Positions 1 through 64,000 of a stretch of DNA of 64,000 nt are shown piece after piece. Position 1 is the stretch's first letter, and the number at the start of each line of letters is the position of its first letter. Origin of the DNA: Centroscyllium fabricii (Eukaryota); the NCBI GenBank assembly GCA_051313645.2, contig JBNRSN020000014.1:120776001-120840000 (forward strand), read 5' to 3'. Position numbers and translations under genes: made by a program. Below the pieces are notes generated by a model. That model saw only the letters and a program-made list of their open reading frames with translations, had not been told where the DNA came from and did no database searches.

Positions 1-283
1 TCAACCACATGGCTGTGGGTCTGGAGTCACATGTAGGCCAGACCAGGTAAGGACGGCAGATTTCCTTCCCTAAAAGGACATCAGTGAACCAGATGGGTTT
101 TTGCAACAGTCGACAATGGCATCATGGTCGCCATTACCAAGACTAACATTTAATTCCAGAATTAAATTGAATTGAATTTAAATTCCACCAGCTGCCGTGG
201 TGGGATTTGAACCCATATCCTCAGAGCATTTGACTAAGCCTCTGGCTTACTAGTCTAGTGACATAACCACTACGCCACCGCCT
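1..283 (-). mobile_element. tRNA-derived SINE, head and body (fuller copy at 32560-33040)
   Basis: Pol III B box on the minus strand (plus gggatttgaaccc, ~202-214); closely matches 32757-33035. Confidence 0.8.
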
Positions 284-570
284 CCTCATAAAACAGAGAA
301 TTCAAAGATACACAGTAAGTGGAGTGGGGGGGTGGATATATCATAGATGAAATATTATCAACTGAAGAGCAGCCCTTTGTTATGACATACAGTTCAGAAA
401 AGTATTTTATTTTGCGCTCTTGTTTAATAATCGGGGAGCTGGTGCAACTCTCAAAAGTGACTGAGCAGAGCAACTTTGAGTTTAAAGAAATAAAGAAATT
501 ACATGACTGGGACTAGGGACAGGGTCACTGGCAAGGTTTGGAAGCTAAGCAGAGCCAGGCCTGGTTAGTA

Positions 571-963
571 AACATAGAAGATAGGAGCAGGAGTAGGCCA
601 TTCGGCCCTTCGAGCCTGCTCCGCCATTCAATGAGATCATGGCTGATCATCCAAACCCAGTACCCTGTCCCTGCCCCGTCCCCATATCCCTCGACCCCCA
701 TCGAGCCTGCCACACATATCCCACCCTATCCCCGTAACCCCACATATTTAATCCCCCTAACACTAAGGGTCAATTTATCCTGGCCAATCAACCTAACCCG
801 CACATCTTTGGACTGTGGGAGGAAACCGGAGCACCCGGAGGAAACCCACGCAGACAGGGGGAGAATGTGCAAACTCCACACAGATAGTCACCCGAGGCTG
901 GATTTGAACCCGGGTCTCCAGTGCTGTGAGGCAACAGTGCTAACCACTGTGCCACCGTGCCGC
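571..963 (-). mobile_element. HE1-like V-SINE with CR1-type tail
   Basis: tRNA-like head (minus ggttcaaatcc), V-domain (tgtgtggagtttgcacattctcccc...gggtttcctccgggtgctccggtttcctccc), CR1-type tail ending in tctatgtt. Confidence 0.9.
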
Positions 964-1419
964 ACGCCCCTCTTGGATGGGTGACCACCAGGGAATACCA
1001 GGTGCAGAAGGTCATGAAAGGTGCCCCGGGGAGGGGTGGTTGGCTGAAGATTGTCGGAATGATGGAAAGGCGGCGCGCATAGACGCAGCGGCGTTGCTGG
1101 ACTCTTGGGAGCTTGCAAGATCACATTTCGTTGTTCATGTACTTGTGCATTGTATAATGACAATAAAGTTGAATTATTATTATTGAGTATTATGTGTGTG
1201 TGTATATATATATACATACATACATGGGTATGTGTCCATTCACTGTATGTCTAGATCTGCGTTTGTATGTTCAATTGTACATGTTCTCTTTCTGTGCTTT
1301 GGCAACATAAGATGTATCTTGTCATGCCAATAAAGCAATTTGAATTGAAATACACACACGAAAGAATAAACAAACCCTCACCTGAAGTTACAAGTGAAAC
1401 AAAACAGGGAACACGATGG

Positions 1420-1870
1420 AAAGCGAGCAGCTCCCAGCCCAGTCCCTCTAACCAGACAATGGCGGCTGGGGCTCTCGCCTCACCGCTGCCATTGCCCCCA
1501 TCCCCCGTGTGCAGCTAAAGGCTCTGCGCCCTCCCCATGGGCGTGTGGGGGCTGTGAGAGGGTCGAGCAGGCCTCAGGCCGCACTTGCCTGCTTCCCCGG
1601 GAGCCCTGTCCGTGTCCCTGTCTCCGCCCACCCCCGGGCTCGCCAAGTCCCTTCCCCAGCCCCAGGTGTCCGCTCACCTGAGCTCCTTCCGATTCCCTCG
1701 CCTCCTCCTCTTCTTCTTTTTCGCTCCGCCCGCCCCCTGTTTTCGCTCCAACCGCCGTTTCCCACCTTCGCATTTACCGCGCGCGCCGTCACCATGCGCA
1801 GTAGCGCCGCCGGGTCAGCGAGCGAGCACTTCCAGGGCACGTTACCAGGGCGACCGCCCAGTTTCCCAAA
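1420..1870 (-). promoter_or_regulatory. CpG-rich candidate promoter and first exon of a gene running leftward out of the window
   Basis: Non-repetitive GC/CpG-rich block; GC boxes (ccgccc), catgcgca and acttcc motifs; strong minus-strand donor CAG|GTGAGC at 1678/1677. Confidence 0.5.
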
Positions 1871-2071
1871 CAAGTGGGAAGATCCTTGTTCATAAACATC
1901 ATAAGAAATAGGAGCAGGAGTAGGCCAATCGGCCCCTCGAGCCTGCTCCGCCATTCAATAAGATCATGGCTGATCTGATCCTAACCACCAATCTACTATC
2001 ACAGAACCATCTCCTGAATCTAACAGAATTAGACACACGAAATAGGATCTTCATTGCTTTCATTTTATATA

Positions 2072-2197
2072 ATGTAGAGGTGCCGGTGTTGGACTGGGGT
2101 GGACAAATGCAAGAAGTCACACAACACCAGATTATAGTCCAACGGTTTTATTTTAAATCACAAGCTTTCGGAGCTTTTGCCCCTTCGTCAGGTGAAT
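2072..2197 (-). mobile_element. Penelope-like element terminal fragment
   Basis: Matches both arms of 52791-53123; contains a hammerhead core. Confidence 0.75.
2158..2195 (-). ncRNA. Minimal type I hammerhead ribozyme motif
   Basis: Minus strand reads UCAC-CUGACGA-AGGGGC AAAA GCUCC-GAAA-GCUU-GUGA: conserved core, stem II, palindromic stem III, stem I. Confidence 0.75.
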
Positions 2198-2266
2198 GAG
2201 ATTCAAAATTGACAAGCCCAAAATGGTCCGCGGTCCAAAAAAGGTTGGGGACCCCTGATCTACAAG

Positions 2267-5200
2267 ATGCATTGCAGCAACTTGCCAAGGCTTCTTCGGC
2301 AGCATCTCCCAAACCTACAACCTCTACCACCTAGAAGGGCAAAGGCAGCAGGCGCATGGGAACACCATTGTGGCATTTCCACATCAGGGGATAAATGTCT
2401 GTGTATAGTAATTGCATATAAAATCCCCTTTAATTCACAGTGTTCCTCTCCCCTTTAAGAGAGAGGGAAAACGGACTGACGTCATGGCGCGTTTCGCGGG
2501 CTTTTTCTTGTTAGAGTCATTTTGAACAGTAAAGACCTGTATTTGAGTTACTCCTCGTGTTGGCTGAATTATTCGCTAGGAGAGTACAGTCTCCTACATT
2601 GGTGACCTCGAAGCCAGTAAACGTTTTTACTGAGCCACGCAGCAGCTTGGCTACCAGCACTGCAGCCTTAAAACTCCCTGCTTTTTGGGAACAACAATCG
2701 GTCGCATGGTTTGCACACGCAGAAGCGCAGTTCTCCCTACGAAAGGTTGAGGACGATGAATACCTCCATGTCGTGTCGGCCCTCGAGAGCTCCACCGCCG
2801 CAGAAGTCATCGACCTTCTGGAGAAACCCCCAGAAGCTGGCAAGTACGAAGCGGTTAAGGACAGACTCCTGCATGTTTTTAGTCTTTCCAAGGAGGAGAG
2901 AGCACGCAGGCTTCTCTCATTACCAGGTCTTGGAGACTCCACCCCAACCCAGTTAATGAGCCGAATGCTCACACTCCTGGAGTCTCAGCCGCAGTGTTTT
3001 CTTTTTCGGGCTTTATTCCTAGCCTAGCTGCTTCAAAAAGTCCAAGTTGCCCTCACCGGTTCCCCGATTACGGACGGCGTCAAGCTTGCAGCCGCGGCAG
3101 ATAACATTTTCTCCGTGGCCCAGCTCGGCTGCGCAGCAACGAGGTTCCCTTCCCCCACGGAGTGCACCCCGCCTCGCCAGACCGCAGGCCTCTGTTATTA
3201 TCACGCCCGTTTTAGCGCGAAGGCCCACCGCTGCCACCTGCCCTGCACTTTCGCCACAAAACAAAGGAAGCCCTGCCCGACTCACCGGTTCTTCGCCACT
3301 GGCAGACCGCATCTGATCGACCTCCAGCCGCCGCGACGGCCATCGGTTCGGCAGGGAAGCTGCTCTATATCACCGAGGCTGCCCTCCTCATGCGCCCACT
3401 CTATAAAGCAACCAGGGGTAGGACGGGCAATCAACCGCTATCGTGGACAGAAGAAATGTCCTCCGCATTCAACCAAACCAAACGGGCATTGGCCAATGCA
3501 ATGCTCTTGGCGCATTCCATTCCGGGCGCCACGGTTGCACTAACAACCAACGCCTCCGACTACGCAGTTGGAGCGGTACAGCAGCAGTGGGTCGATGGTG
3601 CGTGGCAGCCACTGGTGTTCTTTAGTCATCAATTACGCAAGAACGAACGGGCGTATAGCACTTTTGACAGAGAGCTACTCGCTTTGTTTCTGTCAATCAG
3701 ACACTTCCGATTCTTACTGGAAGGTTGACCATTCACAGCATTCGTCGATCATAAACCGCTGACCTTCGCAATGGCAAAAACCTCGGAACCTTGGTCTGCG
3801 CGCCAGCAGCGCCAGCTCAATTTCATCTCCGAGTTTACCACTGACATCCGTCACGTCGCCGGAACGGAAAACATGGTGGCGGACTGCCTCTCACATCCTT
3901 CTCTTCATACCGTGCATGTGGGCGTGGACTAGACTGCAGCAGTTCAAGAAGGCGGCTCACCACCATCTTCTCAAGGGCAATCAGGGATGGGCACTAAATG
4001 CAGGCCTAGCCAGCCAGCGACGCCCTCATCCCATTAATGAATTAAAAAATTTTTTTTTTAATGGCAGTAGATCAAGTCTCTGACGCCGAAATCCAGTCCC
4101 TGAGATCCGCGGTTACAGGCCTCAACCTGGCTGACATTCATTTCCAGGCGGCCGGTACAACTCTTCTCTGTGATGTTTTGGTCAAAGGTCCTAGGCCAGT
4201 CGTTCCTTCCTCCTGGCGTCGGCAAGTTTTTGATGTCATCCATGGTCTTTCTCACCCAGGCATGCGGGCATCCCAGAAGTTAATGGTCGCGAAGTTCGTG
4301 TGGCCCGGTCTGCACAAAGACGTGAAGGACTGGACGAACCCGTACGTGGTTTGCCAGAAGGCGAAGATCCAGCAGCACACCAAAGCGCCACTAGCCGTCT
4401 TCCCCATGCCGGAAAGAAGATTTGACCACACCCATGTGGACCTGGTTGGCTCTCTCCCGCCGTCGCAAGGTTTCATGCACCTCCTCACCATTGTCAACCG
4501 CACCACAAGATGGCCGGAGGCAGTTCCACTCGCCTCCACCACCGCTGCCGACGTAGCCAGGGCATTTTTATCCTCTTGGGTGGCAAGATTCGGAGTTCCT
4601 GCCGACATCTCAATTTACTTCTCAGCTGTGGAACACCGTCGCTCAGGGGTTAGGAGCCAAACTCCATAGAACCACCGCCTACCATCCACAGGCGAACGGC
4701 CTGTGTGAATGCTTTCACAGGTCATTGAAGGCCTCCCTGCAAGCCTGCCTGCTAGGTGCCTGCTGGATAGATAAATTGCCTTGGGTTCTTCTGGAACTTT
4801 GTACTGCACCCAAGGATGACCTCAACTCTTCTTCGGCCAAAATGGTTTTTGGGCAACCTCTCAGAGTCTCCGGTGAATTTATTCCTTTCGTAACGGAACC
4901 GTGGTCTGCTGCAACACAGCGATCCCTGCACCATGAGGCTGCGAACCGTTTTCGACCGATACCCACGTCCCAGCATAGCCCTCAACACTCCCACATTCCA
5001 AAGGATTTGCAGCAGGCGGAATTCGTTTTTGTGCGCCGGGATGCACACAAAGATCCTCTTCAGGCCCTTTACACCGGGCCCTTCCAGGTATTAGAGGCGG
5101 GAGCCAAATCTTTCCTCATAGACGTCGGTGGGAAACCGGACCACGTCTCGGTGAATCATCTGAAGCCAGCTCACCTGGACCTCAGCTCTGCAGTACAGCC

Positions 5201-5950
5201 AGCTCTTCCGCCACGGCATGGCAGACCTCCAGCAACACCGCTGTCGTCCTCTAGTCCGCCCGTCTGCCGGTCTTCTTCTCCTTCTTCTTTGGCATCTCCC
5301 GCAGAGCTACCTGCAAGTCCGTTGCCAGACCAGCCGTCGGACCTGTCCGTTCCTCCACCTGCCATCCTCCAAGACACTCCGCCTCGTCCGCAGTCCGGGT
5401 ACTACAGCCGCTCCGGTTGTTTGATCAAGCCACCTGAACGATTGACTTTCACGGTTAAAGAGGATTCGGCGGGGGGGGAGGCGCATGTGGCATTTCCACA
5501 TCAGGGGATAAATGTCTGTGTATAGTAATTGCATATAAAATCCCCTTTAATTCACAGTGTTCCTCTCCCCTTTAAGAGAGAGGAAAAATGGACTGACGTC
5601 ATGACTTGTTAGAGTCGTTTTGAGTTTGAACAGTAAAGACCTGTATTTGAGTTACTCCTCGTGTTGGCTGAATTATTCACTAGGAGAGCACAGTCTCCTA
5701 CACCATCACCTGCAAGTTCCCCTCCAAGTTACACAACACCCTGACTCGGAAATATATCGCCGTTCCTTCATCGTCGCTGGCTCAAAATCCTGGGACTCCC
5801 TAACGGCACTGTGGGGAGTACCTTCACCACACGGACTACAGCGGTTCAAGAAGGTGGCTCACCACCATCTTCTCGAGGGCAATTAGGGATGAGCAATAAA
5901 TGCTGGCCTTGCCAGCGACGCCCACATCCCTGGAATGAATTTTAAAAAAC
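2267..5950 (+). mobile_element. LINE 3' end (CR1/L2 group) split by the Gypsy insertion (pieces 2267-2368 and 5703-5950)
   Basis: Sequence reads continuously across the TSD ccat; tail gcggttcaagaaggtggctcaccaccatcttctc...gaatgaat is also seen at 3932-4060 and 32560-32670. Confidence 0.7.
2369..5702 (+). mobile_element. Gypsy LTR retrotransposon, CsRn1-like, internally deleted (no protease, most of RT missing)
   Basis: LTRs 2369-2598 and 5486-5702 (TG...CA), 4-bp TSD ccat, tRNA-Trp-type PBS tggtgacc, PPT; gag LPAFW and CHCC motif CYYH-x9-C-x3-C; RNase H and integrase fragments with stops and frameshifts. Confidence 0.93.
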
Positions 5951-6447
5951 ATAAGAATTAGGAGCAGGAGTAAGCCATATAACCCCTCGAGCCTGCTCCG
6001 CCATTCAATAAGATCATGGCTGATCTTCAACCTCAACTCCATTTTCCCACCCGATCCCCATATCCACTGATTCCCCCGGAGTCCAAAAATCTATCTTTCT
6101 CAGCCTTGAATATACTTAATGACTCCGCATCCACAGCCCTTTGCGGTAGAGAATTTCAAAGTTTCACAATCCTCTGAGTGAAGAAATTCCTCCTCATCTC
6201 AGTCTTAAATGGCCAAACCCTTATCCTGAGACTATGCCCCCTGGTTCTAGACTCTCCAGCCGAGGGAAACTACCTCTCAGCATCTACCCTGTCAATCCCC
6301 CTTAGTATCTTCTACGTTCCAATGAGATCACCTCTCATTCTTCTAAATTCCAGAGAGTGTAGGCCCAATCTTTTAAATCTCTCCTCATAGGACAACCCTC
6401 ACATCACAGGGATCAATCTAGTGAACCTTCATTGCACCGCCTCTAAA
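5950..6447 (-). mobile_element. CR1 LINE 3' fragment
   Basis: CR1 tail; minus strand encodes CR1 ORF2 C-terminal motifs (RRMRGDL, TEMRRNFFTQR). Confidence 0.85.
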
Positions 6448-6478
6448 GGGGCACAGCCAACAAAACTGTAACTTAATA

Positions 6479-6985
6479 CAGGTTGAGCACCGTTAGTCCG
6501 GAAACCGTTAATCCGGCAGCATCAGTCGTCCGGAACGGATCTCCCTGACTGGTTGGCGGTGCTCTTCATCTTCCGAGCAGACGCTAGCCGCGCTTTGTGC
6601 AAAAAAACCCTGTCCAGGGTACAGGGGGGTACCTGACATGCAGAAGGTCTGTGATGCTCCGGCCCCATGGAGTGTTGGACCGGGCTCCCTCCCAGGGCCT
6701 TTTCTGAATGCGCACTGGTCCTGACGGTGTGGCTGCAACTGCGCCCGACCGTCCGGGGCGTGTCCCGATGGCGTGGCTGCAACCACGCCTGACCTTCTGG
6801 GGCGTGTCCCCATCGAGTGCTCCAATCCCGTGATGTGCGCTGCGGTCATTTCGAATGTTCTGCGCATACGCGCGGCCATTTTGAATAGTCTGTGCATGCG
6901 CTCGCCAAAGCGTCAGTCGTTCGGCCTTTTCAGTATCCGGCACGGACCTGATCCCGACCGTGCTGGATTAACGGTGTTCAACCTG
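6479..6985. mobile_element. TA-TSD MITE (Tc1/mariner-pogo type), copy 1
   Basis: TIR caggttgagcaccgttagtccgg / ctggattaacggtgttcaacctg, flanked by TA on both sides. Confidence 0.9.
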
Positions 6986-7704
6986 TACAAAACTTTCAGA
7001 TGGCAAATTCTCTTAAATGACAAACATTCTTGGTTTGGTAATCACCTCAGCTATTGGGATGAGGTGGGGCAAAGAAATGATGAAGATGGCTGGAAAAAAA
7101 GTGATTGAATATCAGATTTGAGACAGCCCAAACATGTGTAGATCAATGAACCGATCAGCATAGTCTTTGCTGCAACAACCATAAATAACACTGCAGAAGT
7201 CTATGTGCTTCAGCAGACGTCTGCTCAAGCCGCATGCCATAGTTTTAAATTGATCTAAAATGTTTGCGCAGATCGCCAGTAGTGAAGCTTCTTAGTTCAC
7301 TTGGATGTGGAAAGTTCTCCCATATACAGTATTGCCATAGTTTAATACTCTTTCTTTAAAGCAGAGTTAACAAAGGTTACTGAATTATGCTTTAGGCTAT
7401 AGGTGCTGTGATCTGCCTACTGGTGCTCCCATACAGTTTCTCTATGTCTTTCTGTGCTCTAAGCATTAGGTTCAATTTTGTGAGATATCTGTTCTTGGTA
7501 CGGTTGTCTGTGAATGCACTGTGCTTTGTGTGCTATCCTATTGTACAAAAAGGGGCATAATTGGCAGTGAATGTGTGTGAAGTTGCTTTGCCTCATTTTA
7601 ACCCTGCTCTTGTGTCACAGCTACCCCTCGAGCTGACCTGTGCTGCCTCCAAATCACTACAGAAATACAACAATACAAACCTAAAAACCCACCTTGTCCC
7701 CAAT

Positions 7705-8065
7705 ACATAGAAACATAGAAGATCGGAGCAGGAGTAGGCCATTCGGCCCCTCGAGCCTGCTCCGCCATTCAATGAGATCATGGCTGATCATCCAAACTGA
7801 GTACCCCATACCTGCATTCTCCCCATATCCCTTGATCCCTTTAGCCTTAAGAAATATATCTAACTCCTTCTTGAATATATTTAATGAATTGGCCTCAACT
7901 GCCTTCTGTGGTAGAAAATAACACCGGTTCACCACTCTCTGGGTGAAGAAATTCCTCCTCATCTCTGTCCTAAATGGCTTACCTCTTATCTTTAGACTGT
8001 GATCCCCTGGTTCTGGACTCCCCTGCCATCGGGAACATCCCTCCTGCATCTAGTCTGTCTAGTTC
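7705..8065 (-). mobile_element. CR1 LINE 3' fragment whose tail matches the HE1 SINE tail
   Basis: HSLKIRGKPFRTEMRRNFFTQRVV on minus; about the last 100 bp match the HE1 copies. Confidence 0.85.
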
Positions 8066-9149
8066 TACAAAAACGATATCACAGCATTTACATTTTAATT
8101 AAAAATGAATGATTCTTCACTGCCAATATTGTCATAGACTCTCTAAATTGACAAGCTCCCCTCTTCAATTGCATCCACGCTTTCTCTCAGTTCAGAATTA
8201 ATGCAAACCAAATTGAGGTGGAGTATTATGTCAGAGTTGATGTATAATGATCAGATGTGCTGTGTTTCATTGTTTAGCATTGAATCAAAATGTAATAGTG
8301 TATATTAGGCTGTGCGGGTGAAATTTTCCTCCACTAACTCCAGTGTGAGTAGGAAGAAAATTCTATCCGAGATGTGTAACAAGCACTATTTGGTCAAAAT
8401 GATATTTGTGGAGGAATCAGCAATAATAATTTGCATATATATGGTGTCTTTGATGAGAATGACATGGAGATCACTGAATTGTGAAACACACCCTTCACCA
8501 AGCATGGTTGAAAGACCATCAACATCAAAGGAAGCTGCATACAACAACAAGCATAGTGAGCTTCAAACAAAGCTGTGAGCCATGCAGAATAAGTGGTGGA
8601 GTGATAAAGCTGAGGAACATCAGATGTACACCAATATGCATGATATGCAAAGATTCTGTGAGGCACTACAAACCATCTATTGGCCACTAGAGGCACCACT
8701 CCCCTAATGGCTGTTGATGGCTGGATCTTGTTGACTGACTGACTCGGTTCTTGGAGGGATCAGCTAACCATTTTAAGAATATACTGAATCCAGCACGAAA
8801 ATCAGGTCATAGATCAACTACCTCAAAGTTCAATCATAGTGTCTCTTGCTGAAGAACCTCCATTGCCTGAGACCAATAAGGCTATCAAGTCTCTCTCCAG
8901 TGGCAAGGATCCAGGTTCTGATGCTATACCTGCTAAAACATATCAAGCTGGAGGACACAAACTAGCTCCGTCTCTGATATTGTCCGACTGATGTGACGAA
9001 AATAATTAATCCCATAAAAGTATAAGAGATGCAGCCATTATCCATCTATTCAAACACAAGAGCAGTAGATATATGTGTGACAATCACAGAGGAATTTCCC
9101 TACTTGTCATTGCAGGGAAAATCCTTGCCAGAATTATCCTAAATCATTA

Positions 9150-9547
9150 CATAGAAGAAGATAGAAGATAGGAGCAGGAGTAGGCCATTCGGCCCTTCGA
9201 GCCCGCTCCACCATTCAATGAGATCATGGCTGATCATCCAAACCCCGCCCCTGCCCTCTCCCCATATCCCTCGATCCCTATCGAGCCTGCACCGACACAC
9301 ATCCCACCCTATCCCCGTAACCCCACATATTCAACCCCCCTAACACTAAGGGTCAATTTATCCTGGCCAATCAACCTAACCCGCACATCTTTGGACTGTG
9401 GGAGGAAACCGGAGCACCCGGAGGAAACCCACGCAGACACGGGGAGAATGTGCAAACTCCACACAGATAGTACCCGAGGCTGGATTTGAACCCGGGTCTC
9501 CAGTGCTGTGAGACCGCAGTGCTAAGCACTGTGCCACCGTGCCGCCC
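9150..9547 (-). mobile_element. HE1-like V-SINE
   Basis: Near-identical to 571-963. Confidence 0.9.
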
Positions 9548-10646
9548 TACATCGAGCATATAGCTGAGAAATTCTTGCCTGATAGCCAGTGTGGATTCAG
9601 AAATGGCAGAGGTATTACTGAGGTCGTTACTGCCAGCCAACTTCAGGAAAAGTGTTGAGAAAAAAACGTCACCGTTACTGGATCTTTGTTGATGTCACAA
9701 GGGCCTTTGATCCAGTCAGCAGAGTGGGCCTCTGGAAACTGCTGGCCAGAGTTGGCTGTCTTGAAAAGTTTATCCAGATGCTCTGCCAGTTCCATGATGG
9801 CCAGAGGCCAGAGCCATGGAAGATGCTGAAGTTTCCAAACCCTTCTCTGTCTTCAGTGGAGTCAAACAGGGTTGTGTTTTAGCTCCCACCTTGTTTGTTT
9901 CTGTGCTTACTAAAGCCTTCAGGAACTTAAAGGAGTATATTCGCTTCAAGACAGATGGCAAATTGTACAATCTCCACCGTCTGCAAACCAAACTAAGAGC
10001 TCTGCAGAAAATGTTCTTGTTTGCTGATGACTACCCTTGCTGCCCAAACAAAAGAGGACCTCCAAGTCATCACGGACCATTTCTCAGATACTTTTAAGAA
10101 ATTTGGTCTCACCATCAGTCTGAAGAAGATTGAAATTATATACAAGCCTGCCTTTGGAAAACCTTACATGCCACTGCATGTAACCATCAAAGAGCACTCG
10201 CTGTCTGTAGTGAATAATTTCACCGACCTAGGAAGCACCTTGCCACGTGATGCACGCCTAGATAATAAAGTGAACCACAGATTGTTTAAAGCCAGTATGG
10301 CTCTTACAAGGCGCCATGTGAGTGTGGTAAACCACTGTTTCCTGTATATATCCACCCTGTTATGTATATATCTGTATTACTGTAATCGTACTATTCTCCA
10401 TGTTGTACCATAGCCTATTGTGTGCGATTACCTGGACATGCCCATACTGGCTCCACCCACGACTCCTCCCTCCCAGGAGGAGGTATATAAGCGGCCGTCT
10501 CCCATCCCCCGGCCATTCCTGGGGACGGTCGACTAGCTGGTGCATGTCCACCATTTAGCGAATAAAAGCCGTATTGTTTCACCCTTCTAACTACTCGTCC
10601 ACGAGGTCGTTATTTCGGTCACAATTTTATTCGCTAAATTTTGAAG

Positions 10647-12029
10647 ATGGACGCAATGCTCAAGCCAGCAACGTTCGAATTGGATCCCCGGACACCAGGC
10701 GCATCAAACACATTCTCGCACTGGTATGACTGTTTCGATGCGTACATGAGAGCGAACGCAGGGGTCGTCAGGACCGAAGAGGACAAACGGCGGCTCCTCA
10801 ACGCCCGGTTGGGCCCTCAGGTGTACTCCATGATCGTGGACGCATCATCATTCTTGGATGCTATCAGGATCCTCAAGGCGGAGTACAACCGGGCACCCAA
10901 TATCGTCCACGCCAGACACATTCTAGCCACCAGAAAGCAGCAACCCGGTGAGTCCAGCGTGGAATTTTTACGAGCGCTGAGAGTGCTATCATGGGCCTGT
11001 GACTGCAGAGCGCAATCGGCTCAGGTCCATGTGGACTGTCTAATCAGAGACGCATATGTTACAGGCCTCAGGTCGGACTATATCAGACAAAGAATGTTAG
11101 AACAGAACGGCCTTGACCTGCAGGCAACAGCGGACCTGGGCAACGCGCTGGATGTGGCATCGTTAAACTTATCGTCATACTCCGGCAACTATACGGGCCC
11201 AGCCCCGACAACTTGGACAGCGCCGGCACAACGGCCGGCAGAAGAAATGATCGCAGCCGCCCACGCTAAGACGGCAAAATGCTACTTCTGCGGGCAGTCT
11301 CAGCATCCGAGACGCAGCTGCCCGGCAAGAGACGCGGCCTGCTCAAAATGTGGAAAGAAGGGACATTGCGCTAAAGTCTGTAAGGCGACTGCAGCCCCAA
11401 AACCGAAACCGGGCAGTGCCGCGTGTGGAACATGGGGGCAGCCATATTGGACTCAGCCACCCCCCACTCAGCACACCGCGTGGCAGCAGACGCCATATTG
11501 GACCCAGCCACCCCCTCCGCAGTACACCACATGGCGGCAGCCATCTTGGGACCAGGCCCCGGAGGACTTCTCGCCGGATCAAGAGGAATCGTCTGATCCA
11601 ATATTAGCATCGGTGACCCTGGACCAGAACAAGGCTCAATCACTCGGGAAGTCGATGATGCCGGTGGGAGTGAACGGACAGGACGTTGAGTGCCTTTTCG
11701 ACAGCGGGAGCACGGTGAGTTTTGTTCATCCGGAAACAGTAAGGCGCCTCTCCCTTAAGGTTATGCCAGCGAGCCAAAAGATCTCAATGGCTTCCAAATC
11801 GGAATCTGCGGACGTCTCCGGGCATTGCGCAGTGGCTCTAACGGTGCGGGGCGTGCACTTTAGTAACTTTAGCTTTTTCATGCTGCCGCAGCTCTGCGCT
11901 CCACTGCTATTGGGTCTGGACATCCAGTGCCATCTCCAAAGCATTACCATGGCGTACGGTGGGCCCCTTCCCCCGCTCACGGTCAGCAACCGGCGCTCGG
12001 CGCGCTACCTGTGGCCTCTCGACCGTTAA
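10647..12029 (+). CDS. Gypsy gag-protease
   Basis: Tandem zinc knuckles (CYFC..H....C, CSKC...GH....C); aspartic protease LFDSGS and LLLGLD. Confidence 0.9.
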   Translation: MDAMLKPATFELDPRTPGASNTFSHWYDCFDAYMRANAGVVRTEEDKRRLLNARLGPQVYSMIVDASSFLDAIRILKAEYNRAPNIVHARHILATRKQQPGESSVEFLRALRVLSWACDCRAQSAQVHVDCLIRDAYVTGLRSDYIRQRMLEQNGLDLQATADLGNALDVASLNLSSYSGNYTGPAPTTWTAPAQRPAEEMIAAAHAKTAKCYFCGQSQHPRRSCPARDAACSKCGKKGHCAKVCKATAAPKPKPGSAACGTWGQPYWTQPPPTQHTAWQQTPYWTQPPPPQYTTWRQPSWDQAPEDFSPDQEESSDPILASVTLDQNKAQSLGKSMMPVGVNGQDVECLFDSGSTVSFVHPETVRRLSLKVMPASQKISMASKSESADVSGHCAVALTVRGVHFSNFSFFMLPQLCAPLLLGLDIQCHLQSITMAYGGPLPPLTVSNRRSARYLWPLDR

Positions 12030-14571
12030 GGTCGCCCCTCCCTCGCTCTTTGCCAACCTCACCCCAGACTGCAAGCCCGTCGCCACCAAGAGTAGGCGCT
12101 ACAGTGCTGGGGACATGGACTTTATCAAGTCCGAGGTGCAGCGCCTCCTGAAGGAGGGGGTTATCGAGGCCAGTAATAGACCCTGGAGGGCGCAGGTAGT
12201 GGTGGTGAAGACCGGAGCTAAGAACCGGATGGTAGTGGACTATAGTCAGACCATCAACCGGTTCACCCAGTTAGACGCATACCCCCTCCCCCGGATAGCG
12301 GACATGGTGAATCAGATCGCGCAGTTCCGGGAGTTCTCAACCATAGATCTGAAGTCCGCGTATCACCAGCTCCCCATTCGCCCAGAGGACCGTCTCTATA
12401 CTGCCTTCGAGGCTGACGGTCGCCTCTACCACTTCCTCAGGGTCCCGTTTGGCGTCACGAATGGGGTCTCGGTCTTCCAAAGGGAGATGGACCGAATGGT
12501 CGATCAGTACGGGCTGCGAGCCACTTTCCCGTATCTCGATAATGTGACCATCTGCGGCCACGATCAGCAGGACCATGACGCCAACCTCCAGAAATTTCTC
12601 CACACCGCCAAAACACTCAATCTGACGTATAACACTGAAAAATGTGTGTTCAGTACCACCCGCCTCGTCATCCTCGGCAGTGTTGTGGAGAATGGGGTCA
12701 TCGGTCCCGACCCGGACCGCATGCGCCCCCTCCTGGAGCTTCCCCTCCCCCACTCCCCCAAGGCCCTTAAACGGTGCTTGGGTTTCTTTGCCTATTATGC
12801 CCAGTGGGTCCCCAATTACGCGGACAAAGCTCGCCCACTACTCAAATCAACCTCATTTCCCCTGTCCGCAGATGCCCGCGCGGCGTTCTGCGGCATTAAG
12901 GACGACATTGCAAAGGCAACGATGCACACCGTGCACGAGTCCGTCCCATTCCAGGTAGAGAGCGATGCATCGGACTTTGCCCTGGCCGCCACCCTTAACC
13001 AGGCGGGCAGACCCGTGGCCTTCTTCTCACGTACCCTCCAGGGCCCCGAGACCCGTCACTCCTCAGTCGAGAAGGAGGCCCAGGCCATCGTTGAAGCAGT
13101 GCGTCACTGGAAGCACTACCTGGCCGGCAAGCGATTTACCCTGCTGACTGACCAACGCTCAGTCGCTTTTATGCTCAACAACAAAGAGCGGGGTAAAATC
13201 AAGAATGACAAGATATTAAGGTGGAGAATTGAGCTCTCCGTGTTCAATTACAATATCTTGTACCGGCCCGGGAAATTTAACGAACCCCCAGATGCCCTAT
13301 CCCGCGGTACCTGTGCCAGCGCACAGACAGACCGCCTCCAAACCCTGCACAACGACCTCTGCCACCCAGGGGTCACCAGGTTGGTTCACTTTGTGAAGTC
13401 CTGCAACCTCCCCTACTCCATCGAGGAGGTCAAGATCATGACCAGCAACTGCCAGGTCTGTGCGGAGTGCAAGCCACACTTCTATCGGCCAGACCGGGCG
13501 CATCTGATCAAGGCCACCCGCCCCTTTGAACGACTCAGCGTCGATTTCAAAGGGCCCCTTCCCTCCACCAACAGGAACGTGTACTTCCTCAACGTCATTG
13601 ACGAGTACTCCCGCTTCCCTTTTGCCATCCCCTGCCCGGACATGACCTCAGCCACTGTCATCAAAGCCCTCCACAGCATCTTCTCTCTGTTCGGCTACCC
13701 CAGCTACATCCATAGCGACCGGGGGGCCTCTTTTATGAGTGACGAACTGCGTCAGTTCCTGCTAGCCAAAGGCATCGCCACTAGCAGGACTACCAGCTAT
13801 AACCCCCGGGGGAACGGACAGGTAGAGAGGGAGAACGCCACTGTCTGGAAGGCCATCCTATTAGCCCTACGGTCTAAAGGCCTCCCAGTCTCCCGCTGGC
13901 AGGATGTCCTCCCTGAAGCGCTCCACTCCATCCGGTCCCTCCTGTGTACGGCCACTAATGCCACCCCTCACGAGCGACTTTTTGCCTTCCCCAGGAAGTC
14001 GGCTTCCGGGACGTCGCTACCATCGTGGCTGCTATCCCCGGGACCAGTCCCACTACGGAAGCACGTGAGGGGCCACAAGGCAGATCCCCTGGTCGAACGG
14101 GTCCACCTCCTGCACGCCAATCCCCAGTACGCCGACGGGAGGGAGGACACCGTGTCCATCAAGGACCTGGCGCCAGCGGGAGCCCCCAAAACCAGCCCCG
14201 CCCAGCAGCCCGCGCCCCCAAGACAGCCAGCCACTCCACCCGGGCCACCGGCGCCAAGGTACGCTCCCCGGCACGAGAACCCAGCACCCCGGTACGTCCA
14301 CCCGGCACCTGTGGGCAGCACGGCATGGCCTCCAGCATGGCTCCACAGTACACGCCCCCTAGAGTCAGACGACGAGGGAGAGAGCGCCCCACCTACTGTC
14401 ACCGCAAGGGCACCAACGAGAAATCAACCAACACTATCGACCATCGCTCGCCAACCGGCATCATCACCAACGGTGCAACCAACCCGACCGGCCACTCCAC
14501 GACCGCGGATACCACCAGCGGTGCGACGCTCAACCAGGATCACCAGGCCGCCTGAGCAACTTAATTTGTAA
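11959..14571 (+). CDS. Gypsy pol (RT, RNase H, integrase), frameshifted from gag-pro near 12000
   Basis: RMVVDY, DLKSAYHQ, VPFGV, YLDN, ESDASD, HHCC zinc motif, DFKGP/SDRG/E integrase core. Confidence 0.93.
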   Translation: MGPFPRSRSATGARRATCGLSTVKVAPPSLFANLTPDCKPVATKSRRYSAGDMDFIKSEVQRLLKEGVIEASNRPWRAQVVVVKTGAKNRMVVDYSQTINRFTQLDAYPLPRIADMVNQIAQFREFSTIDLKSAYHQLPIRPEDRLYTAFEADGRLYHFLRVPFGVTNGVSVFQREMDRMVDQYGLRATFPYLDNVTICGHDQQDHDANLQKFLHTAKTLNLTYNTEKCVFSTTRLVILGSVVENGVIGPDPDRMRPLLELPLPHSPKALKRCLGFFAYYAQWVPNYADKARPLLKSTSFPLSADARAAFCGIKDDIAKATMHTVHESVPFQVESDASDFALAATLNQAGRPVAFFSRTLQGPETRHSSVEKEAQAIVEAVRHWKHYLAGKRFTLLTDQRSVAFMLNNKERGKIKNDKILRWRIELSVFNYNILYRPGKFNEPPDALSRGTCASAQTDRLQTLHNDLCHPGVTRLVHFVKSCNLPYSIEEVKIMTSNCQVCAECKPHFYRPDRAHLIKATRPFERLSVDFKGPLPSTNRNVYFLNVIDEYSRFPFAIPCPDMTSATVIKALHSIFSLFGYPSYIHSDRGASFMSDELRQFLLAKGIATSRTTSYNPRGNGQVERENATVWKAILLALRSKGLPVSRWQDVLPEALHSIRSLLCTATNATPHERLFAFPRKSASGTSLPSWLLSPGPVPLRKHVRGHKADPLVERVHLLHANPQYADGREDTVSIKDLAPAGAPKTSPAQQPAPPRQPATPPGPPAPRYAPRHENPAPRYVHPAPVGSTAWPPAWLHSTRPLESDDEGESAPPTVTARAPTRNQPTLSTIARQPASSPTVQPTRPATPRPRIPPAVRRSTRITRPPEQLNL

Positions 14572-15934
14572 TTTTAAAAAGAACTGTCACGTTCACCCCG
14601 CCGGACTTTTGTTTTAAAGAAGGGGTGAATATGGTAAACCACTGTTTCCTGTATATATCCACCCTGTTATGTATATATCTGTATTACTGTAATTGTACTA
14701 TTCTCCATGTTGTACCATAGCCTATTGTGTGCGATTACCTGGACATGCCCATGCTGGCTCCACCCGTGACTCCTCCCTCCCAGGAGGATGTATATAAGCG
14801 GCCGTCTCCCATCCCCCGGCCATTCCTGGGGACGGTCGACTAGCTGGTACATGTTCACCATTTAGCGAATAAATGCCGTATTGTTTCACCCTTCTAACTA
14901 CTCGTCCACGAGGTCGTTATTTCGGTCACAGTGAGGTCATGGGATAAAAAAGCATTAAACTGGCTAGACTGAGGTTTACATGGCACTAGTTATAACATCC
15001 TTACTGTATGTGTGTGATAGCTGGACCACTTAACAGTCGTCACATCAGAAAACTCATTCATTTCCATCTAGGTTGCTTCAGAAAGATCATGAAAATTCAA
15101 TGGTGACGCAAGATTCCGGACACCGAGGTCCTCAGAACAGCAATTATGCCCAGCATTGGTCACTTAGTCCGAATGCCTAATACTATACCAGACTACCGAA
15201 GAAGATATTCTATGGTGAGCTTAAACTTGTTAAATGTTCTTGTGGTGGTCAGTTCAAAAGATATAAGGCTTGCCTAAAGACCAATCTTTAAAAAAAAAGT
15301 GCCATCTCAACATGGGAGCATGATGCTTGTGACAGGGAAAAAGTGGCAAAAGATGATTCACGATGGCAAGACAAAGCTTGAAACAAGTCGTATCCAGCTA
15401 GCCGAACAAAAAAGAGCTCAAAGGAAATCAAGGAAAGATCAACCATTAGGTCAGTTTGACATCTGATGTCCTGTGTGTGGGAAAACATTTCTCGCCAAAG
15501 TTGGACTTTACAGTCATGTGAGAGCCTACAACCTGTATTAAATTGGATGTCATCATTGCCAGCGATGGAAAAACTATCAAAACATCCTAAGGCACTTGGA
15601 GGAAGAACAAGCCACCAAGTCGAAGTTTGGGAGGAGGTTTAGGTGAGGAGGCTGAAAACATGGTTTAAGAGACAGATTTTGATGAGACTTTGGAAAGTGG
15701 GGAGAGATGCGGCAAGACTGAGGGAGTTCTAGGGTGCAGGGCTGAAGGAGGTTGTAGCAGTAGTGTGGTTCTGGGCCATGGAGGGATTTTAGTCAAGAAT
15801 GATGGTTGCTTGAGGTAGTTTAACCAAATCTGATGGTTAGGAAGATGCAGAGTTGCGTGCCATATATACATAAGCCTGCAGAATATACTAGGAGAATGTC
15901 AGGGGTAGGAATTCAAGAGGAACCTAGTGGGAAT

Positions 15935-18900
15935 TGTGGTGATAGTTACCCTCTGCCCAGTAGGGGGCAACAGAGGGTTTACAGAAAGTGTAACCAGATT
16001 AAACAGTTAGCCTTGAGCAATGGCTGAACACACATACAAGCTGTCTCTGTCTCTGATTTAAACACATCACATGGTGTCAGAATTGCGATCTGAACCCACA
16101 ATGGAACTAACTTCCGCAGTGAAACCAGTCAGCTCCCGGTGAGTGAAAGTTTATGACAGCTATTTAAGCCAGGACTGAGATAACCAGAAGAGACTGAGAG
16201 AGAGAAAGAAAAAGTGTACTTACCTCACGTTGCTTAGCTTACTATCATGGCCACTCAAAGTCCTGCATTATTTCAGATTTCTCCCCCCTCCGAGTATGAT
16301 TTTACACGGCCGGAAGAGTGGCCATTGTGGATCAGCAGATTTCAACGTTTCAGACAGGCTTTGGGCCTCGATAAACAGGTACAGGAAAAACAGGTCAATA
16401 CCCTATTATATTTCATGGGAGCGGAGGCTGAAGCGATCGTCCGGTGCAGGAATATTACGGCTGATCAACTGAAAAGCTATGACACAGTTAAAATAGGATT
16501 GTCTAATCATTTCATCCCGCAGAGGAATTTGATATTCTAACACGCAAGATTCCATAGGCGCATGTAGGAGAAAGGCGAATCGTGTGATAGCTTCATCAAA
16601 GCGTTATATGAACTCATCGAACACTGTAAATATGGAGATATGCGGGATGAACTAATTAGTGACAGATTGGTTGTTCAACTAAGGGATTTTAAACTCTCTG
16701 GAAAGTTACAGATGGATCCAGACCTCACAGTTGACAAAGCAAAAACACAGGTTTTCCAAAGTGAAACAATAAAGAAACAGCAATCAATGCTTCAGAAAGA
16801 TAGTAATGAGGAGGAGGAGTCCATTGAAACCATAAGTGCCCCCCCCCCCCCCCACCAAGCAGGTCCCCAAAAACATTTTTCTACCAAATCAAGACAAACT
16901 GACTCACGTGAATATGTACAGAGGCCTCGCACTGGAACTCAAACTGGAACACATTTCCAAGCACAAAAGCGGAGTTGCAGATGGCGTGGCCGGAGTACAC
17001 ACAATAGACAAATCTGTCCAGCCAAAGATGTTAGCTGCAGGAATTGCCAGAAAAAGGGACATTTTGCTGCAGTTTGCCGATCCACACCTGCGGTTGCTGA
17101 AATATCAGAGGACGATGACAATGAGATAGCGTTCTTGGGGTCAATTGGAAATGGGCAGGACCAGCCGTCGACCATCACCCTAAGCCTGTGTGGCCACATG
17201 ACTGAATTCAAAATTGATACAGGGGCTGATGTCACTGTCATCCCGGAGTGCCTCTACAATGACCTAGGCCTAGAGGCTCTTCAGAGCACCTCTAAGATTC
17301 TTCAGGGGCCTGGTCAAGTCCCGTTAAATGTCAGAGGAAAAGTTTCAGCTACCCTGACCCGTGGTCCACGGTCTACAAAGCAGGTTGTGTATGTAGTACG
17401 CGGTCTACGGACAGCGCTCCTCGGTCGCCTTGCCATCATTTCCCTGCGTCTGGTGTCCAGGTTGGACCCACAAGTAGCAGAGACAGTATCTATGGATCTC
17501 GAACGGGAGGTCGGACAGCGGTTCCCCAGACTGTTTCAAGGGATTGGGCAATTGCAAGAGGAGTATCACATTCGCCTCAAGCCGGAGGCCAAACCTTTTG
17601 CTCTCTCTACACCCCGACGTGTCTCGCTCCCCCTTATGACCATAGTTAAGGAGGAACTAACCCACATGGAGCAACTGGGGATAATTGCAAGAGTTGAGGA
17701 ACCCACAGCCTGGTGCTCCGGAATGGTTGTAGTTCCAAAACCCAGCGGAAAAATCAGAATCTGTGTAGACCTAACAAAACTCAATGAAAGTGTCTGTAGA
17801 GAGCTGCATCTCTTACCCTGTGTAGAGCACACTCTGGGGCAGCTGAAAGATGCAAAGGTTTGTACAAAGCTTGACGCTCAATCTGGTTTCTGGCAAATAC
17901 CCTTGACAGAGGAGTCAAAACATCTTACCAGGTTCATCACGCCATTCGGACGTTACTGTTTCCACAGACTGCCCTTTGGAATATCCTCTGCCCCTGAGCA
18001 TTTCCTACGCCGCATGTCCCGCCTCCTTGAGGGACTTGATGGTGTCTTATGCCAAATGGATGATGTGTTGGTGTTTGGCGCAACCCAAGAACAGCACGAT
18101 CAGCGACTGTTTGCAATTCTTGGTAGACTACAGCAAGCTGGACTTACTCTTAACTCCAAATGTGAATTCGCCAAAACACAGGTGAAATTTCTCGGCCAGG
18201 TCATCGACGGGACCAGTGTCAGAGCAGATCCTGACAAAGTCAAGGCCCTCACACACATGGCCGCGCCAAGGAATGTATCTGAAATACACTGCTTCATGGG
18301 CCTGGTCAATCACTTGGGCAAATACATACCCCATCTAGCCGAGAAAACCAAGCCACTCTGGGATATCCTCAACAGGCAGACCTCATGGTATTGGGGACCC
18401 CAGCAGTCCCAAGCTTTCACTCAGATAAAGACGGAGCTAACCACCCTGCCAGGCCTTGCACTGTATGACCCCAATACACTCACTAAAGTGTCAGCTGATG
18501 CTTCATCGTTTGGCTTGGGTGCAGTTCGCAGGAACCGCAGGCACTTCGCACTTACACAGCAGCCCCCTGACGCTGATGAGCCTTCCATTCCCGATGACTA
18601 CAATGGGGATGCGGGTCCTGGAACTCCCTCACCAACAGAGGATACCCCACGTCCATCGGGTTCCAGACGATACCCTGAAAGGGTCCACAAGCTTTCTTCA
18701 TACCTCCAAGACTTTGCAACATGAATAGCCTAAGAACCAAGACACCTCATTGGGTCAGAATAATACCCGAGGTACTTGGTGGAGGGTTCAGGCAGTCGCC
18801 TTGTCCCTCCAAGCTTACTCTGCTTGCATTATTCGTGTTTTTTTAAAAAAAAGGAAAAAGAGATGCATTAGAGTTGTTATGTTTGTTATTTCTTAAGCAC

Positions 18901-19109
18901 AGTAAAAGAGTAATGATTTGAAAATGTTAACAGTAAAGAAATAGTTTTCAAAGTATGTTTATAAAGGGAGATGTGGTGATAGTTACCCTCTGGCCAGTGG
19001 GGGCAACAGAGGGTTAACAGAAAGTGAAACCAGATTAAACGGTTAGCCTCGAGCAATGGCTGAACACACATACAAGCTGTCTCTGTCTCTGTGATTGAAA
19101 CATATTACA
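15935..19109 (+). mobile_element. Gypsy (Mag-like) LTR element, deleted for most of RNase H and integrase
   Basis: 137/138-bp LTRs 15935-16071 and 18972-19109, TSD ggaat, tRNA-Leu-type PBS tggtgtcagaa; gag with stops, KIDTGA protease, QMDD RT; ORF jumps DASSFGLGAV|RRNRRH. Confidence 0.92.
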
Positions 19110-19360
19110 GGAATGAGAGCGTTGAAGACACAAAGAAAGCTGCTGTTGAGCAGAAGATGGAGGCAGTGGTGTCATAGAGGGCAGGCACCAGAGGAGTTAC
19201 CGTGAAATAGTTCTTAATAGCTAAACATATTCAGAAATGAATAACACAGGTTTTGCTTCCAGTTTTTAAATTTTATTCTAAGAACAGAAATGTTGATAAT
19301 GAAATCCACCAACATGGATTCTCGACAAAGTAAATTTCAGATATGTAAGTAAATATTTGT

Positions 19361-20045
19361 GGGGGCTAAATTGGTCAGCTCACGTTTTGTGGCGCTGACC
19401 TGGGCGATGCATTATTTTTAGTGCCAGCTCATCGCTGGTGCTAATAGGGCCAAAATTGGCCTGCATCGCCCATTATGGGCGTGGGTGCAGCGCTGCGCCA
19501 ACGAGTGCGTAGCGGCGGCCCGTGGTACGGCAGGCCTTCCTCCCTGATTAAAGGGGAGGGGCCTAGCGCGGCTGCGGTCGGAGCCCCGCGGGGCCGCCGT
19601 GGGACCAGGAGCGGGTGAAGGAGCCCGGCACTGGAGGGAAGTGCCGGGCTCACTTGCCGGAGGCCTGACCCTGCCGGGGGAGCAGCAGGGGAGGCCGAGG
19701 GGGAAGGTGCTGGCGGTCGGCCAGCAATAAAAATGGCCGACTGCCGCACTCCCCTTTAAGCAGCGCTCCAGCGCTGCTGTTAGGGCTGCAGAAAGCTGGC
19801 GCGGGCAGCGCTCAGCGATAAATCGGCGGGCGCTGCCCAATTTCAGCTGCAGGCGCCTCCCAGGCGCTGCGTGGTCTGATGATGTCATTCACGACGTCCA
19901 GCTAGGCGCTAAATTCGTTGGGGCGCTACCAGTTAGCCCCCAACTTAGCGCTCAGCTGAATTTAGCACTGGGCGCGATCCCTAGCGCTAATTATGTAGCG
20001 CCCGATTAGCGCCCGGGCCGGCACTAGAGCTCCAATTTCGTGCCC
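19361..20045. mobile_element. GC-rich MITE, PIF/Harbinger-like
   Basis: Imperfect TIR gggggctaaattgg / ccaatttcgtgccc, 3-bp TSD tgt; related copy at 45347. Confidence 0.7.
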
Positions 20046-20340
20046 TGTATATCCCTGGTAGCTGCCGCTTTGACGGTTGCATGTTTTATGCTGTTTAGTT
20101 AATTTCTCCTGTATTTTAGGTTGCTTAGACCATTCCCTGGCTGAGAGAGAAGATAGACAACTGCCTCCCGGACACTTGTCTTTGCTGCTGTTGAACTGGA
20201 TCCAGGGAGAAGCACGAGTGGCCCAGGTTGCATTTCCCTCACCACCAATCCACGACAGTCTTCTTGAATCAGGAACTTAGCAGATGAAAAATCATGGGTC
20301 ATATTCGATATGTGGTCGGAAGCTCATCTCAGGGTCAAAT

Positions 20341-20740
20341 AGGACACGGTGGCATAGTGGTTAGCACTGTTGCCTTGCAGCACTGGAGACCCAGGTTCAA
20401 ATCCAGCCTCGGGTACTATCTGTGTGGAGTTTGCACATTCTCCCCGTGTCTGCGTGGGTTTCCTCCGGGTGCTCCGGTTTCCTCCCACAGTTCAAAGATG
20501 TGCGGGTTAGGTTGATTGGCCATGATAAATTGACCCTTAGTGTTAGGGGGATTGAATATGTGGGGTTACGGGGATAGGGTGGGATATGTGTCGGTTCAGG
20601 CTCGAGAGGGATGTGGGGAGAGGGCAGGGGCGGGGTACTGGGTTTGGATGATCAGCCATGATCTCATTGTATGGCGGAGCAGGCTCGAAGGGCCGAATGG
20701 CCTACTCCTGCTCCTATCTTCTATGTTTCTATGTTTCTAT
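20341..20740 (+). mobile_element. HE1-like V-SINE inserted in an old L2-like fragment
   Basis: Reverse complement of the 571-963 family. Confidence 0.9.
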
Positions 20741-21536
20741 GACACCAAGGTTGCGAACAGTCCGGTTCAGCCTCAGACAGTTACCAGGAAGCGGGAAGTT
20801 AACTCCCAAATTTTAATGGAAACTGGTAGATAAATGAGAGTCCCCCAAAATTGGCAGCCCCAAATCCTGCTGGTTTCCCAACCCAAAAGCCACGAAAATT
20901 CTGGTGGACAAGCGAGAGTGCAGATAATGCGATGAGGTGTAATCGAAGCTGCACTGTAATGAAAGCAATAGATAAAATGGCTACTATTAAGATGCTTACT
21001 TGAAATACAGAATGTAACGGGAAGGTGGGAGAGAGCAAAAATTGAAAGTTAGGCAAAAATTAGAATACATATATTTCTCTGAGTTATTAATTTATAGTGT
21101 AATGCACATTTATATTGTGAAATAATAAATTGTCCTGCAAGTGTGAGGAAGCTGAATTACAGACACTAACTGAGGTTGCTTCAGTTAGCTGATCATTTCT
21201 TAATTCCTTTCCCGCCAAAATCTGGGCTCAAGATATTTTCTAGAGCTGTTCCAAGACTATTCATCAGTTCAATAAGCAGGAGAGCAGAATGGCAGGATCG
21301 AACACCATTACAACTGCTGCTAATTAATTTACTGTATAAATTATGTAAGTTGCTATAAGTGCTATTAAATCTGAGTCACACTAAGAAATGCAAGTCATGT
21401 GAAGCAGAAAGACCATAGACTCTGGCGAGTGAGCTGTCAATCAGAACCGTGCAAAGTGACATAAAATAGAGTAACTCCATTGGCAAAGGTGAGGCTTTTG
21501 AAAAAGTCTGGGCTTAAAAGACTCAGCACCTCCCTC

Positions 21537-21779
21537 TTAAACCACTGATTTGGTTGAAATAACAAGCAAAAGAATAATAAGCGTGTTACACGTGATCTGT
21601 CTTATCCATGTGCCACGACTGGACAACACCTCCGCATTGCAGTCAGGATTTGGGCAGCACTTGATGCAATACTTCATGCCCATCACCTCTTTGCAGCTCT
21701 CCTCCGTGTTGGAATCCGTGCAACTTACCCTGCAGCCACGAGCTACAGTAGTTTCATTGCCTAAGATAGTCATCCATAT
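21537..21779 (-). CDS. Ly6/uPAR (LU-domain) GPI-anchored protein, last coding exon
   Basis: Acceptor gttgttttgcag; IWMT...RGC...KCCPNPDCN followed by a hydrophobic GPI-signal-like tail and TAA. Confidence 0.88.
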   Translation of the reverse strand: MWMTILGNETTVARGCRVSCTDSNTEESCKEVMGMKYCIKCCPNPDCNAEVLSSRGTWIRQITCNTLIILLLVISTKSVV

Positions 21780-22971
21780 CTGCAAAACAACATCGGGAGG
21801 TCAATGAGATTTACAGAGTGCATTAGAAATTGGAACGGTGCTTGAACCAATAAGGCAAAGAAAAGTTTTTTTTCTTCTTGCAACTTAGAATCATTTTAAT
21901 TGTCAATTAATGCTGGTTTGGAATTTTGCTAATTGTAGGCACATAGATAAGACTACTTGGCCATGCTGTCCTTCCTATGCATTTCTCAGCATCTCCACTC
22001 TTAAACATTACAGACTGATAATTAAGATCCTTGCAATTGTACAGTGCATGTCATTCACAATGTTTGCCCGACCCTGCTGAATAAATTGGTAGCCTCATAC
22101 CAACTACAACAAATGGTGTGGTTAGTACTTTATTATAGATAATAGGAAAGCAGATGATTAACTACAAAGCCACTCGAGGTGCTGGTGGGACTGAACATAC
22201 CCAGGGATGGTGATGGAGGAGTCTGGGACATTGACTGATAGTCATATTCACAGAATCATACCTATGTCAGGCAGTTCCTTGACTTGTCTGTGGCACAGCT
22301 ATCCCTAGATATTAATGAGGATGACATTGCAGGGTCGACTGGACTGGGTGTGCCTTTGGTGTGACTCAATTCAATACCTAGGTCGCAAGAAAATGTCTTA
22401 ATCTTTCTAGCGGTTTTATACAACTGAGTGGCTTCCTTGGCCACATCAGAGAACAGTTAAGGGTTAACCATTTTGATGTACATAACATAAGAAGTAGGAG
22501 CAGGAGTAGGCCATACGGCCCTTCGGGCCTGCTCCACCATTCAATAGGATCATGGCTGATCCGAACGTAGACTCACGTCCACTTCCCTGCCCTCTCCTGG
22601 TAACCCCTTATTCCCCTATCAGTTAGGAAACTGTCTATTGTGGCGACACGCCCACTGGGGCATCGAATCCGCCATGGGGACTTCACGGAGCAAAGCTTCG
22701 CTCATCCGGGTGACGCGACGACGTCACCACGTCGGCCGACGCGATGACGTCACCAACTGCGGGACCGTTTAAATATGCCTGTCTCGAGTGGTGGTTCTCT
22801 CTTTCTTGTTTTGTACTCGTTGATTAAAGCTGTGTTCTCTCTAGCTCTGGCTCACGTGTGGTTCCTACGCCTGCCGGCGCTACAGTGGTGACCCCGAACT
22901 GGAACGACTTCCAGAGAAGAAAAGCTACCGCAGGATCTGGGACCACCAGCCAAAGACTTTTATCAGAGAAC

Positions 22972-25900
22972 ATGGTAAACCCAAGAAACCAAGCTCCACG
23001 AACGCAGGGAGCTGGACAGAACGCCGGACGTGGATTGACTCTACCCGAGTTCTGGGAGCAACGGCCAGCGGCCTGGTTCGTCTGCATCGAGGCCAGCTGC
23101 CGCACACATGGCATCAACGGGGACGACCGCTACGACCTGGTGTTCACAGCCCTACCACAGACGACGATTGATCGGATGTGGTCAAAAATACAGCGCGTGC
23201 CCAGCGCAGGCAGGTATGAAACGCTTAAGGCCGCGCTTATCAAAAAATTTACCCCCTCCCAATTTGAGCGCGACTGCCAGCTCCTCGACCTCCCCGAACT
23301 CGGGGACGCAGACCCATCGGACCTCTTAGGTCAGATGCAAGCACTCACACCCAACCCGGCCTCCCTCTTCCGCACCGTCTTCCTCCTCAAACTGCCCCGC
23401 GCCATCAGACCGGCCTTGGCGGCCCTTGGCCACCGGAGCGATGACGAGCTCGGAGAGGAGGCCGACAGGCTCATGGAGGCGCAGCGCACCCGCTCAACCA
23501 CGTGCGACCCTAACTCCGCATCGGTAGAGCGCAGCCAATCACCCCCCAGGCACAACTTTACGCCTGAACCCAGGGCCCCGCGCCCGCCCAGACAACCGCG
23601 TCCCTCTAGCACCGGCTGGTGCTATTACCACACGCGGTTCGAACACAAAGCGCACCGCTGCGTCCAGCCATGCGCGTTCAAGCCACGGCCCAACTCAGCC
23701 CCCACCATGTCTGTAGGCCACACAGGAGCACTGCTCTTCGCCACAGACAGTGGTACAGGCCTCAGGTTCCTCTGCGACACAGGCGCGCAGCACAGCATTG
23801 TGCCAGCCTCCCCTGCAGAAACCAAACGAGGTACCCGGGGCCCACCACTAGCGGCAGCCAACGGCTCTAATATAAAAACGTACGGCACCCGCAAGCTAAC
23901 TATAACCCTTGCAAGCCACGCGTACACCTGGGATTTTGTAACGGCCCAGGTCACTTCTCCCCTCCTCGGGGCAGACTTCCTCTGCGCCTACGGCCTACTG
24001 GTCGATGTAACTCGGCGCCGTTTGGTGAATATAAACACCATGACGACCATCCCATGCTCCACAGGGCCCGCACTCGTGGCCCACGCGGCAGCCCAATGCC
24101 GCTCCAGGGACTCCGATGCCTACGGCACGCTCCTGGCAGAGTTCCCCGCCCTAACCAACCCCACGTTCACCGCCCGCAAGGCCAAACACGGGGTGGAACA
24201 TTTCATTACTACCACAGGCCCTCCCGTCCATGCCCACGCCCGTAGGCTCGACCCGGCCAAGCAGGAGATCGCGTGCACCGAGTTCCGCACTATGGAACAA
24301 CTCGGTATAATCCGCCGCTCCAGCAGCCCCTGGTCCTCTCCGCTCCACATAGCCCCCAAGCCCGACGGAGGCTGGCGCCCCTGCGGCGACTACCGCCGCC
24401 TTAACAATGCCACCACCCCGGATAGGTACCCCGTACCCCACATCCAGGATTTTTCCGCCAGACTAGCGGGTTGTACGATCTTTTCTAAGATCGACCTGGT
24501 GCGTGGCTACCACCAGGTTCCGGTACACCCGGCGGACATTCCTAAAACGGCCGTAATTACCCCCTTCAGACTCTTCGAGTTTCTTAGGATGCCCTTCGGC
24601 CTTAAAAACGCGGCCCAGGCCTTCCAGCGCCTCATGGACTCGGTCCTACGGGACTTGAAGTTCATCTTCGTCTACTTAGACGACATCCTCGTGGCCAGCA
24701 CCTCCCCCCAGGAACACCTCCTGCACCTCAGGACCCTGTTCCAACGCCTTACAGAACACGGCCTTATCTTAAGCCCCACTAAATGTAAATTCGGCCTCGA
24801 GACCATTGACTTCCTCGGCCACCGCATTTCCCAAACAGGGGCCATACCCCTGCCCTCTAAGGTGCAGGCGGTACAAGAATTCCCCCGCCCGCACTCCATT
24901 AAAGGGCTGCAGGAATTTCTGGGGATGGTTAATTTTTATAACCGCTTTATCCCGGGAGCAGCCGCTCTCATGACCCCCTTATACCAGGCCACCCGCGGGC
25001 AGTCCAATAAGGCTGCGGTCGAGTGGACGGCCGAAGCCGCCACAGCCTTTACCGCAACTAAAACGGCCCTGGCAAATGCCACCCTCCTAGCCCACCCTAG
25101 GCCCAACGCCAGAGTAGCCCTCACCACCGACGCCTCCGACCACGCGGTCGGGGACGTATTTGAGCACTGGACCGGCAACTCGTGGCAGCTCTTGGCCTTT
25201 TTCAGCCGGCAACTCCGGCCCCCAGAGGTTAAATACAGGTTGAGCACCGTTAATCCGTGTCCCGAATAGCCGGCAGCTTCAGTCTGCCGGCACAAATTGC
25301 CCCGACTGCACTGCGCATGCGCAAAATGGCAGCCCCCATCGTGGCTTCAGCGAATGATCTGCGCATGCACCGAGCGCATGCGCAGATCATTCAAAACAGC
25401 TGCGGGTGTTTTGAATGATCTGCGCATGCGTCACCGGACGGTTAGCGCATGCGCAGATAATTCAATACGGCCGCCCGTTATTTTCTCGACAGCTGAGCCC
25501 CGTGACTGAGGCGGACAGTCACTAGGCAACAGCTGTCAGCCTGAGTCCCGCTCGGCGGCAGCAGCAACCCCAAAGGCGATGGAGAGGGACGGCGGACCCG
25601 GGCCCGATCTGCGCATGCGCACGCCAGCCAATCGCAATGCTGCGCGCATGCGCGTGGCCATTTTGACTGGCGCGCATGCGCAGTGTCCAAACTCGTTCTC
25701 CCGGTTTTTTCCATTTCCCGGCACGGGCCTGGTCCCGCCCGTGCCCGATTAACGGTGCTCAACCTGTACAGCGCCTTTGATAGAGAGCTGCTCGCTCTCC
25801 ATCTGGCGGTACGACATTTTTGTTTCCTCTTAGAGGGCCGCCACTTTACAGCCTTCAGCGACCATAAGCCACTCACATTTGCGATGGCTAAGGTCGCTGA

Positions 25901-27332
25901 ACCCTGGTCGGCCAGGCAGCAGCGCCAACTCGCGGCCGTGTCGGAATTTACAACCGACATCCAGCATATTTCCGGCCGCGACAACATGGTCGCTGACTGC
26001 CTCTCACGCCCCACCATTAACGCCGCCCAAATGGCGGTCGATTACGCCCAGCTGGCCGCTGACCAGCTGGCCGACCCCGACCTACTCAACGCAGCAACTA
26101 ATCTCCCTGGCCTCCACTTGGCCAATATCGCGCACGGCCCCGCTACCACCGTCGTCTGCTGCGACGTATCCTTACCGCAACCCAGGCCCGTCGTGCCCCA
26201 CGCTTGGAGGCAACATATCTTTAGGACCCTCCATGACCTGTCCCACCCCGGCGCCCGTGCGTCCATTAAGTTAATATCGGCCCGTTTCGTATGGCGCGGC
26301 CTGCGCAAAGACGTCCGCGCCTGGGCCAGCTCCTGCATAGCCTGCCAGCGCTCCAAAGTGCATAAGCACATCAGGGCACCGCTGGAAAATTTTAAAGTAC
26401 CGGCCAGGCGTTTTGACCATGTCCACATCGATCTCGTCGGGCCACTATCGCCATCCCGGGGCCACACGCACCTAATGACCATGGTCGACCGCAACACTCG
26501 CTGGCCAGAAGCAGTCCCCCTCACCGCCACCGGCACCACGGACTTGGCCAGGGCGTTCATCGCCACCTGGGTCGCCCGATTCGGCATGCCCACAGACATC
26601 ACCTCTGACAGAGGACCCCAATTTACGTCGGCATTATGGGCGGCCATCGCCCGCGACCTCGGGGTAACGCTACACCGAACCACCGCATACCACCCACAGG
26701 CGAACGGCCTATGCGAACGGTTCCACCGCTCGATGAAGGCATCACTACGGGCCACGCTAAAAGACGCATCGTGGACCGACCGCCTTCCATGGGTCCTGCT
26801 CGGGCTGCGCTCGGCAGTCAAAGAAGACCTCAACGCCTCGGCAGCGGAGCTCATCTACGGCCAAACTTTAACGGTGCCGGGCGAGTTCCTGGCTGAGCCC
26901 AACGCTCCCTGGTCAGCCGACCAGTATTTAAAAGATTTTGCTAACCCGGCACGAGCTTTCCAGCCACTACCAGTGGCCCGGCACGGAGAGCCGGCAGCTC
27001 GGGTGCCGGACAACATTAAAAATGCTAAATTTGTGTTCGTCCGGCGCGACGGACACCGATCTCCACTACAGCCACCTTACGATGGCCCCTACAGAGTGCT
27101 TCGGGCGGGAGCTAAAGCTTTCGAAATACAAATGGGTAACAGGACTGACACTGTAACAATAGACCGGCTCAAGCCGGCACACGTGATAGCGGGCGAGACT
27201 ATGGTCCCCGCACAACCACCTCAACGCGGTCGCCCTCCCGCAACAAAACCCGCCCACACTCCACCGCTGAACCAGAGGCTACAAGCAACACGGTCCGGCC
27301 GCATCATCCGGCCACCCCAACGGCATACATAG
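22972..27332 (+). pseudogene. Single gag-pol ORF, open except for the MITE at 25236-25768
   Basis: LPEFW, CHCC gag, LCDTGA, YLDD, TTDASD, integrase DLVGP/SDRG/E, GPY; removing the MITE restores EVKY|SAFDRELL. Confidence 0.92.
25236..25766. mobile_element. TA-TSD MITE, copy 2
   Basis: TIR caggttgagcaccgttaatc / gattaacggtgctcaacctg; duplicated TA. Confidence 0.93.
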
Positions 27333-28097
27333 ACACTGTCACCATTCCTCTCAGACGGATTCTGGGGGGAGCTGTGTGGTGACACGCCCACTGGGGCATC
27401 GAATCCGCCACGGGGACTTCGCGGAGCAAAGCTTCGCTCATCCGGGTGACGCGACGACGTCACGTCGGCCGACGCGATGACGACACCAACCGCGGGACCG
27501 TTTAAATATGCCTGTCTCGAGTGGTTCTCTCTCTTTCTTGTTTTGTACTCGTTGATTAAAGCTGTGTTCTCTCTAGCTCTGGCTCACGTGTGGTTCCTAG
27601 GCCTGCCGGCGCTACACTATCTCCGTTTTAAATTTATTTAATGTTGCAGCTTCCACAGCTCTCTGAGGTAGTAAATTCCATAGATTTACTAGCCTCTGAG
27701 TGAAGAAGTTTCTCCTCCTCTCAGTTTTGAAAGGGCAGCCCCTTATTATAAGATTATGCCCCCTAGTTCTAGTCTCACCCATCAGTGGAAATATCCTCAC
27801 CGCATCCACCCGATCAAGCCCCCTCACAATCTTATATGTTTCGATAAGATCGCCTCTCATTCTTCTGAATTCCAATGAGTAGAGGCCCAACCTACTCAAC
27901 CTTTCCTCATAAGTCAACCCCCTCATCTCCGGAATCAACTGAGTGAACCTTCTCTGAACTACCTCGAGAGCAAGTATATCTTTTCTTAAATATGGAAACC
28001 AAAACTGTACGCAGTATTCCAGGTGTGGCCTCACCAGTACCCTGTATAACTGCAGCAGGACTTCCCTGCTTTTATACTCCACCCCCCTTGCAATAAG

Positions 28098-28400
28098 AAC
28101 ATAAGAAATAGGAGCAGGAGTAGGCCAATCGGCCCCTCGAGCCTGCTCCGCCATTTAACAAGATCATGGCTGATCTGATCCTAACCTCAATTTTATTTTT
28201 ACTCTCCATCCCGCCCAAACCCATGTGATCACCCGGGAGAGGCGAAAAACCAGATAAAAAACCCATTGGCCAATTTGGGAGAAAAAATCTGGGAAATTCC
28301 TCTCCGACCCATCTTGGCGATCGAAAACTGGTCCAGGAGATCACATGGCCGATCTGAACCTAGCCTCACGTCCACTTACCTGCCCGCTCACCATAACCCC
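28098..28400 (-). mobile_element. CR1 3' UTR fragment carrying the structured module
   Basis: Reverse complement of 42870-43175. Confidence 0.85.
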
Positions 28401-28899
28401 AATAAAAGCCAAGATTCCATTGGCCTTCCTGATCACCTGCTGTACCTGCATTAACCTGTGTTTCATGCACCAGGACCCCCAGATCCCTTTGTACTGTACT
28501 GATGCGGGACTGGAATCACAAACAGGCCACTATAGGTAAAGGAAGGACATTAGTGAACCAGTTGGGTTTTTATGACAATCTGACAGCTTCATGGTCACTT
28601 TTTAATTCAAATTCTCAAACTGCCATGGTGGGATTTGAACTCACGTTCCCTGGATTACTAGTCCAGTAACATAATCACTATGCTACCGTATCGACTACCA
28701 CCTCTTTAATTGTCAAGAGTGGCCATGCAGCATATAATAGCAAAGATCTTGAAATTTTCTTTTACAAGATTTGGACCAGGAAGAAACTTCTCCTGAATAA
28801 TAACACGCAAGTGTAATACACAGGTATTTTCCTTTTCTGTGTATATTGCGAGTTTATAACATTTGTTCGAGGAAGACTCTCTAAATTGAGAGTGTACTT

Positions 28900-29280
28900 G
28901 TAAGGCCCCTTAGTGGGTCAGTGGGTAAATGTAGCACTGGGTTATATGATTAGTCTGTGATGAGTTAGCTGATCGCAACTGGAATACTGGTGTTAGCCCT
29001 TGGGTTATGAAGGGGAATAATAATCAGCCAGGGCTTCTCGGCCCTGATCATCATCATTCAGTCATCTCTGCTGGAAGTACTTCTGCATGGATGTGGGGTG
29101 AGCACAGGATAATGCTTACCTGTGCCACTCCTCCTCCTCCTCTCTCCTTTCATATGTTCGAATAGGCTACCTAGGTTTGCAAATAAAGAATGGCCACTTG
29201 GGGCAAACTATGAGAGGGTTGTTGGCGTCCGTGCAACGATACACTGCCTTTATCATGGGAAAGGAAGGAGTGCGACGTCC
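28900..29280 (+). mobile_element. Old LF-SINE-like element
   Basis: Motifs gagttagctgatc, aatcagccaggg...cctgatc, gaatggccacttggg recognised from memory of the family. Confidence 0.5.
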
Positions 29281-29567
29281 AAAGCCTGAGAATCTGTTAT
29301 GCCTCCAGAATCGTGAAACATTAACTGAACAGTTTCACAGCAGCCAAGGGAGTTGAGAAGAAAATTTTTAACCCAGAGGGAACTACCTCTAGACAGCGTT
29401 AGAAATACAAGGTGGTGTTTGAGTAATTGCTTTCATCTCAGCATAGGAAGTTGTTGAATACAGTGTCTATCCAATCAGTTTTTAGCTTTAGGATTTGGTT
29501 CTCTGCTTCTTTCATTAGTAAGTCTTTGGTGAGCAGATCAATTCACAATTAATCCTTCAGATTAAAT

Positions 29568-30031
29568 GTCAGCTGTGGATCAGTGGGTAGCACTCTCGAG
29601 CCTTGGAGTCAGAAGGTTGTGGGTTCAGAGTCCCACTCCAAAGACTTGAGCACAAAAATCTAGGCTGACACTCCAGTGCAGTGCTGAGGGAGTGCTGCAC
29701 TGTCAGAGGTGCCACCTTTCGGATAAGATGTTAAACTTAGGTCCCGTCTGCCCTCTCAGTTGGACATAAACGATCCCATGGCACGATGTTGAAGAAGAGC
29801 CGGGGAGTCATCCCTGGTGTCCTGGCCAATATTATCCCTCAATCAACATAATTAAAAAATTATCTGGTCGTTATCACATTGCTGTTTGTGGGAGCTTTCT
29901 GTATGTAAATTGGCTGCCGCACTTCCTACATTACAACAGTGACTCCACTTCAAAAGTACTTCATTGGCTGTAAAACACTTTGGGACATCCTGTGGTCGCG
30001 AAAGGCACTATATAAATGCAAGTCTTTCTTT
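29568..30031 (+). mobile_element. SacSINE1/DeuSINE-like SINE
   Basis: tRNA-like head, central cagaggtgcc.cctttcggat...gttaaac domain, tail ggcactatataaatgcaagtctttctt; fragments at 39160-39645 and 44590-44670. Confidence 0.8.
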
Positions 30032-30170
30032 TCCGAGATGAGCAACACAAACCATCCCAGGGTGACAGTTGTTCCCTCCTTCCATCTCTATAGGTGCTTG
30101 TCCACAATAGCACGAGATTGAGAACTTACCATGACGAGCATCAATTTGCATCATTATCACTTTGCACAAT

Positions 30171-30908
30171 GGTCCGTATTTTCCGATCGGAGGCTTCCTG
30201 CGTGTGGATGCCTCTGATCTGGAAAAAATCTACGCCCTTACCTGAGGGCGCCGGAGGTTCGGACATTTCCGCTCCTGGTGCGCACGCACAGAGGCCCAGG
30301 CATCCCAGGGGCGCAGGCGGTTTGCAAGCGTCCCTGGGATCACGTGGACCATGGGGAACGATTGGAAGGGAATCCCCCTTCACACTTTTGACAGGACTCT
30401 CAGCTTAGATCTGTCAAAAGTATGAATGGGGATTACTCAAAAAACACACTAAAACATTAAATACATTTTTTTTAAATCACGCTTTTAAAATGAGTTAAGA
30501 TTCCATTAAATTAAATATTTTAAACAAAAATTTTATTTTTGAAAAGAAAACGTTTTTTACGGGGCTAAAAATAAACTTACCTTTTTTTAAAAAGTATTTT
30601 AAATTATAAATGAGTGTAAAAATATTATTTTTTTACTTTTTTAAAACTCATGCTGGTAAAAGCAGGCCTTACGCATACTTTTACCAGGTGTAAGATTTTT
30701 AAAGGTTTTCAGTGAGTGGAGGCTGTGCAAAAAGAGGAACTCTCTGCCCGCAGATGCCCTTCTCCAGGGCAGGCGGATGATCTGTCAAGAGGATTCTTGA
30801 CAGATTGGAAGCGCTGGTTTTCAGCGCATGCTGAAATCGGCACTTGCGAGGCCCCTACGGGTGCGTACACAGCTCGTACACACCCTTAGGGATCGGAAAA
30901 TACGGGCC
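30171..30908. mobile_element. PIF/Harbinger-like MITE
   Basis: 18-bp TIR ggtccgtattttccgatc / gatcggaaaatacgggcc, 3-bp TSD aat, GC-rich arms around an AT-rich core. Confidence 0.88.
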
Positions 30909-31122
30909 AATGTGTGGGAGGTCTGTCACGAGTAACACTTTAAATTAAAGTGCTAATAAAGTACACCGGAGTTGACCATTAGTATAAATGACATCTATGC
31001 TAATCCATCCCCTTGAATTCAGTTGTTGAGCTTGGATTATAGCACTAAGTCTAAGGCATTGGGTTTTAGTGGAAAGAAGGTAGAAGCTTATGTACTGTAC
31101 TGGCATTTCGGATAAAGACAAA

Positions 31123-31267
31123 ATGTGCGGGTTAGGTTGATTGGCCAGGTTAAATTGACCCTTAGTGTTAGGGGATTAAATATGTGGGGGTTACGGGGAT
31201 AGGGTGGGATATGTGTTAGTGCAGGCTCGATGGGCCGAAATGGCCTCTATCTGCACTGGAGGGATTA
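31123..31267 (+). mobile_element. 5'-truncated HE1-like SINE with a different short tail
   Basis: HE1 body followed by ggctcgatgggccgaaatggcctctatctgcactg; its (tctatgat)n end resumes at 31668-31704. Confidence 0.75.
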
Positions 31268-31268
31268 A

Positions 31269-31663
31269 ACATAGAAACATAGAAGATAGGAGCAGGAGTA
31301 GGCCATTCGGCCCTTCGAGCCTGCTCCGCCATTCGATGAGATCATGGCTGATCATCCAAACCCAGTACCCCACCCCTACCCTCTCCCCATATCCCTCTCG
31401 AACCTGCACCGACACATATCCCACCCTATCCCCGTAACCCCACATATTCAATCCCCCTAACACTAAGGGTCAATTTATCATGGCCAATCAACCTAACCCG
31501 CACATCTTTGGACTGTGGAAGGAAACCGGAGCACCCGGAGGAAACCCACGCAGACACGGGGAGAATGTGCAAACTCCACACAGATAGTACCCGAGGCTGG
31601 ATTTGAACCCGGGTCTCCAGTGCTGTGAGACAACAGTGCTAACCACTGCGCCACCGTGCCGCC
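31269..31663 (-). mobile_element. HE1-like V-SINE
   Basis: Near-identical to the other copies. Confidence 0.9.
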
Positions 31664-31721
31664 CTATTTCTATGATTCTATGATTCTATGAATCTATGAT
31701 TCTAGACAACTGTAAACTTAC

Positions 31722-31850
31722 CCAGCAGCCAGCATTGGGATCTTCACATCTTTCTGTTGTGTAGTTGGCGAGCTGATATACAGCACACTCCTCAGTGCCA
31801 TTGCATGAGTAACAGGAAGCTGCAGTCCTTAGTACTGAGGTTGTGGTTGC
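31722..31850 (-). CDS. Ly6/uPAR gene, coding exon 3 (first half of LU domain)
   Basis: ttttccccaatttgcag|...|gtaagt; 129 bp, phase 0/0; ATTTSVLRTAASCYSCNGTEECAVYQLANYTTERCEDPNAGCW. Confidence 0.88.
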
Positions 31851-32559
31851 CTGCAAATTGGGGAAAAATTTGAGGTGTTGAGTTCATTCTTTTATCATCT
31901 GCTCTCCTTCGTGCAGGTAGGCTTCACAGATTGTTAAAAAGGGAATTACGTAAGTATTTGAAAAGGAAGAATGTTAAACAATACATGGAAAGGGCAAGGA
32001 TTAGACCAGACAGCTCCAGTTGAGGAGCTAGCACAGACAAAATGGGCTGAATATTCTCCTGTGCTGTAATTACTACGGATGGCAACGATGGTGCAGCGGA
32101 GTTTGTTTGAACGAGTAATGAGGAAAACATCCTCTAAAATAGGTTGAGTTGAATACAGTGCAACCTCTATTATCTACTATAACATAGGGTCCCCTCCAGC
32201 AGATAATGGAATTGGGCAGATGATTAAGGGTTCGCAAAATTTAGTCTTATGTGCACAGCAATACACCGGGCACCAGATCAAAGACAATATAAATAACAAA
32301 AGAAGAATTATACGTGTGTAAGCGGGCTTTCCATTGAAGTTACAACGATGGAGTGGGAGAAGCCCTGAGGATAATCATCCCCCACCTAATTTTATTCACA
32401 GAGAAAAGAAGTGAAAATACAAAAGGAAACATTAGCAAGTTGTGCGGAGTGAGGTAATGTCGCACCAAGGCTTTGTCCCGTAAAAGGTTGGCCCATTTTA
32501 GTTCGTCCATCCTGAACAGGTCAATGAAGTTTTGAAAAAAAACTGATTTTTAAATTTTT

Positions 32560-33040
32560 TCGTTGATGGGATGTGGGCGTCGCTGGCTGGCTAGGCCTGC
32601 ATATAGTGCCCATCCCTAATTGCCCTTGAGAAGATGGTGGTGAGCCGCCTTCTTGAACTGCTGCAGTCCATATGGTGTAGGTACACCCACAATGTTGCGT
32701 AGCGTTTTTTTTTACAACTGAGTGGCTTGCTAGGCCATTTCAGAGGGCATTAAGAGTCAACCACATTGCTGTGGGTCTGGAGTCACATGTAGGCCAGACC
32801 AGGTAAGGACGGCAGATTTCCCTCCCTAAAGGACATTGGTGAACCAGATGGGTTTTTGCAACAATCGACAATGTTGGTCGCCATTACTAAGACTAACATT
32901 TAATTCCAGAATTAAATTGAATTGAATTTAAATCTCACCAGCTGCCGTGGTGGGATTTGAACCCATATCCTCAGAGCATTTGACTGAGCTTCTGGCTTAC
33001 TAGTCTAGTGATATAACCACTACGCCACCACCTCCCCTAT
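32560..33040 (-). mobile_element. tRNA-derived SINE with LINE-type tail
   Basis: Same family as 1-283; tail shared with 3932-4060. Confidence 0.8.
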
Positions 33041-33340
33041 TACAACTGGGAGTTGGACTGCAGGTGTCTGCCAGAGCCGGGAACCAGCAGTAGCAGAGAT
33101 GGCGCCAAAAGAGCAGCAAGGCACAAGTGTTAGTGGATCAGGCCAGGCAGTAGAAGAGGATGGGGCAGAACTGAGCATACCAGGTCACAAAGAGCAGAAA
33201 TAGTTCATGTGTGGGTGGGAGGTGTTTGATTTTTAATGTATGCTGAGCCTTTTAATGAATGGCAGGCTTGGACTTTTAGTGTGCCATGTGGATCTAGCCA
33301 CTTATTCCAATAATTATTAATTTTTGTGGTTATAGTTTAG

Positions 33341-33744
33341 AAACATAGAAACATAGAAGCTAGGAGCAGGAGTAGGCCATTCGGCCCTTCGAGCCTGCTC
33401 CGCCATTCAATGAGATCATGGCTGATCATCCAAACCCAGCACCCTGCCCCTGCCCTCTCCCCATATCCCTCGATCCCTATCGAGCCTGCACCGACACATA
33501 TCCCACCCTATCCCTGTAACCCCACACATTCAATCCCCCTAACACTAAGGGTCAATTTATCCTGGCCAATCAACCTAACCCGCACATCTTTGGACTGTGG
33601 GAGGAAACCGGAGCACCCGGAGGAAACCCACGCAGACACGGGGAGAATGTGCAAACTCCACACAGATAGTCACCCGAGGCCAGATTTGAACCCGGGTCTC
33701 TAGTGCTGTGAGGCAACAGTGCTAACCACTATGCCACCGTGCCG
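33341..33744 (-). mobile_element. HE1-like V-SINE
   Basis: Near-identical to the other copies. Confidence 0.9.
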
Positions 33745-33759
33745 TCTCTGTTGTATATC

Positions 33760-36700
33760 AGGGAGTGGTAGTAAAAAAGGGCACTTGAGTATATCATTTA
33801 ATTGTAGTGCAATTGGTGGTATTGATTTGATTTAATTTAATTTGAATTAATTAAAGGGTAAGTCATGACAGCACAGCTCGGCCCCGTGGCATGCTCCTCC
33901 TGCACTATGTGGGAAATCAGGGACACATCCTGTGTTCCTGACGACCATGTGTGCGGGGAGTGTATCCAGCTGCAGCTACTGGCAGACCACAATACATAAT
34001 GGAGCATTCACGATGCTGAGGACATTGTGGATAGCACGTTTAATGTGTTGGTCACACCGCAGGTAAAGGCTGCACAGGCAGGAAGGGAATGGGTGACCAC
34101 CAGGCAGAGTAGTAGGCACAGGCAGGTAATGCAGGGGTCCTCTGTGGCCATTCTCCTCTCAAACAGATATACCACATTGGATATTGTTGAGGGAGATGGC
34201 TTATTGGGGGAAGGCAGCAGCAAACTTCCTGGCACCATGGGTGGTCCTGCTGCACAGGACAGGAGGAAAAAGAGCGGGAGAGGTACAGTGATAGGGGATG
34301 CTATTGTAAGGGGAATAGATAGGCATTTCTGCAGCTGCAAATGAGACTCCAGGATGGTATGTTGCCTCCCTGGTGCAAGGGTCAAGGATGTCTTGGGGCA
34401 GCTGCAGGGCATTGTGGAGGGGGAGGGTGAACAGCCAGTTGTCATGGTGCATATAGGTACCAAAAACATAGGTAGAAAATGGGATGAGGTCCTAAAAGCT
34501 GAATTTAGGGAGCTGGAAGGTAAATTTAAAAATAGGACCTCAAAGGTAGTGATCTCAGGATTGCTACCAGTGGCACGTGCTAATCAGAGTAGACATAGAA
34601 GGATATTTCAGATTAATACGTGGCTTGAGGAATGGTGCAATGGGGTGGGATTCAAATTCCTGGGACATTGGAACTGGTTCCGGGGGAGGTGGGACCAGTA
34701 CAAACTGGACGGTTTGCATCTGGGCAGGACCAGGACTGATGTCCATGGGGAAGTGTTTGCTAGTGCTGTTGATAAGGGTTTAAACTAAAATGGCAGGGGG
34801 TTGGGAACCTGTGCAGGGAGACAGAGGAAAGGGAAGCAAGGATAGAAGCAAAAGACAGGAAGGAGAAAAGCTAAAGTGGAAGCCAGAGAAATCAAGGGTG
34901 TAAATCAAACAGGGCTACAGTAAATAATAATTCTAAAAGGACTAAGAGTGTTAAAAAATCAGGCCTGAAGGCTTTGTGTCTTAATGCGAGGAGCATTCAT
35001 AATAAGGTGGCTGAATTAGCTGCGCAAATAGAGGTACACAGATATGATATAATTGGAATTACAGAGACATGGCTCCAGGGTGACCAAGGCTGGGAATTCA
35101 ACATCCAGGGGTATTCAATATTCAGCAAGGACAGGAAAAAAGGAAAAGTTGGTGGGGTAGCATTGCAGGTTAAAGAGGCGATTAACATAATTGTAAGGAA
35201 GGATATTAGCTTTGATGATGTGGAATCTGTATGGGCAGAGCTGAGAAATACCATGGGGCAGAAAACGTTAGTGGGAGTTGTATACAGACCTTCAAACAGT
35301 AATGCTGAGGATGGGGATGGCATTAAATGGGAAATTAGAGACGCGTACAATCTGAGAATATGGGGCTCCCCTTTCAAAACTGAGATGAGAAGAAACTTCT
35401 TCACTCAGAGGGTGGTAGGTCTGTGGAATTTGCTGCCCCAGAGAGCTGTGGAAGCTACTACTTTGAATGAATTTAAAACCGAGATAGATAGTTTCTTGGA
35501 AGTAAAGGGAATTAGGGGTTACCGTGAGCGGGCAGGTAAGTGGGCGTAAGGCTAGGTTCAAATCGGCCATGTGATCTCCTGGACAAGTTTCGATCACCTA
35601 GATGGGTCGGAGAGGAATTTCCCAGATTTTTTCTCCCAAATTGGCCACTGGGTTTTTGTCTGGCTTTTCGCCTCTCCCGGGAGATCACATGGGTTCGGGC
35701 AGGATGGAGAGTGAAAGTAGATTTGAGGTTAGGATCAGATCAGCCATGATCTTGTTGAATGGCGGAGCAGGCTCGAGGGGCCGATTGGCCTACTCCTGCT
35801 CCTATTTCTTATGTTCTTATCATGGGAGACTTCAATTTACATATAGATTGGGCTAACCAAATTAGTAACAATGCTGTGGAGGAGGAATTCCTGGAGTGTA
35901 TACGGGATGGTTTCCTGGACCAATATGTCGAGGAACCAACTAGAGATCAGGCCATCTTAGACTGGGTATTATGTAATGAGAACGGATCAATTAGCAATCT
36001 TGTTGTGAGAGGCTTCTTGGGGAGAAGTGATCATAATATGATAGAATTCTTCATTAAGATGGAAAGTGAGGTAGTTGACTCAGAGACTAGGGTCCTGAAT
36101 TTAAATAAAGGAAACTATGATGGTATGAGGCGCGAGTTGGCTAGGATAGATTGGGGAACGGTACTTAAAGGGTTGATGGTGGATAGGTAATGGCAAACAT
36201 TTAAAGATCGCATGGATGAACTACAGAATTTGTTCATCCCTGTTTGGCATAAAAATAAAACAAAAAGGTGACTCAACCGTGGCTAACAAGGGAAATTAGG
36301 GATAGCATAAGATCCAAGGAGAGGACATATAATTTGGCCAGAAAAAGCAGCAAACCTGAGGATTGGGAGCAGTTTCGGACTCAGCAAAGGATGACAAAGG
36401 GATTAGTTAAGAGGGGGGAAATTGAGTATGAGAGTAAGCTTGCAGGAAACATAAAAACTGACAGTAAAAGCTTTTATAGATATGTGAAAAGAAAAAGATT
36501 GGTGAAGTCAAGCATAGGTCCCTTGCAGTCAGAATCAGGGGAATTTATAATGGGGAACAAAGAAATGGCAGACCAATTAAATACATACTTCGGTCTGTCT
36601 TCACAAAGGAGGACACAAATAACCTCCCAGAGTGTCGGGGAACATAGGGTCTAATGAGAAGGAGGAATTAAATGAAATCAGTATTTATAGGGAAATGGTG

Positions 36701-37575
36701 TTAGGGAAATTGATGGGATTGAAAGCCAATAAATCCCCAGGGGCTGATAATCTACATCCTAGGGTACTTAAGGAAGTGGCCCTAGAAATAGTAGATGCAT
36801 TGCTGGTCATCTTCCAAAATTCTATAGACTCTGGAAAAGTTCCCATGGATTGGAGGGTAACTAATGTAACCCCACTATTTAAAAAAGATGGTAAAGAGAA
36901 AACGGTTAATTATAGACCGGTAAGCCTGACATCGGTCGTGGGGAAAATGCTAGAGTCCATTATAAAAGATGTAACAGCAGAGCACTTGGAAAATTGTGAT
37001 AGGATCAGCCAAAGTCATCATGGATTTACAAAAGGTAAATCATGCTTGCCTAATCTACTGGAATGTTTTGAGGATGTAACTTGTAGAATGGATAAGGGAG
37101 AACCAGTTGATGTGCTGTATTTGGACTTTCAGAAGGCTTTCATTAAGGTCTCGCATAAGAGATTAGCATGTAAAGTTAAGGCACATGGGTTTGGGGGCAA
37201 GGTATTGACTTGGATAGAGAACTGGTTGGCAGACAGGAAGCAAAGAGTTGGAATAAACAAGTATTTTTCCGAGTGGCAGGCAGTGACTAGTGGGGTACCG
37301 CAGGGATCGGTGCTGGGACCCCAGCTATTCACAATATATATAAATGATCTAGACGAGGGAACTAAATGTAATATCTCCAAGTTTGCAGACGACACAAAGC
37401 TGGGTGGGCGTGTGTGCTGTGAGGAGGATGCAGAGGAACTCATCTATGATTTGGACAGGTTGGGTGATTGGGCAGATGCATGGCAGATGCAGTATAATGT
37501 GGATAAATGCGAGGTTATCTATTTCTGTGGCAAAAACAGGAAGACAGATTATTATCTGAACGGCAATAGATTAGG
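33760..37575 (+). mobile_element. Long CR1 LINE: decayed ORF1 (Cys motif plus SGNH esterase) and ORF2 (APE endonuclease, RT)
   Basis: VIGDAIVR, CCLPGARV, VHIGT, DGLHL; CLNARSI, ITETWL, GDFN, SDH; YRPVSLTS, GVPQGSVLGP, KFADD. Confidence 0.93.
35345..35820 (+). mobile_element. Second CR1 3' fragment (with structured module) inserted in the endonuclease of the long CR1
   Basis: Interrupts EIRDA...IMGDFN; ends ttcttatgttcttat. Confidence 0.88.
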
Positions 37576-38988
37576 AATTTCTTTCAGTTCCTCCCTCTCA
37601 TTAGACCCTATGTTCCCCGACAACTCTGGGAGGTTATTTGTGTCCTCCTTTGTGAAGACAGAATCAAAGTATATATTTAATTAGTCTGCCATTTCTTTGT
37701 TCCCCATTATAAATTCCCCTGATTCTGTCTGCAAGGGACCTATTTCACCAATCTTTTTATCTTCACATATCTATAAAAGCTTTTACAGTCAGTTTTTATG
37801 TTCCCTGCAAGCTTACTCTGATAATCTATTTCTCCCCTCTTAATTAATCCCTTTGTCCTCCTTTGCTTAATCCTAAACTGCTCCCAATCCTCAGGTTTAC
37901 TGCTTTTTTTCGCCAATTTATATGTCCTCTCCTTGGATCTTATGCTGTCCCTAATTTCCCTGGTCAGCCACGGTTGAGTCACCTTTTTTGTTTTATTTTT
38001 ATGCCAAACTGGGATGAACAAATTCTGTAGTTCATCCATGTGATCTTTGAATATCTGCCATTACCTGTCTACCATCAACCCTTTGAGTGTAATTCCCCAA
38101 TCAATCCTACCCAACTCGTGCCTCAAACCATCATAGTTTCCTTTATTTAAATTCAGGACCCTAGTCTCTGAGTCAACTACTTCACTCTCCAACTTAATGA
38201 AGAATTCTATCATATTATGATCGCTTTGACCCAAGGGGCCTCTCACAACAAGATTGCTAATTAATCCTTTCTCATTACATAATACCCAGTCTAAGATGGC
38301 CTGATCTCTAGTTGGTTCCTCGACATATTGGTCCAGGAAACCATCCCGTAAACACTCCAGGAATTCCTCCTTCACAGTATTGTTACTAATTTGGTTAGCC
38401 CAATCTATATGTAGATTAAAGTCACCCATGATAACTGCTGTGCCCTTATTGCATGCTTCTCTAATTTCCCTTTTAATGCCATCCCCAACCTCTGCATTAC
38501 TCTTTATTGGTCTATATACCACTCCCACTAATGTTTTCTGCCCCTTGGTATTTCTCAGTTCTACCCATACAGATTCCACATCCTCAGAGCTAATATTCTT
38601 CCTTGCAATTGTGTTAATCCCCTCCTTAACCAGCAATGCTACCCCACCTCCTTTTCCTTTTTGCCTATCTTTCCTGAATATTGAATACCCCTGGATGTTG
38701 AGTTCCCAGCCTTGGTCACCCTGGAGCCATGTTTCCATAATCCCAATCATATCATATTCATTTACCTCCAGTTGCACAGCTAATTCATCTACCTTACTGC
38801 GAATGCTCCTTGCATTAAGACACAAAGCCTTCAGGCTTGTTTTTTTAACGCTCCTAGACCTTTTAGAATTATTATTTACTGTGGCCATGTTTGAGTTAAA
38901 CCCTTGATTTCTCTGACTGCCAGCTTTGTTTTTCTCCTTCCTGTCTTTTGCTTCTATCCTTGTTCCCCTTTCCTCTGTCTCCCTGCTC
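37576..38988 (-). mobile_element. Inverted CR1 ORF2 5' segment, followed by a plus-strand CR1 tail (38989-39131)
   Basis: APE domain ORF 38061-39080; homologous to 34815-36680. Confidence 0.9.
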
Positions 38989-39252
38989 AATGCTAAAGGG
39001 ATCAAGTGATATGGGGAGAAAACAGGGACAGGATACTGAATTTGAATGATCAGCCATGATCTCATTAAATGGCGGAACAAGCTCGAGGGGCCGAATGGCC
39101 TACTCCTGCTCCTATCTTCTATGTTTCTGTGTAATAGTTTGGATCCAACTGATTCACGAATGATTCATCTCCAATATGCATGTCACTATTTGAAGAGTTT
39201 TCCTGGTGTCCCGGCTAATATTTATCCCTGAACCAACATCAATAAAACCGAG

Positions 39253-39482
39253 TGTCATAAAACACGACTTCCGAAATATCTCAGGAAAAGTTACTGGTCG
39301 GCCAGCTGAGGGTGCCGACCAGGGAGTATAAATACTGGGCCCTGGGCCCACCTTGGACAGAGACAATCTGGAACCAGGAAGCTAGTGACTGTAAACTAGC
39401 TCTCTCTCTTTATGTTGTGTTATAAGTTGAATAAAGCCTTGCTTTATATTCACCAAGAGCTTAGTAAGTTTTTATTACGTCT
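39253..39482 (+). mobile_element. Probable solo LTR inside a SacSINE-like fragment
   Basis: Starts TG, has TATA gtataaata and AATAAA; imperfect TSD ccgag/ctgag; 3' end lacks CA. Confidence 0.55.
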
Positions 39483-39802
39483 CTGAGTATCTGGTCATTG
39501 AACTCATTGCTGTTTGTGGGACCATGCTGTGTTCAATTTGGCTGTTGTGCTTTCCTACATTAGAACAATGACTACACTTCAAAAACACTTCATTGACTGT
39601 AAAGCACCTTGGGACATCCTCAGGTCATGCAAGTTCCTTCTTTCTTTATCGATATTTATTATTTAGATTATCCTTTCCTCACGTGGAAGTATAGTAAGCC
39701 GCTTACAGTTATAACTGCACAAAACACACTCTCAATTCATTATTTTCTATCATGGGTACTTGGCCCTTATTAAAAGGAGCAGTGGTACATGAGGAACCTT
39801 AC

Positions 39803-39849
39803 TGTAAATCTATAGTCTGTAGGTGTGAGTTCAATATCCATACCAGGTG
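39803..39849 (-). CDS. Ly6/uPAR gene, coding exon 2 (47 bp)
   Basis: ttttctctctcttttcag|...|gtaagg; phase 1/0; (A)PGMDIELTPTDYRFT links exons 1 and 3 in frame. Confidence 0.75.
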
Positions 39850-39907
39850 CTGAAAAGAGAGAGAAAACAAATCACAATAATAGACAAGTCAAAATACAAT
39901 TCAAATA

Positions 39908-41237
39908 GGAACATAAGAACAGGAATAGGCCATTCAGTCCCTCAAGTCCATTGCGTCATTCAATTCGATCATGTATCTCAAATCCAGTTATTTGCCTTTG
40001 TTTCATGTCCCTTGATACCCTTACCTAATAAAAATCTGTCTTCCTCATCTTAAAAATTTCAATTGACCCAGGATCCACAGCCTTTTCGGGGAGGGAATTC
40101 CACATTTCACTCCTAAATGCCCTAGCTCTAATTTTAAGATTAAGCCCTATTGTTCTGGAAGTAGTTTCTCTGCATCTACCCTATCGAATCCCTTTATCAT
40201 TTTTAAACACCTCAATTAGATCAACCTTCTAAACTCAAGAGAATACAAGCTGGGTTTGTGCAACCTATCATAAGTTAACCCTTTAAGCCCTGGTGTAATT
40301 CTGGTTAATCTGCACTGTACTTTCTCCAAGGCCAGCATATCCTTCCTGAGGTGCTGTGCCCAAAATAGAATGCAATACAGGTTGAAGACCGTTTATCCGG
40401 TAACCGAAAAGCCGGCAACTTCAGTCGTCCGGCATAAATTGCCCCAACTGCCCTGCGCATGCGCAAAATGGGCACCGCGATCGATGCTTCGGCAAATGAT
40501 CTGTGCATGCGCCGCCGAACAGCGAGCGCATGCGTAGATCATTCAAAACGGCCGCCGGACGAGCCGGGCCTTCCGTGACGTCAGGGCGCGGCATCTCGCG
40601 TCGCGTTTTGAATGTGCAGGTTCCGAGCGCCCGCCACGGTGAAGCGCGCGGTTCCCCGGAGCAGCCGGCATGCCATCATCAGGAGGCACAAACCGCAGCT
40701 GAGACTCAGCAAGGACGTTCGGCAGCCATTTCCAATGTTGCGCGCATGCGCACTGGCCAGCTTCATTCTACTGTTTTTTTCGCTATACCGGCCCGGGCCT
40801 AGTCCCGCCTGTGCCGGTATAACGGTGTTCAACCTGTACTCCAGATGGGATCTGACCAAGGCTCTGTACAACTAAAGCATAACCCTCTCCACTTTATATT
40901 CCAGCCCCATTGAGATAAAGGCAAACATTCTATGATTCTATTAGCCCTTTTAATTCGTTTTTGAATCTATGCACTATATTTGAGTGATTTGCTTTCCTGC
41001 ACACCCAAATCACCTTTGCTCCTCCACAGTTCCTAGTCTCTGGCCATTAAGAAAATATTCAGATTTGTCTTTCTTGGATCCAAAGTAGATAACCTCACCC
41101 TTTCCTACATAGAACTCCAGCTGCCATAGATTTGCCCATTCATTTAATCTGTCTATGTCCCTTTGTAACTCCCTGCTGCCATCTACACAACTTACTGTGC
41201 CTCATAGATTAGTGTCATCTGCAAACCTGGATACACA
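39908..41237 (-). mobile_element. Old CR1 3' fragment hosting a MITE
   Basis: CR1 tail and YRALVRSHLEY motif. Confidence 0.75.
40378..40836. mobile_element. TA-TSD MITE, copy 3
   Basis: TIR caggttgaagaccgtt / aacggtgttcaacctg; duplicated TA. Confidence 0.88.
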
Positions 41238-42337
41238 GAATGCTCACTGAAGCACATTGTTTTTACAGTGTAATTGGTTTATTGCTATTACCAGTATAAA
41301 ATTATTCAAGGTAACTGTGGAGAGGAAGGCCCTTGTTTAATTTTTTTAATTTTAGGGGCTCTTTATTATTGTAAATGATCTTGCGTTGAGATTTTGAAAA
41401 CACGCTGTTGACTGTGCACCAGTTCGTGTGAGTAGTTACATTTCCCGAAGCCAATGGGGATGCGACTATGAGCAATCAATCAGGCAGTACATTTTGTTTT
41501 AGAACGCTCCTGTGAAGCAACTTGGGACGTTTTACAATGTTAAAGGTGCGACATAATACAAGTTGTTGTTGTAAATGTTTCTGCCCTGTCCGCACGCCTG
41601 TTGTTTTCAGCCACATGGAATCCAATGAGTACACAGAAATGGTGCCGTGAAGAATTTTATGAAGGCAAGGTTAGCCATCCACGACACTACTGAACAAAAG
41701 CAGCACAGTCTAACCTCATTACAGCAAACTAAAATTCCCTCAAGACTTAATTCTCATTGTGACAAACACATTAGCAGTTCTTATGGCACCAAGCGTAATA
41801 GATTTTAAGCCTGCTAAAGACAGCCACAGAGTTAAAAGCTTGAGTAGGATGAACTTTCCCCAACTTCCAAATGGATTTATGGTTAAATGTTACTGAACCA
41901 TTGAGATCAGGAAGATCCCAAGTTTGAGGCCAGTTAGCTGATCTGAGCTGGGGCAGCAGTAGGAGTGTTGCACCTGGCCACAGCAGTTCTGAGCTAGGGA
42001 TGAGCAAAAACAGTCAAGGTTCGTGCCCCAGACCATTCTGTTGCCCCCAGTTGCATTTATATAGCGCCTTTCATGTAGAAAAATGTCCCAAGGCACTTCA
42101 CAGAGACGTAATCAGACAAAAATGGACACCAAGCCAAAGGACATATGATGACATGTGACCAAAAGGTTGGTTTAGGGAGAGATTTAAAGTAGGAAAGGGA
42201 GGCGGAGAGGTTTAAGGAGGGATATTTCAGTATAGAGTATATTCAGCTGAAAGCATGGCGAAGTGTCGGGGGGAATGTCCAGGGGGAATGCACAAGAGGC
42301 CAGAGACAGAGGAATGCAGTTTTGGGAGGGTTGTAGG

Positions 42338-42479
42338 CAATGTTCCCTTTAATTTTTTTTGGGTGCGCGGCCCCTTTAAAATACCGCGCATGCGTGGATT
42401 TTCCTATTTAAAAGCCGGCAAGCTGGCTGTGCAGGAGCTGCAGAGCGCTGCACGGCCTCGCAGCTAAAAGGGAACGTTG
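42338..42479. mobile_element. Small hAT-like MITE
   Basis: TIR caatgttccct / agggaacgttg; 8-bp TSD gttgtagg / gttgtaga. Confidence 0.75.
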
Positions 42480-42778
42480 GTTGTAGAGCTGGAGGAGGTT
42501 GGAGAGATAGGGAGGGGTGAAGCCACACAGAGATTTAAATATGGGCATGAGAATTTTAAATTGAATGCATTGGGATCCAGGAGCCACTGTAGGTCAATGA
42601 GCACAGGAATGATGGATGAACGGGACTTGATGTGGGACAAGATACGGGCAGCAGAGTTTTGGATAAGCATGTCCGTGGATGCTTGAGGTTAGGAGGCCAG
42701 CTAGGCGAGCATTGGAATTGTTGAGTTTGGAGGTGACAAAGGCATGGATGAGGGTATCAGCAGCAGATGGGTTGAGGC

Positions 42779-43175
42779 AATTTGCTGCCCCAGAGAGCTG
42801 TGGAAGCTACTACGTTGAATAATTTTAAAACCGAGATAGACCGTTTCCTGGAAGTAAAGGGAATTAGGGGTTATGGTGAGCGGACAGGTAAGTGGACGTG
42901 AGGCTAGGTTCAGATCGGCCATGTGATCTCCTGGACCAGTTTTCGATCGCCTAGATGGGTCGGAGAGGAATTTCCCAGATTTTTTCTCCCAAATTGGCTA
43001 CTGGGTTTTTTATCTGGTTTTTCGCCTCTCCCAGGTGATCACATGGGTTTGGGCGGGGTGGAGAGTTAAAATAAAATTGAGGTTAGGATCAGATCAGCCA
43101 TGATCTTGTTGAATGGCGGAGCAGGCTCGAGGGGCCGATTGGCCTACTCCTGCTCCTATTTCTTATGTTCTTATG
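42779..43175 (+). mobile_element. CR1 3' fragment with structured module
   Basis: Matches 35428-35820; followed by an (aattc)n microsatellite. Confidence 0.85.
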
Positions 43176-44131
43176 TTAATTCAATTCAATTCAATTCAAT
43201 TCAAGTTTTATTGTCATTGCAGAGTACTAGTACAATACAACGAGACGAAGACTCGCCGCTCCCGAGAGTAGTGCAAATAAATTACATGCAAATTGCATAC
43301 AGTAAAGTACATTTTCAGGTATGCAGGTACCGGAGTTTATTTTTAGAGTTCAGGAGGCTGACAGCCCTGGAGAAGAAGCTGTTCTTAAAGGCAGGGATGG
43401 AGGCAGACAGTGTTACCAAGGTGGATAGAGACGGTCTTTGTGAGGGGCAGGATATGTAGTTAGAAGCTCAGCTCAGCTCAGGGTTTAATAGGAGGTTGAG
43501 ATTGAAACAGTCTGGTTCAACCCAAGACTGTGGCCGTCAGGGAGGTGGGATTGGTGACATGAGTACAGAGTATGTAATGGGGGCTGAAGACAGCAGCTTC
43601 AGGCTTCCTTACGCTTAACTGGAGGAAATTTCGGTCCATCTTAGACTCGATGTTGGACAAGCAGTCTGGCAACACAGAGGCAGTGGAGGGATGGAGTTCG
43701 GGCTGGGTGTCGTCAACGGACATGTGGCAGCTAACCACATGTCTTTGGATGAGGTCGTCAAGGGGCAGCGTGTAAATGAGGAAGAGGAAGGGGCTGAGGA
43801 TAGATCCTTGGGTGACTCTGGAGGAGGTGGGAAGAGAAACCATTCCTGGAGATACTCTGGCTACGATTGGATAGGTAAGAGTGGAACCAAGCGAAGGGGC
43901 AATCCCACTGAGCTAGACAACAGAGGCGAGGCATTGGAGGAGGATTGTGTGGTCGACCGTGCTAAAGGTTGCAGGAAGATCGAGGAGCACGACGAAGGAT
44001 AATGCACCATGGTCACAGTCACAGAGGATGTCATTTGTGATTACGCCTCTACGAAGTGCCTTGGGATGTCCTTCTGTGTTGAAGCCACTATATAAATGCA
44101 AGTTGCTGTTGTAAAATACATAGTTGAGAAC

Positions 44132-44410
44132 TGTGGGAAACCACTGTATATATATGTTTGTACCTGTATGCATTGTGTGTGTGACCTCCACTGTTTGTAC
44201 ATAGTCTTTCATGTATAGCTTGTCTGGGCATGCCCGTGCTGACCCCGCCTGTGGCTCCTCCTCCCCGGACCCAGGTATAAAGGTGACTGTCTCCCTCCCC
44301 CAATCATTCTGGGATCAGTCGACTAGCATGGGCATGCTCATGTCTTAGTGAATAAAAGCCTTTAGTTCACTCCACAACTTCTCGTCTCTGAAGTTATTGA
44401 TAATGCATCA
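44132..44410 (+). mobile_element. Solo LTR related to the 10323 Gypsy LTR
   Basis: TG...CA, 5-bp TSD agaac, shared blocks tgtgg.aaaccactgt, gtcgactagc, ttag.gaataaaagcc. Confidence 0.88.
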
Positions 44411-45346
44411 AGAACAAGTTCAGGCTCAGCTGTGACACCTCCACAGTGGAGTTGCTTGGCAACAGTGACTGTTAAGGCTCACAAATGAAGGTTGCTGCTC
44501 GAGTGAGGTACCAGAGGGCAGCTGGAATCCATGGAACTGTACCCCAGCATGTGTCAGCATCTTTATAACAACAAAGCCTGCAGAACAACAATGGCTACAC
44601 TTCAAAAGTAATTCATTGCCTGTGAAGTCCTTTGGGATGAAAGGCGTTATATAAATGCAAGTTCTTCTTCAGAAGAGAAAGGGAGAAAATTGTAGGAAAA
44701 AAGTTGAATTATTCCCCACATTTATATTAAATGGCTTTACTTAAAGTATGAGAAATTTTCTAATTACACACATTTATACATTCATTCAGTAGGAAATATA
44801 GCTTACTCTTTTGGGAACTGCAGAATCCTAAAAATATAAAATTGAAAAACATAGTTAGGAACAAATGTACTGCAAATGTGGTTACCAAACTTTATTATTC
44901 AAAATGTTTCTTTTTTAAATTTCATTGTATGTCTCCAGAAGCTTATTCTTTGAATATTTTCTGTTGGTTATTAAATTGAGCAGCAATGTCAGCACCTGGT
45001 AGCAGTTTGCTACAGATACGCAACTCACCACTTAACAATCTTTCATCCTAAACCACAACTGGCACATTTCAAACAATCAAGAGCCCTTCATGTGCAGCTG
45101 GTCATGAAGCCAGCTCCCTACAACAAATGGATTGTGAGTTGCAAATATGAAAAAGGAACATGTCGCACGTAAGCAAGGACAATGGGGCAGGTTTTGTGGT
45201 CGGCGGCGTACCTACGGACGGAGTACGAACTTACCTGATGGGAACCCTCCTTCACGAACTTGCTCTTTGACGCTGCGTAAAATACCGGCACAGACCAGTT
45301 GGGCCGAACGACCTGTTTCTGTGCTGTAAATTCTATGGAATTCTAT

Positions 45347-46033
45347 GGGGGCTAAATTGGTCAGCGCATGTTTTGGGGCACTGCACTGGGCGCAGCGCTA
45401 AAATTAGCGCCGGACGCAAATTAGTGCCCGATCTCCCGATATTCGCTTTAGCGCCGGCCTTGCAGATTGCAGCGCTAAATCAAGCGTTGCACAGGTGCAA
45501 ACGGCCAATATTCAGGCTCTAAGTGGCGAGCACGGGCGCAGCGCTCCATCTGCCACTCCTGGCCTTCCCAGCAATGCCGGCGCCGGTCAGCTCTTAAAGG
45601 GGGAGGTAAAACAGTATATGATGTCTCCTCACCTCCCTCTGCCTCTCTCTGTATCTCTCCTAACCTCCCTCTGTCTGTCTCCGATCTCCCACAAAATGGC
45701 CACCGCACGAAAGGGAGGAAATGTCTCCCTTTAAAGAACGCCCCAGCGGCCCCACATCGCCTCAGCTGCGTTTGTGAAAGCTGGCGTGGGCAGTGCTGCG
45801 CGTCAGTTAGGCGGCCGCTCGTCAATTTCGGTGCAGCCCTGGGGGCGGGCGTTGCACCAGGATATCTGCACTGATTCACGTGCGCCCAGCAGCGGGCGCT
45901 AACAGTTAGCGCCGGCAGCGTTCACTTGGCGAATTTTGGGCGCGGCGCAAAAATTTTAGCGCCCGGCGCTAAAACCTCTTGCGTCCATTTTTGGGCGCTA
46001 ATGGGCTGGCGCTAGAGTGTCAATTATGTAACC
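45347..46033. mobile_element. GC-rich Harbinger-like MITE (family of 19361)
   Basis: Same left end ggggctaaattggtcagc and tagcgc repeats; right TIR degenerate. Confidence 0.65.
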
Positions 46034-46702
46034 ACTTGGCCAAATGGCTTCTTGCAAGGTGAGGTGTTAGCCAATCAATTGTAGGTAGGCAGTTAGTTAT
46101 ATGATTTAAGTGGCTATGATAGAGACATGCAATATCAATAAGGCACTGAAGATGGAAGAAACATGTCTTCTAAAAGCTTGAACAATGTCAGAAACTGGAG
46201 CAAGAGAAAGCTGGTTTTGTTTGCAAATGTAATTCTTCCGGTCGATAATTTTAACGAAACAGATTTCTCTCTGTGGTTTTTTTGAGGGCCATAAAACAAA
46301 AGGGCAACTGTGTATGTACACCCGAAACGGACCCAAGAGGACAAAATCACCCCCAAAGGGAACTGTTACCATGGAGCACAAGAACACGGGAACAGGAGTA
46401 GGCCATTCAGCCCCTCGAGCCTGTTCCGCCATTCAATGAGATCATGGCTGATCTGTACCTCAACTCATTTACCTGCCTTAGCTCCATAATTCCTTGATAC
46501 CCTGACCTAACAAAACATCTATACATCTCACTCTTAAAAGCTTCAATTGGCCCAGCAGCCACAGCCTATTGGGGGAGAGAGTTCCAGATTTCTACTACTC
46601 TTTGTGTAAAGAAGTTGATTATATATACACGCTGTTCCTGCTCAAAAAAACATGCACAGACTAAAATTCAACAGTGTTATCGATTGTTTTTCTATAACTT
46701 AC

Positions 46703-46772
46703 CGCAAAGAGTCACTGCGAGGGTCAGAAACAAAGGAACTGGGTTCTGCTGAAAGGAAATGTTCTTAAACAT
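46703..46772 (-). CDS. Ly6/uPAR gene, coding exon 1 (signal peptide)
   Basis: Acceptor ttccagtttcag (exon starts 46782), AAAATG, MFKNISFQQNPVPLFLTLAVTLC, phase-1 donor G|gtaagt. Confidence 0.75.
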
Positions 46773-47108
46773 TTTCAACAACCTGAAACTGGAAAGCAAA
46801 GACTGAAAAATGTAAAAATAAGGTTGGAGTCATTGGGGAAAATGATGACTCAAAAATAATTGTTGACCGTATTAAAGGAGCAGTGTCTTCGTGAAAAAAT
46901 GTTTGGCAAATCTTTTTCATTTTTTTTCAATGTAAAGTAATCACATCCAGATTCATCATCGCAGCATCTCCTTGTGACACCTCCTCACAACAATAAATGA
47001 AAGGATTCCCAATTCCCCAACATTTCCTTCAAAAAAAGGTGCAATCCCTATGATACTCTATGTCCTCGCCAACATTCCTCCCTCAGTCAACAGCACTAAA
47101 ACCTGATT

Positions 47109-47503
47109 AACATAGAAACATAGAAGATAGGAGCAGGAGTAGGCCATTCGGCCCTTCGAGCCTGCTCCGCCATTCAATGAGATCATGGCTGATCATCCAA
47201 ACCCAGTACCCCATCCCTGCCTTGTCCCCATATCCCTCTCGAACCTGCACCGACCCATATCCCACCCTATCCCCGTAACCCCACCTATTTAATCCCCCTA
47301 ACACTAAGGGTCAATTTATCCTGGCCAATCAACCTAACCCGCACATCTTTGGACTGTGGGAGGAAACCGGAGCACCCGGAGGAAACCCACGCAGACACGG
47401 GGAGAATGTGCAAACTCCACACAGATAGTACCCGAGGCTGGATTTGAACCCGGGTCTCCAGTGCTGTAAGGCAACAGTGCTAACCACTGTGCCACCGTGC
47501 CGC
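47109..47503 (-). mobile_element. HE1-like V-SINE
   Basis: Family match; TSD gattaac. Confidence 0.9.
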
Positions 47504-47649
47504 GGATTAACCGTTCATTCATCTCATTGATGTGTCCGGGAGGTTTCTGGTGGTGATTGGCTGCTCCATTTGCAAATTCAGTCTAAAAGTCATTCATTAT
47601 ATGAAGTTCTTTCAGGTGTTTTGACCATAGAATCATCATAGAATCATAG

Positions 47650-47947
47650 GTCTGGACAGGCTAGATTCAGAGAGAATGTTTCCAATGGCGGGGGAGTCCA
47701 GAACCAGGGGCCACAGTCTAAGGATAAGGGGTAAACCATTTAGGACAGACATGAGGAAGAATTTCTTCACTCAGAGAGTGGTGGGCCTGTGGAATTCCCT
47801 GCCACAGAGGGCGGTGGAGGCCAGTTCATTAAACATATTCAAGAGGGAATTGGATATATTTCTTCAAGCTAAAGGGATTAAAGGTTATGGAGAAAAGGCG
47901 GGGCGGGGTACTAGCTTGCTAAAGATCAGCCATGATCTCATTGAATG
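47650..47947 (+). mobile_element. CR1 3' fragment
   Basis: TRGHSLRIRGKPFRTDMRKNFFTQRVV. Confidence 0.8.
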
Positions 47948-48344
47948 ACCTAAGGCACTACGTAAATTGATGATTTTTTCCTTATATCTAGCGATTGCAG
48001 AGCACAGCGATTGTACATTTTTACCACCACTATCTGTTACACCTTGTAATAAATGGTTCCTACTAACTCAATCAATCAGTTGAAGTTTAAGGTAGTCTGC
48101 TAGTTACAGTGCAAGTTTGACAAGCAGGTACTATCCAGTCCGAGTACTGCTGCCTCTAATCCAAGGCTACATTAAGAGCCAGGAATAACAAATTAGAGTT
48201 ACACATATGCATAGTTAAACCTGCACTGGAAGCTTCATTTATATCCACTTTCACTCCCCCTTTTGTATGTGCGCCACATCTGTCTCTTTCCATTCCTCTG
48301 CATCTGAGAATGGGCCAAAATGCAATCCATTCACATTTGGGCAG

Positions 48345-49215
48345 CGGGAGAGCATCGCGGGGAGTCGGGCATCACAGGGGGAGTCGGACATCGCGGGGGG
48401 AGTCGGGCATCGCGGGGGGAGTCGGGCATCGCGGGGGAAGTCGGGCATCGCGGGGGTCTCGGACATCGCGGGGGGAGCTGGTCATCGCGGGTAGGTCGGA
48501 CATCGCGGGGGGAGTCGGGCATCGTGGGGGGAGTTGGGCATCGTGGGGGGAGTTGGGCATCGCGGGGGGAGTCGGGCATCGCGGGGGGAGTCGGGCATCG
48601 TGGGGGGAGTCAGACATCGCGGGGGGAGTCAGACATCGCGGGGGGAGTCAGGTATCACGGGGTGAGTCGGGCATCGCGGGGGAGTTGGACATCGCGGGTG
48701 GGAGTCGGACATCGCGGGGGTGTCAGACATCGCGGGGGAGTCAGACATCGCGGGGGAGTCAGCCATTACAGGGGAAGTCGGGCATCGTGGGTGGAGTCGG
48801 GCATCGCGGGGAGAGTCGGGCATCGTGGGGGGAGTCGGGCATCACGGGGGGAGTTGGACATCGCGGCGGGTCTCGGACATCGCGGGGGGGTCTCGGACAT
48901 CGCGGGGGGAGTTGGACATCACGGGGGGAGTCGGACATCGCGGGGGGAGTCAGACATCGCGGGGGGAGTCAGACATTGCGGGGGGGTCAGACATCGTGGG
49001 GGGAGTCAGATATCGCAAGGGGGTCTCGGACATTGCGGGTGGGTCTCCGACATCGCGGGGGGAGTCAGGCATCGCGGGTGGAGTCGGACATCGCGGGGGA
49101 GTCAGACATCGTGGGGGAAGTCGGGCATCGCGGGGGGAGTCGGACATCGCCAGGGGAGTCAGACATCGTGGGGGGAGTCGAGCATCGCGGGGGGAGTTGG
49201 ACATTGTGGGGGTGG
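48345..49215. repeat. G-rich minisatellite, ~20-bp unit GGGGGAGTCGG(G/A)CATCGCG, roughly 40 copies
   Basis: Directly visible tandem array. Confidence 0.95.
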
Positions 49216-49730
49216 GGGGGTCAGCTGATTGCGGTGGTCCGACTCCGATCGCGTACTGGTAAGCTTTTGAGCTGGGGGGAAACACCCCTGCACCACAAGT
49301 AGTGCAATAAAAACACCTCATGGATCCGGCCCTCTCGTCTCCTTTTATCTGCCGGGTTTCCCAAGGCCCAGGAATCAGGACCTTCCTGAGTGAAAAATAA
49401 AAATCCAGTTAAAATGGAAGCCGCAACTTCCTTAAAAGATTTCAGTGACTGACCTGCCTCTTCGGAGTAGGTTGGTCGCCAGCCCCCTGTCCCGCCTCCG
49501 TTGAAACTGGTAGTGGCAGGTTGGGGTCAGGTTTGAGAATTTTAAAATTTTTACCTTCCCACCCAACCCCAACCCACCCATCCTTGGGGGTTAAAATTCG
49601 CGTCCCCTCACCCACCCCCACCAAGACATTCATCAATCCTTCAAAAGGGAATTGGATAAATACTTGAGGGAGAAAAAATTGCAGGGATTTGGGGAAAGAG
49701 TGGGGGAGGTCGGACATTGCAAGGGGAGTC

Positions 49731-51846
49731 TGTCACAGGGTGCCTGTTCCTTTAAGTATGAGAAACAGTTTTTGTGGTGCTTCACAGCTGTTTTGAGGAC
49801 TGGTTTCCTTTGTTATGTCATTAATTATTCTATTTATCTGTCTATTGCTAGTTGTGTCCTGCTCTCATTGCCTCCAAGTTATTGGCTATCACCAAATGGT
49901 TTGCTTGCTGGTTTTAGTTCATAAACTGGAGGTAGGCATGAGAGCAGCGCGGGATCATTGTATGGTAATGTGTTACTGAACTGGACTTCCACCACACATT
50001 CTTCAGGCCACTGGACGAAGTGGTTACTGCTGTTGAGCTGAGTGGCCGTCAGAGGCAAGGAGGTTTGGAGATCGACTGACTCAGCCTTTACTTTGCACTC
50101 TGCTATTTCAGGTGCTCAGGCTGAGTTGCCCGACAGGGGCATTGGGGTGGAACTCATATCACTCTGCCTTGACAGTGCGCCCTGCTATCGGGAACCCAGC
50201 AATGGACAACTCATATGTGGAGTAAGGGCGTTCCCCTGCTTGTGGATCGGAATCCACTACTTGGACATTCGTTTCTTCATCCGAACCCAGGTTTGGACAT
50301 TGGATACCTGTATGCAGAAGCTGTTCCCAAATCCTCTACGAAGTATTTGGATTGTGATGTCCTACTCGCAGAGGAGAACTTGTTCGTTTCTCTTTAAGTA
50401 TTTGGATTGTGGTTGTCCTGCTTCTAGAGGAGAGCTCGTTTAAGTTGGACAGTTATGCCTGGACTTGTATTCTTCGGGAGAATGACGCGCTTGGTTGCGT
50501 GGCACCCCTCTATCCATTACTCGCTATTTTGGGAAGTCTGTGCCAGTCTTTAGATGAGACTTGTGTTCAATATGTTTCTTATATAATTGTATGTTTATGC
50601 TATTTTATGGGGTTGTGTATTAAAGGAGTTTAGTTATATAAGATGTTTCAGTGTCTCTGCATTTGGGCCCCGCCTTCATTCCATTTACACCCATCCGTTA
50701 CAGAATGATCCCGCCATGCCAAATTTGGGGCTCAGCAGACACTGTAGCGTCTAAGCACTCCTTAAAATTTTTTTTTGTAGACTGTTGTCTCTTCTCTGTA
50801 CCCTCCGCCCACCCTATTTCGGCATATTGGGTATTTGGGCCGTCGCTGTCGGCCCTTAAGGGGGGGGGTCCTGTCACAGGGTGCCTGTTCTTTTAAGTAT
50901 GAGAAACAGTTTTTGTGGTGCTTCACAGCTGTTTTGAGGACTGGTTTCCCTTGTTATGTCATTAATTATTCTATTTATCTGTCTATTGCTAGTTGTGTCC
51001 TGCTCTCATTGCCTCCAAGTTATTGGCTATCACCAAATGGTTTGCTTGCTGGTTTTAGTTCATAAACTGGAGGTAGGCATGAGAGCAGCGCGGGATCATT
51101 GTATGGTAATGTGTTACTGAACTGGACTTCCACCACACATTCTTCAGGCCACTGGACGAAGTGGTTACTGCTGTTGAGCTGAGTGGCCGTCAGAGGCAAG
51201 GCGGTTTGGAGATCGACTGACTCAGCCTTTACTTTGCACTCTGCTATTTCAGGTGCTCAGGCTGAGTTGCCCGACAGGGGCATTGGGGTGGAACTCATAT
51301 CACTCTGCCTTGACAGTGCGCCCTGCTATCGGGAACCCAGCAATGGACAACTCATATGTGGAGTAAGGGCGTTCCCCTGCTTGTGGATCTGAATCCACTA
51401 CTTGGACATTCGTTTTCTGTTTCATCCGAACCCAGGTTTGGACATTGGATACCTGTATGCAGAAGCTGTTCCCAAATCCTCTACGAAGTATTTGGATTGT
51501 GATGTCCTACTCGCAGAGGAGGACTTGTTCGTTTCTCTTTAAGTATTTGGATTGGGATGTCCTGCTTCTAGAGGAGAGCTCGTTTAAGTTGGACAGTTAT
51601 GCCTGGACTTGTATTCCTCGGGAGAATGACGCGCTTGGTTGCGTGGCACCCCTCTATCCATTACTCACTATTTTGGGAAGTTTGTGCCAGTCTTTAGATA
51701 AGACTTGTGTTCAATATGTTTCTTATATAATTGTATGTTTATGCTATTTTATGGGGTTGTGTAATAAAGGAGTTTAGTTATATAAGATGTTTCAGTGTCT
51801 CTGCATTTGGGCCCCGCCCTCATTCCATTTACACCCATCCGTTACA
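49731..51846 (+). mobile_element. Non-coding two-LTR retroelement: ~970-bp LTRs around a 169-bp interior
   Basis: LTRs 49731-50702 and 50872-51846 (TGTCAC...GTTACA), TSD gagtc, PPT aaggggggggg, self-complementary PBS. Confidence 0.93.
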
Positions 51847-52790
51847 GAGTCGGACATTACGGGTGGGGACGGACAACTGGATTGCTCCTCGAAAGGGCTC
51901 GAAAGAGCCGGAGCAGACTCAATGGGCCAGTGGCTTCCTTCTCTGCTGTGCTAGTCAATGATTCTATGATTTCCGGCTATTACAGACACAGTAACAGATT
52001 TGCAGATCTGCGTCACAAGTGAGGCCTTTCTGATCTCTCTTGAAAGAAATAACATTAGAGAAGACTTTAACAGTGACTTTGAGCAATTGCAATTATGACG
52101 ATATTTGATCTTTTCAGCGATCATGAGCGATCAATCTATTTTGTGCATCCATTTCATTTTGACACTGAAATTCCTTGCGTTTCTGTCCTATTGTCCAGAC
52201 ACTCACCACAAAAGCCCAGCTGCTTCCCTCACTGTGTTGCCATTCCTCTTCTTCTGAGAAGTGGTTCAAGGAAAAGCTCGCCTCTGCTCTTGATCCAGCA
52301 ACGTTTGGGTTTCCATGACAACTGCCAGTGAGTAAGGGAACTGGAGTGGAGTTTGAACTGTTCTGTTGGGGGGGGGTGGGGGTGGCTTCAGTGCAGTAAA
52401 CACACAAAATGTCTGCATTCTAGTTAAAGTGAAAGGGGGAAGACTCGGAATTTAGTAGAAAATGTTTCTGGACAGAGTGAGCCTAATTCTCGGAATTCTG
52501 CTCCGTCTCCAGGCACAGCTGCTGGCGAGTGGGCATCCTGCTGCTCCCCTCAGAATTACAATCCTGTAAATATTTAAACAGAGAGCTTGAGGGGGAAAAG
52601 GAAAATTCAAAAGAAAAGAATGTACAACTGTGCAGAAGGAAATAAATTTAGCAGAGACCGCAATAAAAAGAGAAAAGGCTTGAAACGCAGGTGAAAAATA
52701 GGACGATAAAGAGTGTAAAGGGAGGGCAGCAATGGAAAAAGACTGTCTGGAAACACAAATCATCATTTAATTAGTGACATTTCTGAGGGT

Positions 52791-53123
52791 TAATTGTAAG
52801 AAGTCACACAACACCAGGTTATAGTCCAACAGTTTTATTTGAAATCACAAGCTTTCGGAGCGCCGCTCCTTCATCAGGTGAAGTGAAGAGATTCATTTAA
52901 ACACAGCATATATATAGAGGGAGAGAACAATGTAGTCTCTCCAACTGTTCTCTCTCTCTATATATATATATATGCTGTGTTTTAATGAATCTCTTCACTT
53001 CACCTGATGAAGGAGCTGCGCTCCAAAAGCTTGTGATTTAAAATAAAACTGTTGGACTATAACCTGGTGTTGTGTGACTTCTTACAATTGTCCACCCCAG
53101 TCCAACACCGGCACCTCCACATA
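52791..53123. mobile_element. Palindromic Penelope-like element made of two inverted termini
   Basis: ~140-bp inverted arms; 12-bp TSD atttctgagggt at 52779-52790 and 53124-53135. Confidence 0.85.
52845..52881 (-). ncRNA. Minimal hammerhead ribozyme motif (intact core)
   Basis: UCAC-CUGAUGA-AGGAGC GGC GCUCC-GAAA-GCUU-GUGA. Confidence 0.75.
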
Positions 53124-55255
53124 ATTTCTGAGGGTAACATTGCTACCGGAATAACATTCTTCATTGCATATATATTTTGTAAACACCATTTAATTTTTCT
53201 ATTGCTCTTTCTGTTGCTCTAATTCACTTCTCTCTGTTCCCCATGGTCACCATTCGCTGACAGTCCAGTTTCCTTTAGCTGGAGGAGGGGTATGGGAGGA
53301 GGGGTATGGGAGGAGGGAGTATGGGAGGACAGTCTTTATTAGCTTCTGACTGAGTCTCAATGGAGCTGTCAGGTTTGGACTGAGGCTCAAACAGCGATCT
53401 CAATCGGAGTGATGTGCCAAAGGGATTCCATCAGAAGCTGAGGGGGAGCTCAAGACAATGAAGCCCATTGAGGTCAATGGAAATGAACAGTGGGAGTGCC
53501 GATTCGCTATCGCCCGTTTTACACAATCGCACAAAGTTTAAATGTCCTGGGGGAATTTTTGCACTATGCTGAAAATGGAATAAGGCAAAAACGTAGAAGA
53601 TAAAAACAATATAATACAATGCTCGACTTGGCTAATTTACTAAATTTATCTACCATTTTCTTACTGCCATCTTATCAGAAACATAGAAACATAGAAAAAT
53701 AGGAGCAGGTGTAGGCCATTCGGCCTATCAAGCCTGCTCCGCCATTCAATATGATAATGGCTGATCCTCGATCTCAATACCATATTCCCGCTCTCTCCCC
53801 ATACCCCTTGATGCCTTTTGTGTCTAGAAATCTATCTATTTCCTTCTTAAATATATTCAGTGACTTGGCCTCCACAGCCTTCTGTGGTAGAGAATTCCAC
53901 AGGTTCACCACCCTCTGAGTGAAGAAATTTCTCCTCATCTTAGTCCTAAATGTCCTACCCCGTATCCTGAGACTGTGACCCCTCGTTCTGGACCCCCCAG
54001 CCAGTGGAAATATCCTCCCTGCATCCAGTCTGTCTAGCCCTGTCAGAATCTTATACATTTCAAAGAGATCCCCTCGCATTCTTCTAAACTCTAGTGAATA
54101 CAAGCCTAGTCGACCCATTCTCTCCTCATACAACAGTCCTGCCATCCCAGGAAACAGTCTGGTGAACCTTCGCTGCACTCTCTTTATGGCAAGTATATCC
54201 TTTCTTAGGTAAGGAGACCAATACTGCATACAGTACTCCAGGTGTGGTCTCACCAAGGCCCTGTATAACTGTAGTAAGACATCCTTGCTCCTGTACTTAA
54301 ATCCTCTTGCAATGAAGGCCAACATACCATTTGCCTTCCTAACTGCTTGCTGCGCCTGCATGTTTGCTTTCAGTGACTGGTGTACAAGGACACCCAGGTC
54401 CCTTTGTACATCAACATTTCCCAATCTATCATCATTTAAATAATACTCTGCCTTTCTGTTTTTCCTACCGAAGTGGATAACTTCACATTTATCCACGTTA
54501 TACTGCATCTGCCATGTATTTGCCCACTCACTCAACTTGTCTAAATCGCCTTGAAGCCTCTTTGCATCCTCCTCACAACTCACAATCCCACCTAGTTTCG
54601 TGTCATCAGCAAACATGGAAATATTACATTTGGTTTCCTCATCCAAATCATTGATATATATTGTGAATAGCTGGGGCCGAAGCACTGATCCCTGCGGTAT
54701 CCCACTAGTCACTGCCTGCCACCCCAAAAAAGACCCATTTTTTACTACTCTCTGTTTCCTGTCTGTTAACCAATTTTCAATCCATGCCAGTATATTATCC
54801 CCAATCCCATGTGCTTTAATTTTGTACACTAACCTCTTATGTGGGACTTTATCAAAGGCCTTCTGAAAATCCAAATACACCACATCCACTGGTTCTCTCT
54901 TATCTATTCTACCAGTTACATCCTCAAAGAATTCCAGTAGGTTTGTCAAACACAATTTGCCTTTCATAAATCCATGTTGACTTTGTCTAATCCCGTTGAT
55001 ATTTTCTAAGTGTCCTGTTATCACATCCTTTATAATAGACTCTAGCATTTTCCCTACTATTGATGTTAGGCTGACTGGTCTGTAGTTCCCCGTTTTCTCT
55101 TTCCCTTCTTTTTTAAACAGTGGGGTTACATTTGCCACCCTCCAATCTGCAAGAACTGTTCATTAATCTATAACATTTTGGAAGATGACAACCAATGCAT
55201 CCCCTATTTCCATGGCTCCCTCTTTTAGTACTCTGGGATGCAGATTATCAGGCCC

Positions 55256-55797
55256 TGTCATAGGTTGGATTCCCCTTTAAATTCTAGGTGGCCTCTTCTC
55301 CCTTAAATTGGCCAGTACCTCGTTTACTACTGCATACACCTGATTGGACAGCCCTAATCAACCAATATATCTTGAGCTGTTTATAAGCTTCCACTTTGCA
55401 CCAGGAGTTTGCCAGATCGTTAATTCTGTTACTGTGATACATGTGTTCTGTTCCTAGCTCTCTGATCCAGTCGATTTGTGTTACTGACCTGCTTACAGAA
55501 GAATTGGATTCTACTCTGCTGGAACTGTGTGTTGGAGTTTGTCCCTTCGGTGAAGTGGACTACCTGGAGAATTACTGTTTCTGTATTTGGACTTATTGCT
55601 CTCTCCTACCTGAACTCTGGTTTGGACTTGTTACTCTCTATTACCTGAACTCTGGTTTGGACTTGTTTGTCTCCGTGAACTTACTGCAGTTATTGACTTT
55701 ATGTTTCTATATCTTCTGACGACTCGGAAATAAAGGAATTTTACTTCTACGCTGGTTTCCGGTGTTTTGCATTTGGGCCCTACCACCAACCATTACA
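55256..55797 (+). mobile_element. Solo LTR, sushi-like
   Basis: TGTCA...TTACA, TSD ggccc/ggcct, TATA, AATAAA; motif tgcatttgggccc shared with the 49731 LTR. Confidence 0.85.
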
Positions 55798-57021
55798 GGC
55801 CTTGGGGATTTATCGGCTTTCAGTCCCATTAATTTCTCCAGCACTAATTTTTTACTAATACTAATTTCCTTTAATTCCTCCTTCTCACTAGACCCTTGGT
55901 TCCTTAGCTTTTCTGAGAAGTTATTTGTGTCCTCTACCGTGAAAACAGAACCAAAGTATTTGTTTAATTGCTCTGCCATTTCCTTGTTCCCCATTATAAA
56001 TTCTCCAGCTTCTGACTGTAAGGGACCTACATTTGTCTGCATTAATCTTTTTCTTTTTACATACTTTAGAAGCTTTTACAGTCTGCTTTTATGTTCCTTG
56101 AAAGTTTACTCTCATACTCTATTTTTCCCTTCTTAATCAATCTCTTGGTCCTTTTTTGCTGAACTCTAAACTGCTCCCAACCTTCAGGCTTGCTACTTTT
56201 TCTGGCAACTTTATATGACTCCTCTTTGGATCTAATACAATCCTTAATTTCTTTAGTTAGCCATGGTTGGACCACTTTTCCTTTTTTTGCGCCAGAAAGG
56301 AATGTATAACTTGCAATTCATGCATTCCTCCATAAATGTTAGTCATTGCCCATCCACCGTCATGCCTTTTAATGAAGCTCCCCAATCTATCATAGCCAAC
56401 TCACTCCTCATACCTTCATAGTTTCCTTTATTTAGATTTAGGACCCTAGTTGCGGATTGGACTTCTTCACTTTCCATCTTAATGAAGAATTCTATCATGT
56501 TATGGTCACTCTTCCCTAAAGGACTCCGCACAACAAGACTATTAATTAACCCCTTCTCATTGCACAATAACCAATCTAGGGTAGCCTGTTCCCTCGTTGG
56601 CTCCTCAACATACTGGTCTAAAAAACCATCTCGTACACACTCCAGGAATTCATCCTCCACAGTCTTATTACTAATTAGGTTTGGCCAGTCTATATGTAGA
56701 TTAAAGTCCCCCATGATTACTGTAGTACCCTTGTTACATCTATCTCTAATTTCCTGTTTGATGCCGTCCCCTACATTTCCACTACTGTTTGGAGGCCTAG
56801 AGACAACTCCCACCAATGTTTTCTGCCCCTTGGTGCTTCTTAGCTCCACCCAGACTGATTCTACATTTTGATTTTCTGAGCCAATATCATTTCTCACTAT
56901 TGCTCTGATTTCATCCTTTACTATCAACACCACCCCACCTCGTTTTCCTTTTTGCCTGTCCTTCCTGAATATCGAATATCCTTGGTTATTCACCTCCCAG
57001 CCTTGGTCACCTTGCAACTAT

Positions 57022-58124
57022 GGGCTGGATTTTCATTGAGGAGGTGGGTAGGAGGCGGGACTACAGCTTTCGAGGTTGTAGTCCCGCCTCCATCGCGTTC
57101 TGGCCAACCCACGGGATTTTGACTTGATTGACCTTGTTGAGCCGCCCAGCAGGCTCAGCAGGCCAATTAAGGGCCACCCGGCAACAGATGATGTCACAGA
57201 TTGATATTTCATCTGTCAAGGCCTTTTGACAGATGAAATATCAGTGTTTGACAGCTGATTCAAGCTGTCAAACACTGACAATCTGTACTCCAGGTTAATT
57301 CCTTCCTCTCAGGATGATTTAGAGATCGCCCCGGAACAGAAAGCTGAATGCTGGAACTTTTGACAGCTCGCGGCCATTCTGCTTTCTGTGCCTGTGAGAT
57401 GAGGGACTCCCGCGACCTGAAGGAAGGAAGGCTGTAAAGGTAAGTAAAGGTTAGTAGAACTTCTTTAAACATTTTACACACACCAAAAACACTTAACCTC
57501 TGCACTCATGCACCCATCACTCACCTGAAAACCGGACATCTCGACCCCTCCAAGCCCTTCATTCCGACGGCCTGCCTCGCTAACTTGGCGTGGTTTGGAG
57601 CCGTCGGGAATCCCACATTTCACCAATGAAAATAGGGATTAGGCTAAAAACTGCCTGTTAACTACCTCCCAGTGCAGGTTGGGTACCCGCCTCTTTTGAA
57701 ACTGGCATGGAGGTGGTTTTGGGGCGGGATGGGTTTGTGCCCAATTTTAATCCCCCACACGCCTCCAATCCAGACTCCATGGCCCTGTGGGGAACCAAAG
57801 GTTTCCCACTTTCAAATAACAAAGAATTAGAGGGAAACAGTGGAGTAAACTTAAACACGTCTTTATTCATCAACAACTACAGAGAACTAACTGCCAAAGG
57901 CGCCAAACGGCAGGAAACCATGTGACACGTGAGTGACAGCGCTATGGGCCTATTAGGTTCCGTGCCCGTTGATTCTATGGGCCAATGTGGCAACGGGGGC
58001 GGGACCAACCTACCAAAGGGGATTCTGTCTTAAAGGGAGGTCGGCTGTCCCGGGCTACTGCCTTAAAGGGAGACAGGCGTGCCTCCCTGGGTAGTTACAC
58101 TACAGCCCAATGAAAATCCAGCCC
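57022..58124. mobile_element. PIF/Harbinger-like MITE containing a solo LTR
   Basis: 17-bp perfect TIR gggctggattttcattg / caatgaaaatccagccc; TSD tat. Confidence 0.9.
57786..58104 (-). mobile_element. Solo LTR
   Basis: TG...CA, 4-bp TSD gccc, AATAAA on the minus strand. Confidence 0.75.
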
Positions 58125-58223
58125 TATGTCTCCATAATCACAATTATATCATATCCGTTTGCATCTATTTACGCTGTTAATTCGTCTACCTTATTACGAA
58201 TGCTTTGTGCATTCAGATACAGT

Positions 58224-60240
58224 GGGGTAAATTTTCATTGGGCTTTTCGGCAGGGCGGGCTGCAAAATTGCTAAACCGGGGTGGGGGGGGGGGGGGGTCC
58301 CGACGCCCCCCACCCCCACCCCCGCCGGATCCCCGCCGCTTTGCGATTTCCTGCCGACATGTCTCCCCGCCCTGAATCTTTCCTGCCAGCGGCCGGCGGG
58401 GATGGTCATCACGCTCATTAAGCACCCTTAATTGTCATCTGTAATGCCATTTTAAGGGCCCTTAGCGATATTTAGCCATTTCCCACACAAAAGACGCCAG
58501 CTGTAAACCCCGCCGCTGAAACCTAGCGGGAACACAATCGGATTGCTGACTATCTGCAGCAGGTCCCTCATTAAGCTCCAGATTTAAACAGCCATCAGTG
58601 GCAGCCGGCAGGACATGTGTTGTCTCAGGCCTGGGGCAACTTGTTCCAGGCTTCACCACTCTTGCGGAAGGTTGCAGCCTCACACACTTCTCCAGTGTGG
58701 CCTCTTGGGAAAGCCCTCTCTCCAACCTCACTCAGTGCTTCCTCAGCGGAGGCAGCCACCAGAAGCATGGGAGGCCTTTTTTTCCTTCCCTTCTTGGCAT
58801 CAGATGTTCTCCAGCAGCAGAGGCGGCAGCAGCAGCAGCACCAGCAACAGCAGCAGCAGCAGCAACAGCAGGAGCCACAGCAGCAGCAGCAGGAGCCACA
58901 GGCTCCTGCTCACCCTCCGGAGGCAGCACAGGCCAGAAAGGGCCAATGCATGGAAGCCCATCGACGCAGGAGATACCCTCCAAACAAGGTCTACAGACGC
59001 AGGGTCAGCTACCTCAACATGGCTGAGTGGCAATGCCAAAGGCGGGTCCGACTTTCGCGACAGGTAGTGACTGACACATGCGCAATGCTACAGCAAGCCC
59101 TGGAGCCCAGAGCAGCAGGTGGACACTCGTTGCCAGTGGCCATCAAAGTCACCACCGCACTCAACTTTCTTGCCTCAGGCTCATTCCAGGGATCAGCAGC
59201 AGACATCAGCAGCATTTCCCAGTCGGCCACACACACTTGCATCATGCAGGTAACCGATGTCCTCTTTGCCCTCGCGCACAATCACATCCATTTCACTAGG
59301 GATCGCACAAGTGTGAGGGTGCGAGCGATTGGAATAGCTCGTCTGGCAGGCTTCCCATGGGTGCAGGGCATCATTGACTGCACACGTGGCCCTTAGGGTA
59401 CCCCATCACAATCCAGGTGTTTTTATCAACCGCAAGGGCTTCCGCTCCCTTAATGTTCAGCTGGTGTGTGACCACAAGAAGGAGATCTTGCATGTTTGTG
59501 CCACGTACCCTGGCAGTTGCCATGGCTCCTTCATCCTGCATCAGTCTACTGTGCCTCCGCTCTTCAGTCTGTCAGACGAACTTCAGGGATGCCTACTTGG
59601 AGACAAGGGCTATCCCCTCAAGACTTGGCTAATGACGCCAGCCAACGGGACTGAGGAACGCTACAACTCCAGCCACATTTCCACCAGATGCACTTTAGAG
59701 CACACCATCGGCTTGCTGAAGATGCGCTTCAGATGCCTGGATAGATCAGGTGGAGCCCTGTAGTACTCAGCAGCCAGGGTCCCCAAAATGGTCGTGGTTT
59801 GCTGTGCACTTCACAACATGGCACAGCGTCATGGCTTGCAGATTCCTGAGGACCAATTGGCTCCTCGCATACCCTCCTCAGATATAGATGATGAGGAGGA
59901 GGAGGACGAGCAAGAGGAAAACGAGGAGCCTGCAGAACGCCATCAACCAGCGCCAGCATTATGCGAGAACATTGCTGCCTGGGATGCAAGGAACACAATC
60001 ATCCTGGGCAGATTTACTTAGCCTACTCAATCCAACACTTTGGACTCGCAGCTTCTTAAATGAGCATCGGCAATGGGCAGCACCACGCGGCTTCCTAGCT
60101 ATTTCTCCAGCATCCTGACAATTGCAAGAACTCGTAAGTGTAGGGGGTGGCCTTGTGGGGTTCAGATTTGCCTCTGACTTCCTTGAGCGGGTCGAGACGC
60201 TCCGATGCCCCTGACACTGGAGACACTGCACCTAGGTGCA
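58224..60240 (+). mobile_element. Harbinger DNA transposon, right end not seen
   Basis: Left TIR ggggtaaattttcattggg resembles the adjacent MITE TIR; transposase remnant inside. Confidence 0.8.
58767..60021 (+). pseudogene. Harbinger/HARBI1-family DDE transposase with a frameshift (~59383) and a stop (59761)
   Basis: [69 protein letters not shown]. Confidence 0.9.
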
Positions 60241-60699
60241 GCTTTGCGATACACAAAATGCAATGGCCAACCGGTTGACCTGCTACTGCTACTGCTCATC
60301 TACAAATTTTAACTACCAACTTTTTTTTTTAATGTATAATTTGAAATTAGCAAATGCTTCAATTTTAATTCAATGCTAAAGAAGTGAAATTAAAAAGAAC
60401 TGAAGACGAAAACCAAATTCCCCCAAAACATACAGCTGCTGGTGTGATTGGGATCGTCTGCTTCACACCCGTCCGCCGGCATCCCCACAAAACAAACGTG
60501 TTCTCTTCGCAGGTCAGAAACAAGTCCTTGCATTTCCAGCTCTCAGCCGTAGTCACTGATATCTTTGGGAGAGAAAACTGAGAAAAGCAATAATAGAAAC
60601 TCCGCGTTATTGGAAATGATTTTTGTGTGCTTACCATAGTGAAGAATGACAGCAATATAAGCGGTTGCCCACAGAAGGTGGTGGTATAATTACATAACA

Positions 60700-62315
60700 T
60701 TTCCAAATCACACTGATGATGCAGTGTCACCATCTGCTGACAGAATATGGTATTAAATAGTTTACTACGTACAGTTTTGGTCTCCTTATGTAAGGAAGGA
60801 TATACAGGTTGAGCACCGTTAATCCGGACACCGTTTGTCCGGCAACTTCAAACGTCCGGCACGAATCTGGCCGACTGGTGCGCGCATGTGCAGAATGGCC
60901 GCTGCGCTTGGCTGCGCATGCTCAGGCCGCTCCCCGACTGGTCTGCGCATGCGCAAAATAGCCACCGCGCGTGGCGGCGCATGCCTGGGCCTCCCCGATT
61001 GGTCTGCGCATGTGCAAAATGGCCGCCGCGCATGCGCAGACCAATCGGGGAGGCCTGTACCTGTACCAATATGGCCGCCGCGCTTGGCTGCGCATGCCCG
61101 GGCCTCTCGGCGAGCGCATGCGCAGACCATTCAAAATTTTGCGGTGGCCATTTTGAATGGGCTGCGCATGCGCTCAGCGAACTTCAATCATTCGGATTTT
61201 TCAAAAATTTGGCCCGGTCCTGGTCCTGACCCTGCCGGATTAACGAAGCTCAACCTGTACTTGTATTGGAGGCAGTTCAGAGGCGATTCACGCCGTTGAT
61301 TCCTGAGATGAGGGAGTTAACGTATGAGGAAGGTTGAGCAGGTTGGGCCTATACTCATTGGAATTTAGAAGAATGAGAGGTGATCTTATTGAAACATATA
61401 AAATACTGAGGGGTGCTCGTCTAGGTAGATGCAGAGAGGATGTTTCCCCTCGAGGGAAAATCTGGAACTTGGGGGCATAGTTTCATAAGAACATAAGAAA
61501 TAGGAGCAGGAGTAGGCCAATCGGCCCCTCGAGCCTGCTCCGCCATTCAACAAGATCGTGGCTGATCTGATCCTAACCTCAATTTTATTTTTACTCTCCA
61601 CCCCGCCCAGACCCATGTGATCACCTGTTTTAAATTTATTCAACGTAGCAGCTTCCACAGCTCTCTGGGGCAGCAAATTCCACAGCCCCACCACCCTCTG
61701 AGTGAAGAAGTTCCCCCTCATCTCAGTTTTGAAATGGCAGCCCCTTATTTTAAGATTATGCCCCCTAGTCCTAGTTTCACCCACCATTGGGAACATCCTC
61801 ACTGCATCCACCCGATCAAGCCCTCTCACAATCTTATATGTTTCAATAAGATCGCCTCTCATTCTTCTGAACTCCAATGAGTAGAGGCCCAATCTACTCA
61901 GCCTCTCGTCATATGTTAGCCCCCTCATCCCCGGAATTAACCTAGTGAACCTTCTCTGCACTGCCTCGAGAGCAAGTATGTCCTTTCTTAAATAGGGATA
62001 CCAGAACTGCACGCAGTATTCCAGGTGTGAATAAAAGGTCGCCCTTTTAGAACTGAGATGAGGAGGAATTTCCTCTCTCAGAGGGTCGTAAATCTGTGGA
62101 ATTCTCTGCCTCAGAGAGCCGTGGAGGCTGGGCCATTAAATACATTTAAGGTGGAGTTAGACAGATTTTTACAGGAAAAGGGAGTGAAGGGTTATGGGGA
62201 GCGGGCAGGGAAGCGGCTTTGAGCCCAAGATCAGCCATGATCTTATTGAATGGCGGTGCGGGCTCGAGGGGCCAAGTGGCCTATTCATGCTCCTATTTCT
62301 TATGTTCTTATGTAA
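60700..62315. mobile_element. Nested CR1 3' fragments (plus-strand host, minus-strand insert 61484-62030)
   Basis: CR1 C-terminal motifs on both strands and two tails. Confidence 0.8.
60805..61257. mobile_element. TA-TSD MITE, copy 4, inside a CR1 fragment
   Basis: TIR caggttgagcaccgttaatccgg / ccggattaacgaagctcaacctg; duplicated TA. Confidence 0.9.
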
Positions 62316-62682
62316 ATCAGACATTTACATTTTTTTGGCTAAACAAAATTCAATGGCCCAAATGGGGTTTGGACAAAATTCCACTTTTTTTTCCCGCAGG
62401 CATAATGACGGGCCAGAAAAATCCACCAATCAGACACAGTGTCAACCACAAATGCAGAGCAAGTACAGAGGCAGGGAAAGGGGGGAGGGGAGGAAAGAAC
62501 AAAGGGGAGGGTCAGCAATAGGGTGGAAGGCAGGAGAGATTAAATGACAAAAGGGATGATAGTGCAAGGCAAAAGGAGATGGTAATGGGACAAGTAAAGG
62601 AACAAAGGATGGGTCTAGAGGAGGTGTAAATGGGAACGGCTGAATCATCAACAGCTGCCATGTGAAAAAATAGGGGCAGAGG

Positions 62683-63500
62683 TTATAGTGTGAAATTGTG
62701 GAACTCGATGTTGAGTCTGGAAGGCTGTAAAGTGCCTAATCGAAAGATGAGGTGCTGTCCCTCGAGCTTACGTTGAGCTTCGTTGGAACAATGTACGAGG
62801 CAGAGGACAGAGAGATCAGAGTGGGAGTGGAGCGGAGAATTAAAGTGACAGGCGACTGGGTGTTTGGGGTCCCCCTTACGGACTGAACGGAGGTGTTCCG
62901 CAAAACAGTCACCCAATCTACGTTTGGTCTCCCCAATGTAGAGGAGACCACATCGTGAGCAGCGAATACCGTATACCAGATTGCAGCAAGTACACGTAAA
63001 TTGCTGTTTCACCTGGAAGGAGTGTTTGGGGCCCTGGACAGTGGGAAGGGAGGAGGTAAAAGGGCAGGTGTTGCATCTCCTGCGCTTGCACAGGAAGGTG
63101 CTGTGGGAAGGGGAAGGGGTGTTGTGGCTGATTGAGGAGTGGGCCAGGGTGTCGTGGAGGGAGCGATCCCTTCGGAATGCTGAGAGAGGAGGTGAGGGGA
63201 AGATGTGTTGGGTGGTGGGATCACGCTGGAGGTGGCAGAAATGGCGGAGGATGATCCGTTGAATGTGGAGGCTGGTGGGGTGAAAGGTGAGGACAATGGG
63301 AACCCTATCGTGGTTCTTGGAGGGGGGGGAGGGGAAGGGGTGAGAGTGGGAGTGGAGTGCAGGAAATTGAATGGAAGTGCGGGAAATGGAATGGACATGC
63401 TCAGAGGCCATGGTAGAGGGGATTCCTTGGTTGAGGAAAAAGGAAGACATATAGGAAGCACTAGTATGGAAGGTGGCATCGTCAGAACAGATGCAACCCT
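62683..63500 (-). mobile_element. Penelope-like element, GIY-YIG endonuclease region
   Basis: CNTC, NLVYGIRCSRCGLLYIGETKR, EH, HFN, LGTLQPSRLNIEF. Confidence 0.9.
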
Positions 63501-63529
63501 GTAGGAGGTTACGTTCCCGCCAGCCGCAC

Positions 63530-64000
63530 CCCCCCCCCCGCAGACGTCTGCGGATTCGGACTTCGAAGCCATGGAAATGTTTTGGCTAGCCGGTGTAACT
63601 TTTAGGGAGAAGCGCTTTACCGTATCGGGGTGTACAAAACTCGCTGTACTCCCGCTGTCGAAAAGGCAGTCCGTATTTCGCCCGTTCACCTGCACCGTCA
63701 TCATCGACTTGCTGAGTGGTTGACTCCTGTCCTGGTCGAGAGTGATTGAGGCCAGGATCGGGCCCGTTGGGTCGGTAGAGGGGTCTGGGGCCTGATCCCA
63801 AGATCGCTGCTGCCACGCGGCGGGCTGTGTGGAAGATGGCTGTGTCCAAGATGGCGTCTGCTCCCACGCGGCGGGCTGTGTGGAAGATATCTGCGTCCAA
63901 GATGGCGCTGCCGGCTGTGTCCAAGATGGCTGCCCCCATGGGCCACACGCGGCGCTGCCAGGTTTGGGGGTCGATTGCGCTGCCGCTCTGCATACCTTGG
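63530..64000 (-). mobile_element. Gypsy gag/protease fragment, relative of the 10323 element
   Basis: VNGRNTDCLFDSGSTASFVHPDTV...ISMASKSESADV is close to the 10647 ORF. Confidence 0.88.

Follow-up and report, generated by a model that had tools for sequence, protein, structure and literature searches.

The window, which is the whole 64-kb stretch of DNA analysed here, contains a 2,116-bp LTR retroelement at positions 49731-51846. LTR sequence makes up 92% of the element, and its two LTRs, both with TG...CA ends, enclose a short interior. The features assigned to it are listed below in window coordinates.

49726-49730, + strand: left target-site duplication (TSD) GAGTC, in one unit of a 19-bp G-rich repeat
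49731-50702, + strand: 5' LTR, 972 bp, TGTCA...TTACA, from sequence comparison
49731-49948, + strand: predicted U3, 218 bp, placed from the primer position and fold-back arm lengths
49920-49925, + strand: TATA-like box CATAAA, 29 nt 5' of the predicted start
49949-49959, + strand: predicted 11-nt self-primer GCGGGATCATT, the predicted RNA 5' end, from covariation and fold-back junctions
50619-50624, + strand: poly(A)-type signal ATTAAA, 84 nt from the LTR end
50623-50671, + strand: 5' arm of the predicted U5/leader stem, conserved core 50649-50671
50703-50871, + strand: interior, 169 bp, between the two LTRs
50704-50714, + strand: 11-nt primer-binding site (PBS) AATGATCCCGC, one base (G) past the LTR end
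50727-50763, + strand: decayed gag start and 3' arm of the predicted U5/leader stem, from homology to coding-type families
50780-50871, + strand: what is left of the pol stop region and 3' UTR found in the parent lineage, 75-82% identical over some 80-100 columns
50858-50868, + strand: polypurine tract (PPT) AAGGGGGGGGG, followed by TCC and the 3' LTR, from sequence
50872-51846, + strand: 3' LTR, 975 bp, from sequence comparison
51847-51851, + strand: right TSD GAGTC, matching the left one

The two LTRs differ by 12 substitutions over 971 aligned bases (1.24%) and by 3 indels, and the 3' LTR carries AATAAA where the 5' LTR has ATTAAA. The coordinates, the LTR and interior lengths, the near identity of the LTRs and the perfect 5-bp TSD reported in a preliminary description of this DNA all hold. 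So does the complementarity that it noted between 50704-50714 and 49949-49959, 29 nt after the CATAAA at 49920, the two 11-mers being exact reverse complements. That description had the interior consist of a PBS motif and a PPT alone, which was found to be incomplete, as a gag-start remnant and a pol-end/3' UTR remnant are also present. The gag-start remnant has lost its start codon and has a 2-nt deletion. No ATG open reading frame longer than 106 aa was found in the element, the reading frames of the LTRs differ between its two LTRs, and none of the 89 LTRs compared contained a polyprotein remnant. An Rfam search of 49700-51900 gave no match at E ≤ 1 (no tRNA, 5S or ribozyme), and no tRNA gene was found within the 64-kb window. 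The insertion lies in an outlying unit of the 19-bp G-rich repeat (49700-49730/51847-51870), 0.5 kb from a tandem array of 45 copies at 48359-49212. This target is not common to other copies of the element.

When the 7.2-Gb genome that contains the element was searched with an exact 18-base pattern of LTR end and PBS, 3,870 occurrences were found, compared to 0 for the reversed-pattern control. The sequence then reached TGTCA at the short-interior distance (interior 151-178 nt) in 3,776 of these, a test that a random 5-mer would pass in roughly 3 of 100 cases. Another 1,199 junctions are of the sister types, in which PBS base 9 is A or T; these junction counts pool all subfamilies and count tandem units separately. 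A search for LTR-interior-LTR junctions gave 2,611 candidates, and the 40 that were scored all matched at 97-100% along almost the entire query. One hundred records were fetched. Thirty were the best matches, 30 came first among the sister matches, and 40 were the first loci in order of position on contig C1; two tandem arrays occur twice among these records. The interior measured 160-172 nt in 43 of the 44 PBS units found at the position-ordered loci. Contigs from four sequencing runs gave deep coverage of the element in two runs (one organism) and patchy coverage in the two others, which has no bearing on expression.

Coding relatives and the candidate helper

A genome search for DUF4939 (sushi-type Gag) gave 21,882 candidates, from which 150 matches were scored. 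Two of the 30 gag loci fetched resemble the element in having the same U5 end and a similar PBS, and 20 longer stretches around coding relatives were retrieved for alignment. The first 60 bases or so of the interior align to the PBS and first gag codons of coding elements. Identity was 74-76% to a 2-kb family (PBS AATGATCCGGC) and 64-71% to a full-length family (PBS AAYGATCTGGC) over 58-62 columns for these two nearest coding-type families, and 69% over just 29 columns for a third family. The last 90 bases or so correspond to the pol stop region, 3' UTR and PPT, with 75-82% identity (70-74% for the third family). The interior retains the PBS, the gag bases predicted to pair with U5, the pol-end/3' UTR remnant and the PPT.

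The full-length family encodes DUF4939/Retrotrans_gag, protease, RT, RNase H, integrase, SH3_Tf2-1 and chromodomain domains. Its LTR pairs are 95-100% identical, and it gave 2,237 matches to a 33-base junction pattern, a number not directly comparable with the 18-base counts. Because both ends of the interior align to this chromodomain-bearing family, the element is regarded as an internal-deletion derivative of a chromovirus lineage, and because Gag, RT/RNase H and chromodomain integrase are absent in the element but present in the parent, it is regarded as a derivative and not as an autonomous member. The parent Pol was closest to Ty3, which does not place the parent within the chromoviruses. 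The Atlas cluster nearest to the parent Gag was a DUF4939 Gag cluster, mostly from chordates (score 0.97), and a PDB search with the parent Gag gave no match. The domain set and the Atlas cluster point towards a placement of the parent in the Fungi/Vertebrates chromovirus cluster. The proposal in the preliminary description of a non-autonomous derivative of a sushi-type element, mobilised as a unit, was supported both by this coding parent lineage and by the primer/PBS covariation described below.

For the LTRs of the mini family, as we call the short-interior copies, alignment with those of the coding families was confined to the last 70-160 bases (63-76%) and a short patch in the centre. A pattern search for a coding element with the PBS of the element gave 13 matches, all of another PBS type, and one for a coding element with its LTR start gave 2 matches, both coding-type LTRs; such exact patterns miss mutated copies. 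As the LTRs have diverged and no coding match to the PBS or LTR start was found, the split is old, and any present helper is a candidate. The helper would most likely be the lineage with PBS AAYGATCYGGC, the closest relative found, a choice in which we have reasonable confidence. The divergence of the LTRs beyond alignment over most of their length, and the existence of further young sushi-type families (LTR pairs >99%), would also suit a self-priming element that is mobilised by a different or now-extinct sushi-type family. We consider this unlikely, although by no means negligibly so, because the interior is closest to the AAYGATCYGGC lineage, which is itself abundant and young.

A second derivative of the same lineage was found at L144-L152 (e.g. 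L145:683-2635, G000:C667:97523200-97531200). Its interior is approximately 1.97 kb in 7 of the 9 fetched copies, five of which have a single 613-650-aa frame, and its LTR pairs are 98-99.8% identical. The copy that was scanned contained Gag, protease and chromodomain, without RT or an integrase core. Another Ty3/gypsy pol region, distinct from that of this lineage, has become nested within a copy of the 2-kb family (L151:1704-5708).

Pairing between the predicted RNA 5' end and the PBS

Pairing was surveyed at 141 junctions, at each of which the best partner of the 11-nt PBS was sought in the upstream 1,250 bases with G-U pairs allowed; two of the 30 gag loci yielded no junction that could be parsed and were left out. 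All 30 sister records paired over the full 11 bases, as did 26 of the 30 best matches and 33 of the 40 position-ordered loci. The 2-kb family gave 10 of 13, and the sushi-type gag loci, with quite different PBSs, gave 24 of 28. As an estimate of chance, an 11-mer complement of the PBS was present in 5 of 20,000 shuffled LTRs. In 85 of the 100 fetched mini records, 11/11 pairing was accompanied by a TATA-like box 24-33 nt upstream, and in other copies and families the TATA-like position at the same offset reads CTTAAA, TATAAT or TATAAG.

The primer/PBS pair was GCGGGATCATT/AATGATCCCGC in the type of the window element and GCTGGATCATT/AATGATCCAGC in 24 of the 25 sister copies whose PBS ends in CCAGC, and the coding-type families had GCCGGATCGTT/AATGATCCGGC and GCCAGATCGTT/AACGATCTGGC. 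At primer base 3 and PBS base 9, the pair is G:C, T:A and C:G in the window type, these 24 sister copies and the coding-type families, respectively. Further sushi families have unrelated 11-mers, mostly with a TATA-like box 24-33 nt upstream. Judged from these sequences, the 11-nt PBS and its LTR complement change together across the subfamilies and coding relatives, and the element likely primes its own reverse transcription with the first 11 bases of its RNA. Among the sushi-type gag loci L031-L060, at least seven different 11-nt PBSs occur, and every type has a complement of its own in the LTR; base 12, the one that directly follows the PBS, was C in all 28 that could be parsed.

The preliminary description had also paired catgcc, behind the PBS, with ggcatg. 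This match is present in the window copy, but only 2 of the 85 single-unit copies have both halves intact, and ggcatg, being upstream of the proposed start, would be absent from the RNA. It was rejected as a second helix; catgcc itself stems from a 5-nt duplication and a likely CpG change. Tf1-type priming requires a pretzel of three duplexes, according to the secondary description given in PMC10085805. A stem between the LTR end and the sequence behind the PBS (the U5/leader stem) had z = -4.7 in the window copy and z = -2.8 in two coding elements, and was formed in nearly all of the 21 sequences folded. In an alignment of 11 sequences, which were related and hand-picked, 97.9% of the cells were paired, compared to 30-41% in slid controls. 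Two-sided changes were seen in 3 of 17 stem pairs, which was not above shuffles (109 of 500). In coding elements the sequence behind the PBS is the start of gag. The stem of the window copy extends to 50763, about where the gag homology stops, which suggests why that piece of gag was retained. In these models, the conserved second helix is predicted to be the U5/leader stem and not catgcc/ggcatg, and would correspond to one of the duplexes of the Tf1 pretzel. In coding sushi elements, the gag start codon sits in the predicted stem.

The third pretzel duplex, which would join the LTR behind the primer to sequence 5' of the PBS, was inconsistent, at -1.3 to -13.2 kcal/mol in 22 copies; 6-7 bp are possible in the window and sister subfamilies, and the other subfamilies showed it weakly or not at all. 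In its minimum-energy fold, the predicted RNA lacked the primer/PBS duplex, and forcing this duplex cost 3.8 kcal/mol. Since the primer duplex and the U5/leader stem together form a pseudoknot, the folding program could not hold both.

The distance from the primer to the LTR end is 754 nt in the window copy, with medians of 758-796 nt in the mini family, compared to 162-531 nt in coding loci with a TATA-like box. In one gag locus without a TATA-like box, the complement was 791 nt upstream. Of 89 mini LTRs, 85 carry the motif A(A/T)TAAA at 69-85 nt from the LTR end, and all 5 coding LTRs compared carry it at 69-74 nt. Such a signal of the poly(A) type so near the LTR end indicates that the excess length is R, and implies a predicted R of approximately 690 nt and a U5 of approximately 60 nt in the window element, for an inferred cleavage site. 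The unusually long R/U5 of about 750 nt in the preliminary description is thus correct as to length and exceeds that of coding relatives, but nearly all of it would be R. The doubling of R might serve a minimum packaged length or a more efficient strand transfer, both of which are guesses.

Fold-back insertions at the predicted primer boundary

At one position-ordered locus (L134), the PBS was followed by an inverted U3 in place of the interior, within a 6-bp TSD. A search for this fold-back pattern gave 23 matches and 0 in the control; three matches share flanks, leaving 21 events. Perfect TSDs were found in 17 of these, a 4/5-base match in one, and three were unresolved. The 17 events with perfect 5- or 6-bp TSDs comprised 11 of the type LTR-PBS-inverted U3 and six of the type whole element plus PBS-inverted U3. 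The direction switched at PBS base 11-12, the inverted arm was as long as U3 in 19 of 20 measured fold-backs, with 0-3 mismatches, and base 13 matched the interior solely where U3 gives the same base.

A genomic inversion between the PBS and the primer motif of the 3' LTR was excluded as the source of the mini fold-backs, because none of the 23 continued into an inverted PPT. A switch at base 11-12 is what self-priming predicts, and the fold-backs are best read as cDNAs whose plus-strand end, the copy of the primer, annealed to the primer motif, was extended through U3 and was integrated. About half of Tf1 cDNA molecules keep a single-stranded PBS copy at the 3' end, as described in PMC11042837. 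A switch of template inside the 11 homologous bases would be another way to produce the fold-backs, and would need no free end at that point. In the coding lineage, 3 similar matches were found, one with a perfect TSD; one of the three, L198, may be of the genomic inversion type.

Where U3 predicts a base other than C at base 12, C was found in 3 of 6 mini fold-backs and in 2 of 2 coding ones, and one fold-back event had A where C was predicted. As a speculation, the extra C could be a copy of the G of the RNA cap; an untemplated base or the C of the interior itself would explain it too. A broader reading, which we put forward tentatively and regard as rather doubtful, is that of a long-lived animal Tf1/sushi parasite, stripped to the minimal signals for self-priming and plus-strand synthesis and left with no more of gag than the U5-pairing bases, in which the fold-backs record the 11-nt primer boundary and the C at base 12 copies the RNA cap. 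If true, capped self-priming in vertebrate-type sushi elements would gain genomic, in vivo evidence.

These observations also bear on the primer itself. The complement of a tRNA 3' end is expected to begin with TGG in the PBS, and the PBS region of the element begins with GAATG (the tRNA comparison covered the TGG start only). A mobile family whose primer is a small RNA of the host, such as a tRNA or half-tRNA, with the LTR complement kept as a parental relic, would be compatible with the start at 49949 being a prediction, and half-tRNA primers do exist in Ty1/copia according to PMC6317226. It appears improbable nonetheless: a relic would not give the compensatory changes from G:C to T:A to C:G, at least seven unrelated sushi-type PBSs each have an LTR complement at a TATA-like offset, and the fold-backs switch at base 11-12.

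Spread of the family and comparison with known elements

TSDs and ages were determined for the 85 single-unit copies with both LTR starts, with 15 tandem, truncated or rearranged records excluded. A TSD was found in 80 of them, of 5 bp in 74 and of 6 bp in 6 (L028, L077, L078, L095, L143 and others), and 74 distinct 5-mers occurred among 76 copies. The divergence between the LTRs of a copy had a median of 0.41%, with 3 of 80 pairs identical, compared to approximately 3-6% between copies. The 89 extractable LTRs, 0.97-1.26 kb long, fell into six clusters (2-41 members) and four singletons, so that the short interior is common to at least six LTR subfamilies. The check proposed in the preliminary description, the same short interior at many loci with differing TSDs, thus turned out positive, with thousands of loci and TSDs that differ among the sampled copies. 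Recent mobility applies to the family, which is young, but less so to the window copy, as 73 of 80 dated copies have a closer LTR pair.

Because the element has no genes, we infer that the family is mobilised in trans. It is very probably a gene-less family that arose by internal deletion of a Tf1/sushi-type chromovirus, is likely self-primed and likely borrows Gag, RT/RNase H and integrase from a coding relative. Spread mainly by DNA-level duplication (segmental duplication, gene conversion or tandem recombination) instead of reverse transcription is very unlikely. Tandem arrays are present in 8 of the 100 fetched records (two arrays fetched twice) and three fold-back matches have common flanks, as such duplication would produce, but TSDs differ at nearly every locus, and LTRs far closer within than between copies are a signature of reverse transcription. 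A one-off post-insertion deletion that left a never-mobile short interior can be dismissed, as the interior, although plainly a deletion product of a coding element, recurs with the same breakpoints at thousands of loci and in all of these subfamilies, and the sampled copies have their own TSDs and near-identical LTR pairs. Tandem LTR-I-LTR-I-LTR arrays were seen at L081/L082, L093/L094, L105, L121, L123 and L022, and extra tandem units made up 7 of the first 100 junction matches. The array at L121 has a single TSD at its bounds, and its neighbouring LTRs differ by 0.1-0.3%.

In the proposed cycle of the self-primed family, Pol II would start the transcript at 49949, and two pairings would form together, one of RNA bases 1-11 with the PBS and one of U5 with the gag remnant. 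The helper RNase H would cut after base 11, leaving an 11-nt primer, from which minus-strand DNA would copy U5 and the long R and then jump to the 3' R. The PPT would prime the plus strand, and insertion by the helper integrase would duplicate 5 bp, or sometimes 6 bp, of the target.

Self-priming was elucidated in Tf1 of fission yeast, and it is described as a common feature of animal sushi elements in the sources consulted. LARDs and the plant chromovirus derivatives noaCRR/CentA have long LTRs and no coding capacity and depend on a related coding element; their interiors are non-coding and of kilobase length, and their primers are tRNAs. The element resembles them in its long LTRs and lack of coding sequence, but its interior is 160-174 nt. 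The closest system is the Tf1/sushi group (Tf1, Tf2, Tj1 and Tosmo; vertebrate sushi-ichi and Amn; the V-clade of Ty3/gypsy chromoviruses in GyDB). As described for that group in PMC10085805 and PMC6317226, the element has a putative self-primer at the predicted 5' end, a PBS behind the LTR that pairs with it, a further duplex between PBS-adjacent sequence and the LTR, TG...CA ends and a PPT, and it descends directly in sequence from a chromodomain-bearing family in this genome. Unlike that group, it is without any gene and its third pretzel duplex was not clearly found, and its LTRs are approximately twice the length of those of the parent, with the long predicted R.

The defining features of TRIMs, an LTR pair, a PBS and PPT, no protein and TSD-flanked mobility, were all found in the element. 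It shares with biv-TRIM and with the zebrafish LTR-11_DR of the Helenus group, as described in PMC10886601 and PMC6934838, the LTR-PBS-PPT-LTR layout without protein, a short deletion-derived interior, tandem arrays and thousands of copies (2,618 internal portions for LTR-11_DR). It differs from TRIMs in its length of 2,116 bp, compared to a limit of 1,000 bp given in PMC10886601, in its high proportion of LTR and in predicted self-priming instead of tRNA priming, and from the Pol III TRIMs Cassandra, Helenus and Ajax and from retrozymes in that its LTR contains no tRNA, 5S or ribozyme sequence. In its predicted priming the element resembles Tf1/sushi, and in its layout a TRIM, but it has no genes that would make it an autonomous Tf1/sushi element and exceeds the 1,000-bp limit for TRIMs. 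Among the papers searched, none described an animal LTR family that is both gene-less and self-priming; Repbase and Dfam were outside this search, and the family may already be catalogued there. Gene-less LTR parasites and self-priming are both already known, and no new mechanism is shown. Its thousands of replicates, with their compensatory changes, make the family a natural deletion map of the cis-signals, and the fold-back insertions allow the end of the primer to be read from DNA alone.

Elsewhere in the window, three Ty3/gypsy pol regions with protease, RT, RNase H and integrase were found at 10638-14571, 16568-18724 and 22828-27332. One has a DUF7041 Gag, none gave a chromodomain match, and all are unrelated to the element LTR; lacking LTR similarity, they were rejected as its partner. 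Fragments of LINE-type RT and endonuclease lie at 36623-37684 (+), 38061-39164 (-) and 53774-57017 (-). A 35-bp tandem repeat at 55586-55667, the unit of which resembles an internal LTR repeat of a coding sushi-type family, is possibly a solo LTR of that family. An inverted repeat at 52792-53089, with 135-nt arms that are 94% complementary and a 28-nt spacer, is possibly a small DNA transposon or a fold-back.
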